Part shown: one piece after another, positions 1-64,000 of the stretch
How positions within the stretch are numbered: position 1 is the first letter of the stretch
How the letters are laid out: every line of letters begins with the position of its first letter
Assembly: GCA_943372295.1 (NCBI GenBank)
Contig: CALRYC010000001.1
Coordinates: 3,577-67,576, forward strand
Origin: Chitinophaga pinensis
Lineage (GTDB): Bacteria; Bacteroidota; Ignavibacteria; Kapaibacteriales; Kapaibacteriaceae
Direction of reading: 5' to 3'
Length of the DNA: 64,000 bases
Notes under the pieces: generated by a model
What the model saw: the letters and a program-made list of their open reading frames with translations, nothing else
What the model was told of the DNA's origin: nothing
The model's database searches: none
Translations under genes and position numbers: made by a program

Positions 1-1377
1 CTCGTGATCGAGTGGAACGATCTTTCCGTTGACTTTGGCACCGATACAGCGCGCGCCCACCTGCGAGTGAATGTCAAACGCAAAGTCGATCGGGGTAGCC
101 CCCTTCGGAAGGATCCTGAGTTCACCCTTGGGCGTGAAGACGTAGATCTCATCCTGGTAGAGGTTTAGCTTGAAGCTCTCCAAAAGCTCCTGAGCGGCCT
201 CGTCACCGGCGTTCTCAAACACGTCGCGCACCCACGTGGCCCATTCTTCAAGGTCCGACGCGTCAACCCAGCTGGCGGTCGACCCCGTGCTGGCCTTGTA
301 GCGGAAGTGTGCCGCAACGCCGCGCTCGGCAAAGTCGTGCATGGCCCGTGTACGGATCTGCACCTCAAGGGGCTTACCATCACCGCTGATCACCGAGGTG
401 TGCAGCGACTGATAGCCGTTCTTTTTCGGGACGCTGATGAAGTTCTTGAAACGCTCGGGAATGGGACGGTAGATTTCACTCACGATTCCGTAGGCAAGGA
501 AGCAGTCGTTGTTGTCTTCGGTATCGAGAATGATGCGTATGGCCATAAGGTCGTACATCTCGTCGACCGTTTTTCCCTGTGCCAGCATCTTGCGATAGAT
601 GGAGTAGAGGTGCTTTGGGCGACCATTGATCTCAAAGGTCAACCCGTTCTCAGTAAGCTTCTCGGCGATCGGTGCGGCGAATCGCTCGATGGTCTCCTGA
701 AGCTCGCGACGCGATTTGTTGACGCGCAGCTGGATGTCGTCATAGGCATCGCGGTTAAGCACCTTGAAGGACAGATCCTCAAGCTCCCACTTCATGTTCC
801 CCAGGCCGAACCGGTGGGCGAAGGGGGCATAGATCTCCATGGTTTCGCGGGCCAGACGTTCCTGACGCTCGCGTGGCAGCGAATCGATCGTACGCATGTT
901 GTGCAATCGGTCGGCGAACTTGACGAGGATCACGCGCACATCGTTGACCAATGACAGCAGGAGCTTACGGTAGTTCTCGGCCTGGGTGATCTCTCGACTT
1001 TTGAACACATCGCTGATCTTTGTCGCACCGTCGACGACCTCTGCCACCTCCGCACCAAACTCCGCCCGCACGTCCTTGAGCGTAAAGGACGTGTCTTCCA
1101 CCACATCATGCAGCAGCGCCGCCACAACGCTTACATCGTCGAGCGGGATCTCCCGCATAACGATCAGGGCCACGTTGGCCGGGTGCGTGTAGTAGGGCTC
1201 ACCGGACATGCGAACGTCTTTTTCGTGGGCCTTGACGCAGAAGCGGAACGCCCGTTCGATCAGGTCGGGATTGAACCGCGTCAGATTACGGCGGCCTTCC
1301 TCAAGCAGAAACGCCAGGTCTTTTTCGACGTCATTACCGAAGACATACGAAGGAAGCTCCTCAAAGGAGCGGCGCAT
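1..1377 (-). CDS. relA: RelA/SpoT-family bifunctional (p)ppGpp synthetase/hydrolase, N-terminal ~459 codons; 3' end runs off the window
   Basis: Absent from the ORF track because it is open at the window edge. Manual minus-strand translation from ATG at 1377 gives MRRSFEELPSYVFGNDVEKDL...YYTHPANVALIV...AALLHDVVEDT (HD hydrolase), NMRTIDSLPRERQERLARET, and a TGS-like VFTPKGELRILPKGATPIDFAFDIHSQVG. Plus-strand ORFs 307..954, 1108..1425 and others are antisense shadows. Confidence 0.9.
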   Translation of the reverse strand, partial: MRRSFEELPSYVFGNDVEKDLAFLLEEGRRNLTRFNPDLIERAFRFCVKAHEKDVRMSGEPYYTHPANVALIVMREIPLDDVSVVAALLHDVVEDTSFTLKDVRAEFGAEVAEVVDGATKISDVFKSREITQAENYRKLLLSLVNDVRVILVKFADRLHNMRTIDSLPRERQERLARETMEIYAPFAHRFGLGNMKWELEDLSFKVLNRDAYDDIQLRVNKSRRELQETIERFAAPIAEKLTENGLTFEINGRPKHLYSIYRKMLAQGKTVDEMYDLMAIRIILDTEDNNDCFLAYGIVSEIYRPIPERFKNFISVPKKNGYQSLHTSVISGDGKPLEVQIRTRAMHDFAERGVAAHFRYKASTGSTASWVDASDLEEWATWVRDVFENAGDEAAQELLESFKLNLYQDEIYVFTPKGELRILPKGATPIDFAFDIHSQVGARCIGAKVNGKIVPLDHE

Positions 1378-1414
1378 GCGGAGCGATGTGGAGGCACTTC
1401 GCCTCATAGGCAAT

Positions 1415-4273
1415 TCAACGATTGATGAACGTGGAGTGCATTCGGCGATTCATCGTGCGAGCGATGACAAAGTAACTCCCGGAGGCCAAGTTCGACGTGT
1501 CGAAACTCCCGGAGGCCTCGGCAAGACGCCCGTCATAGACCGTCAAAAGTTTTTGACCCGTTACGCTGAACACTTCCACCACGGCATGCTCAGCCCCGTA
1601 TGCGCCGACATTTTCAACGCGCCAGTTCATGCCTCTGGAGGCCGAGCCGAACACGGCAAGTACCGGAGCGTCGGCGTCCTGATTCGACTCATCAACTGAC
1701 GTCTGAACGGTGTCGGGATTCTGGGCCTCTTCCAGCCAGGCCAGTCCGCGGTCGAGGATCTGCGTGCGCTGCACTCCGTCGAGAAACCGCGAAGCGTTGA
1801 TGCCCATCACAATGCAGCGCAGTGTCAGCTTTTCCATACGCACAGCACCCGAGGCCGTATCGCCCTTGCGGATCATCATGCTCTTGGAGGAACTCAAGGG
1901 GCGCAGCAGGAAATTCGGAACGTACTTGCCCCCTCGCTGATGGTCGAGACGCGGTAGCTGGCAGTCGATCAGCGACATGCCGGCCGTGACAGGGTCACCG
2001 ATCACACCGGTGAAGATGCGCTGACCTTTGAGTACATCGTCGGACTCAGCGCCCAGCGGGGCCGCACCGAGGCTACGGAAGAATGCGCCCGACATGGGCG
2101 ACTCGAGGCGCAGTGCCAGCGGGTCGTCGGCGATCAGAAAGACGTCTACGTTGCGGTCAATCAGCGACATGAGCACGGCCTCATCAACGGCGCTGATCTC
2201 CCCGAACGAGCCGCTGTTCCAGAGCATGGTCTTGAGGGAACGAAGCTTGTCGGCCACGCCCACGAATACATCCGACGTGATCGTCACATAGCCCATGCGC
2301 GAGGTCAGCGCAACGGCCTCACGAATGTCGAACGTGCCATTGCGTTCATCCTGCACGACCACGCGGCGCAGGCCTGCCGGCACCACCACGGTGGTCGCCT
2401 GAAGCCCCATCACATCCTTGTCGAGCATTTCCATGATCTCGCAGCGCGTCACCGACAGCGTGTCGAGCGTCGGCACAACCACCGCCACGCTGGCGCTGGC
2501 TCCGGCGGCGACCGTCAACGGCTCGGGCAATGCGCTCCACGGCGTGCTGCGTCCGGTGCGGTCACTTGTCCAGCGAACCTTCAGCACCGGGCTTGCCGAG
2601 GTGGCCGTGGCGTTGTTGTAGAGAAACGTTAGCGTGTCTCCGCTGCGGGCAGCAACCACGTCGCGTTCTGCAGTAAGGGCATTCTCGGCGGCCAGATCCA
2701 GCCGGCAGACGCGCGCCGTGGCACGGTCGACGAACCAGATGCGCTGGTCCGGGCCGACGGTAATGCCGAGCAGTTCCGTAGCGCCGGTAGAGATGGCACC
2801 AAGATGGGCAACGCCGGGATCCGCAATGTCGAACACGTGAATGCGACCGTCGGCGCGGTCGCCAACCAGAAGGCGCGTGCCCACAACGTCGATGCCGACC
2901 GGAGTCTTGAGACTGTCGGAGACGACGGTGGCCAGGCGAGCCCCAACGACCGAGGTGAACTCGGTGAGATTTTCAGCACTCGAAGGGGGCATCTCCAGCG
3001 TGTCCTTGACGCTGCCGGATCTCGTGTCGAGCCGGTGCACGAGGGACTTCCCGGGGTCGATGTAATAAAGCCACCCCGTGCTTCTGTCGAGGCACACATG
3101 CGCTGGCTGGCCGCGCACTCCGGGTGAGATCACAGTCTCGATGTACCGGCGGATGACGCCGTCGCGGTGATCGGTTCCGCCCACTTCGTGCGGATCCCGG
3201 AAGTCATAGCGTGAGATGCCGCCATAGCGTGCATCCAGCACCCAGTAGATGTTTGCCGTGTCATGCGCAATGCCCAGGCACCACGGATTCTGATGAAGCA
3301 TATCGAGGTGAGAGGCAAGCCGGCGGTCTTCGTTCTGATAGCGAGAGGCGAACACTGCCGTGTCACTCGACCACAGGGTGGGACCCATGAACATGTAGTT
3401 CACGTCACCTTCGCCTGGCTCACCGTTCTGAGCCGTGGCAAAAGAACCGTTGGTGCCCATGGCGATGCCATGCGTGCGCCACATGAAGTGCGAAGCCCGG
3501 GCATCCTTCTTTGTGCGAACCGTCGGACGTGCCGACGTGGCCTCGTGAATGATCGCCATGGCGTGTCCACCCCTGTCGGCCATCACGACCCAAAGATCAC
3601 GTCCGCTAAGGGGCGTGCGGTTGAAGTCAAGATCGATCGGCTCCATGATCCCATCGGTCGGTCCTGCCACGGTAGTAACGATCGGAGTGGACTTGATATA
3701 GCGATCAATGTATTCAGACGAGGCAGCAAGCTGCTGGGAAGATGCTCCGTCGGCAACCAGACCGATGAGGCGCTCCACATCCATGTAGGGCGAGTCGGAA
3801 TACACCGCCCCTTTGATCTGGCCTCTGGCAACGACGATCGTTGCATGCAGATCACGAAGCGTGTCGTTGATCATGCGCTGCGCTCCGATGCCGCGAGCCG
3901 CTGAGCCGTCGGTATCGGGCACATAGCGGAATACCGTTGCGTCGATGCCGTACGCGCTGACGAGGTCATTCCAGCGCTCTGCCGGATCGGCACTCATGGC
4001 CACAACGCTGATGCCTAGGCGACGCAGTTCTGCAGCGCGAGTGTTGAGATACGTCAGCTGCTCGACGCAGTGACTGCACCGGTAGCCCAGGTACCGCACA
4101 AGAATGACGCTGCCGTCGGCAGCGCTGATCGGTAAGCCGGAAAGGGCGCTGGTGAGTTCTTGCCGCGAAGGCGCAGGGAACAGACCACCGTCGTGATCCA
4201 TGACGTCATCGCCGGCGGCCGGCAGCTGCATGCTGGAGATGACAACAAGCGAAAGAAGGAGCAGTGTCTTCAT
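1415..4273 (-). CDS. Large secreted multidomain protein: N-terminal thioredoxin-like (CxxC) domain, beta-propeller/NHL-like repeats, T9SS C-terminal sorting domain
   Basis: ORF 1415..4333. The likely start is the internal MKTLLLLSLVVISSMQLPAA signal peptide at 4273. CSHC redox motif (YLGYRCSHCVEQL). The C-terminus VVEVFSVTGQKLLTVYDG...SGSYFVIARTMNRRMHSTFINR is typical of T9SS type A CTDs. Confidence 0.7.
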   Translation of the reverse strand: MKTLLLLSLVVISSMQLPAAGDDVMDHDGGLFPAPSRQELTSALSGLPISAADGSVILVRYLGYRCSHCVEQLTYLNTRAAELRRLGISVVAMSADPAERWNDLVSAYGIDATVFRYVPDTDGSAARGIGAQRMINDTLRDLHATIVVARGQIKGAVYSDSPYMDVERLIGLVADGASSQQLAASSEYIDRYIKSTPIVTTVAGPTDGIMEPIDLDFNRTPLSGRDLWVVMADRGGHAMAIIHEATSARPTVRTKKDARASHFMWRTHGIAMGTNGSFATAQNGEPGEGDVNYMFMGPTLWSSDTAVFASRYQNEDRRLASHLDMLHQNPWCLGIAHDTANIYWVLDARYGGISRYDFRDPHEVGGTDHRDGVIRRYIETVISPGVRGQPAHVCLDRSTGWLYYIDPGKSLVHRLDTRSGSVKDTLEMPPSSAENLTEFTSVVGARLATVVSDSLKTPVGIDVVGTRLLVGDRADGRIHVFDIADPGVAHLGAISTGATELLGITVGPDQRIWFVDRATARVCRLDLAAENALTAERDVVAARSGDTLTFLYNNATATSASPVLKVRWTSDRTGRSTPWSALPEPLTVAAGASASVAVVVPTLDTLSVTRCEIMEMLDKDVMGLQATTVVVPAGLRRVVVQDERNGTFDIREAVALTSRMGYVTITSDVFVGVADKLRSLKTMLWNSGSFGEISAVDEAVLMSLIDRNVDVFLIADDPLALRLESPMSGAFFRSLGAAPLGAESDDVLKGQRIFTGVIGDPVTAGMSLIDCQLPRLDHQRGGKYVPNFLLRPLSSSKSMMIRKGDTASGAVRMEKLTLRCIVMGINASRFLDGVQRTQILDRGLAWLEEAQNPDTVQTSVDESNQDADAPVLAVFGSASRGMNWRVENVGAYGAEHAVVEVFSVTGQKLLTVYDGRLAEASGSFDTSNLASGSYFVIARTMNRRMHSTFINR

Positions 4274-4373
4274 GTCGGGGTAAGCTGGTGAATTGGCGCA
4301 GATATTCGCCGAACCGATAACCGTGAACGCCATGGTGAAGTTACACGGTTCCGTGGTGTCCGCCGAATAAAGC

Positions 4374-4410
4374 AGAAGGCCTTCGCCGGTTGCACCGACG
4401 AAGGCCTTCT
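4374..4410 (-). terminator. Perfect 12-bp stem / 13-nt loop hairpin downstream of tRNA-Pro
   Basis: agaaggccttcg (4374-4385) pairs with cgaaggccttct (4399-4410). On the minus strand it is followed by GCTTTATTCGG. Confidence 0.5.
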
Positions 4411-4423
4411 GTCAAACGTGTTG

Positions 4424-4498
4424 TCGGGGTGGCAGGATTCGAACCTGCGACCCTCTGCTCCCAAAGCAGATGCGCTAACCGGGCTGCGCTACACCCCG
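4424..4498 (-). tRNA. tRNA-Pro (anticodon TGG)
   Basis: The reverse complement folds by hand into a cloverleaf: acceptor CGGGGTG/CACCCCG, anticodon stem TCTGC/GCAGA with loop TTTGGGA, and T arm GCAGG-TTCGAAT-CCTGC. Length 75 nt; CCA is not encoded. Confidence 0.9.
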
Positions 4499-4571
4499 AG
4501 TCCAAAAGAGGAACGGCAAACCTCGTGATTTCTTCCCGAACCACAAAACTGAAAATGTTGTCGCCGATGTA

Positions 4572-4600
4572 TTGACAACGCGGGAAGATGGTGCTATTGT
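4572..4600 (+). promoter_or_regulatory. Sigma70-like promoter candidate (TTGACA-17 bp-TATTGT) upstream of the amidohydrolase gene
   Basis: TTGACA at 4572-4577, a 17-nt spacer, TATTGT at 4595-4600; about 75 bp upstream of the 4676 start. Confidence 0.35.
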
Positions 4601-4675
4601 TGCAACGTGATAGGTGAAATCGAGTGCCCCTAGACGAGTGGTGACGTCTGGGGGTGCTTCATTTTAAACGTAGTT

Positions 4676-6004
4676 TTGCACCTTATGAAGCACTCCGCAC
4701 GACTCTTCACCTGCGCACTGGCTTTAGCCGCTGCGCTCAGCGTTTTCGCCACGACGGTTGCTCTTGCCGGCGACGAGATTCCCGGCGCACCTCAGAAGCA
4801 GGTCATTGCCCTTACAAAGGCCACGATCCACACTGGTAAAGGAGTGACGTTAAAGAATGCCACGATCGTGTTCGACAAGGGGATCATCTCCGATATCGGC
4901 ACCAACGCCAGCATCCCCCAAGGGGCTCGCGTGATCGACTGTTCCGGCAAGCGCATCTATCCGGGCTTTATCGCCCCCTACACTTCGCTAGGGCTGACCG
5001 AAATCGACGCCGTCCGCGCCACGCGTGACGCTTCCGAGGTTGGCTCATTCAATCCCAACGTGCGTGCCTCAACGGCGTACAATCCGGATAGCGATCTACT
5101 TCCGACGGTCCGGCTCAATGGTGTGCTTCTGGTCAACAGTACCCCTTCGGGCGGACTTGTTTCGGGTCAGGCATCACTCATGCGCACCGACGGGTGGACG
5201 CGCGAGGACCTAGCCGTCAAAGCCTCTTCGGCGATGGTCATGTCATGGCCATCGATGGAGGTCAGCACGGGATGGTGGGAATCCAAGAGTCCGGATGAGC
5301 AGCGCAAAGCATCAGCCGATGCCGTGCGTGAGATCTACGACCTGTTTCGCAATGCCAAGGCCTACGGTGATGCGGCACGTGCCGGCATAGACACGGCCGT
5401 GCGTGACATTCGTTACGAGGCCATGCGCATCTTGTTTGATACGGACGTCCCATTGATGATCTCGGCCTCGACGAAGAGGCAGATCGAATCGGTGATCGAC
5501 TTCAAGGAAATGTTCGGCCTGAAGATCATCATCACCGATGCCGACGATGCGCATCGCGTCATTCCGCAGCTGCAGAAGTCGGGCATTCCGGTGATCATCC
5601 CTCGCGTACATAGTCTGCCGCGGCGGGATGAGGATCCGTACGACGCCCCCTTCACGCTGGCCGCAACACTGGCCAAGGCAAACATTCCGTTTGCATTTAC
5701 CGACAACGGCTCATGGCAGCAGCGCAACCTTCCGTTTCTTGCCGGCACGGCACGCGCCTTTGGTCTGTCCGAGGAAGACGCCATCACTGCGCTAACTTAC
5801 TGGCCGGCTATGATGTTCGGTGTGGAAGGACAATACGGTTCGCTCGAGAAGGGTAAGAGCGCCACATTGTTTGTCAGTAACGGTGACGCGCTCGACACGA
5901 AGTCCAACTTCCTGACGCTGGCCTTCATTGACGGACGGGAGCTTGAGCTCACCTCACGGCACACCAAGCTTGCCAAGAAGTATCGCGAGCGCGGCAAGCG
6001 GTGA
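4676..6004 (+). CDS. Secreted amidohydrolase-family protein (imidazolonepropionase-related fold)
   Basis: Signal peptide MKHSARLFTCALALAAALSVFA. N-terminal beta-sandwich pattern IVFDKGIISDIG...VIDCSGKRIYPGFIAPYTSLG. The canonical HxH appears replaced (see finding). Confidence 0.6.
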   Translation: MHLMKHSARLFTCALALAAALSVFATTVALAGDEIPGAPQKQVIALTKATIHTGKGVTLKNATIVFDKGIISDIGTNASIPQGARVIDCSGKRIYPGFIAPYTSLGLTEIDAVRATRDASEVGSFNPNVRASTAYNPDSDLLPTVRLNGVLLVNSTPSGGLVSGQASLMRTDGWTREDLAVKASSAMVMSWPSMEVSTGWWESKSPDEQRKASADAVREIYDLFRNAKAYGDAARAGIDTAVRDIRYEAMRILFDTDVPLMISASTKRQIESVIDFKEMFGLKIIITDADDAHRVIPQLQKSGIPVIIPRVHSLPRRDEDPYDAPFTLAATLAKANIPFAFTDNGSWQQRNLPFLAGTARAFGLSEEDAITALTYWPAMMFGVEGQYGSLEKGKSATLFVSNGDALDTKSNFLTLAFIDGRELELTSRHTKLAKKYRERGKR

Positions 6005-6903
6005 CGTCGGCTCCTGACGGCATTCTGCTCTCTTCCGAACCCGTCGAGATCCCCCGCAGCGCTCTCTCGATGGCCCGCCGGTCGATGACCGAGGACGATT
6101 TCCATCGCTTTGCCTCGGTCACACTGCATGCCATCACGTATGCCAGCGCCGGACTGCGCATCAAGGGTTTCCTCGCACTTCCACCGGCCGGCGAGGTCAG
6201 CTATCCATCGGTGATCTTCAACCGTGGTGGCAGTGGTCCCAAGGGCGCGCTGGTTGCAGAGACGGCCATGCCCATTATCGGACTCTATGCATCATGGGGA
6301 TACGTGGCCATTGCCTCGAATTACCGTGGGACAGGGGGCTCTGAGGGTCCGGACGAATGGGGTGCGGGCGACGTAGACGACGCCATGAATGTTCTTCCGC
6401 TGCTTGATGCGATGCCGTACGTCGACCAAGACCGCATCGGGATCGTCGGCGGCAGCCGCGGCGGCATGATGACCTACATGATGCTGCGACGCACGCAGCG
6501 TCTGCGTGCTGCGGTAACCTTTGGAGCCCCTTCACAGATCCACGCCGTCGAAGCTAATGCCTACATCCGACGCACGATGGCCAAGCACCTTGCCGATGGG
6601 GCAAACGAGCAGCTCGAGGCCGAGCGGCGCAGTGCCGTGTGCTGGGCTTCTGAGATGTCGCCCGAAACGCCTCTGCTCATTCTGCATGGAACGGGCGACC
6701 GGCGCGTCGACCCGACGCACAGCCTGCGTCTTGCAACCGAGTTGCAACAACTGCATCGACCATACAAGCTGATCATGTACGACAATGCCGATCATGTGCT
6801 TGCCGGACGAAGGAACGAATCCAACAACGATATTCGTTGGTGGTTAGACCATTACGTGCGGGGCCGCGCTCCGTTGCCGCGCACGGGACCACACGGCGCC
6901 TGA
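6001..6903 (+). CDS. S9 prolyl-oligopeptidase-family alpha/beta hydrolase
   Basis: GTG start overlapping the upstream stop. Nucleophile elbow IGIVGGSRGGMMTY, LILHGTGDRRVD, NADHVL (Ser-Asp-His order). Confidence 0.7.
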   Translation: MTSAPDGILLSSEPVEIPRSALSMARRSMTEDDFHRFASVTLHAITYASAGLRIKGFLALPPAGEVSYPSVIFNRGGSGPKGALVAETAMPIIGLYASWGYVAIASNYRGTGGSEGPDEWGAGDVDDAMNVLPLLDAMPYVDQDRIGIVGGSRGGMMTYMMLRRTQRLRAAVTFGAPSQIHAVEANAYIRRTMAKHLADGANEQLEAERRSAVCWASEMSPETPLLILHGTGDRRVDPTHSLRLATELQQLHRPYKLIMYDNADHVLAGRRNESNNDIRWWLDHYVRGRAPLPRTGPHGA

Positions 6904-6946
6904 ACCGGCTTCAGGCTTTGACATTCATCACCGCAGTACTGCTACC

Positions 6947-9004
6947 ATGAGCTTTCCTCGACCACTTCAGCGTCTTACGCTTACGCTGCTTGCCGCCGTT
7001 GCCTTCAGCCCCCTGCATGCACAGGAGGACAAACAGTCGTTTCTCGACTGGATGATCACCGATCACGGTCTGCTCGACCAGATGCGCCCGATGCACTCGG
7101 AGCTGGCGATGGTTGACGCGTTTCCGCGCGTGGCAATCGATACCACGCTGGATGTAACGCGCTATGACATCGTGTGGGATATGTATTCAGCGCTGCTGAC
7201 CGATCGCGACAAGCGTCCGCAGCGTAAAGCCAGCGCGTCGGTCCGGATCACGGCTCGATCACGGTTTGCCGGCATGACGCAGATCCGCTTGAACAGCGTC
7301 TCGCTGATCGTCGATTCGGTTGTCAGTAACGGGGCGGCTCTGCCGTTCACAACCGCGTCGAACCGACTGCAGATCACACCTGGTAAGCCCCTTGACAGGG
7401 GAGACTCGATCACATTTACCGTCTACTATGCCATCACGCAGGATCAGTCGTGGCTGAGCATCTATTCCAAGAATGACGTTGCGCAGAATTCGATCCCTAC
7501 GGGCAGCTTCTTCACCTTTGCTCAGCCGGAGGGCGCGCGCACGTGGTTGCCGTGTAATGACATTCCGAGCGATAAGGCCATCTTCACCGTGCGTGTGCGA
7601 GTGCCAAAGGATTTCACGGTGGTCTCCAACGGTGTGCCTACCGATTCGGTGCCCGACGGAGATACGGCCTCCTGGCAGTCATGGTCGCACGATCAGCTGA
7701 TGCCAACGTATCTGCTGACGATCAACGCGGCCGTGTACAAGTACTATCCGCAGGAGTACCGACGTAAGGATGGTTCGACCGTGCCGATCATGAACTACCA
7801 CTTCTCTGTCGACCATGAGGGCGCTCAGTACAACGCCGTGCGCGCGCTGGCCAATTCGCCCAAGTGGTTTGAAGCGCTCGAGTCACGACTCGGCACCTAT
7901 CCATTCTCTACCTATGGTCATGTGACCGTCACGCCGATCCAGTTCGGTGGGATGGAGCATCAGACGATGTCGACCATCAATCGCATTTGGCTGACCGGCA
8001 ATTACGAGAACGGCTACGTGCACGAAGTGGCGCACCACTGGATCGGAGATCTCGTGACGTGCGCAACGTGGGCAGACATCTGGCTGAACGAAGGCGGGGC
8101 ATCTTTCTGCGAGGCCCTCTACTATGAATACGTCGATGGCCGCAATGGTTACCAGGATCGTCTGCGCCGCTTCCGCGACTCCTACCTGCGTGTGGGCCTG
8201 GGCGGCACGCCGGTGTACGATCCGCCGCCGGCCGCATTCTTCAGCGGCGCGCTTACGTATGCCAAGGCCGGATGGATCTATCACATGATCCGCAGGAACG
8301 TTGGCAACGACGATGCCTTCTTCGCTGGATGGCGCGAGTACTTCGACACCTATCGGCTGGGGTCGGCGCAGACTTGGGAGTACCTGGATTTTCTCAAAAA
8401 GAAGCACCCCAATCCTGCCGTTGACTGGGACGTGTTCTTCGATCAATGGCTCGTCAAGTCAGGGCATCCAGTCTTGGTCGTCAACTCCCTGCAGACAGCG
8501 CCGGGCAAGTATTCCGTGACTATTCGTCAGACCCAGGTCGGGGTAACAATTCCGTCGGCATTTACGCTGTCACTGCGTCTGAGAGCGCGCAAGGGGGCTC
8601 AGGAGGCAGACCTGGTAGTGCCTGTGTCGAAGGTAGCCGAAACAGTAACGTGGGATCTGCCGTTCGATCCGGACACGGTGATCGTTGATCCGAACCGCGA
8701 CATCCTCATGGAGGTTGAATCAACCGTTACTTCGGTGAATGACTCAGAGTCGGACGCATCATGGGTGCGCATCATCGGACGTCAGCCGCATACCATCGGC
8801 GGCGACATTGTCGTCTATGCCCAGTCGGCCGCTCCTGCCCGGATGCAGCTGGTCGATGTCTCCGGACGCACCGTTGCCGAGGGTTCCATCGTGAACGGAA
8901 CCGGCGTGGTATCGACCTCCTCGCTCAGCGTCGGACGCTACATGCTGCTTGTTGACGACGGTCAGCGCCGCACGCTTCTGCCCGTTGCGATCTTCAATCC
9001 GTAA
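6947..9004 (+). CDS. M1-family zinc aminopeptidase with T9SS C-terminal sorting domain
   Basis: FGGMEHQTM (GxMEN-like). HEVAHHW followed by 18 residues then E of NEG (HExxH-x18-E). Signal peptide. C-terminus VSGRTVAEGS...VGRYMLLVDDGQRRTLLPVAIFNP. Confidence 0.85.
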   Translation: MSFPRPLQRLTLTLLAAVAFSPLHAQEDKQSFLDWMITDHGLLDQMRPMHSELAMVDAFPRVAIDTTLDVTRYDIVWDMYSALLTDRDKRPQRKASASVRITARSRFAGMTQIRLNSVSLIVDSVVSNGAALPFTTASNRLQITPGKPLDRGDSITFTVYYAITQDQSWLSIYSKNDVAQNSIPTGSFFTFAQPEGARTWLPCNDIPSDKAIFTVRVRVPKDFTVVSNGVPTDSVPDGDTASWQSWSHDQLMPTYLLTINAAVYKYYPQEYRRKDGSTVPIMNYHFSVDHEGAQYNAVRALANSPKWFEALESRLGTYPFSTYGHVTVTPIQFGGMEHQTMSTINRIWLTGNYENGYVHEVAHHWIGDLVTCATWADIWLNEGGASFCEALYYEYVDGRNGYQDRLRRFRDSYLRVGLGGTPVYDPPPAAFFSGALTYAKAGWIYHMIRRNVGNDDAFFAGWREYFDTYRLGSAQTWEYLDFLKKKHPNPAVDWDVFFDQWLVKSGHPVLVVNSLQTAPGKYSVTIRQTQVGVTIPSAFTLSLRLRARKGAQEADLVVPVSKVAETVTWDLPFDPDTVIVDPNRDILMEVESTVTSVNDSESDASWVRIIGRQPHTIGGDIVVYAQSAAPARMQLVDVSGRTVAEGSIVNGTGVVSTSSLSVGRYMLLVDDGQRRTLLPVAIFNP

Positions 9005-9019
9005 TCAGCAGAAACCCCC

Positions 9020-9673
9020 ATGTCCCAGCACGACATCGACATCTCAGCACTGCGCAAGGAGTACACGCGCGACGGACTGGACGAGCGGGGCATCAACCGC
9101 GACCCGATCGTGCAGTTCTCTTCGTGGCTCAGCGAAGCCATCGCCGCCGAGGCACTCGAGCCCACGGCCATGGTACTATCGACCGTTTCGTCCGAAGGAG
9201 CCCCCTCCTCACGCGTTGTTCTGTTGAAGGGTCTCGACGGCGGCGCGATGCACTTTTACACCAACTACGACAGCCGAAAGGGGCGAGAGCTTTCGCACAA
9301 TCCCCACGCCGCGCTGCTCTTCTTCTGGCCCGAGCTCGAGCGACAAGTGCGCATCGAAGGCAATGTCCGGCGCATCAGCCCCGAGGCCTCTACGGCCTAC
9401 TTCCATTCCCGTCCTTTCGAGAGTCAGCTCGGAGCAGCATCATCACCCCAGAGTCAGGTGATCTCTTCCCGCTCCGAACTCGACCAGCGCTTTGCCGAAC
9501 TGGCCGCCGCCAACGCTGGCCGCACCACCATCGAACGTCCAGACCATTGGGGCGGCTTTGCTCTTGATCCCCACACGATCGAGTTCTGGCAGGGCAGGCC
9601 CTCGCGCATGCACGACCGCCTGCGGTTCCGAAAAGCAAATGAAGTCTGGATGATCGAACGTCTGGCGCCGTAG
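9020..9673 (+). CDS. pdxH: Pyridoxamine 5'-phosphate oxidase
   Basis: RVVLLKGLD, FYTNYDSRKGREL, NPHAALLFFWPELERQVRIEG, PDHWGGFALDPHTIEFWQGRPSRMHDRLRF. Confidence 0.92.
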   Translation: MSQHDIDISALRKEYTRDGLDERGINRDPIVQFSSWLSEAIAAEALEPTAMVLSTVSSEGAPSSRVVLLKGLDGGAMHFYTNYDSRKGRELSHNPHAALLFFWPELERQVRIEGNVRRISPEASTAYFHSRPFESQLGAASSPQSQVISSRSELDQRFAELAAANAGRTTIERPDHWGGFALDPHTIEFWQGRPSRMHDRLRFRKANEVWMIERLAP

Positions 9674-9905
9674 CGGAGGGAAGCCGAAGCGGAGGGAAAC
9701 GCGCGGAGCGCGAGGGAAGCCGTAGCGGAGGGAAGCGCGCAAGCGCGAGGGAAGCCGAAGCGGAGGGAAGCGCGCAAGCGCGAGGGAAGCCGTAGCGGAG
9801 GGAAGCCGAAGCGGAGGGAAACCTGCGGAGGGAAACCTGCGGAGGGAAACCTGCGGAGGGACACCTGCGGAGGGAAACCTGCGGAGGGAAGCGCGCAAGC
9901 GCGAG
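9672..9905. repeat. Array of GGAGGGAAGCCGAAGC-type units (16-mer, 14-mer GGAGGGAAACCTGC and GAGGGAAGCGCGCAAGCGC variants), forward orientation
   Basis: Read directly. Starts at the pdxH stop codon. Confidence 0.9.
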
Positions 9906-9958
9906 TTGTCACGTTTCGTACGATGATCAGTACATGGTGAGAAAATGGGAGCTCAATC

Positions 9959-10390
9959 ATGTCCGTCGACTCGCTTCGCATCTATCACATGGCCGCAGAT
10001 CTCGCCGATAGCATTGCTCGAGAGGTCATACAGTGGGAACCATTCCATCAGAGAACGTTGGGTGATCAGATTGTCCGCGCAGCGGACTCCGTCTCCAACA
10101 ATATCTCCGAGGGATATGGTCGAACTTCCATCGGAGAAAGACTGCAGTTCTACATGTATGCAGAAGGTTCCGTCCAAGAAACGAGGAATTGTCTGGAGCG
10201 TGCCGTAAACCGCGGCCTCATCGATGTGAAGGAATATCAGCGGTTACGACAGTTATGCAGATTGTTGTCAATCGGAATCGTTGAGTTCGCACACGCACAG
10301 TTACAAAGAGAGCCCGACTACAAAGGACCGTTCCGCGAACGAATCGCCAAACGCCGTGAGTGGCTCGTAAAGCGACGCAGAAAAGACTGA
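9959..10390 (+). CDS. Four-helix-bundle protein (23S rRNA intervening-sequence protein / S23p / Avd-like family)
   Basis: RIYHMAADLADSIAREV...LGDQIVRAADSVSNNISEGYGR...FYMYAEGSVQETRNCLERA is the family signature. Confidence 0.8.
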   Translation: MSVDSLRIYHMAADLADSIAREVIQWEPFHQRTLGDQIVRAADSVSNNISEGYGRTSIGERLQFYMYAEGSVQETRNCLERAVNRGLIDVKEYQRLRQLCRLLSIGIVEFAHAQLQREPDYKGPFRERIAKRREWLVKRRRKD

Positions 10391-10392
10391 TT

Positions 10393-10541
10393 GGCTCCGC
10401 TTCGGCTTCCCTCCGCTTCGGCTTCCCCCCGTTTCGGCTTCCCTCCGCTTCGGCTTCCCTCGCGCCCAGCGCGTTTCCCTCGCGCTCCGCGCGCTTCCCT
10501 CCGTTTCGGCTTCCCTCGCGCTTGCGCGCTTCCCTCCGCTC
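10393..10541. repeat. Same 16-mer family array in reverse orientation (GCTTCGGCTTCCCTCC)
   Basis: Read directly. Runs from the stop of the four-helix-bundle gene to the ruvA stop. Confidence 0.9.
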
Positions 10542-11133
10542 AGGCGTTTCTCAGTGCGGCTCGGATCAGCTTCTCTGGTGAATCCGCAAGGGCTGGATCG
10601 GCTGCGACTGCGGCGGCGACGGCGCGTTCGGCCACGGTGCGAACGAAGCCGAGGGCCAGCAGGGCGCTGACAGCATCTTCTGTGGCGCGTGTAGCGGGCA
10701 GCTCGGAGCTCGGGGAGCCTTCGGGGACAATGGCGATGACCTTCTCGCGGAGTTCTACTACGAGGCGTTCGGCGGTCTTCTTGCCAATACCAGGCAACCG
10801 TTGCAGGGCGGCAACGTTGCCGGTGGCGACGGATTTGCGCAGGTCGGCAAGGGTGGCGGCCGAGAGGATGCCGAGAGCTGTTTTGCCCCCTATCCCCTGG
10901 ATCGATGTGAGCAGCGTGAACATTGCCCGCTCGGCCGTGCTGGCGAACCCGAAGAGTTGCATCGCGTCTTCTCGCACGGCAAGGATCGTGTAGAGTGTCA
11001 CGTTTTGCCCCACACTCGGCACAATGTCAGCAGTCGTGAGAGAAACGCTTACGGCGTAGCCAACGCCGTTGCAGTCGATGACGACATCCATGCCGTCTTT
11101 CAGGGCCACGAGGCCTGTGAGCTGTGCGATCAT
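10540..11133 (-). CDS. ruvA: Holliday junction DNA helicase subunit RuvA
   Basis: MIAQLTGLV...VVIDCNGVGYAVSVS...LFGF...ERAMFTLLTSIQGIGGKTALGIL...LQRLPGIGKKTAERLVVELREK. Confidence 0.92.
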   Translation of the reverse strand: MIAQLTGLVALKDGMDVVIDCNGVGYAVSVSLTTADIVPSVGQNVTLYTILAVREDAMQLFGFASTAERAMFTLLTSIQGIGGKTALGILSAATLADLRKSVATGNVAALQRLPGIGKKTAERLVVELREKVIAIVPEGSPSSELPATRATEDAVSALLALGFVRTVAERAVAAAVAADPALADSPEKLIRAALRNA

Positions 11134-11159
11134 GTTCTACGAATATCGTCAGGAGTCCC

Positions 11160-11513
11160 ATGAGTACCGTCGAAGAAGGCAAATGGGCCGAGCAGGTTGC
11201 CGCCGAGTTTCTCGAGCGCAATGAGTTTGAGATCCTCGACCGCAACTTCTATTTCAAGAAAGTTGGCGAACTCGACCTCGTGTGCCGCAAGAACGGCGTC
11301 ATCATCTTTGTCGAAGTGCGCCACCGCAGCTCCCTGCGCTACGGCACCCCCGAAGAGTCGCTCACATATCCAAAGTGCGCCAAGCTCCGCCGCTGCGCCG
11401 AAGCATGGCTGATGCGTCACAAGCTCTTCAACGCCCCTTGCCGTTTTGATATGATCGCCGTCGACACAGCCAAAGGACGCACAGACATTAGACATCACAT
11501 TAACGCATTTTAG
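11160..11513 (+). CDS. yraN: YraN/UPF0102-family endonuclease-like protein
   Basis: AEQVAAEFLERNEFEILDRNF...GELDLVCRKNGVIIFVEVRHR...FDMIAVD. ATG at 11160 (MSTVEEGKW) is preferred over the 11124 start, which overlaps ruvA. Confidence 0.75.
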   Translation: MSTVEEGKWAEQVAAEFLERNEFEILDRNFYFKKVGELDLVCRKNGVIIFVEVRHRSSLRYGTPEESLTYPKCAKLRRCAEAWLMRHKLFNAPCRFDMIAVDTAKGRTDIRHHINAF

Positions 11514-11519
11514 CCGTCG

Positions 11520-11655
11520 CGCCCCGCGCGTTTCCCTCGCGCTCCGCGCGCTTCCCTCGGCGCAGCCGCTTCCCTCCGCTTCGGCTTCCCTCCGCTTCGG
11601 CTTCCCTCCGCTTCGGCTTCCCTCCGCTTCGGCTTCCCTCGCGCGCAGCGCGCGC
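11520..11655. repeat. 16-mer family array, reverse orientation
   Basis: cttccctccgcttcggcttccctccgcttcggc..., read directly between yraN and the permease gene. Confidence 0.9.
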
Positions 11656-11671
11656 TGTATCTTCGCAGTCT

Positions 11672-12754
11672 ATGTGGAGATACTTTCTCAAACGCGTGGC
11701 GCTGTTCATCCCCACGCTGGTGATCATTACGTTGATCTCCTTCGCTGTCAGCCGGCTGGCGCCGGGCGATCCGGCAGCTGCCAAGGTGGGGGCGGGATCG
11801 GATGGGAGTCTTGGCGGACGCAGCACGCTGAACGAGAAGACCATTGAGCTGATCCGCAAGCAGTGGCATCTGGACAAGCCGATCTGGCAGCAGTATGTGA
11901 TCTGGACCGGGGGACTGCTGAGCTTTGAGATGGACTCGGTGTTCACCGAGCGCGGCACCCACTGGTCGGCGGCAGCGTTCACCGGACGTCCGGATTTTGG
12001 GACGTCGTTTGTGGACAACCGACCGGTATTCGATAAGATGATCGAACGCGTGCCGGTGACGCTGATCATGAACCTCCTGGCGATCGTCATTGCCTACTCG
12101 ATCGCTGTGCCGCTGGGCATCTATAGCTCCACGCACCCGGGCACGACGGCAGATAGGGTGTCGACCTTTATGCTGTTTGCCATGTACTCTCTGCCGGTGT
12201 TCTGGATCGGCACGCTGGCGCTGACGTTCCTGGCCAACCCGGAGTTCCTGTCGATCTTTCCCGCCAGCGGCCTGCGCTCGCCGGGCTTTAACGTCAATTG
12301 GTCGGTAGGCAAACGCCTGCTTGACTACGCATGGCATCTTGCCCTGCCCCTTATCGTCTACACGTATGCCGACTTTGCCTTCATCTCGCGTCAGATGCGC
12401 TCGTCGATGCTGGAGGTTATCCGACAGGACTACATCCGCACGGCTCGCGCCAAGGGGTTGAGCGAGCGCACTGTGATCTACCGGCATGCGCTGCGCAACG
12501 CTCTCATCCCGCTGATCACGCTGGTGGCAGCGCTGATCCCGAATCTGATAGGGGGCTCGGTGATCATCGAATCGATCTTCTCCATTCCGGGCATGGGCGA
12601 GCTGTCCTTCCGGGCGCTGATCTCGCGCGACTATCCGATGATCATGGCCGTGTTTACCGTGTCGGCAGTGCTGACGCTCATTGGCATGCTTGTGGCCGAC
12701 GCGCTTTATGCCCTGGTGGACCCGCGCATTTCCTACGGAAGGAAATCCTCATGA
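11672..12754 (+). CDS. ABC transporter permease, DppB/OppB-like
   Basis: Multi-TM protein with N-terminal MWRYFLKRVALFIPTLVIITLISF and the EAA-like loop IRTARAKGLSERTVIYRHALRNALIP. Confidence 0.8.
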   Translation: MWRYFLKRVALFIPTLVIITLISFAVSRLAPGDPAAAKVGAGSDGSLGGRSTLNEKTIELIRKQWHLDKPIWQQYVIWTGGLLSFEMDSVFTERGTHWSAAAFTGRPDFGTSFVDNRPVFDKMIERVPVTLIMNLLAIVIAYSIAVPLGIYSSTHPGTTADRVSTFMLFAMYSLPVFWIGTLALTFLANPEFLSIFPASGLRSPGFNVNWSVGKRLLDYAWHLALPLIVYTYADFAFISRQMRSSMLEVIRQDYIRTARAKGLSERTVIYRHALRNALIPLITLVAALIPNLIGGSVIIESIFSIPGMGELSFRALISRDYPMIMAVFTVSAVLTLIGMLVADALYALVDPRISYGRKSS

Positions 12755-13785
12755 GCACGAAGAACACTGCAACCGAAGGCGAGAGCTACGGTGCGTTCGT
12801 GCGACGTCAGTTCCGAAAGAGCACATTCGGCGTGATCAGTCTGTGGATCGTTTGTACCATCGCCGTGGTGGCGATCCTTGCCGACGTGCTGGCCAACGAC
12901 AAGCCGATCGTCTGCTCGATCAAAAACGAAACACGCTTCCCGGTCTTCGTCGAATACGGCGTCAGCCTCGGTATCACCACATGGGGCGCCGACTTTGCAA
13001 CGGCCGACTGGAAGACGCTGCCGTATGACTGGGCCGTGTGGCCTCCGGTGCCGTTTGCGCCCAACAGCACCGACAAGAACCTCGTGACGCTGAAGGACCG
13101 AGCCCCCTCGTCAAAGCACCTTCTGGGTACTGACGGACTCGGACGTGACGTGCTGGCCGGGGTCATTCACGGCAGCCGCTACGCTCTGAGTATCGGCTTT
13201 ATCGCCATGTCAATTGCGCTGACCATTGGGATCATTCTCGGTGCCATCGCGGGCTTCTTCGGGGGCTTGGTGGATATCATCATTTCACGCCTCATCGAGA
13301 TCGTCATCACCTTCCCGCGCTTCTTCCTGATCATCACCATCGTGGCTCTGGTCGAGCAAGGCTCATTGTGGCTGATCATGGGGCTTATCGGCCTTACTGG
13401 CTGGACCTCGATCGCGCGCTTCATGCGCGGCGAAGTTCTGCGCGTTCGCAACCTTGATTACATATCGGCGGCCACCGCCCTGGGATACTCCACACCGCGC
13501 GTGATCTTCCGTCACGTCATCCCCAACGCCATCGCCCCGGTGCTGATCTATGCCGCCTTCGGCATCGTCAGCGCCATCCTCTTCGAAAGTGCGCTGTCGT
13601 TCCTTGGCTTCGGCGTTCCGCCCACCGTCGTTACCTGGGGCAGCGTTCTGCAAGCCGCCCGCTCCAGCACCGCCTCATGGTGGCTTGCCATCTTCCCGGG
13701 CCTGATGATCTTCATCACCGTCAGCGCCTTCAATCTTATCGGCGATGCCCTTCGCGACGCAACGGATCCGCGGCTGAGAAGCTGA
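12751..13785 (+). CDS. ABC transporter permease, DppC/OppC-like
   Basis: Start ATG at 12751 overlaps the upstream stop (ATGA). HLLGTDGLGRDVLAGVIHGSR and ISAATALGYSTPRVIFRHVIPNAIAP. The ORF-track start 12331 is an in-frame extension inside the previous gene. Confidence 0.8.
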   Translation: MSTKNTATEGESYGAFVRRQFRKSTFGVISLWIVCTIAVVAILADVLANDKPIVCSIKNETRFPVFVEYGVSLGITTWGADFATADWKTLPYDWAVWPPVPFAPNSTDKNLVTLKDRAPSSKHLLGTDGLGRDVLAGVIHGSRYALSIGFIAMSIALTIGIILGAIAGFFGGLVDIIISRLIEIVITFPRFFLIITIVALVEQGSLWLIMGLIGLTGWTSIARFMRGEVLRVRNLDYISAATALGYSTPRVIFRHVIPNAIAPVLIYAAFGIVSAILFESALSFLGFGVPPTVVTWGSVLQAARSSTASWWLAIFPGLMIFITVSAFNLIGDALRDATDPRLRS

Positions 13786-13787
13786 GG

Positions 13788-13836
13788 AGTCCCCAGTCCC
13801 CAGTACCCAGTACCCAGTCCCCAGTACCCAGTACCC
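13788..13836. repeat. Heptamer tandem repeat, 7 units of AGTCCCC/AGTACCC
   Basis: Read directly. Lies between the permease stop (13785) and the HisA-like start (13857). Confidence 0.9.
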
Positions 13837-13856
13837 CTCTTGGCGTATTTTCGCAT

Positions 13857-14711
13857 ATGCTTCTGATCATTCCTGCGATCGATCTCACGGGTGGGCAGGC
13901 GCTGCGGTGCATCCGTGGCGTGCCCGGCACGGAGGAGTTGTATACGCAGATCAGTGAGCAGCCGGTGGAGCTGGCGCAATTGTGGCGACGTGAGAATGCC
14001 AAGTGTTTGCATGTGACGGACATCGACTCGTGGAAGGGACGTTCGTCCGAGGTGAATGACCGCACGGTGGTGCAGATGCAGAAGGCAATCGATGTGCCGG
14101 TGCAGTATGTGACCAGGCGTGACACGATTGAAGCGTACGATCGACTTCTGCAGCAGGGTGTCTACCGTGTGGCGCTGAACGTTGTCGTGTGGACCGATCC
14201 GGAGGGGGTACGGAAGCTGGTAGAGCAATACGGACCCAGCCGCGTGATCTTTGGCGTGCGCGCGCACAACGGTCAGATCGACCTTGGGCAGGGGGCTGGC
14301 AGCGTCAGCGACGAGGACTTCATCCTTCGCGTACAGTCGATCGGGGGCAAGCGCGTGCTGTACACGGAGGTGGACTGGGAGGGGAATCTGACCGGTGAGG
14401 ACCTGGCCACGATCCGGCGCGTGGCGGCCATCGCGCCCCTTCGCATGACCATGGCAGGGGGCATTGCATCGCCGCAGCAGCTCTGGGAGATGCAGAAGGA
14501 TGTGCCGGTGAACGTGGACTCGGTGGTGATCGGACGGGCGATGTACGAAAACCGGTTTCCGTGTCAGGCGATGTGGCGCGAGATCGAGGCAGACCTCGAG
14601 CCGGGCATCCACGCCAAGGCCCACACGATCGCTCAGCAGTCGTCGCTTACTGAATGCGATACACCAATGCAACCGACGCGGCCATCAGATCCAGCGGCGT
14701 CTGCGTCATAA
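13857..14711 (+). CDS. HisA/HisF-family TIM-barrel protein (ProFAR isomerase-like)
   Basis: MLLIIPAIDLTGGQALRCIRG..., DIDSWKG, MAGGIASPQQL, VVIGRAMYENRF. The ORF-track start 13677 reads through the heptamer repeat. The 3' tail overlaps the convergent porin gene by 65 bp. Confidence 0.65.
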   Translation: MLLIIPAIDLTGGQALRCIRGVPGTEELYTQISEQPVELAQLWRRENAKCLHVTDIDSWKGRSSEVNDRTVVQMQKAIDVPVQYVTRRDTIEAYDRLLQQGVYRVALNVVVWTDPEGVRKLVEQYGPSRVIFGVRAHNGQIDLGQGAGSVSDEDFILRVQSIGGKRVLYTEVDWEGNLTGEDLATIRRVAAIAPLRMTMAGGIASPQQLWEMQKDVPVNVDSVVIGRAMYENRFPCQAMWREIEADLEPGIHAKAHTIAQQSSLTECDTPMQPTRPSDPAASAS

Positions 14712-15213
14712 GACGCGTCCACCGGCCGCTGAGGCTTAGCTCCAGCCGTTCGGACAGCGGAACTTCGAGTCCAACGTGCGTCCCGAAACACGCGCCGAGT
14801 GGTGACGCAAGCGAAGCATGCCCGGCAAGTGTATCGGATGCCGGGATGAGATATCCAAAGCCCATTTCAAGTCCCACAAACGGCGAGATGCCATGCTTGA
14901 GCATGCGCCACGTGCCGGTGGCCGTGATCTGCGTCAGCGACAGGTCTGCCTGCGGCACACCGCCTCGTGCGGGGGTACCTGTGCTCGTGGTGAGCCACGA
15001 GCCCCCGACGCCGAACTCAAGCGTACGTGTGGGTGACCACAGGTAGCGAACATCGAATTGCAGAGACTGGCCAAGTCCCAACGAATCCTGCAGCGCCCCC
15101 TGCGGCCGCGCCAGACGAAGAGATCCGGCAACGTAGCTGCGGGCCGACTGCGCCATGAGCGGCGATATCGAAGTCATGCAGACAAGCACAAGAACGCAGC
15201 GATACCACATCAT
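14647..15213 (-). CDS. Small outer-membrane beta-barrel (OmpW/porin-like) protein
   Basis: Signal peptide MMWYRCVLVLVCMTSISPLMAQ, alternating hydrophobic beta-strand pattern, aromatic C-terminus (LVYRIQ). Confidence 0.5.
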   Translation of the reverse strand: MMWYRCVLVLVCMTSISPLMAQSARSYVAGSLRLARPQGALQDSLGLGQSLQFDVRYLWSPTRTLEFGVGGSWLTTSTGTPARGGVPQADLSLTQITATGTWRMLKHGISPFVGLEMGFGYLIPASDTLAGHASLASPLGACFGTHVGLEVPLSERLELSLSGRWTRLMTQTPLDLMAASVALVYRIQ

Positions 15214-15276
15214 ACAACGTCAGTCCTGAGTGTGTTTTTCGATCGTCAAGATAGGGAAGCAAATCACGATTTCTCG

Positions 15277-15284
15277 TATGTTTG
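15277..15284 (+). promoter_or_regulatory. Possible Bacteroidota-type -7 promoter element (TAnnTTTG) upstream of nuoG
   Basis: TATGTTTG lies 49 bp upstream of the nuoG ATG. This is a motif match only. Confidence 0.2.
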
Positions 15285-15332
15285 CTGCACTGCGGACACC
15301 CGTGTGACGAATGAAATCGAGCAAGGACAGAC

Positions 15333-17108
15333 ATGCCCCAGATCATCATTGACGGACAGGTAATCGAGGCAACAGCCGGGCAGACGATCATCGAGGCTGC
15401 CCTCGAGAGCGGTAAGACCATCCCGCACTTCTGCTGGCATCCGGCCCTGTCGGTGGCCGGCAATTGCCGCATGTGCCTGGTAAACGTTGGAACGCACAAG
15501 AAGGACACGGACGGATCGCTGATGTTCGGCGACGACGGGGCTCCTGTTGTGAACTGGTTCCCGAAGATGCAGATCGCCTGCGCCACGCCGGTGTCCGACG
15601 GCATGATCGTCGACACGACGAGCCCAAAGACCGAGTCGGCCCAGAATGCTGTGATGGAGTTCCTGCTCATCAACCATCCGCTGGACTGTCCGATCTGCGA
15701 CGAAGCGGGGCAGTGCAAGCTGCAGGAATACGCCTTCAACCACTCGAAGGGCAAGAGCCGCTTCGACGAAGAGAAGACCCACAAGGACAAGCGCGTCGAG
15801 CTCGGCCCGAACGTCATGTTCGACGGCGAGCGCTGCATCTCGTGTTCGCGCTGCATACGCTTTGCCGACGAAGTTGCCAAGCAGCCTGTGCTGTCGTTTG
15901 TGCAGCGCGGAGACAAGGTGACGATCCGCACGTTCCCGGGCACGACCTTCGACAGTGAGTACTCGATGAACGTCATCGACATCTGTCCGGTAGGCGCGCT
16001 AACGAGCATCGACTTCCGCTTCAAGGCCCGCGTCTGGGAAATGTCGTTCACCGACAGCGTCTGTGTGGGTTGCGCTCGCGGCTGTAACATCAGCATCGGC
16101 GTGATGAACAACGAAGTGCTGCGTGCCGAGCCCCGTACCAACATGCATGTGAACACCTACTGGATGTGCGACACCGGACGTCTGGCCGTGCCCGATATGG
16201 TCAACGAAAACCGTCTCCTATCCCCGCAGGTGCGCCGCGCCGGCCAGCTTGCTGACGTTTCTTGGCCTGAGGCGATCGATGCTGCAGCAGCTGCTCTCAA
16301 GGGGCTCAAGGGCAACGAGATCTTTGTGTTCGGATCAGCCAAGGCCTCCAACGAAGACAACTACCTCATGGCGCGCCTGGCCCACGAGGTGCTCAAGACC
16401 GGCAACTTGGACTTCATCAAGCACAACGACCACACGTTTGGCGACGAGATATTGCGTCTGAACGACCGCGCCCCGAACGCCATCGGCGCCCATACGGTGG
16501 GCATTGCCCCGAAGGACGGCGGACATAGCGTAGAGGCGTTTGCCGGACGTGCCGCACACGGAGGTATCAAGACCGTTATCGTGCTCGGAGACGACCCGGC
16601 AGGTGTATCGAATGATCTTGCCCAGGCCCTTGCCGGGGTGGACAACATCATCGTGATCGGATCGCACAACACCGCCACAACCAAGCTTGCCACCATCATC
16701 CTGCCACGCTCGGTGTGGGCCGAGACGGACGGCACGTTCACCAATACCACGCACCGAGTGCAGCGCTTCGAGGCCGCCGTGGTGACCAAGGAGAACATGC
16801 GCTCGATGGGCATGAAGATGAGTCGGTGGGATAAGTTCGGAGCCCCGAACGATCGCTGGACGAATGGTGAGCGCCGCGACTGTCGTCCGGCCTGGCGCAT
16901 CATCAGCCAGATCGCCGAAGCACTTGGAACTCAATTCGGCTACTCTAACTCATCCGATGTCTTTGCTGACATCACATCGCACATCGCCCCCTTCAAGGGC
17001 ATGACGCTTTCGGGTCTTTCCGAGCATCAGGGGCTGGTTCTTGGCAAGGGCACTGAGCCGGAGCCGAGGGGAGTCGTTTACGAATCGCACGTGCTGAAAC
17101 CACAGTAA
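15333..17108 (+). CDS. nuoG: NADH-quinone oxidoreductase subunit G (short form)
   Basis: MPQIIIDGQVIEATAGQTIIEAAL...IPHFCWHPALSVAGNCRMCLV, HPLDCPICDEAGQCKLQ, CISCSRCIRF. Confidence 0.9.
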   Translation: MPQIIIDGQVIEATAGQTIIEAALESGKTIPHFCWHPALSVAGNCRMCLVNVGTHKKDTDGSLMFGDDGAPVVNWFPKMQIACATPVSDGMIVDTTSPKTESAQNAVMEFLLINHPLDCPICDEAGQCKLQEYAFNHSKGKSRFDEEKTHKDKRVELGPNVMFDGERCISCSRCIRFADEVAKQPVLSFVQRGDKVTIRTFPGTTFDSEYSMNVIDICPVGALTSIDFRFKARVWEMSFTDSVCVGCARGCNISIGVMNNEVLRAEPRTNMHVNTYWMCDTGRLAVPDMVNENRLLSPQVRRAGQLADVSWPEAIDAAAAALKGLKGNEIFVFGSAKASNEDNYLMARLAHEVLKTGNLDFIKHNDHTFGDEILRLNDRAPNAIGAHTVGIAPKDGGHSVEAFAGRAAHGGIKTVIVLGDDPAGVSNDLAQALAGVDNIIVIGSHNTATTKLATIILPRSVWAETDGTFTNTTHRVQRFEAAVVTKENMRSMGMKMSRWDKFGAPNDRWTNGERRDCRPAWRIISQIAEALGTQFGYSNSSDVFADITSHIAPFKGMTLSGLSEHQGLVLGKGTEPEPRGVVYESHVLKPQ

Positions 17109-17115
17109 GAACACT

Positions 17116-18177
17116 ATGGCTATTCCAACAAATCTGTTGATCGCGCTCATCCAGGCCGGCATCCTGGTGAACCTGATGCTTGTGGCGGCTGCCTACATGG
17201 TGCTTGCCGAGCGGAAGATCGCCGCCTGGATTCAGAACCGTGTCGGACCCAACCGGGTTGGACCGTGGGGCTTGTTCCAGTCGTTTGCCGACGTGTTCAA
17301 GCTTTACCTCAAGGAGGACGTGGTCCCGGCGGCTGCCGACTACCGTTTCCACGCGCTGGCGCCGGTGATCTCCATCGGCGTTGCCATTACGGTGTATGCC
17401 ATCATCCCGTTTTCGCCTGCGTATGTGCATGACGGTGTTGCGTACAGTCTGGCGATGGCTCCCAACATGGACATCGGCATTCTGGCCGTGCTTGCCATGA
17501 CGTCGGTAGGTGTTTACGGCGTGGCTCTTGCCGGTTGGAGTTCCAACAACAAGTACTCGCTTCTGGGTGGCCTTCGTTCGGCGGCGCAGATGATCTCGTA
17601 TGAGCTTTCGATGGGTCTGGCCATCATCGGCGTGGTCCTCGTCTCCGGCACACTCAACATCGTCGAGATGATCGACAAGCAGGCCGCCTACGGCTGGAAC
17701 GTTCTCTACCAGCCGATCGGCTTCATCCTGTTCCTCATCACGGCCCTTGCCGAGACCAACCGTGCTCCGTTCGACCTTCCAGAGGCCGAGCCCGAGCTCG
17801 TTGGAGGCTACCACACGGAATACTCCGGCATGAAGTTTGGTCTCCTGTACCTTGCCGAGTATGCCAACATGCTTGCCTCAAGCGCCATCATGGCGGCCAT
17901 GTATTTAGGGGGCTGGGATGCCATCCCGTTCCTTGATGATGCGACGGTCCTCGGACTCGAAGCCGGCTCGATCCCAATGGTCCTGATCGGTCACGTCGTC
18001 TTCCTCAGCAAGGCCTTCCTTCTGGTGTTTGTCTTCATCTGGGTGCGCTGGTCACTTCCGCGCTTCCGCTATGATCAGCTCATGAACCTCGGCTGGAAGA
18101 TCCTTCTTCCGATCTCCCTCGTCAATGTTGTGGTAACTGGTCTGGTGATCTTCTTCCAGCAGTATTTCTCGAAATAA
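17116..18177 (+). CDS. nuoH: NADH-quinone oxidoreductase subunit H
   Basis: LAERKIAAWIQNRVGPNRVGPWGLFQSFADVFKL..., AETNRAPFDLPEAEPELVGGYHTEYSGMKF. Confidence 0.92.
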   Translation: MAIPTNLLIALIQAGILVNLMLVAAAYMVLAERKIAAWIQNRVGPNRVGPWGLFQSFADVFKLYLKEDVVPAAADYRFHALAPVISIGVAITVYAIIPFSPAYVHDGVAYSLAMAPNMDIGILAVLAMTSVGVYGVALAGWSSNNKYSLLGGLRSAAQMISYELSMGLAIIGVVLVSGTLNIVEMIDKQAAYGWNVLYQPIGFILFLITALAETNRAPFDLPEAEPELVGGYHTEYSGMKFGLLYLAEYANMLASSAIMAAMYLGGWDAIPFLDDATVLGLEAGSIPMVLIGHVVFLSKAFLLVFVFIWVRWSLPRFRYDQLMNLGWKILLPISLVNVVVTGLVIFFQQYFSK

Positions 18178-18221
18178 CTGAACGCGCCTTCGGCGAGTGA
18201 ATGTTGCGGAAGTCTTGAATC

Positions 18222-18250
18222 CGAAACCTGAAACCTGAAACCTGAAACCT
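18222..18250. repeat. Heptamer tandem repeat (TGAAACC x4) ending 4 nt before the nuoI ATG
   Basis: cgaaacctgaaacctgaaacctgaaacctgttATG, read directly. Confidence 0.9.
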
Positions 18251-18253
18251 GTT

Positions 18254-18754
18254 ATGGCCAACATCAAAGAAAACATCGAATCGCAGCGTCTGAATTTCTG
18301 GGAGCGCATCTACCTTCCCGAGATCGCAAAGGGGCTTGGGTTGACGTTGAAGCAGATGTTCAAGCCCACGTTCACACGTCAATACCCGGAAGAACGCTGG
18401 ATCCCCGAGGGTTCCTATCGTGGACGTCCGGTTCTTGTGCAGGAAGAGGACGGCGAGCGCTGCGTAGCCTGCGGCCTCTGCTCACGGGTGTGCCCTGCTC
18501 TTGCAATCGAGGTCCGCGCTGCCGAAACCACGGCCGACAAAGAACGCTACCCTGAGAAGTTCGAGATCAACATGCTTCGATGCATCTACTGCGGCTTCTG
18601 CGAAGAAGTCTGCCCTGAAGAAGCCATCGTGATGAGCAAGGACTACGAACTGGTGTTCGGTTCACAAGAAGAAGGCATCCTCGGCAAGGACAAGCTCCTG
18701 GTGCCCGTTGCCCAGCTCCAGGAACGTCTGGAGTTTTTGCGGCAGTGGCGCTGA
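18254..18754 (+). CDS. nuoI: NADH-quinone oxidoreductase subunit I (2x[4Fe-4S])
   Basis: [12 protein letters not shown] and [12 protein letters not shown] ferredoxin motifs. Size and position after nuoH fit. Confidence 0.9.
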
Positions 18755-18760
18755 GCGCCT

Positions 18761-18967
18761 GAGCGGAGGGAAGCCGAAGCGGAGGGAAGCGCGCAAGCGC
18801 GAGGGAAACCGAAGCGGAGGGAAGCCGAAGCGGAGGGAAGCCGAAGCGGAGGGAAGCCGAAGCGGAGGGAAACCGAAGCGGAGGGAAGCCGAAGCGGAGG
18901 GAAACCGAAGCGGAGGGAAACCGAAGCGGAGGGAAGCGCGCTTCGCGCGAGGGAAACCGAAGCGGAG
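18761..18967. repeat. 16-mer family array (GGAGGGAAGCCGAAGC / GGAGGGAAACCGAAGC), forward orientation
   Basis: Read directly after the nuoI stop. Confidence 0.9.
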
Positions 18968-18988
18968 TTGGGCCTCACACCTCAAACC

Positions 18989-19690
18989 CCAAACCTGAAA
19001 CCTCAAACCTGCGCGCAGCGCCGCGCGAAGCGCGTTTGAGGTCCTTCGCCGCTGCGCGGCTCAGGATGATGCCCGGGGCTAATATTGATCGTTTGGGATG
19101 CCGCGTCGTGCAATGCGTTGCGTATTGCGTGCGCACGCGTATCCGGGCCGTACACACGTAACCCCGGGCCAAGGCCCGGGGCTATTAAATCCATTGCGTG
19201 CTAGGCGTTGTCTTCCTGAAACCTGAAACCTGAAACCTGCGCGCAGCGCGTTTGAGGTCCTTCGCCGCTGCGCGGCTCAGGATGACGCCCGGGGCTATTA
19301 TCAATCATTCGGGATGGCACGTCGCGCATTGCGTTGCGTATTGCGTGCGCACGCGTATCCGGGCCGTACACACGCAACCCCGGGCCAAGGCCCGGGGCTA
19401 GTAAATCCATTGCGTGCTAGGCGTTGTCTACCTGAAACCTGAAACCTGAAACCTGCGCGCAGCGCGTTTGAGGTCCTTCGCCGCTGCGCGGCTCAGGATG
19501 ACGCCCGGGGCTAATATTGATCGTTCGGGATCGGGATGCCGCGTCGCGCGTTGCGTTGCGTATTGCGTGCGCACGCGTATCCGGGCCGTACACACGTAAC
19601 CCCGGGCCAAGGCCCGGGGCTAGTAGATCCATTGCGTGCTAGGCGTTGTCTACCCGGAACCTGAAACCTGAAACCTGCGCGCAGCGCCGC
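18989..19690. repeat. Three tandem copies (~216-228 bp, starts ~18989, 19217, 19433) of a composite unit, plus a partial fourth
   Basis: Each unit has (TGAAACC)3, CTGCGCGCAG, the GAGGTCCTTCGCCGCTGCGCGGCTCAGGATGAC module, GATCGTTTGGGATGCCGCGTCGCG, the palindrome GCGTGCGCACGC, and the hairpin CCCCGGGCCAAGGCCCGGGG. ORFs 19003..19194, 19201..19410 and 19417..19632 are near-identical translations of it. Confidence 0.9.
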
Positions 19691-19697
19691 GCTTCGC

Positions 19698-19750
19698 GCG
19701 AGGGAAGCCGAAGCGGAGGGAAGCCGAAGCGGAGGGAAGCCGAAGCGGAG
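19698..19750. repeat. Short 16-mer family array, forward orientation
   Basis: gagggaagccgaagcggagggaagccgaagcggagggaagccgaagcggag. Confidence 0.9.
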
Positions 19751-19854
19751 TTGGACCTCACACCTCATCCACGCGAACGTGCGACGTAAATTGAGGAGCA
19801 GGAGACGATGAGACGGTAGAGACAACAAACATCCCCCACAGAAAGGCCATCGCC

Positions 19855-21975
19855 ATGCCTACATCTGAAACATCGCCGATGCGCACATTGTGCGTTATAA
19901 GTGCACTTCTCCTGTTGCTGCCCATCGTAAGTATGGCGCAGGGAGTGTGGAAGCACGTGGGCAATATCTATGGGGATGACGTCTCATCACTTTTGCAGTA
20001 CAATGGCGATACGCTCATGTGTGCAACGGTTCATGGGGGTGTCCATTGCAGCCCTGATGGCGGGTCGACCTGGGATTGTCGAGACCTATCAGGTCTGGAT
20101 TCCCCCACAACACAACTTGTCAGGCATCGGCAATCGCTGTATGCTGTGAGCAGATCCAGGTTGCGTCGAAGTGAAGATGGTGGTGTAACGTGGGATCGTG
20201 TTTCTCTTACAGAGGTCGGTGATTGTAATGCTATTCTCGCTGACGACTCGACGCTCTGGATAGCCGGGAGTAACGGATTATTCATTAGTACAGATGAAGC
20301 GCGTACGTTCACGAAGCGCTCAGTTGGTCTCACCAGAGGTTCGGTCAGATACGTGTTTAAGCATGATACGGTGATGCTCGCAGGGGTTCATCATGATGTT
20401 TGTCGTAGTACCGACCAAGGTGAAAGCTGGCATCCCGTGGGTGGTGCGTTGCCATGGGTTGGCAGCATAGCTGCGATCAATGATGCCATGTTCATCGCCA
20501 CATCGAGATATCTGTATCGCAGCACCGATTCGGGAGTGAACTGGGAGATCATTGCAAATGAGGGGGCGAACCATCTCATTTCGCTCGATAGCATTCTGCT
20601 CGTTGCAAAGGGCACGGGCTTGTACAGTGTAACATCCCGTGATACTGAGCTCCGTGCAGTAGATACAGGGGATGCAGCAACAAGTGTCACGACATCCCTT
20701 CGGGCTAATGGTGAACTATTCCTCGGAACTACTTGCGGTGTCTATCGCACAGGCACGGACGACATCGAGTTGCAACACTCGTCGGAGGGTCTGAGTAATG
20801 CAACTGCTTATGGTTTCTTCGAAACGAACGCGGCGATGTATGCCAGGACGCAAAGTGGGATGTGTCGCAGTTTGGACGGCGGACAGACCTGGACGTGGAC
20901 GAACGATGGTCTATCGCCACTTGCTAACACAGGCAGCAATGCTGTCAACACCCTTGCTTCGTTTGGTACTGATACTCTCGTGATACTCTGTGGAAGTTCA
21001 AATTCGACAGGTGGAAGAATGTATCGAAGCACGGATAACGGAACGACCTGGCTGCAAGTGAAATTCCCCGAAAGTAGCAATCATGTAACATGCATTACAA
21101 AGCATCAGAGCATGTTGATTGCTGCTGTAGACTCCTTCATATACCTCAGTACTGATAGAGGTGCGACGTGGACGCCCAGCCTTCTCAACGTGCCGGACAC
21201 GCTCGATGTGGGAGCGATTACGTCGAACGGGAGCAACCTGATTGCCGTGTTGCGTGATCGACGAGCAACTGGCAAAGAGCGCTTGATCTGGAGTCGAGAT
21301 AATGGGGTCACATGGACAATGATCGATCAAGCGTTGTACCGTAATTATGACATCGTGTCTATTGATTCGGTATTCCTAATGATGAAGTCAGACACAACAT
21401 ATCGGAGTATCGATGGCGGCGCAACCTGGGAACGGCTCGGTGCTCCTGCACCGCTACCATTTATGTTCTGGGAGCATAGTTCCGTAGTTCGAGGACAGGA
21501 GTTGTATGTGCTTGAAGGTTGGTGGTCGGTGTACCGGAGTAGTGATTATGCGAGTTCATGGACGAAAATCGACTCTGGCCTTCCCTCTTCAAACCACACG
21601 CTAGCGCAAATTGGTCGACGACTATATACGTGTGAGAGAGGGGGTGCCGTGTATGTCTATGATGAAGAAGCAACCAGTGTTGACGACGCCACACGTCATC
21701 CCGACGCAACATCATCTGCGCACAGCATTAGCGTGCATCCCGTGCCGGCACGCGATCGCATTATCCTGACCTATCGCACGGAAGCGTCCGAATACGTTCG
21801 CATTGCAGTTGTGGGTAGCAATGGCGAGGTCGTGCACCACCATAGTGCGCACCCTCTGGAAGGGGGCGAGCACACACTCGACATCAACACCAGCACGTGG
21901 GCATCCGGAGTGTATTCCATCACCGTGCAGACGCATCGTCGCACACACAGCACACCAGTTATGGTTGTGCGATAA
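19855..21975 (+). CDS. BNR/Asp-box repeat (sialidase/Ycf48-like beta-propeller) protein with T9SS C-terminal sorting domain
   Basis: About ten SxDxGxTW-type boxes (DGGSTWD, DGGVTWD, DQGESWH, DSGVNWE, DGGQTWT, DNGTTWL, DRGATWT, DNGVTWT, DGGATWE). CTD ...SGVYSITVQTHRRTHSTPVMVVR. Alternative start at 19879 (MRTLCVISALLLLLPIVSMAQG). Confidence 0.75.
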   Translation: MPTSETSPMRTLCVISALLLLLPIVSMAQGVWKHVGNIYGDDVSSLLQYNGDTLMCATVHGGVHCSPDGGSTWDCRDLSGLDSPTTQLVRHRQSLYAVSRSRLRRSEDGGVTWDRVSLTEVGDCNAILADDSTLWIAGSNGLFISTDEARTFTKRSVGLTRGSVRYVFKHDTVMLAGVHHDVCRSTDQGESWHPVGGALPWVGSIAAINDAMFIATSRYLYRSTDSGVNWEIIANEGANHLISLDSILLVAKGTGLYSVTSRDTELRAVDTGDAATSVTTSLRANGELFLGTTCGVYRTGTDDIELQHSSEGLSNATAYGFFETNAAMYARTQSGMCRSLDGGQTWTWTNDGLSPLANTGSNAVNTLASFGTDTLVILCGSSNSTGGRMYRSTDNGTTWLQVKFPESSNHVTCITKHQSMLIAAVDSFIYLSTDRGATWTPSLLNVPDTLDVGAITSNGSNLIAVLRDRRATGKERLIWSRDNGVTWTMIDQALYRNYDIVSIDSVFLMMKSDTTYRSIDGGATWERLGAPAPLPFMFWEHSSVVRGQELYVLEGWWSVYRSSDYASSWTKIDSGLPSSNHTLAQIGRRLYTCERGGAVYVYDEEATSVDDATRHPDATSSAHSISVHPVPARDRIILTYRTEASEYVRIAVVGSNGEVVHHHSAHPLEGGEHTLDINTSTWASGVYSITVQTHRRTHSTPVMVVR

Positions 21976-21980
21976 CGCAT

Positions 21981-22439
21981 ATGAAGAACACCATTGCCCT
22001 TATCGGATGGATCTTGTTGTGTTTTGCGGCGGCTTCGGCTGGTGCAGCATTCACAACGGGTGATTGGTACATCCTCTTGAACAAGCCCTCGTGGAGTCCG
22101 CCCGGCTGGTTGTTTGGTCCGGTATGGACGTTGTTGTACACCATGATGGCCATCGCCGCATGGCGCGTCTGGAAGCTCGGCGGATTTACGCAGCAGCGAC
22201 GTCCACTCACCATGTTCCTCGTGCAGCTTGCGCTCAACGCTATCTGGACGCCCCTCTTCTTCGGACTCCGTCAGCTCGGCCTCGCATTTGTTGACATCAT
22301 CGTGTTGTGGTTTGCCATCCTTGCCACCATCATCATGTTCCGTCGCGTTAGCCCCACAGCCGCATGGCTGCTGATACCATACCTGCTATGGGTTGCCTTC
22401 GCCAGCGTATTGAATGGCGTGTTGTGGTGGATGAATTGA
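21981..22439 (+). CDS. tspO: TspO/MBR tryptophan-rich sensory protein
   Basis: MKNTIALIGWILLCFAAASAGAAFT...WYILLNKPSWSPPGWLFGPVWTLLYTMMAIAAWRVW...WTPLFFG. ATG at 21981 is preferred over the track start 21897, which overlaps the previous gene. Confidence 0.88.
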   Translation: MKNTIALIGWILLCFAAASAGAAFTTGDWYILLNKPSWSPPGWLFGPVWTLLYTMMAIAAWRVWKLGGFTQQRRPLTMFLVQLALNAIWTPLFFGLRQLGLAFVDIIVLWFAILATIIMFRRVSPTAAWLLIPYLLWVAFASVLNGVLWWMN

Positions 22440-22446
22440 GGTAACA

Positions 22447-22830
22447 ATGCCTACTCCAGCCGTCGTGTTTTTTGAGATCCCCGTTCTCGATATGGACCGG
22501 GCTATGAACTTCTACCGTAAGGTCTTTGGTTGCGAGTTCGACTCGATGATAGTGGATGGAAACGACATGGCCTTCTTCCCCATGTCGACTCAGGGCATGG
22601 GCATATCTGGTGCACTTGCCAAGGGCGAGGCCTACCGCCCTACCACCGACGGCGTTATCATCTACGTTGCAACCGATAGCATCGATGCTACCCTGCAGGA
22701 TGTGCTCGTGTATGGCGGACATCTCCACTATCCTAAGACCCATAACGAATTCGGCTTCGTAGCCGAGTTCATCGATACCGAGGGCAACCGCATAGCGTTG
22801 TTTGAGAAACGGCGGTCAGAGGAGGCGTAG
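22447..22830 (+). CDS. VOC (glyoxalase/bleomycin-resistance) family protein
   Basis: VVFFEIPVLDMDRAMNFYRKVFGCEF...FIDTEGNRIALFE. Size 127 aa. Confidence 0.7.
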   Translation: MPTPAVVFFEIPVLDMDRAMNFYRKVFGCEFDSMIVDGNDMAFFPMSTQGMGISGALAKGEAYRPTTDGVIIYVATDSIDATLQDVLVYGGHLHYPKTHNEFGFVAEFIDTEGNRIALFEKRRSEEA

Positions 22831-23061
22831 GAGGTGAACGGTAGGGACGAGGCATGCGCCATGATACGTCGCATGGGATGTTGCTCTTGTGGGGCGATTG
22901 TCGTAGTGTTATGATTCGCGCGGGTTGGTATCTGCCACTTGACTTTCCCATTAGCGTCCGTGGATAAGTCTACACGCTCTCACGTTGTGCGGAAGTTCTA
23001 CCGGTGCGATGTTGTTGCGCTGAACCTAGTTGTCTAACACAACGTCACATAGCTACCCTCC

Positions 23062-25689
23062 ATGCAAACCAATGTTCGCACTCCGACAGAGATATTTAAT
23101 CAGCCGCAGAGGCTGCTGGTGCCATTGTTTCAGCGTCCGTACGTGTGGGATGAGGAGAAGCAGTGGGAGCCCCTGTGGAATGATGTCGTGCGCGTTGCAT
23201 CACGGTTGCTCGAGGGTGGACGTGAAACGCAGCCACACTTTCTCGGGGCGGTGGTGATCCAGCAGATCCAGAATGCGATGGGGGATCTGCAGACGCGTAT
23301 CGTGATCGATGGTCAGCAGCGGCTGACGACCCTGCAGATCGTACTAGATGCGGTGCACGCGGTGTTTGAGCAGCGCGGACATGCCCACGCGGCGGCGCGC
23401 CTGGCCTACCTGGTAGAGAACGCCGAGGCGTTCCGACGTAACCCGGAAGACCGGTTTAAGGTGTGGCCTACGAACCGCGACCGTGACGCGTTTAACGAAG
23501 TAATGGGCATAAAGCCCCCTATCGACTACGATGCACTGAAACATGCCGAGTCGAAGCTGGTGATGGCGCACCGCTACTTTCTGACGCAGGCCGAGGAATG
23601 GCTCAGCGAAGAGTCTGCACACACCGAAATGCAGCGGGCCGACGCGCTGGAGACGGCAATCAGCAAGCTGATGCAGCTGGTGGTGATCGACCTTCAGGTG
23701 GATGAGAATGCGCAGGAGATCTTTGAGACGCTCAATGCACGGGGCACGCCGCTAACGCCAGTGGACCTGATCAAGAACTTCGTGTTCCAGCGTCTGAGCG
23801 AGGAGGGGGCGAATGTTGAGAAGATCTACGCCGACTATTGGGAACTGTACGAATCGAAGTTCTGGGAAGAGGAGATCCTCTCGGGACGCCTTCGTCGTCC
23901 ACGCGCGGTGGTGTTCTTTAACCACTGGCTCTTTAGCATGCTTGGCGAAGACGTTACCTCGAGCGAGGTGTTCAGCATCTTCAAGCGCTATCTGCTAGAC
24001 AGGCCGGAGCTGAGTACGCTGGACCTCGTAAAGCGCATTCATCGCGCGGCAAAGGTGTACGAAGACATCACTCGAAAGGGGCAGTCGGGTCAGGGCGAGG
24101 TCGACCGCGTAGCCCTCTTTGCCTACCGCGCCGAAGCCATGCAAACGGATGTTGTCAAGCCACTCCTTCTGGCATTGCTGGATCCCGACAGGGAGAGCCC
24201 CCTGACGTCAGAGGTTGTGGAGCAGATCCTCGACGACGTAGAAAGCTGGCTCGTACGGCGGATGCTGGCGCGGGTAACATCGAAGAACTATAACCGCACA
24301 ATGGCCGATCTGATTGACATCGTTCGCAGTGCGCCGGGCAATGACATGCACCACCAGATCCGTGCCTTCCTGGCACGTCAACTGGGGGATTCCGTCTTCT
24401 GGCCCGACGATGCCATGGTGCGTCAGTCTCTGTTGCGCATGCCCATCTACAAGCGCATCTCGCGCTCGCGCATGCGCATGCTGCTGGAGGCCATCGAGGA
24501 CCACTTGCGCGGGTACGGAACCGGCAAGCAGGCGCTTACCGGCGTGCGCACGCCGCGCGGCCTGTACACAATCGAGCACCTGCTGCCACAGTCGTGGGAG
24601 GCAAACTGGCCGCCCCCTGACGATGGCGACGAGGCCCTACGTGGCGAGCGCCTGCACATGCTGGGCAACCTGACACTGGTAACGCAGGCCCTAAACAGCA
24701 AGGTCTCCAACGGGGCGTGGGAGGTAAAGTCCACCGAGCTGAACCGTCACGGCGTGGTTCTCCTCAACAACCGTCTGGCCGACTTCACGCAGGGGGCTTG
24801 GACGGATGCCGCCATTGAGCAGCGCACATCGGTGCTGATCGACATCATCCTGCGCATCTGGAAGGTGCCAGAGGGCCACACTCTGCCCAGCACCGACGTC
24901 GTAGCCGTTGCCGCCTCGCGTGTGATCGTATCCGACCTTCTGCGCGCGGGACTGCTCGCGCCCGGTACAGTTCTTGAGCCTACCTGGCCCAGCCTGCGCG
25001 GTGTGCATGTAACGGTTCGCGACGACGGCGCACTCATGCTTGGAGACGTTGCCTACTACTCGCCATCATCGGCCGGCAGCGCTGTGCGCGATGGCAAGGC
25101 CACTAACGGCTGGAGCTTCTGGAAGCTGGAAGGGGGCGTGACCCTCGACGACCTGCGAAGTCGGTTGACAGGGGAGGACGTTGCGGAGGACGACCAAGAG
25201 GAAGATGACGTCACCCTCGCTCAGCCCGGCGTCAGCGAAAGCATGCGGGATCTGCAATACCGCTTCTGGCAGGGCTTTAAAGAGCACGTGCACGACTGTG
25301 ACGCACCCTTTGCGCCGAGGATGCCGCAGCGTCAGAGTTGGATGTCCATTTCCATCGGAATCAGCGGAGTGAACATTGATGCTGTGTTCACATCGGGCAT
25401 AGGATACATGGTCAACCTCCGTCCCGACGAAAACACACCCGAGATCCGCGTCGACTTATACATCCACAACGACGATGCGCTTTACCAGCGTCTGCTTGCC
25501 CAGCAGTCCGACATCGAAGACGCCTATGGCGGTCCCCTCCGTTTCTACTCCGCCCCCGGTGTAGTCAGCCGCCGCATCTTCGACTTCGTAAAGACCGACG
25601 TCTTCGACGAATCCCGCTGGCCCGAATACTATGACTGGCTCACCGAGCGCATCATCCGCATGAGAGATGTGATGGGGAAGAGGTTGTGA
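23062..25689 (+). CDS. GmrSD-type (DUF262 + DUF1524 His-Me finger) putative modification-dependent restriction enzyme with C-terminal RAMA-like and DUF4268-like extensions
   Basis: DUF262: LFQRPYVWDEEKQWEPLWNDV and VIDGQQRLTTLQ. DUF1524: YTIEHLLPQS...LGNLTLVTQALNSKVSNG. RAMA-like: GLLAPGTVLEP...GALMLGDVAYYSPSSAGSAVRDGKATNGWSFWKL. DUF4268-like: LQYRFWQGFKEHV. Confidence 0.8.
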   Translation: MQTNVRTPTEIFNQPQRLLVPLFQRPYVWDEEKQWEPLWNDVVRVASRLLEGGRETQPHFLGAVVIQQIQNAMGDLQTRIVIDGQQRLTTLQIVLDAVHAVFEQRGHAHAAARLAYLVENAEAFRRNPEDRFKVWPTNRDRDAFNEVMGIKPPIDYDALKHAESKLVMAHRYFLTQAEEWLSEESAHTEMQRADALETAISKLMQLVVIDLQVDENAQEIFETLNARGTPLTPVDLIKNFVFQRLSEEGANVEKIYADYWELYESKFWEEEILSGRLRRPRAVVFFNHWLFSMLGEDVTSSEVFSIFKRYLLDRPELSTLDLVKRIHRAAKVYEDITRKGQSGQGEVDRVALFAYRAEAMQTDVVKPLLLALLDPDRESPLTSEVVEQILDDVESWLVRRMLARVTSKNYNRTMADLIDIVRSAPGNDMHHQIRAFLARQLGDSVFWPDDAMVRQSLLRMPIYKRISRSRMRMLLEAIEDHLRGYGTGKQALTGVRTPRGLYTIEHLLPQSWEANWPPPDDGDEALRGERLHMLGNLTLVTQALNSKVSNGAWEVKSTELNRHGVVLLNNRLADFTQGAWTDAAIEQRTSVLIDIILRIWKVPEGHTLPSTDVVAVAASRVIVSDLLRAGLLAPGTVLEPTWPSLRGVHVTVRDDGALMLGDVAYYSPSSAGSAVRDGKATNGWSFWKLEGGVTLDDLRSRLTGEDVAEDDQEEDDVTLAQPGVSESMRDLQYRFWQGFKEHVHDCDAPFAPRMPQRQSWMSISIGISGVNIDAVFTSGIGYMVNLRPDENTPEIRVDLYIHNDDALYQRLLAQQSDIEDAYGGPLRFYSAPGVVSRRIFDFVKTDVFDESRWPEYYDWLTERIIRMRDVMGKRL

Positions 25690-25732
25690 GCGCGAAGCGC
25701 ATTTACGGAATGACAGATTACAGAATGACGCT

Positions 25733-26095
25733 GTCATTGGTCATTCGTCATTCGTCATTCGTCATTGGCCCTTCGCCGCTATGCAACCCCGGGCCAAGGC
25801 CCGGGGCTAATATCAATCGTTTGGGATGCCGCGTCGCGCATTGTATTCCCCGGGCCAAGGCCCGGGGCTAATATTGATCGTTTGGGATGGCACGTCGCGC
25901 ATTGCGTTCCCACGTTTTCCCACGGCTGAAGCCGTGGGCTAATGTGTGGATCGTTTGGGATGTCGCGTCGCGCATTGTTTTCCCACGGCCGAAGCCGTGG
26001 GCTAATGTGCGGAACGTTTGGGACGGCACGTCGTCCACTCTGTAATGCGTTCAGCTGCCAAAACCTGAAACCTGAAACCTGAAACCTGAAACCTG
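25733..26095. repeat. Composite repeat block: (GTCATTC)x5, then four 62-72 bp hairpin units, then (TGAAACC)x5
   Basis: Hairpins are CCCCGGGCCAAGGCCCGGGG (x2) and CCCACGGCTGAAGCCGTGGG / CCCACGGCCGAAGCCGTGGG. Each is followed by CTAAT..GATCGTTTGGGATGCCGCGTCGCGCATTG-like tails. Confidence 0.9.
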
Positions 26096-26189
26096 CCCCG
26101 CACGACACCATACGTCGCCTGAGGCGATACATTTGCTTTGCAGAGTAATACACCGTACCGTTTTATAAACCCACCTCCATAGTTCCCAC

Positions 26190-27251
26190 ATGAGAGCAAC
26201 GCCCCTTACCTCCCGGCCAATACCGGAAGTGAACACGCACTTCTTTGAAGTGTCCGAAACACCGGTTCGTTACCGGGACATTTTTGATGAAGGGATCTTT
26301 ATGGCCTTTCCGGGCAAGAAGATCATCCGCAACCACAGCCTGAACCAGGGCATCAGCATTGTTGGCTCGGGGTTCCTGCCGGTGAGCCACGAGGAGGCAT
26401 TCAACCTTGGGGTGGCGGTGTTTGAGCTTCTGTTTGGGATCACTCCGCAGATCCACAAGGAACGGCTCAGTACCACAACCACCGATTACAGCGTCGACCT
26501 CGTTTCCGACGAGTGCACGATCGTCTTCAGCCGTCAGGGCTATCGGTATGTTGGCCCGGGTCAGCGCAGCCAATCAAAAGGTCGCCCGGCTTTTGAAAGG
26601 TTAAACGATACACTGGTGAATGCGGACGAGTCTCTCCTCGACGGCGGGCACCACATCGTGGAGAACTACCACGACGAGTATCACCCCTTCATCCGGGTAT
26701 CGAACTACCTGAGAGAGGGCATGCCCTTGAGCATCGAGCTCGGGTATTACCGGCAGCGCTGCACCAATGGCATGATGTACGATGCGATGTCGAGGATGAC
26801 CTTCACGCACCCCTATGAAGTCATGGACTTCCAGGTCATCAAGGGGGCTGCCCTGGACCATTTCAGTCGTTACAAGCGCGACTTCATGACCATGGCCGAA
26901 AAGCTCTGGAAGCTGCTCCTGATCCACATCCCCAAGGCCCAGATACGCTACGTGGCCTTCGACATCTTCGAAAAGCAGATCCTCCAGAAGAGTCCGGCAG
27001 AACGTCGCAAGCTCCAGGCCGTGCTCAGCGACCTTGTCGACCGGTACGTTGCGGAGATCGGCGAAAACCTGAACGCCGCCCTGAACGTAGCCACCGAGTT
27101 CTCCAAGCTCCTCGAGGGCAAGGAGGTCTCCCAAAGCACCATCCAAACCCTGGCCTCCAAGTGGGCCAACCGCGTCACCCGTGCGTCCTTTGACGTGCGT
27201 TCATACCTCGAAAAGATCCGCGACATCGAAGAGAGGGTGCTGGGGGCGTAG
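26190..27251 (+). CDS. DUF932-like protein (phage/plasmid-associated family)
   Basis: GISIVGSGFLPVSHEEAFNLG near the N-terminus and YHPFIRVSNYLREGMPLSIELGYYRQRCTNGMM resemble the DUF932 core (NShDGs...G.fR.vCsNG). Recalled from memory. Alternative start at 26301 (MAFPGKK). Confidence 0.4.
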   Translation: MRATPLTSRPIPEVNTHFFEVSETPVRYRDIFDEGIFMAFPGKKIIRNHSLNQGISIVGSGFLPVSHEEAFNLGVAVFELLFGITPQIHKERLSTTTTDYSVDLVSDECTIVFSRQGYRYVGPGQRSQSKGRPAFERLNDTLVNADESLLDGGHHIVENYHDEYHPFIRVSNYLREGMPLSIELGYYRQRCTNGMMYDAMSRMTFTHPYEVMDFQVIKGAALDHFSRYKRDFMTMAEKLWKLLLIHIPKAQIRYVAFDIFEKQILQKSPAERRKLQAVLSDLVDRYVAEIGENLNAALNVATEFSKLLEGKEVSQSTIQTLASKWANRVTRASFDVRSYLEKIRDIEERVLGA

Positions 27252-27367
27252 AGGAAGGTGGGGAAGGGGGCGGGGGAAACGGAGGTGGTTATCTTCGATC
27301 ACTCGCCCCGTGTAGCTTGCTAGGGGAGGAGGTGGGGGGGGGCATTTTGATAAGGAGAGTAACCCAT

Positions 27368-27754
27368 ATGCTCAGATTTCTTAGTGATCCCATGCATGGA
27401 ACATGGCTTGCTGCAGCGATTATCGTTGTCGGCGCAGCCCTATCAGTGTGTATGCATGATTTTGGTGTGCTTGCCCGGCTCGGCAATGCTGTGTTGTGCA
27501 TTAGCATCATCATGCTTTCTCGACCTCAGGTCACTGGTTCGAAGATTGCAATCGAAGTGACTGATGAAAGAACTGAGTTGAATGTTAATGGACCCGAGTA
27601 CTACCGAGTCAACAACCTTGCGGAACCTGAGTGGCTTCGAATCTCGGAGACCAACAAGCTAGCCGTGAACCAGCGAAGTCCAGTTCTTGCAATCGTAGGG
27701 ACACTGATTACCGGGTATGGAGAGTGCCTGAATATAGTTTTCCAATGGCTGTAG
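27368..27754 (+). CDS. Small hypothetical membrane protein
   Basis: Two or three hydrophobic helices (WLAAAIIVVGAALSVCM, AVLCISIIMLS, VLAIVGTLITGYG). Low-GC region. A G9 tract lies just upstream. Confidence 0.3.
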   Translation: MLRFLSDPMHGTWLAAAIIVVGAALSVCMHDFGVLARLGNAVLCISIIMLSRPQVTGSKIAIEVTDERTELNVNGPEYYRVNNLAEPEWLRISETNKLAVNQRSPVLAIVGTLITGYGECLNIVFQWL

Positions 27755-27886
27755 TTAGCATGGCGTTGGCACATACTTCTTGCCCTAGATTCGCAGAAGT
27801 GGCAAACATGAACACCTTTGTGTGTTGGATGTCAAGTACATTGTTGTTTTCCAGTGGATTGAGCTCATTCGAGTAAATGCGAAACC

Positions 27887-28330
27887 ATGTCAACCGTTTC
27901 CGACAGTAACTTTCCGAGCAACCTTGAGTCGAAGCGTACAACGCTCAAAGAGCAAGGCATCGAATATGGTCTGCTGGGCTTGCTGCAGGGTCCCAAGTAC
28001 GAGTACCGTAACGACATTACAGACCGCGCATCCCTGGAGAAAAACTTCCGGGAGAAGTTCGAGGCACTCAACCGCGTGACGCTCTCCGACGCGCAGTTTG
28101 CAAGGTTGTTGGATGAGATCGTTTCGCCGGATGGATTCGTGGCGTCGAAGACGCTACGCAACTACAATGCCTTTACCCGCGATGACGGAACGCCACTGAA
28201 CTATTCGCTGGTGAACATCAAGGACTGGTGCAAGAACCAGTTCGAGGTGATCGATCAGCTGCGCATGATCACCGACAACAGCCATCATCGGTATGATGTT
28301 TTACTTCTCGTGACTGCAGCCGCTTTTGTT
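27887..28330 (+). pseudogene. hsdR: Remnant of a type I restriction enzyme R subunit (HsdR N-terminal ~145 codons only)
   Basis: LEKNFREKFEALNRVTLSDAQFARLLDEI...FVASKTLRNYNAFTRDDGTPLNYSLVNIKDWCKNQFEVIDQL...HHRYDVLLLV follows the HsdR N-terminal pattern up to the PD-(D/E)xK Asp. The expected NGLPLVxIELK is then replaced by unrelated sequence, and no helicase domain follows. Confidence 0.6.
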
Positions 28331-28627
28331 TTGGAGAAAAGTACGTTGCGATACGTAATCGCCACCCGAAGGCACAGAACTGAGACTAGAGGGACACGCA
28401 GATCTTCGACGCAAGCGCCTCATTACAAGAGATCGAATAGGGGAACAAATCCAAACGAACAACGATGGATCTGTTCCGTAGGTGTTTGCATGCCTCTTCG
28501 TGTGCCATGCCAACTTAGGCCAATGGCTGCCTACGACTTTATGCAGCTGAGATAGGTTGAAGACTGCATCGATACTATGCCAACACCTGAATCTCATTCC
28601 ATACGTTGTTGAACTTGTCCTTCCCGC

Positions 28628-31600
28628 ATGAAACTCCTCAAGAACCAAGGTACTGAACGAGTCATAGACGAGCTGCGAAACAGCATTTCTGAGGGAGGCG
28701 GCTTTGACGTTGCAACCCCAATGCTCTCAATCTTCGCCTATGGGGAGTTGAGAGACACGCTTCGCAAGCTGGCGACAGGAAGGCTGCTGCTGCCGTTCGG
28801 GGACAAAGCCCCACTCGCCCTCCTTGGTTCGGATGCCGACCGTAGCTATCGCAACCAGCTCAAAACGCGAAAACTTGCCCAACACCTGCGGGATTGGCTG
28901 AACAAGTCCGTGGAGGTAAAGGGGGCCAGCGCCCCTATTCCGCAATCAACGCTCGTGGTCAACGATGCGGAGGGCAACCCAGTGAAAGTAATCGCTGGAA
29001 ACTGCCCTTTGAGCACTGACGGGCTGGGCATCACTCCAGCAAATCAGTTCAGTCTGGTTCAGGCGACTGAATCACCCGAAGAGTCGCAAGGTCTGGCTGC
29101 ATGGTTCACGCAGATGTGGGGAGCGCTCCCCGCTTCAGCGGATGGCAAAGCGGCCCTGCTGGCGCAATTGGACGAACTGACGGCCAAGCGCGAGCCTTCA
29201 CTTATCTATGCACTCACGCTTTACCACCTGTTCAAAGACAGGGGTGACGAGTTGGACGAAGAAAAGGTGGTAAAGTCCGCGACAGGTATTCGCGAGACTG
29301 TTGTCTGGAAGAAGCTATTCAAGTTTCAGCGCGATGGAGTTGTCGGTGCCATCGACAAGCTGGAGCGGCTCGGCGGGTGCATCATCGCTGATAGTGTGGG
29401 CCTCGGTAAAACATTCGAAGCGCTCGCCATCATCAAATATTACGAGCTCCGCAATGACCGAGTTCTGGTGCTCGCTCCAAAGCGCCTGCGTGATAACTGG
29501 ACGCTCTACAAGGCCAACGACCGCCGCAACGTGCTGGCGAAAGACCGCCTAAATTACGACGTGCTCAATCATACAGACTTGTCACGTGATGACGGCAAGT
29601 CAGGCGACATTGAGTTATCGCACGTCAATTGGGGCAATTACGATCTGGTCGTCATCGACGAATCGCACAACTTTCGCAACAAGGCATCACGCAACGACCG
29701 CGAAACGCGATACAGCCGTCTCATGGAGAAGGTTATCAAGGAAGGTGTGAAAACGCGAGTCTTGATGCTTTCGGCAACGCCGGTGAATAACCGGCTCGCT
29801 GATTTGAAGAACCAAATCGCTTTTGTCACCGAGGGCGTTGATACAGCGCTCGTCGACCATGGCATCCCAAGCATTGAAGCGACCGTTCGCAAAGCGCAGC
29901 TTCAGTTCAACCGCTGGCTGGCGGCGGAGCCTGCTGAGCGCACGCCGCCTCATTTGATTGAGATGCTGGGGTTTGACTACTTCAAGTTGCTGGACCTGCT
30001 AACCATCGCCCGGTCTCGTCGGCACATTGAAAAATACTACGGCATCGCGGAAACCGGGAAGTTCCCGGAACGACTAAAGCCGATCAACTACAAGCCCGAT
30101 GTTGACCGTGCCGGACAGTTCCGCTCCATACGCGAAATCAACAATGAGATCCGCCGTCTCACTCTCGCTGCTTACGCGCCCCTGCGCTATGTGCTGCCAG
30201 CCAAACAGGCGGCCTATGATGCAAAATACAGCACGAAGATTCGCGGGGGCGAGAGCTTCTTCCGGCAGGTGGATCGTGAGGAAAGCCTTATTCACCTCAT
30301 TCGCGTGAACGTGCTCAAGCGCATGGAAAGCGCCGTGACCTCGTTCGCGCTCACGCTTCAGCGCCAGCTTGCCGATGTGGAGGCGACGTTGGCGAAAATC
30401 GAAGCCCATGAGGAATCCATAGAAGAAGTCGAGATTGAAGATCTCGACATTGACGATCCTGCCTACGAAAGTCTGCTCGTCGGGCGCAAGGTGAAGGTGC
30501 TCGTCAAGGATGTTGATCTGGTTCGCTGGAAACAGGATCTCATTGAAGATCGGAACCGTCTCGCCACGCTTTACTCGGCTGCTGACCAAATCGGCGTCGC
30601 ACGCGATGCAAAGCTCGAAAAGCTTCGTGAAGTCATCGCCGGAAAGGTCAAGAATCCGCTGAACCCTGGTAACAAGAAGGTGATCGTCTTCACGGCTTTC
30701 GCTGACACTGCCAAGTATCTCTATGAGCAGCTTGGCGGCTGGGCGCAGTTGGAACTTGGCGTTCACTCCGCGCTGGTCACGGGCGGAGGGCACAATCAGG
30801 CCACGCTACCGAATCTGCGCAAAGACCTGTCCAGCATCCTCACGGCGTTCTCGCCGCGCTCCAAAGAGCGTCCAGCAGAACTCGCCGGTGAAGGTGACAT
30901 TGATATTCTGATTGCCACTGACTGCATCAGCGAAGGTCAGAACCTTCAGGACTGCGATTACCTCATCAACTACGACATCCACTGGAACCCAGTTCGCATC
31001 ATTCAGCGCTTCGGGCGAGTAGACCGTATCGGCTCGCCAAATAGCCGCATACAGCTCGTGAACTTCTGGCCGAACATCGAGCTGGAGGAATACATTAATC
31101 TGGAGCAGCGCGTTTCTGGCCGCATGGTGCTGCTTGACATCTCCGCCACTGGCGAGGAAAACATTATCGAGCAGCAGTCGGGCAACCAGATGAACGATCT
31201 CGAATACCGCCGTACGCAGCTTCTCAAGCTGCAAGATGCGGTGATTGACCTTGAAGACCTATCCAGCGGCGTTTCCATCGCCGACCTCACGCTCACGGAT
31301 TTCCGCATCGACCTTGCTGAGTTCCTGCGAAACCACGCGGGCAAACTAGAAACGATGCCACTGGGCACTTTTGCGGTCACTACCTCGCCGGAAGCCGCAA
31401 TTCCTCCTGGAATCGTGTTCTGTCTGCGTGCCGAAGGTGAAGCCGCAGAGAAGTCCTTTGAGCCTGGTTATCCGCTGGCTCCGCATTATCTGGTTCACGT
31501 TGGCGATGATGGCAGTGTTCTCCTGCCATTCACTCAGGCAAAGGCAGCCCTCGACCTCTTGAAGCGCGTTTGCATCGGGCGTGATCTGCCCGACGCGGAA

Positions 31601-31828
31601 GCCTGCGACCGCTTCGACAAAGCCACCAAAGGCGGCGAAGACATGAGCCAACCGGGCAAGCTGCTGTCGGCGGCCGTATCGAGCGTCATCGGCAAGAAGG
31701 AAGAGCGGGCCGTTGCCAGCCTCTTCACTCCAGGTGGCACTCATGCCATCAAGGGAGAGTTCGCCGGCATCAACGACTTTGAGGTCATCGCTTACCTTGT
31801 CATTCTTCCCGGAGAGAATGCAGCATGA
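28628..31828 (+). CDS. SNF2-family ATPase/helicase with a ~220-aa N-terminal extension
   Basis: FQRDGV...IIADSVGLGKTFEALAII (I), DLVVIDESHNFRNK (II), VLMLSATPVNNRLADL (III), ATDCISEGQNLQDCDYLINYDIHWNPVRIIQRFGRVDRIGS (V/VI). Confidence 0.9.
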   Translation: MKLLKNQGTERVIDELRNSISEGGGFDVATPMLSIFAYGELRDTLRKLATGRLLLPFGDKAPLALLGSDADRSYRNQLKTRKLAQHLRDWLNKSVEVKGASAPIPQSTLVVNDAEGNPVKVIAGNCPLSTDGLGITPANQFSLVQATESPEESQGLAAWFTQMWGALPASADGKAALLAQLDELTAKREPSLIYALTLYHLFKDRGDELDEEKVVKSATGIRETVVWKKLFKFQRDGVVGAIDKLERLGGCIIADSVGLGKTFEALAIIKYYELRNDRVLVLAPKRLRDNWTLYKANDRRNVLAKDRLNYDVLNHTDLSRDDGKSGDIELSHVNWGNYDLVVIDESHNFRNKASRNDRETRYSRLMEKVIKEGVKTRVLMLSATPVNNRLADLKNQIAFVTEGVDTALVDHGIPSIEATVRKAQLQFNRWLAAEPAERTPPHLIEMLGFDYFKLLDLLTIARSRRHIEKYYGIAETGKFPERLKPINYKPDVDRAGQFRSIREINNEIRRLTLAAYAPLRYVLPAKQAAYDAKYSTKIRGGESFFRQVDREESLIHLIRVNVLKRMESAVTSFALTLQRQLADVEATLAKIEAHEESIEEVEIEDLDIDDPAYESLLVGRKVKVLVKDVDLVRWKQDLIEDRNRLATLYSAADQIGVARDAKLEKLREVIAGKVKNPLNPGNKKVIVFTAFADTAKYLYEQLGGWAQLELGVHSALVTGGGHNQATLPNLRKDLSSILTAFSPRSKERPAELAGEGDIDILIATDCISEGQNLQDCDYLINYDIHWNPVRIIQRFGRVDRIGSPNSRIQLVNFWPNIELEEYINLEQRVSGRMVLLDISATGEENIIEQQSGNQMNDLEYRRTQLLKLQDAVIDLEDLSSGVSIADLTLTDFRIDLAEFLRNHAGKLETMPLGTFAVTTSPEAAIPPGIVFCLRAEGEAAEKSFEPGYPLAPHYLVHVGDDGSVLLPFTQAKAALDLLKRVCIGRDLPDAEACDRFDKATKGGEDMSQPGKLLSAAVSSVIGKKEERAVASLFTPGGTHAIKGEFAGINDFEVIAYLVILPGENAA

Positions 31829-32577
31829 GCGCTGCTTCCGTCATTGCGGCACTTGGAATCCCTGCTGATGCGAGGGTAGATCAGCGCATTGCCAAGAAGC
31901 TCCTCGTGGAGAACGGCGCACCCACTGCTGCCGACAAGCGGAAGATCAACGACGGCATCGAAGACTTGATTTGGGTTGCTGCGTTGAAGCCCGACAACAT
32001 TGGGGTGCCTGCCTACAAAGACGATTCGAGGGAATACCTAGAAATCGCCGTGCTGCACGTGAACTTCAGGCCGGAGGCCAAAGCAGCGAGGCTGAAGGAA
32101 CTCATTCACCGCGCCATCCCGTACCCCGTTTTTCTGATAGTTTCGCAGGCTGCATATAGTGAGCATTCACTGGCGCATCTGCGCTGGTCGCAGGGGCAAG
32201 CCGGGCAAACAGTTTTGGACGGCTCTGTCATCAGCGCAAGCCTGAGTGAAGGCAGCGCCGTCACAGCGGCCTTCCTGGCTGCGCTCAACTTGACAGCCCA
32301 GCCCCGGCAAAATCTTCACGCCCTTTATCAAGGGTGGATTGAGACCTTTGAGGCCTATGCCGCCGCGCAGCATACCGGTAACTTCGTTCCCGCCACCGAT
32401 GCATCCACCGCAGAGCGTCGCCGTGTGGCTCTGGCAGAGCATGAGCGCCTCACCCGCGATATGGCGGCGCTTCGCGCTCGTGCCGCCAAGGAAAAGCAAC
32501 TTAATCGTCGCGTGGAGATCAATCTTCAGCTTCAACACCTTGAGTCGCGCCTCTCGGAGGCTCGCAACTACCTCTAA
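31825..32577 (+). CDS. DUF4391-like protein
   Basis: 250 aa. The start overlaps the SNF2 stop by 4 bp. The pattern RIAKKLLVENGAPTAADKRKINDGIEDLIWVAALKPDNIGVPAY...YLEIAVLHVNF...LIHRAIPYPVFLIV matches my recollection of DUF4391, which typically sits between SNF2 helicase and methylase genes. Confidence 0.6.
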   Translation: MSAASVIAALGIPADARVDQRIAKKLLVENGAPTAADKRKINDGIEDLIWVAALKPDNIGVPAYKDDSREYLEIAVLHVNFRPEAKAARLKELIHRAIPYPVFLIVSQAAYSEHSLAHLRWSQGQAGQTVLDGSVISASLSEGSAVTAAFLAALNLTAQPRQNLHALYQGWIETFEAYAAAQHTGNFVPATDASTAERRRVALAEHERLTRDMAALRARAAKEKQLNRRVEINLQLQHLESRLSEARNYL

Positions 32578-32590
32578 ACAGGACTCCAAC

Positions 32591-34471
32591 ATGCAGAATA
32601 TCACAGCCGAATCCCCCGAATCAAAGACCCCCGACTTAGCTGCCGAAAATCTTGCCCAGCTCAAGACGCTCTTTCCCGAATTGGTGACGGAGAGTAAGGA
32701 TGGCATCGTGGTGAATGTGGATGTGCTCAAGCAGCTCGTGGGCGACAAGGTCATCACCGACAGCGAGGAGAAGTACGGACTCAACTGGTATGGCAAACGC
32801 CGCGCTCGGCAGATCGCCCTGACACCCAGTACCGGTATACTGCGCCCCTGCCCAGAGGACAGCGTAGACTGGGACACAACTCAGAATCTCATGATCGAGG
32901 GCGACAACCTCGAAGTCCTAAAGCTCCTCCAGAAATCCTACGCCGGGAAGGTGAAGCTCATCTACATTGACCCGCCCTACAACACCGGCAAAGACTTCGT
33001 TTATCCAGACAACTTCCAGGATAACATCAAAAATTACTTGGAACTCACTGGTCAGGCCAGCGAAGGAGGCCGCAAACTCTCGTCCAATACTGAAGCCTCC
33101 GGCCGCTTTCACACCGACTGGCTAAATATGATATATCCGCGCATCAAGCTGGCACGGAATCTACTACGGGAGGATGGGGTGATATTCATCAGCATCGATG
33201 ATAACGAAGTCGATGACCTTCGGAAAGTATGTGACGAAGTTTTTGGGGAGGAAAACCGCATTGGCATAATTTGTCATAAGGCTCGGGCCTCTGTCTCGAA
33301 CGACAAGATAATCTCGTCCAATCATAACTTTGTTATGCTTTACGCAAAAAACGGGGCGCTCGTCTTTGAGAACCGTTCAAAGTTCGGTCTGCCTCCAGAA
33401 CTGGATGGTTTCGACAAGAAGGACCAAAAGGGCGAGTTCAAGCATGTCCCGGTTGACGGCCCAGGCGGCGCTGCCAAAGGGAATCCATATTACACGTTTC
33501 TTGGTGTGACTGGCTATTGGCGCTTTTCCGAGGAGCAGATGAAAAGGATGCATGAAGACGGGTTAATCGAAAAGGTTGGAGGCGGTCTTCAACAGAAATA
33601 TTATCTCGAAGACGCGAAGCAGTCGCGGAAGACAGATACGACTTGGTGGGATGATAAACTTTACACATCCACTGCATCTTCAAGGCTTAAAGAGCTAATG
33701 GGAGGCGAGGCTTTTGATAATCCAAAACCCATTGAGTTAGTGCAACGCATGCTTGAACTATGGGTGCGGTCTGAGGCGGATATTGTCTTAGATTTTTTTG
33801 GAGGCTCCGGAACGACTGCCCATGCTACGTTTGCGCAGACTGCAAAAGATGGAGTCACGCGGCGATTCATTTTAGTGCAACTGCCAGAGCCCCTCGATCC
33901 TGAAAACAAGGAACAAAAAACAGCAGCGGCGTTCTGTGACAAGCTTGGCATGCCCCGCAACATCGCCGAATTGACTAAAGAGCGCCTGCGTAGGGCCGGA
34001 CAGAAAATCCGCGCGGAGAACCCACTTTTCGCCGGCGATCTCGGCTTCCGCGTCTTCAAGCTCGATTCCACAAACATCCGCGAATGGGACCCGAAACGCG
34101 ACAATCTCGCCGAAACTCTCGAAGCCTCCATTGAGCACCTCAAGATCGACCGTACCGAGCAGGACATCCTCTTTGAACTGCTCCTCAAACTCGGCCTAGA
34201 TCTATGCGTGCCCATTGAGCCGAAAAAAATCGCCGGATACGACGTTCACAGCATCGGCGGAGGCTCGCTCATCGTCTGCCTCTCAACCGCCATCCCGCGA
34301 GCCGACGTGGAGACACTCGCACTGGGCCTCGTGGCGTGGCACAAGGCATTGAAGCCTGCTGGAAAAACCACCGTCGTCTTCCGCGACAGTGCCTTCGCCA
34401 ACGACGTGGCCAAAACTAACCTCACCGCTATACTTCACCAGCATGGTCTCGAAACCGTGCGTAGCCTGTAA
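32591..34471 (+). CDS. mod: Type III-like (beta-class) N6-adenine DNA methyltransferase, Mod paralog 1
   Basis: Motif IV IYIDPPYNTGKDF precedes motif I VLDFFGGSGTTAHA. ATG at 32591 (MQNITAESPE); the track start 32339 lies inside the previous gene. Confidence 0.88.
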   Translation: MQNITAESPESKTPDLAAENLAQLKTLFPELVTESKDGIVVNVDVLKQLVGDKVITDSEEKYGLNWYGKRRARQIALTPSTGILRPCPEDSVDWDTTQNLMIEGDNLEVLKLLQKSYAGKVKLIYIDPPYNTGKDFVYPDNFQDNIKNYLELTGQASEGGRKLSSNTEASGRFHTDWLNMIYPRIKLARNLLREDGVIFISIDDNEVDDLRKVCDEVFGEENRIGIICHKARASVSNDKIISSNHNFVMLYAKNGALVFENRSKFGLPPELDGFDKKDQKGEFKHVPVDGPGGAAKGNPYYTFLGVTGYWRFSEEQMKRMHEDGLIEKVGGGLQQKYYLEDAKQSRKTDTTWWDDKLYTSTASSRLKELMGGEAFDNPKPIELVQRMLELWVRSEADIVLDFFGGSGTTAHATFAQTAKDGVTRRFILVQLPEPLDPENKEQKTAAAFCDKLGMPRNIAELTKERLRRAGQKIRAENPLFAGDLGFRVFKLDSTNIREWDPKRDNLAETLEASIEHLKIDRTEQDILFELLLKLGLDLCVPIEPKKIAGYDVHSIGGGSLIVCLSTAIPRADVETLALGLVAWHKALKPAGKTTVVFRDSAFANDVAKTNLTAILHQHGLETVRSL

Positions 34472-34480
34472 TCAATCGTT

Positions 34481-36394
34481 ATGAAGCCACTCACCATACA
34501 AGACCCTGAAACCAAATCTGCCGACGTGCTCGCAGAGAATATCGAACATTTGAGGACTCTTTTTCCAGAGGCGTGGACCGAAGGCAAAGTTGATTTCGAT
34601 GTCCTCAAGCAACTGCTTGGCGGTCTCGTGGATGAGCGCGAGGAGAAATATGGCCTAAATTGGCATGGCAAACGCCGCGCTCGCCAGATCGCCCTCACAC
34701 CCAGTGCTGGCACACTGCGCCCCTGCCCAGAGGACAGCGAAGACTGGGACAACACGCAGAACCTCATGATCGAAGGCGACAACCTGGAGGTGCTGAAGCT
34801 CCTGCAGAAGAGCTACGCCGGGAAGGTAAAGCTTATTTACATCGACCCGCCCTACAACACCGGCAAAGACTTCGTCTATCCCGACAACTTCCAGGACAAC
34901 ATCAAGAACTACCTCGAAGTCACCGGCCAGACCGGCGAGGGTGGTAAGAAACTCTCCTCCAACACCGAGGCCTCCGGCAGATTCCACACCGACTGGCTCA
35001 ACATGATGTATCCGCGAGTGAGGCTTGCGAAGACTCTATTGAGCAAAAACGGTCTGCTAATGATTTCGACCGATGAAACAGAAGCGGACAACCTCAGAAA
35101 GCTCTGCGATGAAGTGTTTGGTTCGGAAAACTTTGTGGAGCGAATCGTATGGAAAAACAAATATGGGTCCGGCGCATTAACAAAGGGCTTCGCCAATGTG
35201 CATGAATACATTCTCGTTTATTCACGAGAGCCTATTCAGGAAATTGCAGCCCCCCTCGATGATGAACAGCGATCCGCATTTAACCAAAAGGACGAAAAGT
35301 TCGTCAAGCGTGGCGGTTTTCTGACGCAGCCACTCGCGACGACTAGCAAAGATGACAGACCTAATTTGGTCTATCCGCTAATTCACGAAGGTCGTGAAAT
35401 TTGGCCCGACAAACAATGGATTTGGGCTAAAGACCGGCTCGAAGAAGCTTATCGAAACAATGAATTAGTAATTAACGAATCAGGTGGGAAATTCAGTGTC
35501 CGGGCGAAGCAATACCTTCGCGACAAAAACGGAATCGAACGTTTAGGGAAACCACTTTCATTGATGAACGGTCCGTTTAATCAAGAAGGCACAAAAGACA
35601 TTGCATCACTTTTCCCAGAAAAGGTATTCACTTTCCCGAAGCCGATAGCACTTCTCAAATATTTCGTGTCGTTTGTTGTGAACGGTGACAAAACAGGTGA
35701 GGGGATTTACTTGGATTTCTTTGCTGGATCAGGCTCTTTCGCCCACGCAATTTATAGCCAGAATTCTTTGGATGGCGGGAAACGCAAATTCATCGTGGTT
35801 CAGCTACCAGAGCCGCTTGATAAGGAAAGTAATGAACAAAAAATTGCAGCAACATTCTGCGACAAGCTCGGCAAGCCCCGCACTATCGCAGAACTGACTA
35901 AAGAACGCCTGCGACTGGCAGGAAAAAAGATTCGTGAAGAGAACCCGTTGTTCACGGGTGACCTGGGCTTCCGTGTCTTCAAGTTGGACTCAACCAACAT
36001 TCGCGAGTGGGACCCAAACCGCGACAACCTCGCCGAAACCCTCGAAGCCTCAATTGAGCACCTCAAATCTGACCGCACCGAGCAGGACATCCTCTTCGAA
36101 CTTCTCCTCAAGCTAGGCCTGGATCTTTGCGTACCCATTGAGACAAAAAAAATCGCTGGGCACGACGTTCACAGTATTGGCGGCGGCTCGCTTATCGTCT
36201 GCCTCTCAACCGCCATCGCGCAAGCCGACGTGGAGACACTGGCACTTGGACTCGTGGCGTGGCACAAGGATTTGAAGCCTGCTGGAGAAACCACCGTCGT
36301 CTTCCGCGACACTGCCTTCGCCAACGACGTGGCCAAAACTAATCTCACCGCCATCCTCCACCAGCACGGTATCGAAACCGTGCGTAGCCTGTAA
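34481..36394 (+). CDS. mod: Type III-like (beta-class) N6-adenine DNA methyltransferase, Mod paralog 2 with a different central region
   Basis: IYIDPPYNTGKDF and YLDFFAGSGSFAHA. The N-terminal ~210 aa and C-terminal ~190 aa are near-identical to paralog 1, and the middle ~190 aa are unrelated. Confidence 0.88.
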   Translation: MKPLTIQDPETKSADVLAENIEHLRTLFPEAWTEGKVDFDVLKQLLGGLVDEREEKYGLNWHGKRRARQIALTPSAGTLRPCPEDSEDWDNTQNLMIEGDNLEVLKLLQKSYAGKVKLIYIDPPYNTGKDFVYPDNFQDNIKNYLEVTGQTGEGGKKLSSNTEASGRFHTDWLNMMYPRVRLAKTLLSKNGLLMISTDETEADNLRKLCDEVFGSENFVERIVWKNKYGSGALTKGFANVHEYILVYSREPIQEIAAPLDDEQRSAFNQKDEKFVKRGGFLTQPLATTSKDDRPNLVYPLIHEGREIWPDKQWIWAKDRLEEAYRNNELVINESGGKFSVRAKQYLRDKNGIERLGKPLSLMNGPFNQEGTKDIASLFPEKVFTFPKPIALLKYFVSFVVNGDKTGEGIYLDFFAGSGSFAHAIYSQNSLDGGKRKFIVVQLPEPLDKESNEQKIAATFCDKLGKPRTIAELTKERLRLAGKKIREENPLFTGDLGFRVFKLDSTNIREWDPNRDNLAETLEASIEHLKSDRTEQDILFELLLKLGLDLCVPIETKKIAGHDVHSIGGGSLIVCLSTAIAQADVETLALGLVAWHKDLKPAGETTVVFRDTAFANDVAKTNLTAILHQHGIETVRSL

Positions 36395-36403
36395 TCGATC
36401 GAT

Positions 36404-39400
36404 ATGAAACTCCATTTCGAACCGAACCTAGATTACCAAGCTCAGGCTATTGATGCGGTCTGCGACCTCTTTAATGGACAAGAGATCTGCCGGACAGAGT
36501 TCACGGTCACTCGTGATGCGAATGACATTCAGGGACGAATGGCTTTTGCCGAGAACGACCTCGGTATTGGGAACCGCCTGACGTTGCTCGATGACGAGAT
36601 TCTCGCCAACCTGAACGCTATCCAGCTCAGACATGGCCTAGCTCCATCGACTTCGCTTGTGTCGGGTGATTTCACGGTAGAGATGGAGACAGGCACCGGG
36701 AAGACCTATGTGTACCTGCGCACGATTTTTGAGCTGAACAAGCGATATGGCTTCACGAAGTTCATCATCGTAGTTCCCTCTGTTGCAATCAAAGAGGGCG
36801 TCTATCACACGATTGAAACAGCCAAAGAGCACCTGCAGGGACTTTATTCAGGAGTGCCTTTCGATTTCTTCCTCTATGACTCCGCCAAGCTCGGACAGGT
36901 GCGCAACTTTGCCACTAGCCCGCAGATTCAAATAATGGTAATGACCGTGGGTGCCATCAATAAGTTCGGTGACGAACAAGCGGCGGCCTCCGAGGAAGCC
37001 AACGATGTGTCACGCCGCGAGAAGTCCAAGAATGTCATGTATCGTGCCAGCGAGAAGACGGGCGGCGAGAAGCCGATTGATCTCATTCGTGCCACGCGCC
37101 CCATCATCATCGTTGACGAACCACAGAGTGTTGAAGGCGGTCTGGACGGCAAGGGCAAGAAGGCCATGGAGCGGATGAACCCACTATGCAGCCTGCGCTA
37201 TTCGGCCACTCCGAAGCATTCGCAACACATGGTCTTCAAGCTGGATGCTGTCGATGCCTACGAGCGCAAGCTCGTGAAGCAGATCGAAGTGGCTGCTGCC
37301 ACTGTCGAGGGCGGTTTCAACAAGCCTTATGTCCGACTTGTCTCGGTCAGTAACAAGCGCAATGTCATCACTGCTAAGGTCGAACTGGACATGCAGATAG
37401 CAACAGGTGTGAAACGCCAAGTTGTCGATGTCCAAGACGGCGAGAACCTCGAGATGACAACTGAGCGTGCAGTCTATGGAGACTTCCGCATTGGGGAAAT
37501 CCGCGTGGTCAAGGGTGACGAGTTCCTCGAACTGCGTTTCCCCGGTGGCGAGCAATACCTGAGGCTGAAGGAAGCTCATGGCGATGTTGAGCCACTGACA
37601 GTGCAGCGCCAGATGATCGCTCGGACCATCAAAGAGCATTTTGAGAAAGAAAAGCGCCTCGTGCCACAGGGCATCAAGGTTTTGAGTCTGTTCTTCATTG
37701 ATGCCGTTGAGAAATACCGGCAGTACGACGCCGAGGGCAATCCTGTGAAGGGCGACTACGCCCGCATCTTTGAGGAGGAGTATCGTCGGCTTGCCAAGCA
37801 TCCCGATTACCAGACGCTTTTCAAAGAAGTGGATGTGACCATTGCCGCCGAAGAGGTCCACAACGGCTACTTCTCCATCGACAAGAAGAAGGTCGGCAAC
37901 AAAACCGTCGAGGTCTTCAAAGACACCAGCGGCTCCACAAAAGCCGATGACGACACCTACAATCTCATCATGCGCAAGAAGGAGGAGCTTCTTAGCATGA
38001 GCACGCCTTTGAAGTTCATCTTCTCTCACTCGGCGCTGCGCGAGGGCTGGGACAACCCGAACGTCTTCCAAATCTGCGCCCTTCGCGAGATGGCAACAGA
38101 ACAACAGCGCAGGCAGACCATTGGTCGTGGCCTGCGCCTCTGTGTCAGGGCTGAAGGCAATGACTTCGTGCGCGTACGTGGGTTTGAGACGAACACGCTC
38201 ACCGTGATCGCGACAGAGAGCTATGAGCAGTTCGCCGAACGTCTTCAGAAGGAAATCGAGGACGAAACGGGGATTCGCTTTGGGATCGTGGAAACGCATC
38301 AGTTCGCTGGAATACCAGTTACGGGTACAGATGGTAAATCCACCCCGCTCGGGCTCGAGAAGTCGAAAGCTCTTTGGGAGTATCTTAGAACCACCGGACT
38401 GTTAGATTCCAAAGGGAAGGTTCAGGATACCCTACGTAAGGCACTCAAAGATGGCACACTCACGCTACCGGAGCCGTTGGCCGCACAACTGCCACAGGTG
38501 AAGGAGATTCTGCGTAAACTGGCCGGACGTCTAGAGATCAAGAATGCCGATGAACGGGTCGTGGTGAAGACACGGCAAGCGGTGCTGCAAAGCGCAGAGT
38601 TCAAGGCGCTGTGGGACCGTATCAAGCACAAGACAACGTATCGCGTGCAGTTTGACAATGAGGGACTGTTGGCCGCGTGCATTCATTCCCTCAAAGAAGC
38701 TCCGCCGATTACCCGAACACGCCTACAATGGCGCATGGCCGATCTTTCGATTGGCCGCGCAGGTGTTGAGGCGATAGAAACTTCCACTTCGGCTCATGTA
38801 ACGCTCGACGAGGGAGACATCGAGCTTCCCGACATTCTGACGGACCTCCAGGACCGCACCCATCTGACCCGTCGGAGCATTTGTCGTGTTCTGGTTGAAA
38901 GTGGTCGTCTCGACGACTTCAAACGTAATCCGCAGCAGTTCATCGAACGGACAGCGGAGGTCATCAATAGGGCGAAGCGAATGGCACTGGTGGACGGCAT
39001 CCGTTATCAGCGTATCGGCGCTGAAGAATACTATGTGCAGGAGCTCTTCGAGACAAAGGAATTTTCAGGCTATCTGAAGTCGATGGTTGCAGCTGAAAAG
39101 AGCGTTCACGAGCATGTAATCTACCAGTCAGACACTGAGAGGACTTTTGCTGAGCAGCTAGAAAAGAACGAAGCCATCAAGGTGTACGCCAAGTTGCCAT
39201 CATGGTTTCAAGTTCCCACCCCGCTTGGCCCCTACAATCCCGATTGGGCAGTGCTCGTGAGCAAGGACGGCAAGGAGCAGCTTTACTTTCTGGTCGAAAC
39301 GAAGAGCAGCCTCTATGCCGATGACCTGCGCGACAAGGAAAGCGCCAAGATTAAATGCGGTCAAGCGCATTTTGCAGAACTTGCTACTCACAACAGCTCT

Positions 39401-39451
39401 GCGGCTCGCTTTGTGAAGGCGACGAAGTTGGATGATGTGCTAGAGCTCTGA
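36404..39451 (+). CDS. res: Type III restriction enzyme Res subunit (SF2 helicase + C-terminal PD-(D/E)xK nuclease)
   Basis: MKLHFEPNLDYQAQAID..., EMETGTGKTYVY (Walker A), IIIVDEPQS, HSALREGWDNPNVFQIC, C-terminal YNPDWAVLV...LYFLVETKSS. Confidence 0.9.
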   Translation: MKLHFEPNLDYQAQAIDAVCDLFNGQEICRTEFTVTRDANDIQGRMAFAENDLGIGNRLTLLDDEILANLNAIQLRHGLAPSTSLVSGDFTVEMETGTGKTYVYLRTIFELNKRYGFTKFIIVVPSVAIKEGVYHTIETAKEHLQGLYSGVPFDFFLYDSAKLGQVRNFATSPQIQIMVMTVGAINKFGDEQAAASEEANDVSRREKSKNVMYRASEKTGGEKPIDLIRATRPIIIVDEPQSVEGGLDGKGKKAMERMNPLCSLRYSATPKHSQHMVFKLDAVDAYERKLVKQIEVAAATVEGGFNKPYVRLVSVSNKRNVITAKVELDMQIATGVKRQVVDVQDGENLEMTTERAVYGDFRIGEIRVVKGDEFLELRFPGGEQYLRLKEAHGDVEPLTVQRQMIARTIKEHFEKEKRLVPQGIKVLSLFFIDAVEKYRQYDAEGNPVKGDYARIFEEEYRRLAKHPDYQTLFKEVDVTIAAEEVHNGYFSIDKKKVGNKTVEVFKDTSGSTKADDDTYNLIMRKKEELLSMSTPLKFIFSHSALREGWDNPNVFQICALREMATEQQRRQTIGRGLRLCVRAEGNDFVRVRGFETNTLTVIATESYEQFAERLQKEIEDETGIRFGIVETHQFAGIPVTGTDGKSTPLGLEKSKALWEYLRTTGLLDSKGKVQDTLRKALKDGTLTLPEPLAAQLPQVKEILRKLAGRLEIKNADERVVVKTRQAVLQSAEFKALWDRIKHKTTYRVQFDNEGLLAACIHSLKEAPPITRTRLQWRMADLSIGRAGVEAIETSTSAHVTLDEGDIELPDILTDLQDRTHLTRRSICRVLVESGRLDDFKRNPQQFIERTAEVINRAKRMALVDGIRYQRIGAEEYYVQELFETKEFSGYLKSMVAAEKSVHEHVIYQSDTERTFAEQLEKNEAIKVYAKLPSWFQVPTPLGPYNPDWAVLVSKDGKEQLYFLVETKSSLYADDLRDKESAKIKCGQAHFAELATHNSSAARFVKATKLDDVLEL

Positions 39452-40020
39452 GATCTGACACGGCTCGCCTCCACAGGGCTTACGAAGCCCAATGCAGTTG
39501 GCATTTGCAACAATCTTGTACATGCCAGCTCTCAGCTGAACCCTGGGCATGCGATTCTCAAACGATCTTCAATATCTACTAATTGCTGTATTGACACTTT
39601 CTTACCGGCCTCACAGATGCGCACCACTCAACGGAAGACTGGGTTGAACTATTTTTTCATCCCAGTGCACACAGTTGTTTGTAGTATCATGGGGGACGAC
39701 CTCTGCCATGCCCTGGCGGGTGCAAGTGATTAGTACGTGGAAGGTTTTGTAGTGGGAGGCCTTGCGCTCTGCCTGCTGGCAGCGCTGGGCGCGCTTTCAT
39801 AAGCACGGAAGGATTCACAAGGCAGTAACAACTTGGCTAAGTGCAGGTCTATAGCTTTATCATTTTGGAACTTATTCGCACTTTCGTAACGGTCAGCATG
39901 GGAACGAGTCGTTCCGACGCAGCTGGGTGCGACATCTACACAGTGAATACGATTGTGTCGAACTTGTGCTGTCGGGTGATTAAAACAATAAGTCATTAAT
40001 TTAAGCGGGGTTGCTTTTTC

Positions 40021-40794
40021 ATGATGACGTCAGATACTCTTGCAAAATATTTTCATGGCCGTTATATGGAACGGCTTGAGCGTGAGTTGGACCTTAATTG
40101 GAAGCGTCTGAATATTGGTTTGATTGCCCTGATCGCATCGATCGCCGGATACGGTGCCGTAATCAAGGAACAAGTTCATGTCTCGCAGGGCAACGGGGAT
40201 CAGTTTCTTTTGTTTGCTGCTAGGACTTGTTCATTCGAGGTCAGTGTGCTTTACACCTTGGCGGGGCTTGCCGTGATATTTCTCGTCGTCTACATGTTGA
40301 TTCTCGTCAATCAGGGCCGGCATTGGTATCGCGTAAATGAAGCGAAGGTATCATGGTTCGAGAACATCATGCTGTTCCCAGAGTCGGTAGGTAGCAAGAT
40401 TGACTCCCCCTCAGTTTCATCAATTTATCAGATTGGAATTGGAACCTCTGGCAAGGTAAGCGTTAATCGTGGAATCAAGATCCCACTTTATAGCACGGGA
40501 GCTGTGTTCAGCGTTCTCAGCGCGCTAAATCTGTTGAACGTGTTGCTGACTCTGGGGAGTTTTTCGGCTGACTATCCTCTAGCGCCAACGGCATTCCTTT
40601 TGTCCATCCTTATTTTCATCGGGATCATCACCATGGACTGGATGTCGCGCGGAACAATAGATCTGACCGATTTCAATAAACTGCGTCCCGTTGACAACTG
40701 TACTCAGCGCGATGTTTCGAGTTTGATTCGTCAGCTTGACTTTCAGATGAATGAGCATGGTGAATCCCGAGTTGATCAGCGTGATGGTGATTGA
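40021..40794 (+). CDS. Hypothetical multi-pass membrane protein
   Basis: About 4 hydrophobic helices (LNIGLIALIASIAGYGAVI, VLYTLAGLAVIFLVVYMLILV, AVFSVLSALNLLNVLLTLG, AFLLSILIFIGIITM). Low-GC region. No recognisable motif. Confidence 0.4.
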   Translation: MMTSDTLAKYFHGRYMERLERELDLNWKRLNIGLIALIASIAGYGAVIKEQVHVSQGNGDQFLLFAARTCSFEVSVLYTLAGLAVIFLVVYMLILVNQGRHWYRVNEAKVSWFENIMLFPESVGSKIDSPSVSSIYQIGIGTSGKVSVNRGIKIPLYSTGAVFSVLSALNLLNVLLTLGSFSADYPLAPTAFLLSILIFIGIITMDWMSRGTIDLTDFNKLRPVDNCTQRDVSSLIRQLDFQMNEHGESRVDQRDGD

Positions 40795-40979
40795 TTGGGA
40801 GCCTTAAGAAAGACCCATGAGTTCCTGTCAATCCTGCGCAACTAATTCCAACGTTGCTTGAGGAACATCGCGGTAACTACGAGATGATGCAGTGCGGCGC
40901 AGCCAGCAAGGTCCGTACTCGTTGCCTTTGTTCGTAAATGAAAGTTCACGAGCGTCCGAACATTTAACCCCTATACTGC

Positions 40980-41582
40980 ATGACCCTCACCCCACGCTTC
41001 GAACACGCGCTCGTATACACGGCGCAGGCCCATAACGGGCAACTCCGCAAGGGAACACAGATCCCGTATCTCTCACATCTGTTATCGGTGGCCAGCATAG
41101 CCCTCGAGTATGGAGCGAATGAGGATGAGGCCATTGGGGCTCTTCTTCATGACGCGGGCGAGGATTCTGGTGGCGATGAGCGTATCCTGGACATCCGAAA
41201 TGTGTTCGGTGATGCCGTCGCTGATATTGTCCAGGGTTGTACTGATGCAGTGGTCTTACCAAAGCCACCATGGCAGGAGCGCAAAGAGAAATACATTGCC
41301 GGCGTGCCGCACGAGCCAGTATCAATTCGCTTCATTTCAGCTGCAGACAAGCTACATAACGTGCGATCGATCATCCGTGACTACCGCGCTCTCGGTGATG
41401 GACTGTGGCCCCGCTTCAAAGGTGGTAAGGACGGGAGCCTCTGGTACTATCGCGCGCTGGTGGATGCGTATCGACAAGGAACGAACTACGATGATTCCGC
41501 ACAGGCAGCCTCCCATACGGAACTCATCGATGAGCTGGACCGGGCTGTGACAGAGTTAGAGGTGATGGTGGGGAAGGGATGA
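40980..41582 (+). CDS. Small alarmone hydrolase-like HD-domain protein (stand-alone SpoT/Mesh1-type hydrolase domain)
   Basis: FEHALVYTAQAHNGQLRKGTQIPYLSHLLSVASIALEYG...AIGALLHDAGEDSGG...FGDAVADIVQGCTD...SAADKLHNVRS parallels the HD region of the RelA/SpoT gene at the start of this window. Confidence 0.7.
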   Translation: MTLTPRFEHALVYTAQAHNGQLRKGTQIPYLSHLLSVASIALEYGANEDEAIGALLHDAGEDSGGDERILDIRNVFGDAVADIVQGCTDAVVLPKPPWQERKEKYIAGVPHEPVSIRFISAADKLHNVRSIIRDYRALGDGLWPRFKGGKDGSLWYYRALVDAYRQGTNYDDSAQAASHTELIDELDRAVTELEVMVGKG

Positions 41583-42349
41583 GTGCGACAAACCCAAAGG
41601 GCAAAGTTCAGACACTACTGGGTAGCCGCCGTCTCAACGTTATGAATGCTAGGGTGAAGCGAATTGCCGCAAAAGCGGCTGTTCAGGTCCTTCTTGGGTT
41701 TGCGATAGCGTCATTGCTCTTCACAGCCCCTTGGTGGCTGCTTTCCTTAGGATTGTTCGATGGCATGAAGCCAAATGAAGTTGGGGACTATCTCGGCGGA
41801 ATTGCCGGTTTTGTGTCATCAACGATCACCGTTGTTCTTCTTTACTTCGTCTGGAGCTCCGAAAGGAAGGATGATCGCAAAGCAACCTTCATGACAAGCT
41901 TGATGGTGTTGCTAGAGATCCACGTTGAAGAAAGAGAACGATTGCTGGCCAAGAAATCAGACGATAGCTATTTCAAGTGGTTCTGGACCAACCATATCCA
42001 TCACTTGCTGATATGTACCGATATCGTAGCTCGAAAAAAAGAGGCAGAGAAGATCTACAGTGAGCAGTACAATCACGTTGCGAGCTGGTTCCTTTCAGTT
42101 CTGCGAGTCATCCGGTTCATCGAAGATTCTGACCAGCCAGAGAGCGACAAGCATGAGGCTATGAAGCTTTTCAGGCTATTCTGTGAGCGTGAAGAGCAGC
42201 GTGCACTGTTTCTGTTGCTTTTTACGAAAGATTCCACTGCCGAGAGTCCGATACTTCTGTTGAAGCATAGCTTTTTCGAGCATGCTGGCTTCAAAGAAGA
42301 CCCAAAGCTCAGCGCCCTCTGGGAGCAGAGGTTGGAAGGGTGGAGTTAG
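41579..42349 (+). CDS. Membrane protein resembling the putative abortive-infection AbiC family (putAbiC)
   Basis: The start overlaps the HD-gene stop (ATGA). Two N-terminal TM helices flank NEVGDYLGGIAGFVSS (GDxxGG motif as recalled for putAbiC), followed by a helical cytoplasmic domain. Confidence 0.5.
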   Translation: MSATNPKGKVQTLLGSRRLNVMNARVKRIAAKAAVQVLLGFAIASLLFTAPWWLLSLGLFDGMKPNEVGDYLGGIAGFVSSTITVVLLYFVWSSERKDDRKATFMTSLMVLLEIHVEERERLLAKKSDDSYFKWFWTNHIHHLLICTDIVARKKEAEKIYSEQYNHVASWFLSVLRVIRFIEDSDQPESDKHEAMKLFRLFCEREEQRALFLLLFTKDSTAESPILLLKHSFFEHAGFKEDPKLSALWEQRLEGWS

Positions 42350-42450
42350 TAAGTACGACTTTGCCGAGCGTGCATAATGCCGCGGATACTCGACACGGAA
42401 TCCGACGCTAGTTGGCCACGAATTGCGAGTAATCTTACCGAAGGAGTGGT

Positions 42451-42511
42451 CAGTATGCTCCGGAATGGGGGCAGAATGCTCCGCCACGGGGGCAGTATCC
42501 GGGGGGGGGGG
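42451..42511. repeat. Three degenerate 21-bp tandem units ending in a G11 homopolymer (42501-42511)
   Basis: cagtatgctccggaatggggg / cagaatgctccgccacggggg / cagtatccggggggggggg. Confidence 0.85.
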
Positions 42512-42537
42512 CGTACGCGCCGGACTCTCCAACGTTG

Positions 42538-42909
42538 CTAGAAATGTAGGGGATCTACGTTTAGGCTCGAGTTCGACGCGGATATAGGACAATCGAACCG
42601 TTTGCTAATTTCTATGACTAGCTCCCTGAACCAGGTGGGGGCGAGTGGGGATACGACAACCATATGTATGATCCCAGCTAGGTCAACAGGCACACTTATT
42701 CCCGTGGGTCGTTCATCTGAGTAAATACGGAGGATTGCGCGCACCTCCTTTTCATGCTCGAACGCAGCTCGCTTCCGGAATGGCGCGTCCTGATGATGCA
42801 AAATCACATCTTCGTAATCGATGTATTGAACCCTGCCTATCTCAATCTCGTAACGATCGCCTTCTACGTGTGATCTTCTCCCGTTTTCGTTGTCAGGAAG
42901 AGTGTCGTG
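42538..42909 (-). pseudogene. C-terminal fragment of a DUF2971-like protein (no N-terminus, no ATG)
   Basis: The frame is open from the stop at 42910-42912 and reads ...GRVQYIDYEDVILHHQDAPFRKRAAFEHEKEVRAILRIY.... FxxExExR is the DUF2971 C-terminal pattern as I recall it. The track ORF starts at a GTG at 42807. Confidence 0.4.
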
Positions 42910-43250
42910 TCAAACAAACACAGCTGTCTTTAGAATCAACCAGGGAAATGTCGCTAGCTCCCGAGTTTAGCCGCCTACGTTTACAGTCTAAGCGAGGTCA
43001 TTGCTCGCACCAAAGAATCCGTTGACTTTCGCCACGCAGTCCGTCGGAAGCTGGCCCCGGACACGTGTGTAATCGCCCCTTATGGTAGGCCAGTATGCTG
43101 CGCAATCTCGCAGTCTCGATCACCTATCGATGATGCCAGGTACCGACGCAAACTCGTACTTTCAGGCGGGTTCGACCGAGTGACATATCAGTTTGCTTAA
43201 AGATTGATCTTGGTTGTCCTATTCAAGCTGAAGCGCAACAGGGGTATACC

Positions 43251-44576
43251 ATGAACGAAATAGTCTGTCCACACTGCCATAAGGCCTTCAAGATCGACGA
43301 AGCAGGATATGCGGAGATCGTCAAGCAGGTTCACGACCACGAGTTTGAGAGTCAGCTCCGCGAGCGTCTTGAGCTTGCCGAGAGGGACAAAGACAACGCC
43401 ATTAAGCTCGCGCAGGCGAACGCTGAGAGGCTTCTCTCCGAGAAAATGTCGAGCAAGGAGCAGGAGATTGAAAGGTTACGGGGCCGACTGGATGTGGCCG
43501 AGACAGAGCGACAGCTTGCCTTGACACAGGCGACGAGGGACCTTGAGGCCGAGCGGGATAGGCTGAAGAACGACCTCGAACGCATGAAGGACGATGTGAC
43601 CAGCAAGTTCGCCCTTGCCGAGTCGCGTTTCCAGAACGAACTCCAGCAGGCCGTTGGACAGCGGGAACAGAAGATCCAGGAGCTCACCAGCGCCATTGAT
43701 CATGTGAAGCATGAAAGGGAGTCCTCTGAGAGAAACCTCAGGGAGAACTACGAGCAGCAGATCAGAGACAGAAACGATGAGATCCAGCGAATCCGAGATA
43801 TGAAAGCGAAGCTCTCCACGAAGATGGTGGGAGAGACGCTTGAGCAGCATTGTGAGATCGAGTTCAATCGCATACGGGCAACGGCCTTCCCTCTGGCCTA
43901 CTTCGAGAAGGACAATGATTCTAGGTCAGGAAGTAAAGGAGATTACATCTTCCGCGACATGGATGAGGCCGGTACGGAGATTGTCTCTATCATGTTCGAG
44001 ATGAAGAACGAGTCCGACCTCACGGCTACAAAAAAGAGGAATGAGGACTTCCTGAAGGAACTTGATAAGGATCGTTCCGAGAAGAAGTGCGAGTATGCTG
44101 TGCTTGTATCCCTGCTCGAAGCGGATAACGAGCTCTACAACACCGGGATTGTGGACGTCTCATATCGGTATCCGAAGATGTACGTCGTGCGGCCACAGTT
44201 CTTCATACCGATCATCACGCTTCTGCGCAATGCCGCACTGAACTCCCTCAAGTACAAGTCTGAACTGGCACTCGTAAAGGCACAGAACATCGACATCACC
44301 AGGTTTGAGCAAGACCTTGATGATTTCAAGGACGCCTTCAGCAAGAACTACGATCTTGCTTCACGTCGGTTTAAGACGGCCATCGAGGAGATCGACAAGT
44401 CGATCGATCACTTGCAGAAGACAAAGGAGGCCTTGCTGGGAACCGACAGGAATCTCAGGCTCGCCAATGACAAGGTACAGGATGTTACCATCAAGAAGCT
44501 GACGAGGGGAAATCCGACCATGGCCGCCAAGTTTGCCGAGCTGAAGGGTCCCAAGAGTGGGGACGTGGACAAGTAA
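43251..44576 (+). CDS. DUF2130-like protein: N-terminal zinc ribbon, long coiled coil, C-terminal PD-(D/E)xK-like domain
   Basis: [27 protein letters not shown], about 170 aa of heptad-like E/R/L-rich sequence, then [10 protein letters not shown]...[11 protein letters not shown] (D...ExK). Confidence 0.65.
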
Positions 44577-44634
44577 ACGTCGCGAGAACCCCCAAGGGGC
44601 TTCTTGGTTTCCCCGTTCTGTAGTAAAATTGAGC

Positions 44635-45606
44635 ATGTCGCAGCAGATACATCGTGTTACGAGAATCCTAAGTCGTCTCTCAGCTGGAAATGTGTGTACG
44701 GCGGAGCAGCTATGGGAGTATGTGACGAAGTACAACCAGGATGCGAAGATTGTCACCAAGCGTCAGATCGAGAGGGATATCAAGGCGATCATCGAATCGG
44801 GTGTGCCCCTTAAAGTTAACCGCCGTGATCGGACCGTGTACTATTCTATCCCCAAGGGATCAGTTTTCAATGTTGGTGCAACGGTCAACAGCAGTCAGCC
44901 ATTTCTGCTGTACATGATCAAGGCGGCTCTGCCTATGCTGCGTGAGGAATCTCTTCAGGCAGCGGTTGAGGAGTTGATGGAAGAGATTGAGCAGCATGCG
45001 CCTGGTCAGGTTGTTCTTTCCGACACGATGCTGGAGTCGATCGGTCTTGGCCACTACTCAGGCGAGATAGATCACAGGGCGCTATCGGATGTCATGAACT
45101 ATATCGCTCAAAAGCGCTGGATTCGTGTCATCTACGGTGAGCAGTCCAAGAGTCAGCTGCTCTTTCCGTTCAAGATCATCCCGTATCTCGGCAGGCTGTA
45201 CCTGGCGGTATGGCATGGGAAGCACGACAGCTATGGCGTATACGCCGTCGACAAGATCAAAATGGTGTATCAGGCCCCCTCGCCTCAGCCACCCATCCCC
45301 AAGTTCGATCTGAAGAAGTTCATGTCCACGCGCTTTGGCTTGTGGGAGGATCCGCAGCGCCGCGAGAGTGACATTGAGATACACATGACCAATCCCAAGA
45401 TCGCTGATTTTTTCAGATCCAGCTACTGGCACGTATCGCAGAAGATCATCACGAATGATGACGGTACGCTAACGATAAAGATGAAAGCCGGGTTGAGCCC
45501 GGAACTTGTCTCTTGGGTGCTCCACTGGGCGCCGGACCTTCTTGTCGTCCGCCCACAGGAGCTCCGCGATGAGGTGCGCCGCCGTGCTGAACTTCTGCTG
45601 AGGTGA
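44635..45606 (+). CDS. WYL-domain transcriptional regulator (HTH-WYL-WCX architecture)
   Basis: N-terminal HRVTRILSRLSAGNVCTAEQLWEYV (wHTH). WYL-like IRVIYGEQ...FKIIPYLGRLYLAVWHGKHDSYGVYAVDKI. ATG at 44635 is preferred over 44557, which overlaps the previous gene. Confidence 0.7.
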   Translation: MSQQIHRVTRILSRLSAGNVCTAEQLWEYVTKYNQDAKIVTKRQIERDIKAIIESGVPLKVNRRDRTVYYSIPKGSVFNVGATVNSSQPFLLYMIKAALPMLREESLQAAVEELMEEIEQHAPGQVVLSDTMLESIGLGHYSGEIDHRALSDVMNYIAQKRWIRVIYGEQSKSQLLFPFKIIPYLGRLYLAVWHGKHDSYGVYAVDKIKMVYQAPSPQPPIPKFDLKKFMSTRFGLWEDPQRRESDIEIHMTNPKIADFFRSSYWHVSQKIITNDDGTLTIKMKAGLSPELVSWVLHWAPDLLVVRPQELRDEVRRRAELLLR

Positions 45607-45846
45607 TTTAGCTCAGTACTGCACCGGATACATTGGTTCGCCCCATTCCTGGTGGGGTACGTGCGAGAACGGTAAAAGGTGTGTGTGCTCTGAACAAGAG
45701 ATTATACATTCTGCGTTGATTCTGGAAGACTCGGACAAGGGTTTCACGTGGTCGCCCACGCATAGAATTGTGTGCAAGCGTTTTGCCGCCTGAGTGATGG
45801 CGCCGTACCTCTGCAATCGGTCATTCGATCATTGTGCGAAGCACCG

Positions 45847-46172
45847 GGAGGTCCTTCGTCGCCTTCGGCTCCTCAGGATGACGCTATGGCGCGGCGCGCG
45901 AAATAGAAATGACGAATGACGAATGACGGATGACCACGTAACTCCGTAGGCACGCGTAGCGCATAGGCGTCATCATGAGCCGTGCAGCGGCAAAGAAACG
46001 GCCCGGCGTACACAAAAGGCGATGCGGCATCACGAACGATCCGCACAATAGCCCCGGGCTTTAGCCCGGGGTAAACAATGGGCGATGCGGCATCACGAAC
46101 GATCCGCACAATAGCCCCGGGCTTTAGCCCGGGGTACACAAATGGCGATGCGGCATCACGAATGATCAATTA
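45847..46172. repeat. Composite repeat block, inverted relative to 25733-26095
   Basis: GAGGTCCTTCGTCGCCTTCGGCTCCTCAGGATGAC module, (GAATGAC)x4, a reversed module GTCATCATGAGCCGTGCAGCGGCAAAG, then about three 62-bp units GGCGATGCGGCATCACGAACGATCCGCACAATAG-CCCCGGGCTTTAGCCCGGGG. Confidence 0.9.
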
Positions 46173-46437
46173 GCGCATGGGCGAGCACGTCAGGCTTCCT
46201 AAGTACGTGCTCTTCGAGAGATCTGTGTAAATGTGAAGATCCTGACTCCACGCTGTACATGCTGAGTAGATGACTGTGATGACAACTGCTGCCAAAGTAA
46301 ACACTGAGTTCTTCATTGGTGTCTTCGATTGGTTGCACAAGTTATTGTCAGCTGAAAACAACCAACACGGGCATGGCCCGCCGAAGCGGAACCACACCCG
46401 TGAGGAGAGAGAGATGCAGGCGCAAGGAGGTCAACGC

Positions 46438-48330
46438 CTACATCATGATGATCAATGGCAGAATCTTCTGACCCAGCGGGTGCGTGATACGGATGGTGTA
46501 GCGTCCGGCAGATACGTGCGTTGGGAGGGAGATGACAAGGGGGCCCGCGTCGCCTGTCGTAATCGAGTGGATGATACGTCCCTGCACGTCGATCACGTGG
46601 ATGCTGCTACCGGGTGGTACGTCATCGAGAGTGAACGTTGGGTTGGTGCGGGAGATCACGTTCGGACGCACACTGCCGTCCTGCTGCGTTGTAAAATCAT
46701 CAACGCTTGTCGTAATGGTGCAGAAGCTGGCCGGACCCGGATCGGCATACTGAAGGGCAAAGCCCCCTTCCAAGGTGCGGATGCGAAACTCGTAGATGGC
46801 ATGGGGCTCGGCCATGCGCGCCGAGCTGCCCCAGCCGGCCTTGCCCGACTCGACGATGGTGGTATCGTCAGAAACATCAATACCGTTACGGATCACTGTC
46901 GGCTTGCGCTTGGAATCCTGCCATACCCAGATGCCCCAGTGCTCGCGTCCGTTGCCAGTAAAGAGCTCAAACAGGTTGTAGCAACGGTCTGCGTTTGGCA
47001 CGCGTGTGGCGTAGATCCAGTCGTTGAGGATGTGCAGCTGACCATTGCAGTACTGGGCATAGAGATCCGAGAACATTCCGCTGGCTGGCACCGATCCGGC
47101 CCACTCGCCGGGTGAGAAAACTCCGTCGATCTCGCCCACGCCGGTGCAGGTGTTCGTGACGGATTCCTGCGAACCGGAGCGGTAGGTGATGGTCGAACCC
47201 TCGATGTTACCGGCCACGTCGTTAGGTTCTTTCTCGAGTCCGACGACGCCCCCTTGCGGGATGTAGCGCTCATGCTGCTGCGTTGTCAGGCCGCCCGACC
47301 CAAACGTTGCCGTGCGGATGTTCGGCTCGCGGATCAGGCCCCAACCTTCGACTCCGTTGTCGTCACACTCGAGCGAGGTAACTGTTGATGGGATGTACTG
47401 AACAGGGTCACTTCCAGTGGGGATGATGAACAGGCCTTCGGATACCACTACCGCAAATTCGTAGATGGTATGGGGCGTGGTGTCATTTGGTGATGGGCCG
47501 TATCCATAGCCGCCGCCGATGACGAGTGTGGAGTCGTTCGTAACCTCCTTGCCGTTGAGGACAACAATCACGGGATTCGTGCTGTCGTGAGTAACCTTGA
47601 TGCGCCAGTGCTCACTGCCGTTGCCCGTTGTGAAGTCGAACAAGTTGTAGCAGCTGCGATTGTAGGACGAACTTCCGATGAGCCAGTCGTTCATCAGGTA
47701 CATGACCTTGCGCTCGGAGCAGTAGTCGAGATAGAGCGTTGAGAACCGTCCGACCATTGGCGTGATGCCCGACCATTCACGTGTTCCATCCCGCAGTTGT
47801 GTGAAGCGTCCGTCGATCTTATGGCGCTCTATGCAGTTGAGTGTTCCGCCATGACCGCCATTGGGGTGTTCGTTGACCGTGCCGTCGCGTGGACGTCGAT
47901 CGCCCCCTGACAGATCAATGCGATCCCCATTCTGTGTTGACGGGTTGGGATCGGTCTTATCAACATCGTTATCGAGTGTGTCCCTATGGGCATCCACCAC
48001 AAAACTGTCTGTGGCAAACGGACCATCCACAATGCAGACAGCAACGCGATGCAGGCCCCCTGACAGATTCGAGCTCGTGGCAATGGTGATGCTACCATCG
48101 TTGGCCCCGATGATCCGCGCTGAATTGCCGTCGATCGATGCGGTCATGCGCGATGGAGCGACTTTCGGCAACTTGGAGCTCTGCACCGGCAGCAGGGTAA
48201 GGGGCTGTCCAGCCATCAAAGGAGATGAGGCAATGCGGACACTAAAACGTTCCGACGTGCTTGACGGACACTGGGCCCTGAGTGAGGTGATAAGGGCAAA
48301 GGTGCAGAGCACCATGATGATTGTTTTCAT
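46438..48330 (-). CDS. Secreted protein with an internally duplicated ~130-aa module and T9SS C-terminal sorting domain
   Basis: Signal peptide MKTIIMVLCTFALITSLRAQ. Module 1 is IDGRFTQLRDGTREWSG...FSTLYLDYC...CYNLFDFTTGNGSEHWRIKV...PHTIYEFAV. Module 2 is IDGVFSPGEWAGS...FSDLYAQYC...CYNLFELFTGNGREHWGIWV...PHAIYEFRI. CTD IHVIDVQGRIIHS...AGRYTIRITHPLGQKILPLIIMM. Confidence 0.7.
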   Translation of the reverse strand: MKTIIMVLCTFALITSLRAQCPSSTSERFSVRIASSPLMAGQPLTLLPVQSSKLPKVAPSRMTASIDGNSARIIGANDGSITIATSSNLSGGLHRVAVCIVDGPFATDSFVVDAHRDTLDNDVDKTDPNPSTQNGDRIDLSGGDRRPRDGTVNEHPNGGHGGTLNCIERHKIDGRFTQLRDGTREWSGITPMVGRFSTLYLDYCSERKVMYLMNDWLIGSSSYNRSCYNLFDFTTGNGSEHWRIKVTHDSTNPVIVVLNGKEVTNDSTLVIGGGYGYGPSPNDTTPHTIYEFAVVVSEGLFIIPTGSDPVQYIPSTVTSLECDDNGVEGWGLIREPNIRTATFGSGGLTTQQHERYIPQGGVVGLEKEPNDVAGNIEGSTITYRSGSQESVTNTCTGVGEIDGVFSPGEWAGSVPASGMFSDLYAQYCNGQLHILNDWIYATRVPNADRCYNLFELFTGNGREHWGIWVWQDSKRKPTVIRNGIDVSDDTTIVESGKAGWGSSARMAEPHAIYEFRIRTLEGGFALQYADPGPASFCTITTSVDDFTTQQDGSVRPNVISRTNPTFTLDDVPPGSSIHVIDVQGRIIHSITTGDAGPLVISLPTHVSAGRYTIRITHPLGQKILPLIIMM

Positions 48331-48363
48331 GAGATGAGCTTTCGTTTCAGTTTGAATGCGGAG

Positions 48364-50163
48364 TTAATGACGGACAACAATGCGCGCAGTTCGAAGCTCG
48401 AGTCCGTTGAGAACACGGCAGATGTAGACCCCGCTGGGCAGACTGCTTGTTTCCAACTCGAACTGGCGTAGACCGATGTCAGTGAAGCCTTGATCGATGC
48501 GTTGCAGAAGCACCCCATCGATGGTATAGAGCTCTGTTATGACATTGCCAGGACGGCTGAAGGACATGGACACATGGGCGTACTCATCCGACGGAGTTGG
48601 GATGGCGTCGGTGATCTGCGGTCGTTCATCCCGGGTATCATCGGGTTGGACTGAGGTGACCTTGAGATTACAGTCAACGAGCAGACGCTTCGAGAGGATG
48701 CGATCTCCATCGATAAAGACCAGCGAGATCGTGCGCTTGGATTGCCCCTTATCACACGGTGGAATGCGGAAGTACAGGCGGCAACATTCTTCCTTGGCAA
48801 AGTTGTCGGCAATGTCCGCGTAGATCGCTTCCAGCTGACCGCCGGTTGAGACCTGGCTCACACGTCCGGCAGGGGCTGCAGCAACGAACATCGCCATGGT
48901 ATCAACGGCCTCTTGCTCACCAGGTTGGCCTGTAAAGCCGAGGGCAATGAGATAGACTGGGACATTCGCCTTTCGTATAGCTCCCACAACACCTGCCGGA
49001 GTTGTGCGTGAGCGGTTGTCCTGTCCATCGGTCAGCGCAATCAGGGCCTTCTTCCGGCGCGCATGGGTAGAGAGCTTGCTGGTTGCCTCTATGATCGCAT
49101 CATAGAATGCCGTGAACCCGCCCGCTTGCAGTCGATCCAATGACCGTCCCAAGGCCAGCGTATCAGTCGTCCAGTTCTGCGTCAGCCGCACGGACTCATT
49201 GAATTGGATCAAGCAAAGACTATCACCGGGCTTCAGCCTGCGCATAAACTCATGGATGGAACGCTTAAGGGCATCGATCCGACGGACCATTGAGCCTCCG
49301 TAGGGGATCTCTTCCTCCATACTCCCAGAGACATCGACCACCAGACATACAGAGATCGGCTCTGTGCGTCCAGTGTCGCACACAAGGGAGTCCGGACAAA
49401 TGAACTTTCCGTCGGCAACGATACCAAGTTGCTCTTTGGTGACGAGCTCGTTGCGAGAGCCGGTGATGGTAGTGCTATCGAGAGTTACGATCGATGCATC
49501 AATGCGCAGACCAACGACGTCGTTGCCCTGCTTGATTGGCTGCACATCGCAGATGTTCACATCCTTGTCGAGGATCTCTTCGACCTCGATAGAGAGCTCG
49601 CCGCAGTTGTCCTCATATCGGGGGACAACGGCCCCCTGAGCGATGTTGTACGTCGAGTCGACGATCTGAAATCTCAACGGCTCGCCCGTACCGGCCATTG
49701 TGTGCTGGTAGCGGTGAAACGTCATATCGAGTGGCTGCGGCGGAAGGGGCTCCCCATTGATCCGAAAGCCCAGATACTTCCGAAAGCTGATCTCAAACAT
49801 TGGGTTTATGCCCAGCCCCTTTGGCGGGAAGGCATAGACTGTTGAATCGCCAACCCAGTGGGGGATCTCCACAAACGTTGTGCCCAGCACTTTGCGAGGG
49901 GGCCAGCGGAAGGCATCGATCTCTTCCTGTGGAACGTCATAGACCCATACGGCGTCGACACCTCTGCAGTTGGCGAATTGCGGCCATTGCGAGTAAGAGC
50001 CCTGCACCGTGATGCGATAACGTGCGCCGCTGCGGGTAGGGGGCGTTACCACTGCGTCGGCTGAGCGGGAGCTCAGTGTGAGTTTGACAGGGAACTGTGC
50101 CTGCAGATCTTCCCCCAGCAGGCAAAGCGTGGCGACGATGATCGCCAGATTGAATGAGCGCAT
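48364..50163 (-). CDS. Secreted von Willebrand factor A (vWA) domain protein with T9SS C-terminal sorting domain
   Basis: Start at MRSFNLAIIVATLCLLGEDLQAQ (50163); the track start 50373 overlaps the next gene. MIDAS-type CLVVDVSGSMEE, GGFTAFYDAI, ALIALTDGQDNRS. CTD ...SGVYICRVLNGLELRTARIVVRH. Confidence 0.8.
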   Translation of the reverse strand: MRSFNLAIIVATLCLLGEDLQAQFPVKLTLSSRSADAVVTPPTRSGARYRITVQGSYSQWPQFANCRGVDAVWVYDVPQEEIDAFRWPPRKVLGTTFVEIPHWVGDSTVYAFPPKGLGINPMFEISFRKYLGFRINGEPLPPQPLDMTFHRYQHTMAGTGEPLRFQIVDSTYNIAQGAVVPRYEDNCGELSIEVEEILDKDVNICDVQPIKQGNDVVGLRIDASIVTLDSTTITGSRNELVTKEQLGIVADGKFICPDSLVCDTGRTEPISVCLVVDVSGSMEEEIPYGGSMVRRIDALKRSIHEFMRRLKPGDSLCLIQFNESVRLTQNWTTDTLALGRSLDRLQAGGFTAFYDAIIEATSKLSTHARRKKALIALTDGQDNRSRTTPAGVVGAIRKANVPVYLIALGFTGQPGEQEAVDTMAMFVAAAPAGRVSQVSTGGQLEAIYADIADNFAKEECCRLYFRIPPCDKGQSKRTISLVFIDGDRILSKRLLVDCNLKVTSVQPDDTRDERPQITDAIPTPSDEYAHVSMSFSRPGNVITELYTIDGVLLQRIDQGFTDIGLRQFELETSSLPSGVYICRVLNGLELRTARIVVRH

Positions 50164-50263
50164 ACATCCTCCTCTTGTTGACAAACCGTCGGCTCTCTCG
50201 TCCGACGGCTGCAACTTCAGATTCGGTGTGCCGCGCAACACATTGGCAACGTTGCGGAAATAT

Positions 50264-51208
50264 TCAGCGGATGCGCACCTTCGACTTATCGAGTCGGATC
50301 CCGTAGGTCTTGGCCTCACGCGGGCCGCTGCTCTCGATGCAGTAGTACACGGCGAGCGTATCGCCCAGGGCATCCTGTAGCTTGCGATTGAGCTTGGTGA
50401 GGTTCGATCGAAACTGCTCAGCCGGAATCATGGACACTTTGCGTTTGCCATAGGTGCCATCAGAATCGGAAGCGTTCGGAAAGCTCTCCCGTCTGAAGGC
50501 CATGATCTTCTGAGCAAACTGCTCATCGGTAAACATGCCGCTGACGCGAAATCGGGCCTCAGAGATGGGTCCGATCATTGCTAAGCGCTCAAGGAAGAAG
50601 CGGTAATAGGCAAACTGAAGGGGCGAGAAGTTGATAACTGCCGAGCCGATCGTTACGAGCCCCTTTTCAACGGACAGCTCCACTCGAGGAATTGCGATGG
50701 CCTTCAGGGCAGCGTTCTCTTCTTCGAGTGCGATGATACGGGGCAGAGAAGAGTCGAGCCGCACCTCGCGTACCGGTGCCTTTGTCAGCTCCGCTTCGGT
50801 GGTTCGGTATAGAGATAGCTTGACTTCGCCGGATTCGGCAAGGAGTATCCAGCATACCTGCATCGAGGGAGTTCCGGACGATATCGCAGCGATCAATCTG
50901 CCTTTCTTTGTCGAGTGCATCGAGACAACATCACGCAGCTTCGGGTAGATCTCGTTATGGTCCGTAGGATCATCGATATCAACCGTCACGATCGAAATCT
51001 TTGTGATCGGTGATATCGATTTTATCATCTTCTGAAGCTGCGAAGCCCCACCAACGAGGTCGTATCGCACGCCAGCCCCCGTGGTGGCAATGAGAATGAC
51101 ATTCTTTGGCTTAAGTCCATCGACAGCAGTCAGGATCGGTCCGCGCTGTTGCTCCAGCATATTAACGTCGGTAACTCCGACAAACGAGAAGAGGGTCGCG
51201 TCAACCAT
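50264..51208 (-). CDS. RtcR-type CARF domain fused to a C-terminal winged-helix-like domain (putative ligand-sensing regulator)
   Basis: Start at MVDATLFSFVGVTD (ATG at 51208, preceded by AAGGAAAC). AAISSGTPSMQVCWILLAESG resembles E. coli RtcR HITTGTHVAQICWFLLAE (from memory). The C-terminal VINFSPLQFAYYRFFLERL resembles an OmpR/PhoB-type recognition domain. No AAA+ module. Confidence 0.55.
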   Translation of the reverse strand: MVDATLFSFVGVTDVNMLEQQRGPILTAVDGLKPKNVILIATTGAGVRYDLVGGASQLQKMIKSISPITKISIVTVDIDDPTDHNEIYPKLRDVVSMHSTKKGRLIAAISSGTPSMQVCWILLAESGEVKLSLYRTTEAELTKAPVREVRLDSSLPRIIALEEENAALKAIAIPRVELSVEKGLVTIGSAVINFSPLQFAYYRFFLERLAMIGPISEARFRVSGMFTDEQFAQKIMAFRRESFPNASDSDGTYGKRKVSMIPAEQFRSNLTKLNRKLQDALGDTLAVYYCIESSGPREAKTYGIRLDKSKVRIR

Positions 51209-51280
51209 GTAATGGTTTCCTTGGAATGAGTATCTCCTATAAATTGTATCTCTCTCCAATTGTAAATATAGGGGTGGACT

Positions 51281-52705
51281 ATGAGTGTTGATGAAGGGGG
51301 CGTGGATGTGAGCGGGGATGATGCGAAGGATATTATTCAGCAGACGAACGAACTCGTCATCGTAGCATCGGCTATCCTGCATGGTGGTCGCGTACCACTC
51401 GCACTTTTTCTTGAAGATTGTCTGAATAGTGTCAATGCCGATTATCTGCGATCGGTCGTCAAGACGTTTATCCTTACACGATTTGAAAAAGATGAACAAG
51501 ACAGACTCTACAAGGGGCTTGCTTCGCCCAATGATGAGCGCGGTCAGGAGCGTGAAACGCTTACGTACTCGGATAAGTTGTTCTTACTGCACCTGTTTGA
51601 CTTTTGTACTGCCGGCAAGGCTATCCAAGACCAGGCCAAAGGTTGGCACCCCAAGCTGATATTCCAATTGCCATTTGAGCGTGATACAGTTAATCATCAG
51701 ATTGAAGCCGTTCGAAAGAACCGTAACAAGGTCGAGCATAGAACACATACGATCAGGACGAGTCGGGATGTTGAGTTCATTCGAAACGACTCGCTCAAGC
51801 TTTTCCTGGATAACATCAAGGCCGTTATTGATTTCCGACCTGAGGTTTTTCGAGCAGAAACCGTAAAGGCAGTGAACGACTACATCTATGCGCTGCAAAA
51901 TCCGACTAGGCCTGTTGAGCAGCGTGCAACGCATTCGGAAACGACCTTTATTGAGGTCCCGACTGAGAAGCCCCCTCACGACAGAGCTGAGGCGGTGGTG
52001 GACCCTGCCGGAGTCGTCATTCCGAAGAGGCGTCAGTCATTGTGGATGTATGGACTGGTTGCCGCGATCGGGCTGGTAGCGTTGATCGCTGCGATGAGGT
52101 ATCAGAACCAAGCTGGACCAGTCATCAATGCGCCGGGTTCTTCCCTTGTTAGTTCGCCATCGGCGCAAGCTCCCACCGGGTCACTCGTGATCATTACTAC
52201 CCAGATCCTTGACTCGATTCATCGACGCAGATTCGTCAGTATGATCCGGGATAGTTATCATACCGACACTGTGATCCGAGTGGCCATGGTCTGGGATGAC
52301 GAGCGTATTATTGAACGCAACGTCAATGTGTTAAGCGATGCTGAGTTGTCCGATCTGCTGAGCAACATGGCCCTTAAGCCAATGACGGACATCACACAGT
52401 TCACGGCGGCGTTCAATGACGGATACCAGATCATGCGCAGGTATCAGCAGAACAATCAACCGCTTAACATGGTTGTGCTCGGGCATCTTCCGTTGACGAC
52501 CGAAGAGCGATATCGACAGCTTGTGGCGGAGAAATGGAATCCAGTCGAGAAGGAAAATATGACTGACAAGTGGAAAGAATCAGAACTGGGTCAGCTGACA
52601 TGGTACCGTGCGGGCGAAATCAGGCCTGACGAGCAAGCCTTTGTTGACAAGATTCTGTGTAGGCGTACCGAGACGTTACGACCGAAGGAGATCAATCTAC
52701 GATGA
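51281..52705 (+). CDS. Single-pass membrane protein with an N-terminal cytoplasmic HEPN-motif domain and a C-terminal extracytoplasmic domain
   Basis: IEAVRKNRNKVEHRT contains R-N-x3-H (HEPN signature, Swt1-like context). TM helix SLWMYGLVAAIGLVALIAAM. The C-terminal ~210 aa has an alternating strand/helix pattern. Confidence 0.5.
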   Translation: MSVDEGGVDVSGDDAKDIIQQTNELVIVASAILHGGRVPLALFLEDCLNSVNADYLRSVVKTFILTRFEKDEQDRLYKGLASPNDERGQERETLTYSDKLFLLHLFDFCTAGKAIQDQAKGWHPKLIFQLPFERDTVNHQIEAVRKNRNKVEHRTHTIRTSRDVEFIRNDSLKLFLDNIKAVIDFRPEVFRAETVKAVNDYIYALQNPTRPVEQRATHSETTFIEVPTEKPPHDRAEAVVDPAGVVIPKRRQSLWMYGLVAAIGLVALIAAMRYQNQAGPVINAPGSSLVSSPSAQAPTGSLVIITTQILDSIHRRRFVSMIRDSYHTDTVIRVAMVWDDERIIERNVNVLSDAELSDLLSNMALKPMTDITQFTAAFNDGYQIMRRYQQNNQPLNMVVLGHLPLTTEERYRQLVAEKWNPVEKENMTDKWKESELGQLTWYRAGEIRPDEQAFVDKILCRRTETLRPKEINLR

Positions 52706-53352
52706 CGAATGTTACTCTTGTGGCGGTGCTTTCCGTCTTACTCTCCATCCTTGCCGGATGCTCTAATTGCCAGCCTGTGCAACCCCTTTTCGTGCAGGGT
52801 GATGTGCCGGCCAGGATCGGATCGAAAGGAACCCTACTACGTTCGTCGGCCAGCCGAAACTCTCGTGTGATCGGCCTTGAGCGTCCGGGCGATAGCCAGT
52901 GCATAGCCGAGGACGAGCCGTTTGTATTGTCGATGCCGACATCCATCGACATGGCCGAGTATGCGATTCAGATCGAGGATTGCGACTCCGTAACAGCGGG
53001 TCAAAAGATCTACAAGATCACGCTCGTTGAGACATGTAAGAAAGTACTCGCACTCACAAAGCACTGTCAGCGCGTCAACTGGTACAATCCCTATCGGATC
53101 CCAGAGATCAGGGTCAAGAATGAGGACCTCGATCAGCTTGTGCTTACGCCATTGATCGGAACTGGCAATACGATTGTCGGCTACGAGGTGCGCCTTGGTG
53201 ATGTAAAGGGGGCGGACAAATGCCTCTCCCCAGCTCTTGACGCGCTAGACCGTTTTCGCAGCAAGGGGCTCAAGATCCGCCGTGCCGCTTCGAATACTCG
53301 TAAGAAGCCAGGATCACCGGAGCTATTCTTAGAGATACAGGCGATGGGGTAG
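52702..53352 (+). CDS. Lipoprotein, function unknown
   Basis: The start overlaps the upstream stop (ATGA). Lipobox VLLSILAGCSNC. Confidence 0.55.
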   Translation: MTNVTLVAVLSVLLSILAGCSNCQPVQPLFVQGDVPARIGSKGTLLRSSASRNSRVIGLERPGDSQCIAEDEPFVLSMPTSIDMAEYAIQIEDCDSVTAGQKIYKITLVETCKKVLALTKHCQRVNWYNPYRIPEIRVKNEDLDQLVLTPLIGTGNTIVGYEVRLGDVKGADKCLSPALDALDRFRSKGLKIRRAASNTRKKPGSPELFLEIQAMG

Positions 53353-53540
53353 GGGGGCACATTAGTGCTGCGCATCGTCAAGTCACATGCACAGTTGTGA
53401 GTCGCGTGCCGATCGTGTGTCCATGATGTTGCCTGCGGCTCAGCGGCATCATGGGCAATTGCCTGTCACAACACCATCGTCTCGCTCCCTAAACATCCCT
53501 CAATGGACCAGACTGTTCTCGTCCCCCCTTACGACTCAGC

Positions 53541-54398
53541 TTACTGCGTGAAGCTCTTCTGTAACTCGCTGCCTACCATAGCGCCCCCTATAGCCAGCTT
53601 CACGAGGGTAATTCCGGCGATTGCGATGATCACTACGCCGATATAACTGGGCGTCGAAATGCCATTGCGACGAGCATAGAGAAACCCGACAAAGATCATC
53701 CATGCTGTAACAGCCAATGACGTGATGCCTACAACAAGGAATACGATCAACGCCGTCGGTTTACTGCTGATCTCGAGTGTGTTCGCCCGTATTTGCTGGA
53801 TTGCAGGAAGAATGGCCATCGTAAGAGAATCCGTAGCAGTGATCGGTTGATTGTCGTCAAGGCTTTGCTGGATCTCGATGACACGTCCAACGTGAGGCAC
53901 CAGCGGCACTGCGAGAGCTTCCGATTGTCCATATAAACGCGCAACCTCGATATCAGCCTTGGCAATATTCGTAGTGGAGTTCACGAGTGCAGTCAGAACT
54001 ACAACAACACCGGCTGCGTATGCATACAGCGCAACGAATCTCTTGGCATCCACACGGTGCTTGACCACGCGAAACGCTATGATCGCCGTAAGACAGGATA
54101 GCGCCAGTAGCATCACCTTGACCACGATGCTCGAACCAACATCAGCCAGAGCGCTTTCAGTTGTCGGGATGACCTTGTTCGCGGACCACTCCGGAATGGC
54201 GTAGGCGATCACCAGCGCAAGGACTTCCGCCACGATGAAGAATCGTATTCCTCGGGCTGAAACATCGGATTCATCCTGCGACGTTTGGACCTCATCGATA
54301 AGCTTACTCGGACTCGTCAGCGCACTTATGAAGACGCTGAAAAACGACGGAAGCTCAGCAAACAGCTTCTCAAGGAAACTCTTCATCGTACCCTCCAA
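53541..54398 (-). CDS. Hypothetical multi-pass membrane protein (Yip1-like topology)
   Basis: Five or six hydrophobic helices and no catalytic motif recognised. Confidence 0.4.
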   Translation of the reverse strand: MEGTMKSFLEKLFAELPSFFSVFISALTSPSKLIDEVQTSQDESDVSARGIRFFIVAEVLALVIAYAIPEWSANKVIPTTESALADVGSSIVVKVMLLALSCLTAIIAFRVVKHRVDAKRFVALYAYAAGVVVVLTALVNSTTNIAKADIEVARLYGQSEALAVPLVPHVGRVIEIQQSLDDNQPITATDSLTMAILPAIQQIRANTLEISSKPTALIVFLVVGITSLAVTAWMIFVGFLYARRNGISTPSYIGVVIIAIAGITLVKLAIGGAMVGSELQKSFTQ

Positions 54399-54626
54399 AT
54401 GTGACGCACAGAAACACGTGCTAGGTTGGCCGGTTCTAGATACGAAAAAATACGAGGGCAGTGAAGATAGGCTCCCGCTTTCGCGAGAATGACGATCACG
54501 GGCTTAACTCGCCCCCTGCATATGACTCGTCCCTATATTCGTCAGACGGACGGTTTACTGCCGCGGTGACCGCGCGCATCTGTCCTGACGCAAAGGGGCG
54601 GACCACACAACTGATGGAGCGTACTC

Positions 54627-55526
54627 GTGAAACACGATCTGCTCGGACACCTTCCTGATATGTTCTCGCGGGACAAACGCGAGCGCATCGAACGTGTGAT
54701 TCTCACCGTGGCTATTGTCAGCTTCCTTGTGCACCTGGCAGCTATTCTGCTTGTCTCCTGGGGGATTGTCGAAACCGACCTTCCGGTGACGCTACTGAGT
54801 AATCCGGTGTCGGCACTCTACACACCGTTCTCGTTTATTCTTGTCTATGAGGTCTACCTCCTTATCTACTATCTGCCGCAGTCGCTTAGTACGTATATCA
54901 ACAAGCAGTATGAGATCATTCTGCTGATCATCATGCGGCGACTGTTCAAGGACCTTGCCAATCTGAAGATCACGCCTGAGTGGTTTTCACTGAAGTACGA
55001 TCTCCAGTTTACGTATGACCTTGCCTCGACACTGCTCCTGTTCTTGCTGATCTATGTCTTCTCGACTCAAAGCAGACTGCGGCTCGGTCCGTCGGCTGAT
55101 AAGTCCGAACTTGGAAGCGGCACAAGGAGATATACCCGCATCAAGAATGTCATCGCAGCAGGTCTTGTTCCGGTAGTGTTCGCGATGGCCCTGTACTCAT
55201 TGGTGACGTGGCTTTGGGGCACCCTTACCAGTACAGCGTCTGTAACGACGACATTTCAAGACATTAACGGGATTTTCTTCAAGCAGTTTTTCACTCTGCT
55301 TGTCATCGTCGATGTTGTCCTGCTGCTTGTGTCGTTTTACCATACCGACAAGTTTCATGTCATCATGCGCAATTCGGGTTTCGTGATATCAACAATCTTG
55401 ATCCGACTATCCTTCAACGTAGAAGGATTGATGAATAACATTCTTGTTATTGTGGCAGTGCTCTTCGGGTTATGCATCCTGCTCATATACAATCGATACG
55501 AGCAACGCGACGCACAGATGCAATAG
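54627..55526 (+). CDS. Hypothetical multi-pass membrane protein
   Basis: Six or seven hydrophobic helices (VILTVAIVSFLVHLAAILLV, FSFILVYEVYLLIYYL, ...). No motif recognised. Confidence 0.4.
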   Translation: MKHDLLGHLPDMFSRDKRERIERVILTVAIVSFLVHLAAILLVSWGIVETDLPVTLLSNPVSALYTPFSFILVYEVYLLIYYLPQSLSTYINKQYEIILLIIMRRLFKDLANLKITPEWFSLKYDLQFTYDLASTLLLFLLIYVFSTQSRLRLGPSADKSELGSGTRRYTRIKNVIAAGLVPVVFAMALYSLVTWLWGTLTSTASVTTTFQDINGIFFKQFFTLLVIVDVVLLLVSFYHTDKFHVIMRNSGFVISTILIRLSFNVEGLMNNILVIVAVLFGLCILLIYNRYEQRDAQMQ

Positions 55527-55538
55527 TCGTCGATACAT

Positions 55539-56693
55539 TTGTACGAGATGGATGCCAATTCCGCATGCGGTCCCGTCCAGATTCACCGTACCAGCCCCCT
55601 ACTCATGCCACATCTCTACATCGACCCCGATATCAGCAAAGCCGAGACATTGCCCGGCTGGTTCTATCATGACGTGAACATGTTCGAGAGCATGAAAGAC
55701 AAGGTGTTTGCTTCGTCCTGGCAGTGGATCGGGGACTCGAATGTTGTGTCACTGCCGAATACGGCTCATCCGCTTACGTTCATGGACGGGTACCTGAACG
55801 AGCCAATGGTGCTTGTCCGGTCAGCCGATGACACCCTCAGATGCCTGTCGAACGTCTGCACGCATCGCGGCAACGTGGTGGTGCATCACCCGGGTCCGTG
55901 CAGGCAGCTTACGTGCATGTATCACGGACGTCGCTTCGCGCAGGACGGGACGTTTCTGTCCATGCCGGAGTTTACCCAGACGCAGGACTTCCCCCGTCCA
56001 TGCGATAACCTGCACGCGTTCGATCTGGTCGAATGGGGCCCGTTTCTCTTCACTGGAATTGCGCCCAACTTCGACATCCGTCAGGTGCTCTCGATCATGA
56101 ACGAGCGCGTTGGCTTTCTGCCCCTTTCCGAATTCGTACATCAGCCAAACCTTGGCAAGGACTACCTCGTCAACGCGCACTGGGCCCTCTACTGCGACAA
56201 CTATCTCGAGGGCTTCCATATCCCGTTTGTGCATCAGGACCTGAATGCGGTGCTGGATTATGGACAGTACACCACGGAAGTCTATGACCACTTCAACCTC
56301 CAGATCGGCTATGCAAAGGATGGCGAAGAATGCTTTACACTGCCCGAAGGTCACCCTGACCACGGAAAGTCCATCGCCGCCTATTACTACTGGATCTTCC
56401 CGAACATGATGTTCAACTTCTATCCATGGGGGCTGTCCATCAACATCGTAAAGCCCATTACGATCGAAAAGACAAAGGTCAGCTTCATCACCTACGTTTA
56501 CGATGAAAGCAAGCTTCACTCCGGCGCCGGCGCTATGCTCGATAAGGTCGAGCGCGAAGACGAATACGTCGTCGAAAATGTCTTCAAGGGGCTCAAATCA
56601 CGTATCTACACCACCGGACGCTTCTCCGTCAACCGCGAACAGGGCACGCACCACTTTCACCGGTTGCTGGCGGAGCGCCTTGCACAGGTGTGA
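55539..56693 (+). CDS. Rieske [2Fe-2S] non-heme iron oxygenase, alpha-subunit type
   Basis: CTHRGNVV...CMYHGRRF Rieske motif. DNYLEGFHIPFVH mononuclear-iron motif. Alternative start at 55605 (MPHLYIDPD). Confidence 0.8.
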   Translation: MYEMDANSACGPVQIHRTSPLLMPHLYIDPDISKAETLPGWFYHDVNMFESMKDKVFASSWQWIGDSNVVSLPNTAHPLTFMDGYLNEPMVLVRSADDTLRCLSNVCTHRGNVVVHHPGPCRQLTCMYHGRRFAQDGTFLSMPEFTQTQDFPRPCDNLHAFDLVEWGPFLFTGIAPNFDIRQVLSIMNERVGFLPLSEFVHQPNLGKDYLVNAHWALYCDNYLEGFHIPFVHQDLNAVLDYGQYTTEVYDHFNLQIGYAKDGEECFTLPEGHPDHGKSIAAYYYWIFPNMMFNFYPWGLSINIVKPITIEKTKVSFITYVYDESKLHSGAGAMLDKVEREDEYVVENVFKGLKSRIYTTGRFSVNREQGTHHFHRLLAERLAQV

Positions 56694-56728
56694 GGTTTCA
56701 GGTGTGGGGATTGAGGAGTGGGGTAATC

Positions 56729-56925
56729 ATCGCACAATAGCCCACGGCTTCAGCCGTGGGAAAACGTGGGCACGCAATGGGCGACGCGGCATCACGAATG
56801 AATCGCACAATACCCCACGGCTTCAGCCGTGGGAAAACGTGGGAACGCAATGGGCAACGCGGCATCCCGAACGATCCGCACAATAGCCCACGGCTTCAGC
56901 CGTGGGCAAACGTGGGAAGACGTGT
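56729..56925. repeat. About three 72-bp hairpin units (same family as 25783-26040, opposite orientation)
   Basis: ATCGCACAATAG-CCCACGGCTTCAGCCGTGGG-AAAACGTGGGCACGCAATGGGCGACGCGGCATCACGAATGA, repeated. Confidence 0.9.
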
Positions 56926-56980
56926 TAGGGAGCTATTTTCAGGTCATGAATGAAGTACACCATACCGTTGGTAGTGAGGA

Positions 56981-57889
56981 GTGAAAGCGATGCAAATGTG
57001 GTCGAAACGAGGGTTGGCTCTCATTGCCATGTGGTATCTCGTCAGCGGTGCTTCGGCACTGGCTCAGGGCTGCAGTGATGCTGGCATTTGCACGATGGGG
57101 AGTATGCGTGCCGGGGCAACCACGGTGGCGCAGCAGCGGTCAATCTATACGTCGCTTTCCAGCAGCTTCGGCATTGGAGAGCAGGGGGTTACGATCCTGC
57201 ATGTTGTGCCCGAGGTAACTCTGCCGCTCTTCGATAATGGCATATTGAGAGCATCGATCCCGCTTGTGCGTGCCAGTGGTTCGCTTGGCACGAATGAGGG
57301 CATTGGTGATGCGAGCATAAACTACGCGCACAGTCTGTATCGGGATGATGCTATGGAGATGGGGCTGACGGCTGGGATGCGTGTTGCTACTGGTACGACC
57401 AATGCCGAACGGTCGGCCCGAAAGGCATTGCCCATGCCATATCAGACCGGACTTGGAACTACGGATCTCGTTCTTGGTTTCTCCGCCATCATTGATCAAT
57501 GGACCCTCGCAGCCGGATACCAGCGGGTTGTTGTCGATCGCAACAGCAACACCTACCACGATGAGGACCTCGGATATTTCACATCTCACCAGCTTAGGCG
57601 CGGCGACGACGCAATGCTGCGGGTAAGCCGCCGTTTTGAGGTCGGTGGTGTCGACCTCGCACCTTCAGTCCTGGCCATCTACCGCGTCCAGGGCGACCGC
57701 GTCATGAACGTCAACGTTGAGGGTTCCAGCGGCCTGACACTCAATGTGGCGTTCGCGGCAATGACTCCCATCTCCGATCGCTTCAACCTTCGACTCGATC
57801 TTGCCTCCCCAATTGTGGTTCGTAAAGTCCGCGCAGATGGACTGACCCGAGCCTTTGTAGCAACTCTTGAGGTGAGCTATCGGCTGTAG
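56981..57889 (+). CDS. Outer-membrane beta-barrel protein (MetA/phenol-pathway transporter-like)
   Basis: Signal peptide ...LALIAMWYLVSGASALAQG, alternating beta-strand pattern, C-terminal LEVSYRL. Confidence 0.4.
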   Translation: MKAMQMWSKRGLALIAMWYLVSGASALAQGCSDAGICTMGSMRAGATTVAQQRSIYTSLSSSFGIGEQGVTILHVVPEVTLPLFDNGILRASIPLVRASGSLGTNEGIGDASINYAHSLYRDDAMEMGLTAGMRVATGTTNAERSARKALPMPYQTGLGTTDLVLGFSAIIDQWTLAAGYQRVVVDRNSNTYHDEDLGYFTSHQLRRGDDAMLRVSRRFEVGGVDLAPSVLAIYRVQGDRVMNVNVEGSSGLTLNVAFAAMTPISDRFNLRLDLASPIVVRKVRADGLTRAFVATLEVSYRL

Positions 57890-58023
57890 GTCTGCCGGGT
57901 GCATCCCGGAAGTGAGTTCGTCATTGCGGTGTGGAATGCTCACGGTGCACATGGAGCCCCTTCCCAATGTGTCCGCGAAAAGAAGACATTGTTACTTTGC
58001 CATTCAACCTCCAGGACCCGCTC

Positions 58024-58335
58024 ATGAAACATCTGGCAACGCTCCTACTAGTCTGCTGCCTTTTAACCTCCTGCTATAATGTGCGGACGGTTGCGAACGT
58101 AGAGGCGCAGCGGGATGCCAATCCGCAAAGCACAACGGTGTGGGTGTATGCGTGGGGTCTGGCGCAGCCACGGGTGGTTGCGCCGGAGTGCAAGTCGGGG
58201 GCGCTGCAGGATGTGCGGACTTCTACCAACTTTGGATATGCACTGATCACGGTGGCAACGCTGGGGTTTGTCTGCCCCCTGACGGTTGAGTATACCTGCG
58301 CCAAGCCGTGCGAGGTCGACCCGGAGGCGCAATGA
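58024..58335 (+). CDS. Small lipoprotein (Bor-family-like)
   Basis: MKHLATLLLVCCLLTSCYN lipobox. Two Cys pairs and a WGL motif as in Bor/Iss proteins. This is a weak recollection. Confidence 0.35.
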   Translation: MKHLATLLLVCCLLTSCYNVRTVANVEAQRDANPQSTTVWVYAWGLAQPRVVAPECKSGALQDVRTSTNFGYALITVATLGFVCPLTVEYTCAKPCEVDPEAQ

Positions 58336-59867
58336 GTCGCCAGCCATCATCGCACACGACGCGGCAGCGTGCGTGGAAGAACCTGCACGAAAACGTGCTG
58401 CTGACGGTGGATACGTATCATGAGCTATACAATCCGCTGCCACCCCGGAATGACAGAGTGCTGGCCGATATAAAGTCGACAACGGCTCATGTGTGTGGGA
58501 TCCTTGCCGCAGCCGCGGCCGCGGGTAAGACGGTGCGCTCGGTAGGGGGCGCATGGTCCCTGAGTGACGTTGCAACTAGTCGCGATGTGATGCTCGGCAC
58601 GAGGAATCTCAACCTGTGGTTCCCGATCGCTGCGACGTCTCTGGCAAAGAACACCCGTCATGATGCTAAACGTCTGCATTACATGCAGTGCGGCAGCTCG
58701 GTGGGGGAGGTGTACTCTCGCCTCGAACGTCGTGGATATACACTCCCGACGAGTGGCGCGAGTAATGGTCAGACGATCGCCGGCGCAGTGTCTACAGGCA
58801 CGCATGGTTCGGCATTAACGTATGGGGCTATCCAGGAATGCGTGGTTGCGATACACCTGGTTGTTGGGCCCGACCCGTCGGTGGATAGCGTACTTCTTGA
58901 GCGGGCCAGCGATCCTGTTTCATCAACAGGTCTGGCTCGGCGTCTCGGCGCCAGACTGGTTCGAAACGATGATCAATTCAACGCCGCGCTGGTGTCGTTT
59001 GGGTCGATGGGCTTTGTAATGGGCTATATCATCAACGCCGAGCCCCTTTATCATCTCGAGTCGTGGCGTCGCGTGGTGCCATACGACGGGCTGGTGAAGG
59101 CGCTTATGACCACGCTCGACGTTGATCTTGTGCAGATGATCGTGCCCCAGATGCCGGTCCACGCCGACAAGATCTGGCACGTTGAGGTTGTGCTCAATCC
59201 CCATGATCCAGCCAATGCGTACCTGACCGTGATGGAGCGCTGGGATACGAACCGACAGCTCTCAGCGCCGGAGCCGACGGCGCTTTCGACGCCAGGCGAT
59301 GATCTCTTGAGTCTCATCGGTGGTCTTACCTCAACTTTGCCGGCAACAGCGGGTCCGGCCACAAGCGCACTTATTTCGGCAACCTTCGGAAGCAGGGGGC
59401 CTGTGGTTGCCACACCGTATGGCACGTTCACTGCCGCAAGCGTGCGTGGTGCGGCACTAAGCGTGGAGATCGGCGTGCCGCACGACCGCAGTGTGGATGC
59501 TGTGGAGATCCTGACGTCTTCCAAGGAGATCGGCCACTACGCTGGCATTATCGCCTGCCGCTTTGTCAAGGCCTCGGCCGCATCGATGGCGTTCACGCAA
59601 TTCCCGATCACCTGCACGATTGAGCTGCCCGGAGTCAAGAATGCGAACACACAGAAGTTCTATGATGCGGGTTACGCCGCTCTGTTCGCCTCTGATATCC
59701 CGGTCACAGCGCACTGGGGACAGATATATCCCAAGGGCGACGAGATACTGAAGGCGTATGGACCGAATCTGCACCGTTGGCTTGCTGCACGTCGTGCGCT
59801 GCTCTCTCCGGCCATGCAGAGCGTGTTTGCCCACGAGGCCGTGCCGAAAGATGTTGTTGCGGGTTAG
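58332..59867 (+). CDS. FAD-linked oxidase (PCMH-type FAD-binding domain; sugar-1,4-lactone oxidase-like)
   Basis: [55 protein letters not shown] at 58332 overlaps the upstream stop. Confidence 0.65.
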
Positions 59868-61165
59868 CTTGTTTCTCTTAGAAGCGCCTGACGTTCGATC
59901 TCGAGCTGACGGATGCGGCGTTCGAGCGTGTCGAGTTCTTCGGGCATGGAGTCGATCTCAATGCGGAGTTTCGAAGCGGCCTCGTCGACCAGGTCGATAG
60001 CCTTGTCGGGTAGAAAACGGTCGGTGATGTAGCGATTGGAGAGCTGAGCGGCGGCAACGATGGCCCCATCGGTTATTCGTACGCCGTGGTGGACTTCGTA
60101 GCGTTCTTTAAGACCACGTAGGATGCTGATCGTATCGTCGACTGTGGGTTCGCTGACATACACCTTCTGGAACCGGCGCTCAAGGGCTGAGTCCTTCTCA
60201 ATGTACTTGCGGTATTCGTCCAGCGTTGTGGCACCGATGGCGCGCAGATCACCGCGTGCCAGCGCGGGCTTGAGAATGTTGGCAGCATCCATGGCACCGC
60301 CCGTTGCACCGGCACCTACCAGTGTATGGAGCTCGTCGATGAACAGGATAATCTCACCATCGGAATCGGCAACCTCTTTGATAACGGCTTTGAGTCGCTC
60401 TTCGAACTGTCCACGATACTGTGTGCCCGCGATCAGCGCACCCATATCGAGCGAGTAGACGGTCTTGGTCTGCAGGGTTTCGGGTACGTCCTGCGAGATG
60501 ATGCGCTGGGCAATACCTTCGACGATCGCTGTTTTGCCGACCCCCGGTTCGCCGATAAGGACTGGGTTGTTCTTGGTTCGACGCGAGAGAACCTGAAGTA
60601 CTCGACGGATCTCGTCTTCGCGTCCGATCACCGGATCGATCTTGCCCTTGCGGGCTTCTTCATTGAGGTTTCGCGCATACTTCTCAAGCGACTGGTAAGT
60701 CTCTTCCGCATTCTGTCCGGTTACTCGCCTGTTACCGCGGATCTCCTTCAGGACCTTCAGCACCACGTCACGGGTGACACCCTGGTCACGTAGGTACTGT
60801 CCGGCCGATGTCTTCGATGGCACAAGACCCAGAAGTAGGTGCTCCGTCGATACGTACTCGTCGGATAGCTGCGCTGCCTCAGAGAAAGCATCCTGCATCA
60901 CCGTCTGCAGGTCGCTCGAAATGTGGGAACCGCCAGCCCCTTGCACTTTGGGCAGTTTGGCGATTGCCGATTGGACCTTGTCGCGCAGCAATTCAGGGCG
61001 CACGCCGATCTTGGTCAGGATCGGTGCGACAATTCCCTCGGCGTCATCAAGAAGCGCCGCCAGCATATGCACCGGTTCGAGCGCCTGATTCGTATGCTCG
61101 GAAGCGATCTCCTGCGCCTTTTGCAGGGCCTCCTGAGCTTTAATGGTGAGCTTGTTGATGTTCAT
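59864..61165 (-). CDS. clpB: ClpB-type AAA+ disaggregase, N-terminal 433 aa only (N-domain, NBD1, start of M-domain); apparently truncated
   Basis: [21 protein letters not shown]..., [77 protein letters not shown]. Ends ...[18 protein letters not shown], and no NBD2 follows. The track start 61642 is an extension through the opposite-strand gene. Confidence 0.8.
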
Positions 61166-61222
61166 GGGTGATCTCCGTATCAAGTTCGACCGCGAAGACG
61201 AATTCGACCAAAACATGTTGGC

Positions 61223-61285
61223 AGTACCCAGTACCCAGTACCCAGTACCCAGTACCCAGTACCCAGTACCCAGTACCCAGTACAC
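61223..61285. repeat. Heptamer tandem repeat (AGTACCC x8 plus one variant)
   Basis: Read directly in the divergent clpB / thioesterase intergenic region. Confidence 0.9.
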
Positions 61286-61297
61286 TATTTTTGCCGC

Positions 61298-61735
61298 ATG
61301 GAATTCACCATCAAAAACTCGCATTTCCGTGAGACCATCCTGGGCCGCCTTGAGCGTCAGGAGTTCATGAAGCACATCGGCTGCGTGCTCACGCTCATCG
61401 AGCCGGGACATGTGATTGCCGAGATCGAGCTCCGCACCGAGCATCAGCAGCAGCTCGGGCTGGTTCATGGCGGCGTTACGGCAACCATCGCCGACGTTGC
61501 CGCCGGCTTTGCGGGGTTTACCCTTGTTGCGCCACACGAGCACACGGTCACCGCCGAGTTCAAGTGCTCCTACTTCCGCAAGGGAAGGGGCAAGCGGCTC
61601 CGCGCGGTTGGACGTGTCGTAAAACCCGGTACGAACATGCACTTCTGCGAGGCCGACGTCTTCTGCATCCAGGACGATGGCACCGAAGTGCTTATCGCAC
61701 GGGCCACCACGACGATGGCGGTTATAGCGCCTTGA
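61298..61735 (+). CDS. PaaI-family hotdog-fold thioesterase
   Basis: [20 protein letters not shown]...[18 protein letters not shown]. Confidence 0.75.
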
Positions 61736-61779
61736 GGTCCTTCGTCGCCTTCGGCTCCTCAGGATGACGCAGCATGCAG

Positions 61780-62079
61780 TTATCCCGTGAATTCAAAGAA
61801 AGGGGGCGACAGGCTTGCTAACCGAGGATTGCGGCCACGGATCAGTGCAAGTTTTCGCTCCCTGCGCTGGCCCTTTAGCTGCTTTTCTCTGGCGATTGCA
61901 TCTACGATGTTATCGAACCACTCGACATAGATCACATCGACGACCTTGTATCTGCCGCAGAATGTATTGTCGATAGCGTTTTGGTGCTCAAGGCGTCTAC
62001 GCGTTAGGTTCGATGTCACCCCAACGTAGAGAACAGATCGAGAGCGATTACTCATGATGTATACACAGTTGTGCTTCAT
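61780..62079 (-). CDS. GIY-YIG nuclease-family protein (UPF0213-like)
   Basis: [29 protein letters not shown]...REKQLKG. Confidence 0.8.
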
Positions 62080-62132
62080 ATACGCTCTGTGTGAATTCCA
62101 ACGGCTGACGTGACATTTACATCAAGAGGCCC

Positions 62133-62290
62133 CCTCCTCACCATTGCGCGCTTGCGTCATCCTGAGCCGCGTAGCGGCGAAGGACCTCCTCACCATTGCG
62201 CATGCGTCATCCTGGGCCGCGTAGCGGCGAAGGACCTCCTCACCATTGCGCAAGCGTCATCCTGAGCCGCGCAGCGGCGGATGTCCTCCG
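62133..62290. repeat. Three 50-52 bp tandem units CCTCCTCACCATTGCGC..GCGTCATCCTGAGCCGCGTAGCGGCGAAGGA
   Basis: Unit starts at 62133, 62185 and 62235. Contains the same module seen at 19040, 45847 and 61733, in the opposite orientation. Confidence 0.9.
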
Positions 62291-62380
62291 ATGGCCGTCA
62301 ATATCTTTGTTGACTTGACGTCATCATTTGCTGATGATACATGACGAATGCTGGATTTCTGCCTTCGCAGCAATCACGAA

Positions 62381-62413
62381 CCTCACACCCCAAACCTCAC
62401 ACCTCACACCTCA
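62381..62413. repeat. Heptamer repeat CCTCACA (with one CCCCAAA variant) running directly into the porX ATG
   Basis: cctcaca ccccaaa cctcaca cctcaca cctca ATG. Confidence 0.85.
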
Positions 62414-63979
62414 ATGAACACAATCCTCTGGGTTGACGACGAAATTGACATTCTAAAGCCCCATATCATTCTGCTTCAGCAGAGGGGGTATAGCGTTGAC
62501 ACGGCGACGAATGGGGAGGATGCCGTGGAGATGGCATCGGCAAAACGCTACGATCTGGTGTTTCTGGATGAATCGATGGTTGGGATGTCGGGGCTTGACA
62601 CGCTTGCAGTGCTCAAGGACATTGACCGCTCTACACCCGTGGTGATGGTGACCAAGAATGAGCAGGAGTCGCTCATGGAAGAGGCCATCGGTAGGAAGAT
62701 CGATGACTACCTGACCAAGCCGGTGAATCCGACGCAGATACTGGCCGCCTGCAAGAAGTTTCTTGAGTCGCAGAAGATCACCGAGCGAAAGATCACGCAG
62801 GACTTTCATCAGGAGTACTCGTCGCTAACGCGTAAGCTGATGGACCACATGGAGTGGAGCGACTGGCTGGATGTGTATGTGAAACTCGTTGAGCGCTCAA
62901 TCGAGCTCGACAGTCATCCGGATGTGGGGCTGGAGCAGTCGCTGCGCGGACAGTGGAAGGAGTGCAACGCCGAGTTCTCCAAGTTCGTCGAGAATGAGTA
63001 TCCGTCGTGGCTAACCGATAAGCGTTCTGAAGGGGGCCCGCTGATGTCGCCCCATATCGCAGATCAGTTTTTGATCCCACGGCTGGCAAACGGACGCCCG
63101 ACGTTCTTCATTGTCGTTGACTGTATGCGACTTGACCAGTGGCTGATGATGGAGGAGTTTGTTCGCCCCCTGTTCTCTGTGCAGCGCGATTATTACTGCT
63201 CGATTCTGCCCACCGCCACACCGTATGCACGGAATTCGATTTTTGCAGGGCTCTATCCGACAGAGATCAACAGACACTATCCGCAGTTTGCCATCGATGA
63301 GCGCGCTACGGATGAGCACACGCTGAACCGTCATGAAAAGGAACTTCTGCAGCTGCTGCTGCAGCGACGTCGCGTGAATCTGAAGAGTGATCTTCAATAC
63401 ATCAAGATCATTGACACGGACTTCGGTAAGCGCATAGAGGCCGACATCATGCGTCATGCGAAGAATCATCTCACAGCGATCGTCATCAACGCTGTCGACA
63501 TGATCGCGCACTCGCGTTCAGACTATCCGATCCTGAAAGAGATAGCGCCCGATGAGTCTGCATATCGCTCTCTGACGCGCTCGTGGTTCCTGCACTCGTC
63601 GTTCTATGGAATCCTGCGCGCGCTCTCAACGGTCAAGGATATCCAGATCGTGATCACAACAGATCATGGCTCGGTTCGCTGCCTGCGTGGCTCGAAGGTC
63701 ATTGGTGACCGCGAAACAACAACGAACCTTCGATACAAGATCGGCCGCAACGTGCAGGCTGAGTCGCGCGATGCGATGATCGTGCGTGATCCACAAGCAA
63801 TGCGCATACCGGCCGGATCCGGGTCGTCGACCTCGGTGGTGATCGCCAAGGAAGATCATTACTTTGTCTACCCCACGGACTATAACCGCTACCTTGCGAA
63901 GTACAAGGACTCATTCCAGCACGGGGGAATTTCTCTCGAAGAGATGGTCCTTCCCGTCGTAATTTTGGAGCCCCGCTAG
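62414..63979 (+). CDS. porX: PorX-type response regulator (CheY receiver + PglZ/alkaline-phosphatase-like domain)
   Basis: MNTILWVDDEIDILKPHIILLQQRGYSV...YDLVFLDESMVGMSGLD...DDYLTKP receiver, then FFIVVDCMRLDQW...SILPTATPYARNSIFAG...TTDHGS PglZ-like. Confidence 0.8.
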   Translation: MNTILWVDDEIDILKPHIILLQQRGYSVDTATNGEDAVEMASAKRYDLVFLDESMVGMSGLDTLAVLKDIDRSTPVVMVTKNEQESLMEEAIGRKIDDYLTKPVNPTQILAACKKFLESQKITERKITQDFHQEYSSLTRKLMDHMEWSDWLDVYVKLVERSIELDSHPDVGLEQSLRGQWKECNAEFSKFVENEYPSWLTDKRSEGGPLMSPHIADQFLIPRLANGRPTFFIVVDCMRLDQWLMMEEFVRPLFSVQRDYYCSILPTATPYARNSIFAGLYPTEINRHYPQFAIDERATDEHTLNRHEKELLQLLLQRRRVNLKSDLQYIKIIDTDFGKRIEADIMRHAKNHLTAIVINAVDMIAHSRSDYPILKEIAPDESAYRSLTRSWFLHSSFYGILRALSTVKDIQIVITTDHGSVRCLRGSKVIGDRETTTNLRYKIGRNVQAESRDAMIVRDPQAMRIPAGSGSSTSVVIAKEDHYFVYPTDYNRYLAKYKDSFQHGGISLEEMVLPVVILEPR

Positions 63980-64000
63980 GGTCGGCTCTCTCCGGCCCCG

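Follow-up and report, generated by a model that had tools for sequence, protein, structure and literature searches.

Five co-directional, tightly packed genes occupy positions 28628-39451 of the 64,000-nucleotide stretch of DNA analyzed here (the window). Their coordinates match the open reading frames exactly, as a sequence-only reading of the same DNA had proposed:

28628..31828, + strand: SNF2-family ATPase gene (1066 aa)
31825..32577, + strand: DUF4391 gene (250 aa; PF14335, E 1.4e-69)
32591..34471, + strand: Mod1 gene (626 aa, ATG at 32591), a Type III beta-class N6-adenine methyltransferase
34481..36394, + strand: Mod2 gene (637 aa), a second Type III methyltransferase
36404..39451, + strand: Res gene (1015 aa), the Type III restriction subunit

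The SNF2 stop codon overlaps the DUF4391 start in a shared ATGA (31825-31828), and the remaining intergenic gaps measure 13, 9 and 9 bp (DUF4391-Mod1, Mod1-Mod2 and Mod2-Res, respectively), again as read previously. By the ORF coordinates, mod lies directly 5′ of res on one strand.

The locus had been described as Type III-like, with two accessory genes left unexplained, a description borne out by the match of Mod and Res to the EcoP15I proteins. All catalytic motifs expected from that reading could be located by motif search, with DPPY preceding F(G/A)GSG in both Mods:

32969-32980, + strand: Mod1 DPPY (aa 127)
33797-33811, + strand: Mod1 FGGSG (aa 403)
34844-34855, + strand: Mod2 DPPY (aa 122)
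35720-35734, + strand: Mod2 FAGSG (aa 414)
36692-36706, + strand: Res GTGKT of the SF2 ATPase (aa 97)
37115-37126, + strand: Res DEPQ of the SF2 ATPase (aa 238)
39239-39304, + strand: Res PD...ETK of the C-terminal PD-(D/E)xK endonuclease (aa 946-967)

The PADLOC profile MTase_III scores 726 bits with Mod1 and 703 bits with Mod2. Mod1 also matches Pfam N6_N4_Mtase and, among PDB sequences, the Mod of 6k0w (E 3e-73) and EcoP15I Mod (E 6e-65). Res matches PADLOC REase_III (1229 bits) and Pfam ResIII plus RE_endonuc, and EcoP15I Res is its sole PDB sequence match (E 5e-59). Judged by their sequences, Mod and Res form a genuine Type III core: Mod is a beta-class m6A methylase, and in Res an SF2 ATPase is joined to a PD-(D/E)xK nuclease.

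In classical Type III systems, Mod and Res alone suffice. Mod dimers recognize short asymmetric sites and methylate one strand, while Res cuts unmodified foreign DNA; this ATP-dependent cleavage requires two inversely oriented unmodified sites, and ATP serves only as a switch for sliding on DNA. With the classical EcoP15I and EcoP1I systems, the locus shares Mod and Res proteins homologous to those of EcoP15I, the mod-then-res order, the beta-class motif order and an SF2 ATPase with a C-terminal PD-(D/E)xK nuclease. It differs in that this copy has two Mods and that ∼80% of the Res clade is accompanied by SNF2 and DUF4391. Moreover, the score of Res with NCBIfam PRK15483 is 346 bits; as the equivalog cut-off is 564, Res belongs to a separate, distinct subfamily.

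The two Mods are 60% identical overall at the protein level, with 87-100% identity in the arms and 7-27% in the center, giving them common catalytic and C-terminal arms around unrelated central domains:

32763..33256, + strand: 5′ conserved arm of Mod1, partner 34638-35131 in Mod2 (79% nucleotide identity; blastn and repeat search)
∼33263-33775, + strand: divergent central domain of Mod1, the presumed target-recognition domain (TRD; comparison with Mod2)
33865..34471, + strand: 3′ conserved arm of Mod1, partner 35788-36394 in Mod2 (85% nucleotide identity)
∼35138-35695, + strand: divergent central domain of Mod2 (comparison with Mod1)

The junction from the stop codon to the next ATG is also duplicated after Mod1 and Mod2. 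Many synonymous differences separate the arms, indicating that the duplication is not recent and that both copies are under purifying selection. With two Mods, a single Res should be able to serve a second target specificity, the two proteins acting as homodimers or as a heterodimer. Conserved arms with divergent centers arose independently in the tandem Mods of at least three other loci, in L133 less cleanly than in L065 and L146, and a degraded second Mod is found on a lactococcal plasmid cassette. The five-gene unit of the sequence-only reading is thus present in the window, but elsewhere the unit has four genes, with a second Mod as an infrequent addition that recurs.

As for the accessory genes, the SNF2 protein comprises, in this order, a pseudo-PLD domain, a helical linker, the SNF2 motor and a ∼240-aa C-terminal region without family match; a Pfam search with the C-terminal 251 aa returned nothing even at E<=10. 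The following features were placed:

28628..29137, + strand: N-terminal PLD-fold domain (∼aa 1-170; AF2 pLDDT 85 and Foldseek)
29330..31117, + strand: SNF2 ATPase core (motif search and Pfam domains)
29399-29413, + strand: motif I, GLGKT (motif search)
29657-29668, + strand: motif II, DESH (motif search)
29771-29782, + strand: SATP (motif search)
31004-31033, + strand: motif VI, QRFGRVDRIG (motif search)

The ATPase motifs are intact and in SNF2-family configuration. Pfam matches are SNF2-rel_dom, Helicase_C and ResIII, and PDB sequence matches are RapA, ISWI and SNF2. Among PADLOC profiles, 'HKD+Snf2' (PDLC01075, E 3e-123) matches best, and its alignment covers only aa 151-1058 and not the N-terminal domain. 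This N-terminal extension indeed has no HxK, as first read, but it is not featureless. A Pfam search with its sequence alone gave no match; its AF2 model, compared by Foldseek, adopts a PLD-nuclease fold, with SauUSI (7clg) ranking first (E 6e-5) and FAM83 pseudo-PLD, BfiI, Tdp1 and PssA among the further top matches. An H.K tripeptide is absent from the entire SNF2 protein, a conserved His/Lys pair (HxK) from 49 SNF2 homologues, and the catalytic HxK also from 8 distant plasmid homologues; P105 and Q106, in turn, are near-invariant across the 49. The N-terminal PLD domain is predicted to be nuclease-dead.

SauUSI-type PLD-helicase enzymes likewise have a PLD fold at the N terminus and an SF2 motor behind it, and SauUSI itself is the best structural match of the N-terminal domain. 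In contrast to these enzymes, the SNF2 family described here lacks the catalytic HxK in all members examined, has no methyl-cytosine reading domain in the present protein, and is encoded within a Type III operon. The SNF2 protein may have descended from SauUSI-type PLD-nuclease/helicase effectors, retaining the PLD fold, probably for dimerization, together with an intact dsDNA-translocase motor. With its own nuclease lost, cutting would be left to Res.

The placement of 31825..32577 in DUF4391 held up, since PF14335 matches over its full length (aa 10-243 of 250, profile positions 1-232 of 232) with 235 bits against a gathering threshold of 29.9. PADLOC and NCBIfam profiles gave no match to this protein. 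Its AF2 model (pLDDT 89, pTM 0.84) consists of an N-terminal alpha/beta domain (aa 1-155) and three long C-terminal helices (aa 164-248), and a Foldseek search of PDB and BFVD with this model found no match at E<=1e-3. The helices hold much of the most conserved sequence of the family, including an AKEKQLNRRVE-N stretch. With a mean identity of 0.42, compared to 0.64 for both SNF2 and Res, DUF4391 is the fastest-evolving component; such fast evolution could mean an arms-race sensor instead of a structural adaptor. A function of DUF4391 is assigned in no paper of the searched literature, and neither there nor in the profile libraries is a role given for SNF2 or DUF4391, in agreement with the initial reading.

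Measuring the co-occurrence of DUF4391 with SNF2, Mod and Res, to which that reading had drawn attention, revealed one cassette in ∼100 loci. The order SNF2-DUF4391-Mod-Res and the strand are kept across many bacterial phyla and archaea, and their recurrence in independent loci means that the arrangement is not due to chance. Three real exceptions to the order (L040, L043 and L085) were seen among the informative DUF4391-anchored loci, and the SNF2 gene of L178-L180 points in the opposite direction to the other cassette genes. The order is kept in plasmids of Enterococcus, Lactococcus, Shewanella, Acinetobacter, E. coli and B. cereus as well as in the archaeon Methanomethylovorans, where DUF4391 identity is only ∼20-30%. 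The genes flanking the cassette vary between loci and are not conserved. Pairwise-distance correlations among the four proteins range from r 0.83 to 0.95, with the highest value for SNF2-DUF4391 (0.946), and we conclude from these distances that SNF2, DUF4391, Mod and Res co-evolve. The locus in the window can be described as an intact copy of this conserved SNF2(dead-PLD)-DUF4391-Mod-Res cassette, which is horizontally mobile, plus a second Mod.

The junctions of the cassette are often occupied by guest defense genes: 18/98 loci carry guests between SNF2 and DUF4391, 36/98 between DUF4391 and Mod, and 54/97 between Mod and Res. Tight translational coupling is therefore not required. DUF4391 always adjoins Mod, or only guest genes intervene. 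In this respect the cassette resembles Hma (BREX-related type 1), which likewise pairs an SNF2-family helicase with a methylase and whose junctions are a hotspot for inserted defense genes, including DUF262/GmrSD (PMC11232893); insertions are found in 66.5% of Hma systems (PMC11232893), compared to 18-56% per junction here. The two differ in that HmaA has an active C-terminal nuclease and DUF1156 and DUF499 partners (PMC11232893), and the SNF2 protein here matches the profile only weakly (E 3e-23).

Frequent guests, the inverted SNF2 gene of L178-L180 and the ability of Mod-Res to exist alone would all be compatible with two systems side by side, SNF2-DUF4391 being a self-contained defense or DNA-repair module that travels with Type III, perhaps synergistically. 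We give this little credence, however, since DUF4391 without Mod-Res was encountered once (L043) among ∼78 informative loci, the gene order survives even at 20-30% identity and extends to archaea, SNF2-DUF4391 co-evolves with Res and Mod (r 0.83-0.90), and SNF2 by itself lacks a nuclease or any other effector.

The reverse situation is more common. In a Res-anchored sampling, 45/56 informative loci contained all four genes and 11/56 Mod-Res only. When Res is clustered by average linkage of pairwise identities, the latter come out dispersed, and their neighboring genes are unrelated; four Burkholderia species, for instance, have kept the two-gene form intact, with Res identities of 84-99%. The accessory pair can, as these loci indicate, be lost while Mod-Res persists. 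Taken together with the near absence of DUF4391 without Mod-Res, this marks SNF2-DUF4391 as a core-dependent accessory module. The two-gene survivors show the pair to be dispensable for persistence, which would equally fit a regulatory or merely additive role.

We also compared the locus with known systems that combine similar parts. The sequence-only reading had likened the arrangement to DISARM class 1, where an SNF2-family helicase adjoins an adenine methylase, while noting that DUF1998 and PLD genes were lacking. Their absence stands: the nine flanking genes scanned include no DUF1998 or PLD gene, DrmA and DrmB (DUF1998) are absent from the five genes and these flanks, and no DrmC PLD nuclease gene exists at the locus, the only PLD fold being the dead domain within SNF2. 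DrmD and DrmMI are BrxHII/RapA-like and PglX-like, respectively (PMC12458937), and assignment of the SNF2 protein to either DrmD family was rejected (NCBIfam DISARM_DrmD, 152 bits with a cut-off of 610; DrmD_b, 108 bits with a cut-off of 950). Since none of the five DISARM features tested was found, the resemblance is superficial, and with DrmA, DrmB, DrmC and DrmD all lacking we rejected DISARM class 1 as an identity of the locus. On B. cereus plasmids, DrmA and a DUF1998 gene are located immediately upstream of a homologous cassette.

MANTIS (BREX-related type 2) is the nearest studied four-part analogue, with an ATPase, a small protein without structural relatives, an m6A methylase and a helicase-nuclease, and with two ATPases in each case. 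The MtsD effector of MANTIS resembles SauUSI in being a PLD plus SF2/SNF2 protein (bioRxiv 10.64898/2026.09.23.753747), the architecture from which SNF2 here appears derived. An assignment to MANTIS / Gao_RL was nevertheless rejected because no component family matches. The DUF499 AAA+ ATPase (MtsA) and the small protein MtsB are absent from the five genes and flanks in Pfam and PADLOC searches. Instead of a methylase of the MtsC group, the locus has a Type III beta-class Mod, and the small protein is PF14335 (MtsB is labeled DUF3870 in the MANTIS preprint, bioRxiv 10.64898/2026.09.23.753747, and DUF3780 in the NAR 2026 paper). MtsD is PLD-active; in the SNF2 protein, by contrast, the catalytic His and Lys are absent and the PLD is dead, and the nuclease resides in a separate Res.

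The MANTIS ATPase and small protein are required for methylation (bioRxiv 10.64898/2026.09.23.753747). By the same four-part logic, SNF2 and DUF4391 could load Mod onto DNA or activate it, as MtsA/MtsB do for MtsC, and so control mainly methylation or both activities; the constant adjacency of DUF4391 and Mod, guests aside, fits such control. Still, we consider it unlikely. Several lineages retain intact Mod-Res pairs that lack SNF2-DUF4391, and if methylation needed SNF2-DUF4391, its loss would be lethal or decay-prone with Res active. In addition, the relatives of SNF2 here are PLD-helicases of the effector type rather than DUF499 AAA+ loaders, and Type III Mods like that of EcoP15I methylate unaided.

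A further idea is that the motor strips or repositions Mod-Res on host DNA, or counters phage anti-restriction proteins; the former could keep self-restriction in check, for instance following replication or upon entry into a new host. The pair being dispensable but usually kept would agree with such a safeguard, as would the quick evolution of DUF4391, expected of a protein facing phage antagonists, and the high mobility of the cassette between phyla, which makes establishment in unmethylated hosts a recurring problem. This proposal is purely conjectural, though, as the sequences indicate no sensing domain, and the site-orientation rule of classical Type III enzymes already prevents self-cleavage; we deem it distinctly improbable.

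Our own tentative suggestion, which we hold as a possibility ahead of these, is that SNF2 and DUF4391 act on restriction by way of the Type III core. In its favor are the PLD fold with SauUSI as best match, the family-wide loss of HxK, the 'HKD+Snf2' profile and the intact ATPase motifs; against it, the extra ATPase and small protein of MANTIS act on methylation. DUF4391, with its long, highly conserved C-terminal helices, would be the adaptor that couples the SNF2 motor to Mod/Res. Cleavage depends on long-range communication, which a true translocase could either enhance or relax; alternatively, such a motor could free phage DNA of bound proteins. Precedent for a separate motor subunit that aids a restriction nuclease comes from the CglI/NgoAVII R-H enzymes, whose helicase-like 'H' subunit provides ATP-driven long-range movement (PMC5861437); their motor is DEAD-Z1 rather than SNF2, and they come without DUF4391 and without Type III Mod/Res.

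Taken as a whole, the locus is best explained as a Type III core with a second Mod and an SNF2-DUF4391 accessory module that may act in restriction, an explanation toward which we lean with modest confidence. As far as sequence comparison can tell, the cassette to which it belongs is a widespread, unstudied version of Type III restriction-modification.

Type III enzymes are the textbook two-protein restriction systems, in which ATP acts as a switch for one-dimensional diffusion along DNA. Here, five genes lie together:

28628-31828, + strand, SNF2
31825-32577, + strand, DUF4391
32591-34471, + strand, Mod1, with ATG at 32591 as the sensible start
34481-36394, + strand, Mod2
36404-39451, + strand, Res

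All five ORFs lie exactly where the sequence-only reading had placed them, the DUF4391 start overlaps the SNF2 stop (ATGA), and the 13-, 9- and 9-bp gaps between the other genes were reproduced. A motif search located every motif that had been named, the catalytic motifs are intact, and a profile search placed 31825-32577 in DUF4391 over its full length (PF14335, E 1.4e-69). The locus is real, intact and had been accurately described. A scan of the operon for promoters and terminators gave a result not above that for shuffled sequence. The proposed Type III nature of Mod and Res also held up: PADLOC scores Mod1 and Mod2 as MTase_III (726 and 703 bits) and Res as REase_III (1229 bits), with an additional Pfam RE_endonuc match. 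The sole PDB sequence match of Res is EcoP15I Res (E 5e-59), while Mod1 matches the Mod structure 6k0w and EcoP15I Mod; these matches to Type III proteins show that Mod and Res form a genuine Type III core.

In species-representative genomes, sampling anchored on DUF4391 yielded 18 related loci at first and 80 in a second scan, which confirmed 401 stretches from two narrow peptide patterns only. The alignment of distant DUF4391 proteins was too divergent for building search patterns, and a genome search for protein P0379 returned no matches. Reading gene order by tblastn with the five window proteins, we found SNF2 upstream of DUF4391, and Mod followed by Res downstream of it, all on one strand, in every locus whose contig is long enough; the real exceptions are three loci (L040, L043 and L085). 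In the sampled loci, the co-occurrence of DUF4391 with the other genes, which the sequence-only reading had proposed to measure, takes the form of one recurrent order and strand. Hosts of this SNF2-DUF4391-Mod-Res cassette include Verrucomicrobiota, Planctomycetota, Acidobacteriota, many Proteobacteria, Nitrospirota, Chloroflexota and others, and such diversity at 50-70% protein identity indicates that the cassette spread horizontally. Annotated plasmids keep the arrangement even at a DUF4391 identity of ~20-30%, as seen in Enterococcus faecium, Lactococcus, Shewanella, Acinetobacter sp. NEB149, E. coli (pHS30-1, NZ_CP029493.1, 151.9-160.9 kb), Bacillus cereus and the archaeon Methanomethylovorans hollandica. 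The DUF4391 family, known from both bacteria and archaea, comprises 1212 clusters at 50% identity in an exhaustive HMMER search (E<=1e-3).

In 79 complete loci, the four proteins co-evolve, with pairwise-distance correlations of 0.83-0.95, the highest being that of SNF2 with DUF4391 (0.946). Mean identity is the same for SNF2 and Res (0.64 each), with DUF4391 evolving faster (0.42). Conservation of the window flanking genes was sought in the related loci and none was seen, which removes both the upstream gene for an HsdR-N fragment (27887-28555) and the other flanking genes as candidate cassette parts. Two proteins, P0178 and P0209, are chimeric short ORFs that join the SNF2 N-terminus directly to the C-terminus of DUF4391 or of Res, and look like internal-deletion remnants of cassettes. 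The cassette is a variation on Type III restriction-modification, and its extra parts are widespread and uncharacterised.

How closely the SNF2-DUF4391 pair is tied to the core emerged from a scan anchored on Res, with at least 591 confirmed stretches and 80 loci kept. Among the matches listed, 45 informative loci carry all four genes and 11 Mod-Res only. In the Res clustering, done by average linkage on pairwise identity, two-gene loci turn up at scattered positions and are nearest to four-gene loci, at 65-80% identity; the genes around them are unrelated, and their Mods retain the family C-terminal domain. One stable group of them belongs to the Burkholderia cepacia complex (Res 84-99% identical). 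Mod-Res is thus able to persist in the absence of the pair, which has undergone repeated loss. Since DUF4391 without Mod-Res was found only once, the dependence is one-way, and the whole pattern fits a pair that serves as an accessory module acting through the Type III core. That the two are independent neighbouring systems has to be weighed against the same data, namely the persistent two-gene loci on one side and the near-absence of DUF4391 without Mod-Res and the correlated distances on the other, and we regard it as very improbable. A safeguard or anti-anti-restriction role for the pair strikes us as hardly less so.

The SNF2 protein itself had been described as having an N-terminal extension with no visible HxK nuclease motif. 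The absence stands: H.K is missing from the entire window protein, no conserved His/Lys pair appears in an alignment of 49 homologues, where P105 and Q106 are near-invariant in the corresponding stretch, and HxK is also lacking in 8/8 distant plasmid homologues. The extension is not featureless, however. The ~230 aa ahead of the motor match nothing in Pfam. A good model (pLDDT 85) gives them a PLD fold whose top Foldseek match is the PLD-helicase restriction enzyme SauUSI (E 6e-5), with FAM83 pseudo-PLD, BfiI, Tdp1 and PssA among the other top matches. The best PADLOC profile, 'HKD+Snf2' (PDLC01075, E 3e-123), aligns from residue 151 and leaves the N-terminal domain outside. With a PLD domain that is dead and a C-terminal 251 aa without Pfam match, we reject an active nuclease in this protein. 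From sequence and model, its PLD fold without HxK and its intact motor make it look like a former PLD-helicase effector that has lost the nuclease and kept the motor. More distant SNF2 paralogues (25-30% identity; loci L181 and L183, Deinococcus and Nostoc plasmids) adjoin large PglX/TaqI-like N6 methylases and small hypothetical proteins rather than MANTIS operons, which suggests further uncharacterised methylase-plus-SNF2 systems.

Several methylation-based defences, among them MANTIS, BREX, DISARM and ARMADA, have recently been shown to depend on multiple ATPases. The cassette belongs to none of those we compared. A resemblance to DISARM class 1 had been pointed out, with DUF1998 and PLD genes lacking; scanning of the locus and flanks bore out that absence, and the assignment was rejected because DrmA, DrmB and DrmC are absent and the DrmD profiles score far under their cut-offs. 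Membership in MANTIS/Gao_RL (BREX-related type 2, MtsA-MtsD), Hma (BREX-related type 1) or ARMADA was likewise rejected on account of differing component families. In logic, MANTIS nevertheless comes closest among the systems studied so far; its effector has the SauUSI-like PLD-helicase architecture in common with the cassette SNF2. Control of methylation by the pair in MANTIS-like fashion is a reading that we consider unlikely.

For DUF4391, a high-confidence model (pLDDT 89, pTM 0.84) predicts an alpha/beta domain and, after it, three long helices. Foldseek gave no match at E<=1e-3 in PDB or BFVD, where TM-scores normalised to the query reach ~0.2 at best, and a profile search against PDB sequences returned noise only; a PD-(D/E)xK nuclease, a Type I HsdS-like half-subunit or another known fold is thus unsupported. 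An IPYP turn and a C-terminal helix motif, KEKQ-NR-VE-N, rank among its most conserved features. In one metagenomic lineage (six contigs), DUF4391 forms the C-terminal domain of a 1419-aa protein with RNase_H_2 (RNase-H-like) and SF1 (AAA_11/AAA_12) helicase parts, encoded with SNF2 inverted upstream and Mod and Res downstream (L178:6649-19344; also L179 and L180). This fusion fits DUF4391 as a helicase-coupling adaptor. On a Listeria monocytogenes plasmid (NZ_CP041212.1, L175:8989-17798), a homologous SNF2...Mod-Res operon with a shorter Mod has two small hypothetical ORFs of 185 and 140 aa at the DUF4391 position, neither recognised by the DUF4391 profile; this could be replacement, extreme divergence or decay. 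As anticipated, the open-access literature searched gives DUF4391/PF14335 no function, mentioning it in an apparent slip for DUF7941 and in an enrichment-table row, and it contains no description of a cassette pairing SNF2 with Type III. We call the cassette undescribed provisionally, because the literature covered was open-access only, without REBASE.

Most related loci have a single Mod. The two window Mods are 60% identical overall, with protein arms at 87-100% (aa 61-180 and about 480-626) and a centre at 7-27%. The stop-to-ATG junction was duplicated along with Mod. A recent in-situ duplication was rejected, since nucleotide identity in the arms is only 79-85% and synonymous changes are numerous, a pattern that points to two old copies, both evidently under purifying selection. 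Tandem Mods occur elsewhere in Nitrospirales (L065) and Magnetococcales (L146), where the two are closer to each other than to the Mods of other loci and have divergent centres, and, with the same pattern less clear, in Acinetobacter lwoffii (L133). A degraded second Mod is present on a lactococcal plasmid, and the paper on the lactococcal defensome mentions 'a second M' in Type III configurations (PMC12418389). In EcoP15I, reading of the site falls to one Mod protomer and its methylation to the other (PMC4490356); by analogy, homodimers or heterodimers would both yield two specificities, and we infer that Mod1 and Mod2 may provide these to one Res.

The cassette junctions are insertion hotspots for guest genes. 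Counting gaps of >400 bp as insertions, we found them at SNF2/DUF4391 in 18/98 loci, at DUF4391/Mod in 36/98 and at Mod/Res in 54/97. Guests surveyed across L002-L173 include Abi_2, YhcG, RhuM, GmrSD-N/DUF262, AbiEi/Eii, VapC-PIN and PLD genes, with inserts such as:

L006:12875-13795, guest insert
L008:12789-13976, guest insert
L016:10771-12723 and 14754-16554, guest inserts
L017:6557-8335, guest insert

Hma systems are reported to host guest defence genes in a similar way (PMC11232893). The window cassette lies in a lower-GC stretch (0.50-0.55 vs ~0.60 in the flanks), and has defence-type neighbours at 23062-28555 and 40021-45606, among them an HD protein, a putAbiC-like protein, DUF2130 and a WYL/WCX regulator. 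Intergenic repeat families are dense in the window, with 16-nt tandem units (GAGGGAAGCCGAAGCG) and 63-73-nt hairpin units. Features of the surroundings are:

23062-25689, GmrSD Type IV enzyme fused to RAMA and DUF4268
27887-28555, 222-aa fragment matching the Type I HsdR N-terminus only
9.6-11.7 kb, 18.77-19.76 kb and 46.0-46.2 kb, repeat regions
19023-19676, triple tandem repeat of 216 nt

An inverted repeat pair (25876-25987 / 56765-56876; 112 nt, 84% complementary) encloses a 30.8-kb segment with the cassette, and may mark a mobile unit or be no more than dispersed REP-like elements. On a Bacillus cereus plasmid (NZ_AP022875.1, L176:4143-17876), a complete cassette is directly preceded, in the same orientation, by genes for DISARM DrmA and a DUF1998 protein, perhaps as a hybrid or as a synergistic array; this SNF2 match is found again on six B. 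cereus plasmids.

For the pair, we tentatively favour a role on the restriction side, in which SNF2 would dimerise via its pseudo-PLD domain, DUF4391 would couple it to Mod/Res, and SNF2 would act as a second, truly translocating motor. Somewhat more doubtful is the stronger proposal that dead-PLD SNF2 and DUF4391 are obligate partners turning Type III into a distinct four-subunit, two-motor machine. In such a machine, DUF4391 would be a new-fold adaptor docking a true dsDNA translocase onto Mod2Res, and classical Type III rules would be altered: the head-to-head two-site requirement might be relaxed, communication between sites might become directional, or protein-coated phage DNA might be overcome. 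Tandem Mods would then be a built-in multiplication of specificities on one set of motor and nuclease.

If true, a four-subunit two-motor machine would mean that the cassette deserves its own subtype. Most members of the sampled Res subfamily come with an additional motor of the SNF2 type and a protein whose fold is unrecognised, a pair that the PADLOC and NCBIfam naming schemes miss and that surveys scoring such loci as ordinary R+M Type III (PMC12418389) appear to overlook. Because homologous cassettes reside on natural E. coli, Enterococcus, Lactococcus and Bacillus cereus plasmids, the extra parts are directly testable; the related Listeria variant is likewise plasmid-borne. Such plasmid-borne cassettes may set limits to phage therapy, to the control of dairy phages and to gene transfer.

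Follow-up and report, generated by a model that had tools for sequence, protein, structure and literature searches.

Small alarmone hydrolases (SAHs) are currently assigned three roles: they tune the stringent response, act as antitoxins of toxic alarmone synthetases, or serve phages in counter-defence. Jimmy et al. 2020 and Kurata et al. 2021 reportedly describe SAHs as the enzymatic antitoxins of toxSAS modules. For restriction–modification (R-M) systems, the paradigm of an accessory gene is PrrC–EcoprrI, where a gene carried within the R-M operon provides a backup if restriction fails. Further work treats the SAH antitoxins of toxSAS modules (PMC11245113). The RelH enzyme of Leptospira levettii (PDB 7QOE) is an active (p)ppGpp hydrolase, and in vitro RelH enzymes form dimers with constitutive activity (PMC9293644). 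SAHs and the related Mesh1 can also hydrolyse NADPH, and orphan SAHs have autonomous and promiscuous roles (PMC9765508). Lactococcal AbiC, of the 'AbiC/P group', is a single-gene abortive-infection protein with two transmembrane (TM) helices (PMC13064643).

The window, which is the whole stretch of 64,000 nucleotides analysed here, carries a three-gene cassette (genes A, B and C) downstream of a Type III Mod/Res pair, at its 3′ end, with the following layout.

34481..36394, + strand: Type III R-M Mod (PADLOC MTase_III, E 1e-211)
36404..39451, + strand: Type III R-M Res (PADLOC REase_III, E 0)
39586..40020, + strand: leader upstream of gene A, conserved and non-coding, a probable promoter/operator region
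40021..40794, + strand: gene A, 257-aa four-TM helical membrane protein (ORF call)
40980..41582, + strand: gene B, 200-aa RelH-type small alarmone hydrolase with an HD_4 domain (ORF call)
41579..42349, + strand: gene C, 256-aa AbiC/P-like membrane protein (ORF call)
42446..42510, + strand: G-rich tandem repeat 3′ of gene C (TRF and pattern search), a possible cassette boundary or recombination site

The original prediction described A, B and C as three open reading frames in the same orientation with 185 bp between A and B, and the sequence bears this out. The translational coupling of B to C that it proposed is likewise present: the B stop and the C start overlap as ATGA at 41579–41582 (...GGG AAG GGA TGA GTG...). 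The locus had also been placed in a low-GC patch of a defence island, which agrees with a GC content of 0.48–0.53 at 40–43 kb against ~0.57–0.60 in the window core. The surrounding island comprises GmrSD, an SNF2 helicase with DUF4391 and a methyltransferase, the Type III Mod/Res pair, a PDC-S31 remnant, DUF2130 and a WYL regulator. A scan of A, C and 18 neighbouring proteins (19.8–53 kb) revealed no RelA/SpoT synthetase domain, in agreement with the claim that none is nearby. None of the PADLOC-DB v2.0.0 models matched A, B or C at E ≤ 1, the AbiC models included in the case of C. The literature searched offered nothing relevant on SAHs linked to restriction, defence islands or abortive infection, nor on alarmone-controlled membrane effectors. 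Judged by these comparisons, the A-B-C arrangement corresponds to no system described in PADLOC or in that literature.

Gene B had been called a SpoT-type HD hydrolase without a synthetase domain, and profile searches uphold this. B scores 74.3 bits against Pfam HD_4 (E 1.1e-20; gathering cutoff 27.2), contains no other Pfam domain and is thus a single-domain protein; it aligns to positions 1–122 alone of the 687-position RelA/SpoT model TIGR00691, which correspond to the hydrolase part. The motifs QLRKG, PYLSHLL, LLHDAGED and DKLHN, which follow the pattern RKG, PYxxH, HDxxED, DKLHN, are present and are invariant across five orthologues, and the residues mutated in the RelH study (R, ED, N) have their counterparts in B. 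Against PDB 7QOE, B aligns with E 8.9e-46 and ~55% identity over residues 4–165; its other structurally resolved or characterised relatives are 7QOC/7QOD, Lmo0812 and Mesh1. From the identity to 7QOE, B is predicted to be a catalytically intact RelH-type SAH with (p)ppGpp/(p)ppApp 3′-pyrophosphohydrolase activity. B is also the most conserved component of the cassette (dN/dS 0.04–0.14), and this constraint, together with the invariant catalytic motifs, argues that catalysis itself is selected, beyond a mere binding surface. The full length of B, C-terminal tail included, aligns with hydrolases that have no C partner. A phage origin of B was considered and rejected, as its closest phage relatives are ≤37% identical.

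Gene C was predicted to have two TM helices and a GDYLGG motif, and both are found. Hydropathy and AF2 secondary structure indicate a basic N-tail, TM1 at ~29–57, a short acidic loop and TM2 at 73–92, followed by a predicted cytoplasmic all-helical domain at residues 93–256. The loop between the TM helices contains an invariant NEVGDYLGG, and the shorter GD[YF]xGG precedes TM2 in all five distant C-family members (P0009–P0013) and in 14 of 25 more distant putAbiC proteins. The suggested resemblance to putAbiC (PF16872) holds marginally in the direct comparison, at 22.3 bits against a gathering cutoff of 22; the matching region is cytoplasmic residues 165–236, away from the GD[YF]xGG motif. Among 13 C-subfamily members, five match putAbiC at E < 0.01. 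In the reciprocal direction, a C-family profile was searched against 1.84 billion representatives, and its next-best matches past its own clade (E 2e-7 to 1e-3) were putAbiC proteins, with all ten of those tested scoring 22–88 bits as true putAbiC. C also aligns with the putAbiC gene of locus L013 (BLASTP E 5e-11). These reciprocal profile matches indicate that C truly belongs to the putAbiC superfamily, as a divergent member whose own match is at the Pfam threshold.

The C family is small, with 6 clusters at E ≤ 1e-30 among the same 1.84 billion representatives, and C evolves with dN/dS 0.09–0.18. The AF2 model of C has a pLDDT of 57.7 and gave no significant Foldseek match in the PDB (best E 1.8), and the C profile has no relatives among PDB sequences. 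A pattern-based scan of GTDB representative genomes returned no relatives of C, and a scan of JGI metagenomes returned one additional locus, L097. IMG/VR, GenBank phages and PLSDB plasmids contain no C homologues; in those collections, C is therefore neither phage- nor plasmid-borne.

The four TM helices predicted for gene A are likewise found, at residues 30–48, 76–94, 160–178 and 187–205, and the AF2 model consists of four long helices (pLDDT 68.9). A fails the Pfam threshold for 8xMP (PF24838), scoring 20.4 bits against a cutoff of 30. Six of seven A-family members match 8xMP at E < 0.01, with a best E of just 1.2e-5. The A profile also recovers the true 8xMP protein that lies beside the C homologue in L013 (E 5.5e-10 in a small database), where BLASTP similarity spans 29 N-terminal residues only. 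Foldseek with the AF2 model of A gave no significant PDB match (best E 0.27), profiles of A and of the true 8xMP protein found nothing among PDB sequences, and nothing relevant on the 8xMP family was found in the literature. A has a dN/dS of 0.19–0.28; L001, L005 and L102 carry it and L008 lacks it, and A-like genes also occur with other partners, without B or C. On profile evidence A is probably a remote 8xMP relative, and by this distribution it is an optional member of the cassette.

The leader upstream of A is ~76% identical in nucleotides to that of L005, a locus with otherwise unrelated flanks; it is likewise conserved in L001 and, in part, in L102. It has no Rfam match at E ≤ 1. A fourth small gene in the leader was rejected: similarity extends over all six frames, without third-position or codon periodicity, and the lengths of the indels are not divisible by three. 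A riboswitch or structured RNA was likewise rejected on present evidence, with a fold z of +0.67 against shuffled sequences and a covariation term of −0.38, from four sequences with little power.

The G-rich array 3′ of C consists of three units of approximately GGGGG-CAGTAT-GCTCCGGAAT and ends in a G11 run. It is unique within the window, where none is expected by chance (TRF, pattern search). The array also lies 3′ of C in L001/L002, and in L005 it lies directly upstream of the leader, where its end coincides with the start of homology to the window. No exact match of the repeat was found in viral contigs. The repeat is a possible cassette boundary or recombination site.

The original prediction was staked on the HD and AbiC-like genes being conserved as neighbours elsewhere. 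Adjacency of B and C is found in the window and in five further divergent metagenomic lineages (L001/2, L003, L005–7, L008 and L014–16), between which synonymous sites are saturated. The complete A-B-C cassette is found in two further lineages, and A-B in a third on a cut contig. The ATGA overlap is retained in four lineages; in L014–16, C has decayed to a pseudogene beside an intact B, and the overlap can still be traced in the L014 pseudogene. All three genes are under purifying selection. The sample comprises ~10 distinct C contexts, all metagenomic, in which the window, L001 and L102 are syntenic rather than independent.

The pairing of B with C is confined to one monophyletic B subclade. 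Every B sequence ≥73% identical to that of the window has C or a decayed C downstream where the contig extends (the L102 contig ends after B), and among 80 GTDB loci with B relatives at 55–68% identity, none has C or A. Intact C genes without an HD partner are found in L004 (69% identity; 5.9-kb contig) and, at 33–36% identity, in L009–12, L013 and L097; the C homologue of L013 has only an 8xMP protein as partner. These four loci in which C homologues stand alone are consistent with C as an autonomous core. The parts of the cassette are separable: C occurs without B, B beside a decayed C, and A-like genes without either. This separability was beyond the view of the original prediction.

Divergence between the window and L001 is mosaic: Res is 98% identical in amino acids, and dS is 0.16 for B, 0.42 for A and 0.93 for C, a pattern typical of defence hotspots. 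Where enough upstream sequence is available, nearly all copies have a restriction gene of Type I or Type III in front of them. For the cassette or its parts this gene is a Type III Res in the window, L001, L102 and L008, and a Type I HsdR in L009–12, L013 and L014–16. The same Res gene (97–98% amino acid identity) lies 5′ of the cassette in L001 and L102, and a Res 71% identical lies 5′ of B-C in L008.

A similar context surrounds the relatives of B. Its sister clade consists mostly of hydrolases within Type I R-M/GmrSD operons, drawn from three phyla (Planctomycetota, Verrucomicrobiota, Flavobacteriales). B alone is found inside Type I R-M operons in L018, L022, L023, L026, L061 and L087, and a more distant relative lies beside a CRISPR-associated gene on Synechocystis pSYSA. 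Cyanobacterial and Chthoniobacterales relatives have housekeeping contexts, with an ABC ATPase, PRPP synthetase or peptidase gene adjacent. The attachment of both the cassette and its parent hydrolase clade to R-M operons is the strongest contextual signal, and it had been missed earlier.

Taken together, the cassette recurs in other freshwater bacteria, is rare and is probably a new accessory anti-phage module, the anti-phage function being read from its context. As a possible account, it is tentatively proposed that a small accessory cassette, mobile by horizontal transfer, sits at the 3′ end of a restriction operon, and that within it an alarmone-braked membrane effector formed by C and A would provide a second line behind restriction. 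The core would be C, a rare AbiC/AbiP-like two-TM subfamily built of a hairpin in the membrane and a helical domain in the cytoplasm. In this lineage C has become translationally coupled to B, and it is often preceded by an A of the 8xMP type. C is most likely a membrane-anchored effector or sensor of the abortive-infection type, and both C and A would act at the membrane. The mechanism of AbiC is itself obscure, so that to say that C works like AbiC tells little.

B would hydrolyse a 3′-pyrophosphorylated nucleotide, presumably (p)ppGpp or (p)ppApp made by host RSH enzymes, and would thereby act enzymatically as a brake or a reset: it would determine the threshold beyond which C, together with A, injures the membrane or halts growth. 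The trigger would then be only an infection-scale alarmone surge or the loss of B, and the cassette would act behind the accompanying restriction system. Alarmone gating of C and A is a plausible hypothesis. Phages are generally believed to profit from low (p)ppGpp, and for this reason a host alarmone hydrolase in a defence module is counter-intuitive. Furthermore, C without B and B without C both persist, which implies that the functional dependence between them is possibly loose or absent.

In a second, somewhat unlikely reading, two or three autonomous passengers are stacked in one hotspot and their adjacency and overlap reflect co-transfer and operon compaction, with no joint mechanism. 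B would then be a restriction-island gene that works on its own and might, for example, act against (p)ppApp- or tRNA-pyrophosphorylating toxins or tune alarmone/NADPH pools, and C would be a single-gene AbiC-like defence. The solitary intact C genes, and the C of L013 with its 8xMP protein, would be expected on this reading, as would B alone in Type I R-M operons, beside a CRISPR-associated gene or intact beside a decayed C, A-like genes with other partners, and per-gene differences in dS across a mosaic cassette; the autonomy and promiscuity of orphan SAHs (PMC9765508) are also in keeping with it. It accounts poorly for a 4-bp overlap conserved across lineages with saturated synonymous sites, for the restriction of the pairing to one monophyletic B subclade with C or its remnant wherever downstream sequence exists, and for a conserved leader that travels with A-B-C.

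The original prediction had also offered a toxin/antidote pair. In such an addiction module, the membrane toxin would be C, alone or together with A, and B would neutralise it continuously, enzymatically or by binding; the module would stabilise the island without a dedicated anti-phage role. Small size, translational coupling, a mobile context and the precedent of SAHs in toxSAS modules all suit this reading, and the intact B beside a decayed C in L014–16 resembles an orphan antitoxin after toxin loss. It is nevertheless weakened by that same persistence of B beside a pseudogene and by intact C genes that lack an HD partner, since the L004 gene belongs to the same subfamily and the distant C genes of L009–12, L013 and L097 behave likewise. 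C also lacks a synthetase-like fold or motif to make a substrate for B, and an upstream, very slowly evolving and enzymatically constrained B fits a metabolic enzyme better. The addiction module is accordingly judged distinctly unlikely, and a modular, restriction-linked defence cassette fits better than an obligate toxin/antidote pair.

The roles could also be reversed, with B as an effector that depletes NADPH, (p)ppGpp or another essential 3′/2′-phosphorylated nucleotide, and C and A as membrane sensors or anchors that hold it inactive until an infection disturbs the envelope. NADPH hydrolysis by SAHs and Mesh1 (PMC9765508), the strong conservation of B and its solitary occurrence in R-M operons would agree with this. 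The constitutive activity of RelH dimers in vitro (PMC9293644), the existence of the C family without B, and the lack of any visible regulatory interface in a B that aligns with C-less hydrolases along its whole length, tail included, make it very improbable. That B is a plain housekeeping stringent-response hydrolase with irrelevant neighbours is scarcely credible: some cyanobacterial and Chthoniobacterales relatives do sit in housekeeping contexts, but B belongs to a separate, phylum-crossing, R-M-linked clade, its surroundings are a low-GC defence island, and it both overlaps C and accompanies it into different flanks.

If the braked membrane effector is accepted, a restriction-travelling hydrolase coupled to an AbiC-like protein without a synthetase would tie the host alarmone pool to anti-phage immunity in a new way, and the mechanistically opaque AbiC/AbiP family would gain its first candidate small-molecule input. 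The locus also adds a tangible case, open to experiment, of modular 'second-line' genes attached to R-M systems. In a wider and rather unlikely extension, alarmone hydrolysis would be a general and so far unnoticed part of how restriction systems and defence islands work: a mobile RelH clade residing in R-M operons of at least three phyla would here be wired to AbiC-like and 8xMP-like proteins, such that the host's stringent-response nucleotide signals infection to an abortive-infection effector in the membrane and the hydrolase is the brake that sets its threshold. If the link is hotspot stacking only, the finding shrinks to two rare island passengers.

Compared with known systems, B resembles the RelH-type SAHs (7QOE of L. 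levettii, 7QOC/7QOD of Corynebacterium glutamicum, Lmo0812 and Mesh1) as a single HD_4 domain of ~200 aa with full active-site motifs. The characterised RelH enzymes are treated as stand-alone stringent-response regulators, whereas B overlaps a membrane-protein gene and belongs to a mobile, R-M-linked clade. In toxSAS–SAH pairs (FaRel/ATfaRel) and CapRel-type defence, as here, a small alarmone hydrolase is a partner in a compact, mobile, defence-associated module; the toxic alarmone synthetase that defines those pairs is absent here, and the partner of B is a membrane protein.

C shares with AbiC/AbiP and putAbiC proteins an N-terminal TM hairpin followed by a helical non-membrane domain, and with many putAbiC proteins a GDxxGG before TM2; related putAbiC members are found as single genes in defence islands. 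Unlike C here, AbiC has no hydrolase partner, and C is only marginally similar to this group and forms a tiny separate subfamily. A has in common with the 'octameric membrane protein family' 8xMP an N-terminal ERLxxELxxxWxRxNI helix and the TM1–TM2 region, and a true 8xMP gene lies directly 5′ of the C homologue in L013, although A itself is sub-threshold. As in the PrrC–EcoprrI type, the cassette consists of accessory genes in or at the end of an R-M operon, plausibly as a backup. It differs in having no anticodon-nuclease or ATPase component and in a link to restriction known here from gene context, and its B-only and C-only versions both lie inside or behind R-M operons of Type I and Type III.

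The cassette, comprising the genes for a four-TM protein (A), a RelH-type hydrolase (B) and an AbiC-like two-TM protein (C), lies in a dense defence island recognised by profile searches and domain scans of its neighbours in the window. The main features are as follows:

23062–25689: type IV restriction enzyme, GmrSD with C-terminally fused RAMA and DUF4268 domains
28628–31828: SNF2 helicase
31825–32577: DUF4391 protein
39586–40020: non-coding leader of about 430 bp, upstream of A
40021–40794, + strand: gene A, ORF of 257 aa
40980–41582, + strand: gene B, ORF of 200 aa
41579–42349, + strand: gene C, ORF of 256 aa
42446–42510: G-rich tandem repeat
42538–42807, − strand: 89-aa ORF, PDC-S31-like (E 2e-6)

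The original prediction of three ORFs, with 185 bp between the end of A and the start of B and a stop of B that overlaps the start of C, is confirmed at these coordinates, the common ATGA falling at 41579–41582. The expected low-GC patch is likewise present, with a GC content of 0.48–0.53 in the cassette versus about 0.57–0.60 in the window core. A Type III Mod/Res pair lies directly upstream of the cassette, the PDC-S31-like ORF and genes for a DUF2130 protein and a WYL/WCX regulator lie downstream, and the island also holds an HsdR N-terminal fragment and a methyltransferase grouped with the SNF2 helicase and DUF4391. No PADLOC model matched A, B or C. The sequence derives from lake-water metagenomes; one window protein carries a T9SS sorting domain, and relatives were found in Bacteroidota MAGs, both of which point to a host resembling Bacteroidota.

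The DUF4268 part of the GmrSD fusion also matches the PADLOC candidate defence models PDC-S11 and PDC-S14. Downstream of the SNF2 helicase and DUF4391 genes and upstream of a single Res, two adjacent tandem methyltransferase genes (32339–36394) each give a full-length match to the Type III Mod model PDLC03634 (E 2e-218 and 1e-211), an unusual composite R-M arrangement. At 43251–45606, the gene for the DUF2130 protein (zinc ribbon, coiled coil and DUF2130; E 3e-90) overlaps the start of the WYL/WCX-domain regulator gene by 20 bp, and the two may form another regulated unit of the island.

The HD hydrolase call for B holds, with 74.3 bits against Pfam HD_4 (E 1.1e-20). Because its match to the RelA/SpoT model stops within the N-terminal 122 positions, B is a predicted hydrolase without a synthetase domain, as had been proposed. 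The nearest solved structure is 7QOE (E 8.9e-46; about 55% identity across residues 4–165), the catalytically active RelH dimer of Leptospira levettii (PMC9293644), followed by 7QOC/7QOD, Lmo0812 and Mesh1; by sequence, B belongs to the RelH-type small alarmone hydrolases. Its QLRKG, PYLSHLL, LLHDAGED and DKLHN motifs are invariant across five orthologues, dN/dS is 0.04–0.14, and selection clearly acts on the predicted catalysis. Phage relatives share at most 37% identity. A RelH-type HD gene 48% identical to B occurs on Synechocystis sp. PCC 6803 plasmid pSYSA_M (70320–72370), 24 bp 3′ of a TIGR03985-family CRISPR-associated gene; pSYSA is a CRISPR-rich plasmid.

Gene A encodes the four predicted TM helices that had been noted. 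It scores 20.4 bits against Pfam 8xMP, below the threshold of 30; six of seven A homologues match this family at E<0.01, and the A profile retrieves a true 8xMP protein at E 5.5e-10 in a small database. A literature search for the 8xMP family found no paper. Divergent A-like genes also occur without B or C, downstream of an OmpA-family (peptidoglycan-binding) protein (locus L098, 3–1527) or between a 475-aa protein, 13 bp away, and a 633-aa Band_7/SPFH protein (L100, 159–4427). This hints that four-helix proteins of the 8xMP type serve several systems as modular membrane partners.

The putAbiC resemblance of C is upheld at 22.3 bits, the Pfam cutoff being 22. A strongly basic N-terminal tail (8 K/R, 0 D/E) precedes predicted TM1 (about 29–57), a short acidic loop holding the invariant NEVGDYLGG motif, TM2 (73–92) and a predicted cytoplasmic, all-helical domain with the highly conserved core VASWFLSVLRV...KHEAMKLFRLFCEREEQRALFLLLF. 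The GDYLGG motif first singled out is a genuine family hallmark: GD[YF]xGG stands ahead of TM2 in each of the five distant C-family members (P0009–P0013) and in 14 of 25 still more remote relatives. The Pfam model aligns to residues 165–236, away from this motif. An exhaustive search of 1.84 billion representatives with the C profile returned just six clusters with E<=1e-30 and nothing further until about 1e-7. Because there are only six such clusters and all ten distant matches tested are true putAbiC proteins (22–88 bits), C is classified, on profile evidence, as a rare, divergent subfamily of the putAbiC superfamily. In lactococci, the abortive-infection protein AbiC has two TM helices and is encoded by a single gene; it is now classed together with RNA-binding AbiP (PMC13064643). 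In a Bacteroidetes MAG island (L013), a second, more typical putAbiC gene (162–938) lies beside an OLD-family nuclease/ATPase; as this is additional to an 8xMP–C pair, two AbiC-like paralogues coexist there.

The expectation that B and C would be neighbours elsewhere is borne out in the comparison loci L001/L002, L003, L005–L007 and L008, where an intact HD_4 gene is immediately followed by a C homologue (55–88% identity). L001, L003 and L008 retain the ATGA overlap; in L005 a 55-bp spacer separates the two genes. A lies upstream of B–C in L001 and L005 and upstream of B in L102, whose contig ends after B; in L008, B–C follows straight after Type III Res, without A. The 3′ flanks vary (SLFN-like helicase, FRG and other genes). 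Purifying selection acts on A, B and C alike, including in comparisons with saturated synonymous sites.

An upstream Type III Res is common to the window, L001 and L102 (97–98% aa identity), and that of L008 is 71% identical to the window's; L009–L012, L013 and L014–L016 lie after Type I HsdR. Relatives of B occur in 386 GTDB stretches, and the neighbours of the best 80 loci (55–68% identity) were examined. Neither C nor A was found beside B relatives at any of these 80; R-M or GmrSD genes lay on the same strand within 5 kb at eight, six of them among the ten closest relatives. Gene orders include HsdM-HsdS-HD-GmrSD-HsdR (Pirellulaceae MAG) and HsdS-168aa-HD-PD(D/E)XK-HsdR (Flavobacteriales MAG). 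Neighbour-joining groups the C-paired hydrolases as one monophyletic clade, and their sister clade is an R-M-linked group that crosses phyla. The hydrolase points to a restriction link independently of the cassette contexts. A cross-phylum clade of RelH-type hydrolases is encoded on the same strand in Type I R-M/GmrSD operons of Planctomycetota, Verrucomicrobiota and Flavobacteriales (GTDB loci L017–L026, L061 and L087), an association for which a literature search found no published description.

The leader travels with the cassette and equals the coding genes in conservation (76% identity to L005); it contains no conserved ORF, Rfam match or detectable RNA structure. A comparison of the window with L001 gives 98% aa identity for Res and dS values of 0.16 (B), 0.42 (A) and 0.93 (C); these unequal values against a near-identical Res indicate allelic replacement within the cassette. 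The G-rich repeat (unit GGGGG(T)CAGTAT(G/A)C(T/A)CCGGAAT, period 21–27 bp, with a terminal G11 run in the window copy) occurs once in the 64-kb window. It lies just 3′ of C in the window and L001 (3168–3232), and directly before the leader in L005 (560–705), where it stops as homology starts. The viral contigs searched gave no exact match. The repeat may be a recombination boundary or site, or a phase-variable tract. The 89-aa ORF aligns just to the C-terminal third of PDC-S31. Since collinearity with L001 stops at 42871 and the corresponding place in L001 is occupied by an intact gene of 332 aa (3260–4258, − strand), the window copy is apparently a truncated leftover of a candidate defence gene beside the cassette.

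These findings support a mobile cassette of functionally linked genes, attached to restriction operons, with C as the autonomous core and B and A as accessories acquired in one lineage. In the most economical mechanism, which is proposed tentatively, the nucleotide signal would be the host's own alarmone; through putative alarmone sensing it would license a putatively membrane-acting C (with A), and B would serve as an enzymatic brake or reset. The main rival, in which B and C would be independent island passengers packed into a single operon, is rather unlikely. An obligate toxin/antidote pair, a form of the pairing that the original prediction had also envisaged, is unlikely, and is weakened by intact C-only loci. 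L004 holds an intact C (69% identity), and tblastn found no HD remnant there; P0011 (36% identity to C) stands alone, directly 3′ of a Type I HsdM-HsdS-GmrSD-HsdR operon; P0013 (34%) follows Type I HsdR, a 154-aa gene and a true 8xMP gene, with no HD gene at the locus; and L097 has C without B. B without an intact C is seen at L014–L016, where the C pseudogene is split between three frames and carries in-frame stops, and the HD gene beside it is intact and strongly constrained. The members of the cassette can thus occur apart. That B is itself the effector is improbable. A housekeeping role for B, the context of the cyanobacterial and Chthoniobacterales hydrolase clades (adjoining ABC ATPase, PRPP synthetase or peptidase), is very improbable indeed.

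Neither PADLOC nor the searched literature describes an R-M-embedded alarmone hydrolase or a hydrolase–AbiC system; the components themselves come from families that are already known.

Follow-up and report, generated by a model that had tools for sequence, protein, structure and literature searches.

The CARF domain of RtcR binds tRNA halves that end in a 2′,3′-cyclic phosphate (PMC7790460), and Kotta-Loizou et al. (2022, PMC9650030) report that RtcA and RtcB, two proteins, are bound by it too. RtcR homologues with a CARF-AAA+-HTH architecture head superoperons of CoCoNuT and restriction-modification systems (Bell et al., 2024, PMC11090510; Makarova et al., 2014, PMC4012209). A feedback in which the products of HEPN enzymes are sensed by an RtcR-like CARF domain has already been proposed for CoCoNuT (Bell et al., 2024, PMC11090510).

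A locus with an RtcR-like CARF regulator of another architecture is found in a stretch of DNA of 64,000 nucleotides, here called the window. A preliminary description of this DNA had presented a two-gene unit, a CARF regulator (A) divergent from a membrane-anchored protein with a HEPN motif (B). Both open reading frames are present at the positions then given, and they diverge from a gap of 72 bp. The pairing of A with B holds, but the unit is larger than two genes, as D and E630 lie downstream of the CARF gene. A and B lie at the core of a five-gene module that is conserved in Ignavibacteria-type bacteria and is undescribed. The parts are A (CARF-wHTH), B (HEPN-TM), a lipoprotein (C) and two exported proteins, D (vWA) and E630; A is the first gene of an operon with D and then E630 on the same strand. 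This order, with the lipoprotein and HEPN-TM genes reading away from the CARF, vWA and E630 genes, is kept in about 20 loci with differing flanks, all from one phylum and mostly MAGs. The divergent A/B pair is present at every B-family locus where the contig extends far enough, so the neighbourhood check that had been proposed turned out positive. Among the B-family loci surveyed, B genes occur only beside A-type genes; the two stay together even where CARF identity has dropped from 85% to 36% and nothing of the flanks is shared. One locus, L070, has A, B, C and D without E630.

The module spans the cell envelope and is located in defence islands of Ignavibacteriota/Kapabacteria-type bacteria. 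Genes that flank it at various loci encode GmrSD, MmeI/Eco57I-type methylases, T5orf172, an integrase, HsdR and a UvrD-like helicase. In the window, the island holds a SNF2/DUF4391/methylase/Res system, AbiC-like, DUF2130 and WYL genes, among them a WYL-WCX gene at 44557..45606. Neither a CRISPR array or cas-like gene nor a Cas10 or cyclase gene is present in the window, as the preliminary description had said of CRISPR-Cas, and the DNA within ~8 kb of each of ~65 family loci has no CRISPR-like array. PADLOC-DB v2 models give no match to B, C or D at E ≤ 0.1; of these four proteins A is the only one matched, and solely by CARF models. Between loci, B is 25-35% identical, versus 57-69% for A, D and E630, and such fast divergence is typical of conflict proteins. 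We infer that the module is most likely an envelope-linked defence or stress circuit.

The regulator had been called an orphan, a label that does not survive: the family of A counts over 140 protein clusters, and its members head many types of defence operon. The family is confined to Ignavibacteriota-type genomes. In 43 of 47 members the next gene after the regulator is on the same strand, at a median gap of 88 bp. The more distant CARF-wHTH relatives have no HEPN partner and instead head restriction-modification, ATPase and nuclease operons; the A-type protein is therefore a defence-operon leader regulator. Cargo genes found behind family members include HsdRMS, AAA_15/DUF3696, a YhcG-type nuclease, ARPP-1 and others.

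A (50264..51208, minus strand) is a protein of 314 aa. Residues ~1-150 are an RtcR-like CARF domain, which a helix links to a predicted OmpR/PhoB-like winged helix (~175-314). The amino terminus is MVDATLFSFVGVTD, and the protein also holds AAISSGTPSMQVCWILLAESG. A matches Pfam RtcR PF06956 with E 3.3e-10 (40.2 bits, cutoff 23.1) and the PADLOC RtcR_PspF2 CARF model at 2.1e-18, the PADLOC RtcR/Csm6 CARF models ranging from 2e-18 to 1e-11. In an hhalign comparison with residues 1-200 of E. coli RtcR, the A-family profile aligns with residues 2-145 (probability 97.6%, E 4e-12). A Foldseek search with an AF2 model of A (pLDDT 86) returns the CARF domain of Csm6 (9e-10), Cam1 and Csa3 (2e-5), a ranking that cannot separate RtcR from a Csa3-like relationship because no solved RtcR structure is among the matches listed. 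Together these searches support the RtcR-type CARF assignment made previously, and A belongs to the RtcR-like branch of the CARF superfamily, whose marks are a Rossmann-like fold with conserved motifs behind strands 1 and 4 and a match to the RtcR_N profile (PF06956). It is not RtcR proper: the RtcR model NF038308 scores 27.2 bits against a cutoff of 650, with the match limited to residues 55-152, and the neighbours are vWA and HEPN-TM genes, with no rtcA or rtcB.

The AAA+ domain is absent from this 314-aa protein by Pfam, as had been stated of the sigma54 module, and the winged helix proposed in its place is supported by moderate evidence for a domain of the OmpR type. The region matches BaeR in Foldseek (3e-4), and a PDB profile search aligns the PhoP DNA-binding domain with it at LSPxEFxxxRYF (E ~0.6). 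The modelled order of beta-sheet, three helices and hairpin fits an OmpR-type domain, and a DNA box of 11-bp phase, described below, points the same way, as domains of this type bind direct repeats with a spacing of 10-11 bp. Pfam, including PF00486, gives no match to the winged-helix region of 15 members even at E ≤ 10.

B (51281..52705, plus strand) is a predicted inner-membrane protein of 474 aa. Residues ~10-210 (nt 51308-51910) form an all-alpha HEPN-like domain, predicted to be cytoplasmic, with the catalytic-type motif RNKVEH at residues 148-153 (nt 51722-51739). R148, N149 and H153 are the sole invariant columns of the family alignment. RNxxxH is kept in 31 of 31 distinct members, within the pattern [LV][RK]xxRNxxxH, one of the 31 having a 5-residue spacer (RNDDYAH); outside these motif residues the family is 18-30% identical. 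Such invariance of three residues in a divergent family is the pattern expected of a catalytic site. Family-wide, B shows the Rx4-6H spacing with a polar residue (N/D/H) after the R that characterizes HEPN. In HEPN domains the motif closes helix 3 into a loop before helix 4, and helix 2 carries a conserved acidic residue (PMC3710099). The AF2 model of B (N-domain pLDDT ~90) displays this layout: the motif sits at the end of helix 134-153, a loop and helix 161-185 come next, and the invariant D98 opens helix 99-109, which precedes the motif helix.

HEPN families are the only recurring weak profile matches of B: HEPN_Swt1 matches 9 of 19 members, with a best E of 0.003, and LA2681 and RiboL-PSP match one member each, all below the curated cutoffs. 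The only PDB sequence matches fall on the HEPN motif of Csx1-Crn2 (E 0.4). With the full model, Foldseek lists no HEPN fold, all the listed matches being on the vWA-like domain. B is accordingly termed HEPN-like on motif, predicted helix topology and sub-threshold profile matches, and not on a fold match.

As had been described, B has one transmembrane helix (residues 255-277, nt 52043-52111) followed by an outside domain that is vWA-like and devoid of a MIDAS (residues 300-474, nt 52178-52702). An N-in topology is predicted because a KRRQS stretch precedes the helix and there is no signal peptide, which would place the carboxyl-terminal domain in the periplasm. The best Foldseek matches of this domain in PDB and BFVD are vWA domains, with E from 5e-5 to 4e-3 (ITIH1 at 5e-5, TRAP, CMG2 and Rpn10; target TM-score ~0.5). 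Pfam VWA does not match B, the MIDAS residues (DxSxS...T...D) are missing, and the family shows no conservation at these positions; the domain is thus vWA-like only.

The stop codon of B overlaps the start codon of C (52702..53352, plus strand) in the sequence ATGA, as noted before, and on this arrangement C is predicted to be translationally coupled to B. C is a 216-aa lipoprotein with the lipobox LAGC and the invariant residues Cys20 and Cys23. It follows the HEPN-TM gene in 17 of 19 loci and also in L070 and L071. Searches of Pfam, NCBIfam, PADLOC and PDB with C give no match.

The operon led by A continues with D (48364..50163, minus strand), a protein of 599 aa with a signal peptide (…LQA|QFPV), a conserved N-domain, a vWA domain with an intact MIDAS and a putative T9SS-type C-terminal domain. 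D lies behind the CARF gene in 18 loci. It matches Pfam VWA_2 (7e-13, 49.5 bits) and VWA (4e-11, 43.9 bits) above the cutoffs, and the MIDAS residues D277, S279, S281, T351 and D379 are invariant. Matches to the sorting-domain models Por_Secre_tail PF18962 (0.014, 16.1 bits, cutoff 27) and TIGR04183 (0.004, 17.1 bits, cutoff 23) are below the cutoffs, and the L070 orthologue also matches PF18962 weakly. The last gene of the operon, E630 (46438..48330, minus strand), encodes 630 aa that open with a signal peptide (…LRA|QC), contain two internally repeated domains and close with a putative sorting domain of the T9SS type. The gene is found at 50-83% identity in 12 loci, directly behind the vWA gene. 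Por_Secre_tail (PF18962) matches 6 of 10 members weakly, and the carboxyl terminus aligns with the CTD of P. gingivalis PG93 (E 0.1). By these sequence features D and E630 are apparently T9SS cargo of the class with a type A C-terminal sorting domain. Two highly conserved, apparently T9SS-exported proteins are unusual for an antiviral system and may indicate an envelope or secretion function.

A candidate operator of A lies at 50234..50260 (minus strand), beginning 4 nt past the CARF stop codon. It reads TTTCC-N6-TTGCC-N6-TTGCG, i.e., three half-sites in an 11-bp phase. A TT[TG]C[CG]-N6-TT[TG]C[CG] box that begins between +1 and +45 nt past the stop codon is found in 25 of 48 family genes, as against ~0.25 expected (background 0.005 per 90 nt), an enrichment of ~100-fold; all 17 genes of the HEPN-TM clade have it. 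The best candidate target is downstream of the CARF gene rather than in the 72-bp divergent region between A and B (51209..51280), for which a binding test had been proposed. An alignment of eight loci, whose HEPN-TM proteins are only ~25-35% identical, does show invariant sequences in this spacer: CCTATATT (51265-51272, read on the minus strand), GAGAGA (51249-51255) and AAGGA. CCTATATT resembles a Bacteroidota -7 box and may serve the CARF gene; a search for sigma-70-type promoters found none inside the 72 bp.

The leader of D contains a hairpin at 50186..50208 (minus strand), ~20 nt upstream of the GGAGG ribosome-binding site, with a 7-bp stem (CCGTCGG/CCGACGG) and the loop ACGAGAGAG. The structure appears in single-sequence MFE folds. 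Six distinct loci display three different stem sequences, each fully complementary and hence covarying, and the loop keeps GAGAG across them. Only three independent lineages of sequence show the hairpin, and the leader is a different one in more distant loci.

These features suggest a self-reporting circuit of five genes, to which we tentatively assign a probability of about 45%: B would be a signal-gated RNase, and A would sense RNA ends or a nucleotide signal and switch operons. The periplasmic domain of B, with lipoprotein C, would sense a disturbance of the envelope, caused perhaps by an attacking phage or by D/E630 cargo that fails to be exported or assembled. The signal might then cause the cytoplasmic HEPN domain of B to dimerise in the manner of Ire1 or RNase L. 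As expected of a metal-independent HEPN RNase, RNA cut by B would carry 2′,3′-cyclic phosphate ends, and growth would slow. The CARF domain of A would sense such ends or another nucleotide signal; as RtcR CARF binds RtcA and RtcB, a protein ligand is possible as well. A would bind the TTTCC-N6-TT(T/G)CC repeats and thereby act as a switch for the vWA-E630 operon; the divergent promoter of B and C would probably be switched too. The operator with the most support stands before the vWA gene, so only the divergent arrangement points to control of B by A.

A pathway from envelope to gene that resembles Ire1 is an unlikely alternative, in which B would process a specific RNA and would not be an antiviral toxin. 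The trigger would be a problem in export or assembly of D and E630, detected by the periplasmic domain of B and the lipoprotein. B would cut the GAGAGA-loop hairpin of the vWA leader and perhaps also the CARF leader, and the fragment or its 2′,3′-cyclic phosphate end would signal to A, so that the operon is retuned. The conserved loop and covarying stem of the hairpin, together with the invariant GAGAGA in the CARF-side spacer, are consistent with this. D and E630 are 47-83% identical, unlike typical defence effectors, and the periplasmic sensor, single TM helix and cytoplasmic HEPN domain mirror Ire1, in which the KEN domain is the HEPN member (PMC3710099). However, a housekeeping enzyme that processes one fixed target would not be expected to evolve as fast as B does. 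Also against it are the position of the module in defence islands whose flanks change, the classical defence operons led by relatives of A, and the hairpin's limitation to three lineages, with a different leader in distant loci.

It is quite unlikely that A is a Csa3-like receptor whose ligand, a cyclic oligoadenylate or some other cyclic nucleotide, comes from a distant gene of the genome, e.g., of type III CRISPR-Cas or a CBASS-type cyclase, with B as one of the effector operons switched on by A and no feedback from HEPN to CARF. The best structural matches of A, Csm6, Cam1 and Csa3, do bind cA6/cA4, NCBIfam ranks cas_csm6 (2e-8) above RtcR (1.7e-6), and Csa3 likewise combines CARF with a wHTH. 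Yet in Pfam RtcR is above the cutoff and Csm6_CARF below it, and the hhalign match to RtcR spans the whole domain, including the signature TGTxxxQxCW(I/F)LLAE. A, like RtcR, is also without a K/R after strand 4 (PMC4012209). The lack of an array, Cas10 or cyclase in the window, and of CRISPR-like arrays within ~8 kb of ~65 family loci, weighs against this reading too; with no CRISPR-like array in the window or in any of ~70 loci, and no cas gene among the annotated neighbours, A was likewise rejected as a Csa3-type CRISPR-associated regulator.

That A merely regulates its local surface-adhesin operon (D, E630) in the ordinary way, B-C being an unrelated pair linked by shared descent only and R-N-x3-H a structural or ligand-binding, non-catalytic motif, is very unlikely: the operator-like box does lie between A and D outside the A-B spacer, no HEPN model reaches its cutoff on B and all loci are from one phylum, but B occurs only beside A-type genes, the pair is kept from 85% to 36% CARF identity with the flanks replaced, L070 retains A, B, C and D without E630, and the motif residues are sole invariants in an 18-30% identical family, as for a catalytic site.

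The module may be compared with several known systems. The RtcR homologues of CoCoNuT and restriction-modification loci resemble A as RtcR-like CARF regulators that stand first in same-strand defence operons, including type I restriction-modification, and HEPN RNases are found in the same loci. CoCoNuT RtcR differs in its size (~530 aa versus 314 aa) and in having a sigma54 AAA+ domain and a Fis-type HTH versus the apparent OmpR-like winged helix of A; B is a membrane protein with a periplasmic domain and not a CoCoNuT helicase or McrBC component. The architecture is undescribed, as had been claimed, but the idea of feedback from HEPN products to an RtcR-like CARF is not new, having been published for CoCoNuT. 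New here are the five-gene extent, the defence-leader role of CARF-wHTH relatives, and the direct-repeat box with the covarying hairpin.

With RtcR of E. coli and Salmonella, which serves rtcBA RNA repair, A shares a CARF domain homologous over its full length, the motifs FxFVG, DPxDxxEIY and TGTxxxQxCWxLLAE being common to both; A differs in its missing AAA+ domain and in having no rtcA/rtcB nearby. Csa3 similarly joins a CARF sensor to a DNA-binding winged helix, which is predicted in the case of A, and matches A structurally (E 2e-5), but A is not beside CRISPR-Cas, its CARF is from the RtcR branch, and its DNA-binding domain looks OmpR/PhoB-like, with a direct-repeat box rather than a palindrome. 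Ire1 resembles B as a sensor across the membrane with a single TM helix and a cytoplasmic HEPN RNase, predicted in the case of B. Compared with the KEN-domain HEPN RNases Ire1 and RNase L, which are gated by dimerisation upon ligand binding, B has no kinase, its HEPN domain is N-terminal (the opposite polarity) and its sensor is vWA-like; the parallel is one of function alone, and no relationship is detectable between the sequences. The WYL regulators BrxR and CapW, whose type is also present in this island as the WYL-WCX gene at 44557..45606, are, like A, ligand-sensing leader genes of many different defence systems, with WYL as the sensor where A has CARF.

The divergent CARF-wHTH and HEPN-TM genes belong to a unit of five genes. 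Outward from the divergent centre, the HEPN-TM gene is followed by a lipoprotein gene on one side, and the CARF-wHTH gene is followed by genes for an exported vWA protein and an exported 630-aa protein on the other. This order is common to all contigs that carry relatives of the HEPN-TM protein and to 15 loci from a CARF-alignment scan of genome assemblies, and the pairing pointed out in the preliminary description is thus found in related genomes. The open reading frame list of the window agrees with that description in coordinates, orientation and spacing. The CARF-wHTH gene lies at 50264..51208 on the minus strand (314 aa, with an ATG start that yields MVDATLFSFVGVTD) and the HEPN-TM gene at 51281..52705 on the plus strand (474 aa), their start codons being 72 bp apart. 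The lipoprotein gene is at 52702..53352 on the plus strand (216 aa), and its ATG overlaps the TGA of the HEPN-TM gene (ATGA). The lipoprotein signal, …SILAGC, has a Cys that is invariant among homologues; a profile search of the PDB gives no match for this protein. The vWA protein (48364..50163, minus strand, 599 aa) combines a signal peptide and a conserved N-terminal domain with a vWA domain whose MIDAS residues are invariant, and it weakly matches a T9SS C-terminal domain. It is absent from PADLOC, as are the HEPN-TM protein and the lipoprotein. The 630-aa protein (46438..48330, minus strand) also carries a signal peptide, is internally duplicated and gives a weak match to a T9SS C-terminal domain; a profile search of the PDB finds only weak matches, to T9SS C-terminal domains.

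The flanks of the block vary between genomes. At one homologous locus, L001, GmrSD and a NucS-like gene lie on one side and MmeI/Eco57I-type methylases, KilA-N and T5orf172 on the other. Flanking genes at other such loci encode an S8 protease (L005), a UvrD-like helicase (L008, L019), DUF4041-T5orf172 (L011, L013), an integrase (L015), pheT (L016), or HsdR and an IrrE-like peptidase (L018). In the window, the block comes after a 20-kb defence island (26190-45606) that contains an HSDR_N protein, an SNF2 helicase (1066 aa), DUF4391, two N6_N4 methylases, a ResIII + RE_endonuc (Res-type) protein (1015 aa), an 8xMP membrane protein, an HD_4 protein, an AbiC-like protein, DUF2130 and a WYL-WCX regulator. 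The start of the WYL-WCX gene overlaps the DUF2130 stop (44557-44576). The block remains intact among changing flanks and in neighbourhoods of defence type, which speaks for a functional module. Its five proteins differ greatly in divergence rate. At loci where the CARF protein is 57-64% identical to that of the window, the vWA protein shows 63-67% identity, the 630-aa protein 63-69% and the lipoprotein 32-53%; the HEPN-TM protein evolves fast and aligns along only part of its sequence, with just 25-35% identity.

A phosphoribosyltransferase gene paired with an SLOG/DprA-like (LDcluster4) gene adjoins the block in five loci: L006 (3779-6347), L011 (13026-13934), L070 (1443-2864), and L012 and L013, where the c15 and c14 genes lie downstream of the 630-aa protein gene (L013 c14 at 12087-12908). 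The pair stands in place of the 630-aa protein gene in L070, and in L006 it is led by a second CARF-wHTH paralogue, which takes the place of the lipoprotein gene. The pair could supply the CARF domain with a nucleotide signal. Several contigs (L006, JBIICY010000004.1; L015-L018; L046/L056) come from MAGs labelled Patescibacteria, Hyphomicrobiales or Clostridium; on contigs with an Ignavibacteriota-type module, such labels are likely to reflect mis-binning or mislabelling.

Direct family searches give no Pfam, NCBIfam or PADLOC match for the HEPN-TM protein or the lipoprotein. A word-indexed search returns three close relatives of the HEPN-TM protein, and an exhaustive HMMER search of 1.84 billion representatives only 15 clusters, all of 406-464 aa except fragments. 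The only invariant columns in the family alignment are R148, N149 and H153. The pattern [LV][RK]xxRNxxxH is kept in 31 of 31 distinct members, which comprise database relatives and members recovered from genomic loci; one has a five-residue spacer, within Rx4-6H. The AF2 model (pLDDT 80 overall, ∼90 in the N-domain) consists of an all-helical region (10-210), a disordered linker, a TM helix (255-277) and an alpha/beta domain (300-474). The motif closes helix 134-153 and continues into the loop ahead of helix 161-185, and an invariant Asp98 starts the helix preceding the motif helix. This is the layout described for HEPN domains, where Rx4-6H ends helix 3, a polar residue follows the R and helix 2 carries an acidic residue (Anantharaman et al., PMC3710099).

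When 19 N-domains of the family were scanned one by one at E<=10, nine matched HEPN_Swt1 (weakly, best E 0.003), one, that of the window protein, matched HEPN_LA2681 (weakly, E 0.036), and one weakly matched HEPN_RiboL-PSP; no unrelated family matched more than two of the 19. These profile matches are weak but point in one direction, toward HEPN. The sole sequence matches in the PDB are to the HEPN motif region of Csx1-Crn2 (weak, E 0.4). The earlier proposal of a HEPN RNase thus keeps its motif, helix layout and weak profile matches but gains no fold match: for the full model, all 50 listed Foldseek matches in the PDB, and likewise 50 in BFVD, are vWA domains aligned to the C-terminal domain. 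Membership of the HEPN superfamily is predicted as likely. Matches of the C-terminal domain include ITIH1 (5e-5), TRAP, CMG2, Rpn10 and giant-virus VWFA proteins, and its MIDAS positions are unconserved in the family alignment, in line with the vWA fold lacking MIDAS that had been suspected. A signal peptide is absent and the TM helix is preceded by KRRQS; the topology predicted from these two features is cytoplasmic for the HEPN-like domain and periplasmic for the vWA-like one.

The regulator carries an RtcR-type CARF domain. Residues 55-138 match RtcR PF06956 (E 3.3e-10, above the curated cutoff); a Pfam Csm6_CARF match is under its cutoff. PADLOC CARF models match residues 4-169 (RtcR_PspF2, E 2.1e-18), and the PADLOC label 'CARF5--CARF' matches the C-terminal half. 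Alignment of residues 1-200 of the E. coli K-12 rtcR product with a 27-member alignment of the family gives 97.6% probability and E 4e-12 over 132 columns (hhalign). It pairs FGFVGT with FSFVGV, NPWDFEEVY with DPTDHNEIY, and HITTGTHVAQICWFLLAEA with AAISSGTPSMQVCWILLAES, and the likeness to E. coli RtcR drawn in the preliminary description is accurate. The AF2 model (pLDDT 86) matches CARF domains of Csm6, Cam1, Can2, Csa3 and ring nucleases (Foldseek, best E 9e-10). No AAA+ module is found in the protein, and its score with the NCBIfam RtcR equivalog is 27 bits, where 650 are required, as expected from the preliminary description, where a winged helix was suggested in place of a sigma54 AAA+ module. 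In the model, the C-terminal half runs as three short strands, helices 196-211, 229-242 and 263-281, and a beta-hairpin, and BaeR, an OmpR-family regulator, is matched at 3e-4 (Foldseek). A profile search of the PDB aligns the PhoP DNA-binding domain weakly (E 0.58) on '…v.LsPtEF.lLRyF'. Pfam finds neither Trans_reg_C nor any recurrent family in 15 C-terminal domains of the family, even at E<=10. An OmpR/PhoB-like winged helix is assigned with moderate confidence.

The regulator had been taken for an orphan, which it is not. Its family comprises more than 140 protein clusters, all of ∼310-325 aa, from Ignavibacteria, Melioribacteraceae, Kapabacteria and 'Chlorobi' MAGs. Relatives under ∼40% identity to the window protein have no HEPN-TM neighbour and are followed instead by same-strand, variable cargo (43 of 47 genes, median gap 88 bp). 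This cargo includes type I HsdR-HsdM-HsdS with an AAA_15/DUF3696 ATPase, the same kind of ATPase with a PLD-like protein, YhcG/DUF1016 PD-(D/E)xK nucleases, ARPP-1, HATPase_c proteins and AAA_14-DUF4143. With such variable cargo behind the distant relatives, the CARF-wHTH protein is a leader regulator of defence operons.

Divergent loci share DNA-level conservation of the ∼100 bp that separate the CARF stop from the vWA start. Immediately after the CARF stop codon is a direct repeat with 11-bp phasing, whose half-sites on the minus strand are TTTCC (50260-50256), TTGCC (50249-50245) and TTGCG (50238-50234). The pattern TT[TG]C[CG]-N6-TT[TG]C[CG], starting +1 to +45 nt from the CARF stop, is present in 25 of 48 family genes, where ∼0.25 are expected (background 0.005 per 90 nt), and in 17 of 17 genes of the HEPN-TM clade. 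It is also found in distant members with restriction-modification or ATPase cargo, e.g. TTGCGGCAACGTTGCG. OmpR/PhoB proteins classically bind direct repeats spaced by one helical turn, and the phased box thereby supports both the winged-helix assignment and its own standing as candidate operator. In distant loci with restriction-modification, ATPase or nuclease cargo (L025 8949-8964, L036 ∼2142, L053 ∼1280, L048 ∼3049, L022, L029, L038, L052), the box is also a near-perfect palindrome and is readable there as a direct or an inverted repeat.

Downstream of the box, the leader of the vWA gene contains a hairpin (50208-50186) with stem CCGTCGG/CCGACGG and loop ACGAGAGAG. It is found at six distinct loci, which represent only three independent lineages (pairs counted by script), with three stem sequences, all fully complementary. 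Between lineages, both partners of every stem pair have changed; the loop GAGAG is retained. More distant loci have a different vWA leader, and folding z-scores of the whole leader are inconsistent (-1.5, -0.1, -3.6). Conservation of the hairpin is suggestive. An intrinsic terminator is rejected, most loci having no T-run behind the stem. In the 72-bp spacer between the divergent genes, CCTATATT, GAGAGA and AAGGA are invariant across subgroups; CCTATATT resembles a Bacteroidota -7 element that would serve the CARF gene. A palindrome in this spacer, CGATTG-N4-CAATCG, is confined to one subgroup (L006-L010) and, being missing in that of the window, is not claimed as an operator.

An array search found no CRISPR-like array in the window, as previously stated, and a CRISPR association of the block is rejected on that ground. 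Short arrays of two to three copies of 61-73-bp units are present at the left edge of the island (25787-26033), between island and block (46001-46167) and ∼3.4 kb downstream of the block (56729-56918). Their units hold GC-rich palindromes, e.g. CCCCGGGC…GCCCGGGG and CCCACGGC…GCCGTGGG. As the entire unit repeats, they are not CRISPR; they look like REP/MITE-type elements marking segment borders. A 16-bp GC-rich unit, GCCGAAGCGGAGGGAA, and its complement form several arrays scattered across 10 kb (9667-9901, 10395-10541, 11517-11640, 18762-18967, 19700-19750), and a 216-bp unit is present in 3.1 copies of 93% identity at 19023-19687. Perfect or near-perfect heptamer repeats (AGTACCC x7, GTCATTC x5, AAACCTG x5, CAGTACC x9) are at 13788-13836, 25733-25766, 26061-26095, 61222-61283 and 62380-62413. 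CAGTACC x9 is just upstream of a ClpB-like gene and gives YWVLGTG repeats in the longest open reading frame. These tracts could be slippage-prone.

The HEPN-TM protein would act as a signal-gated HEPN RNase whose sensor consists of the periplasmic vWA-like domain plus the coupled lipoprotein; its HEPN domain might be activated through dimerisation, by analogy with Ire1 and RNase L. The regulator would detect RNA ends with 2',3'-cyclic phosphate, as RtcR reads tRNA halves with such ends (PMC7790460). It would then bind the box and control the vWA and 630-aa protein genes, and probably the divergent promoter too. The products of these two genes may be surface sensors or decoys, or may be sentinel cargo whose failed export is detected by the HEPN-TM protein; their role is the weakest point of the mechanism. 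Feedback of HEPN products on an RtcR-type CARF, as first suggested for this pair, has a published precedent in CoCoNuT, but with another architecture (Bell et al., 2024).

Foremost among the alternatives is a non-antiviral, Ire1-like signalling route through RNA processing; the suggestive leader hairpin speaks for it, the defence-island setting against it. In a related reading, which is unlikely, the block would serve bacteria as an equivalent of the Ire1 pathway, with transmembrane signalling and an RNA cut as message. The vWA-like sensor and lipoprotein would watch the envelope, or T9SS export of the sentinel vWA and 630-aa proteins, and would switch on the tethered HEPN RNase. This RNase would cut the defined GAGAGA-loop hairpin in the leader of the neighbouring operon, and the 2',3'-cyclic-phosphate product would be sensed by the compact RtcR-like CARF-wHTH factor, which would bind the phased TTTCC repeats. 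On a wider view, this reading would make the CARF-wHTH family an RNA-damage switch of the whole phylum, one that arms numerous unrelated defence systems. Another possibility is that the regulator is a Csa3-like receptor for a cyclic nucleotide produced elsewhere in the genome. Csa3 is among its structural matches; in the family alignment K/R is absent after strand 4 of the CARF domain, as in RtcR, whose CARF domain is described as having none there (PMC4012209). Weakest is the view that the protein heading the operon of the two exported proteins is a plain adhesin regulator and the HEPN-TM protein an unrelated neighbour; among the contigs with HEPN-TM relatives and the CARF-scan loci, no HEPN-TM family gene was found apart from a CARF-wHTH gene.

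Were the RNase mechanism true, a HEPN RNase gated from the periplasm would constitute a new HEPN branch, and bacteria would gain an Ire1-like conversion of an envelope event into RNA cleavage. The CARF-wHTH family suggests that many Ignavibacteriota defence systems are co-ordinated by one signal, a role comparable to that ascribed to WYL regulators in other bacteria. The family is also a small, tractable model for the reading of RNA damage by RtcR-type CARF domains, and the candidate operator TTTCC-N6-TT(T/G)CC is directly testable. A function would be given to unannotated families, namely the HEPN-TM, lipoprotein and 630-aa proteins and the N-domain of the vWA protein. The link between apparently T9SS-exported vWA proteins and a predicted cytoplasmic nuclease is an undescribed connection.

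In the literature searched, the compact RtcR-CARF/OmpR-like fusion as a phylum-specific defence-operon leader, its direct-repeat box, a membrane-tethered HEPN-like family with a periplasmic vWA-like domain, and a five-gene envelope-spanning block with putative T9SS cargo were not found, and all four appear undescribed. Already known in kind are CARF-wHTH regulators, the occurrence of RtcR-like CARF proteins in defence loci, and the idea of HEPN/cyclic-phosphate feedback. RtcR-like CARF-AAA+-HTH proteins occur beside restriction-modification systems (Makarova et al., 2014, PMC4012209), and RtcR homologues lead CoCoNuT superoperons (Bell et al., 2024, PMC11090510); the CARF-wHTH proteins occupy the same leader position in defence operons.
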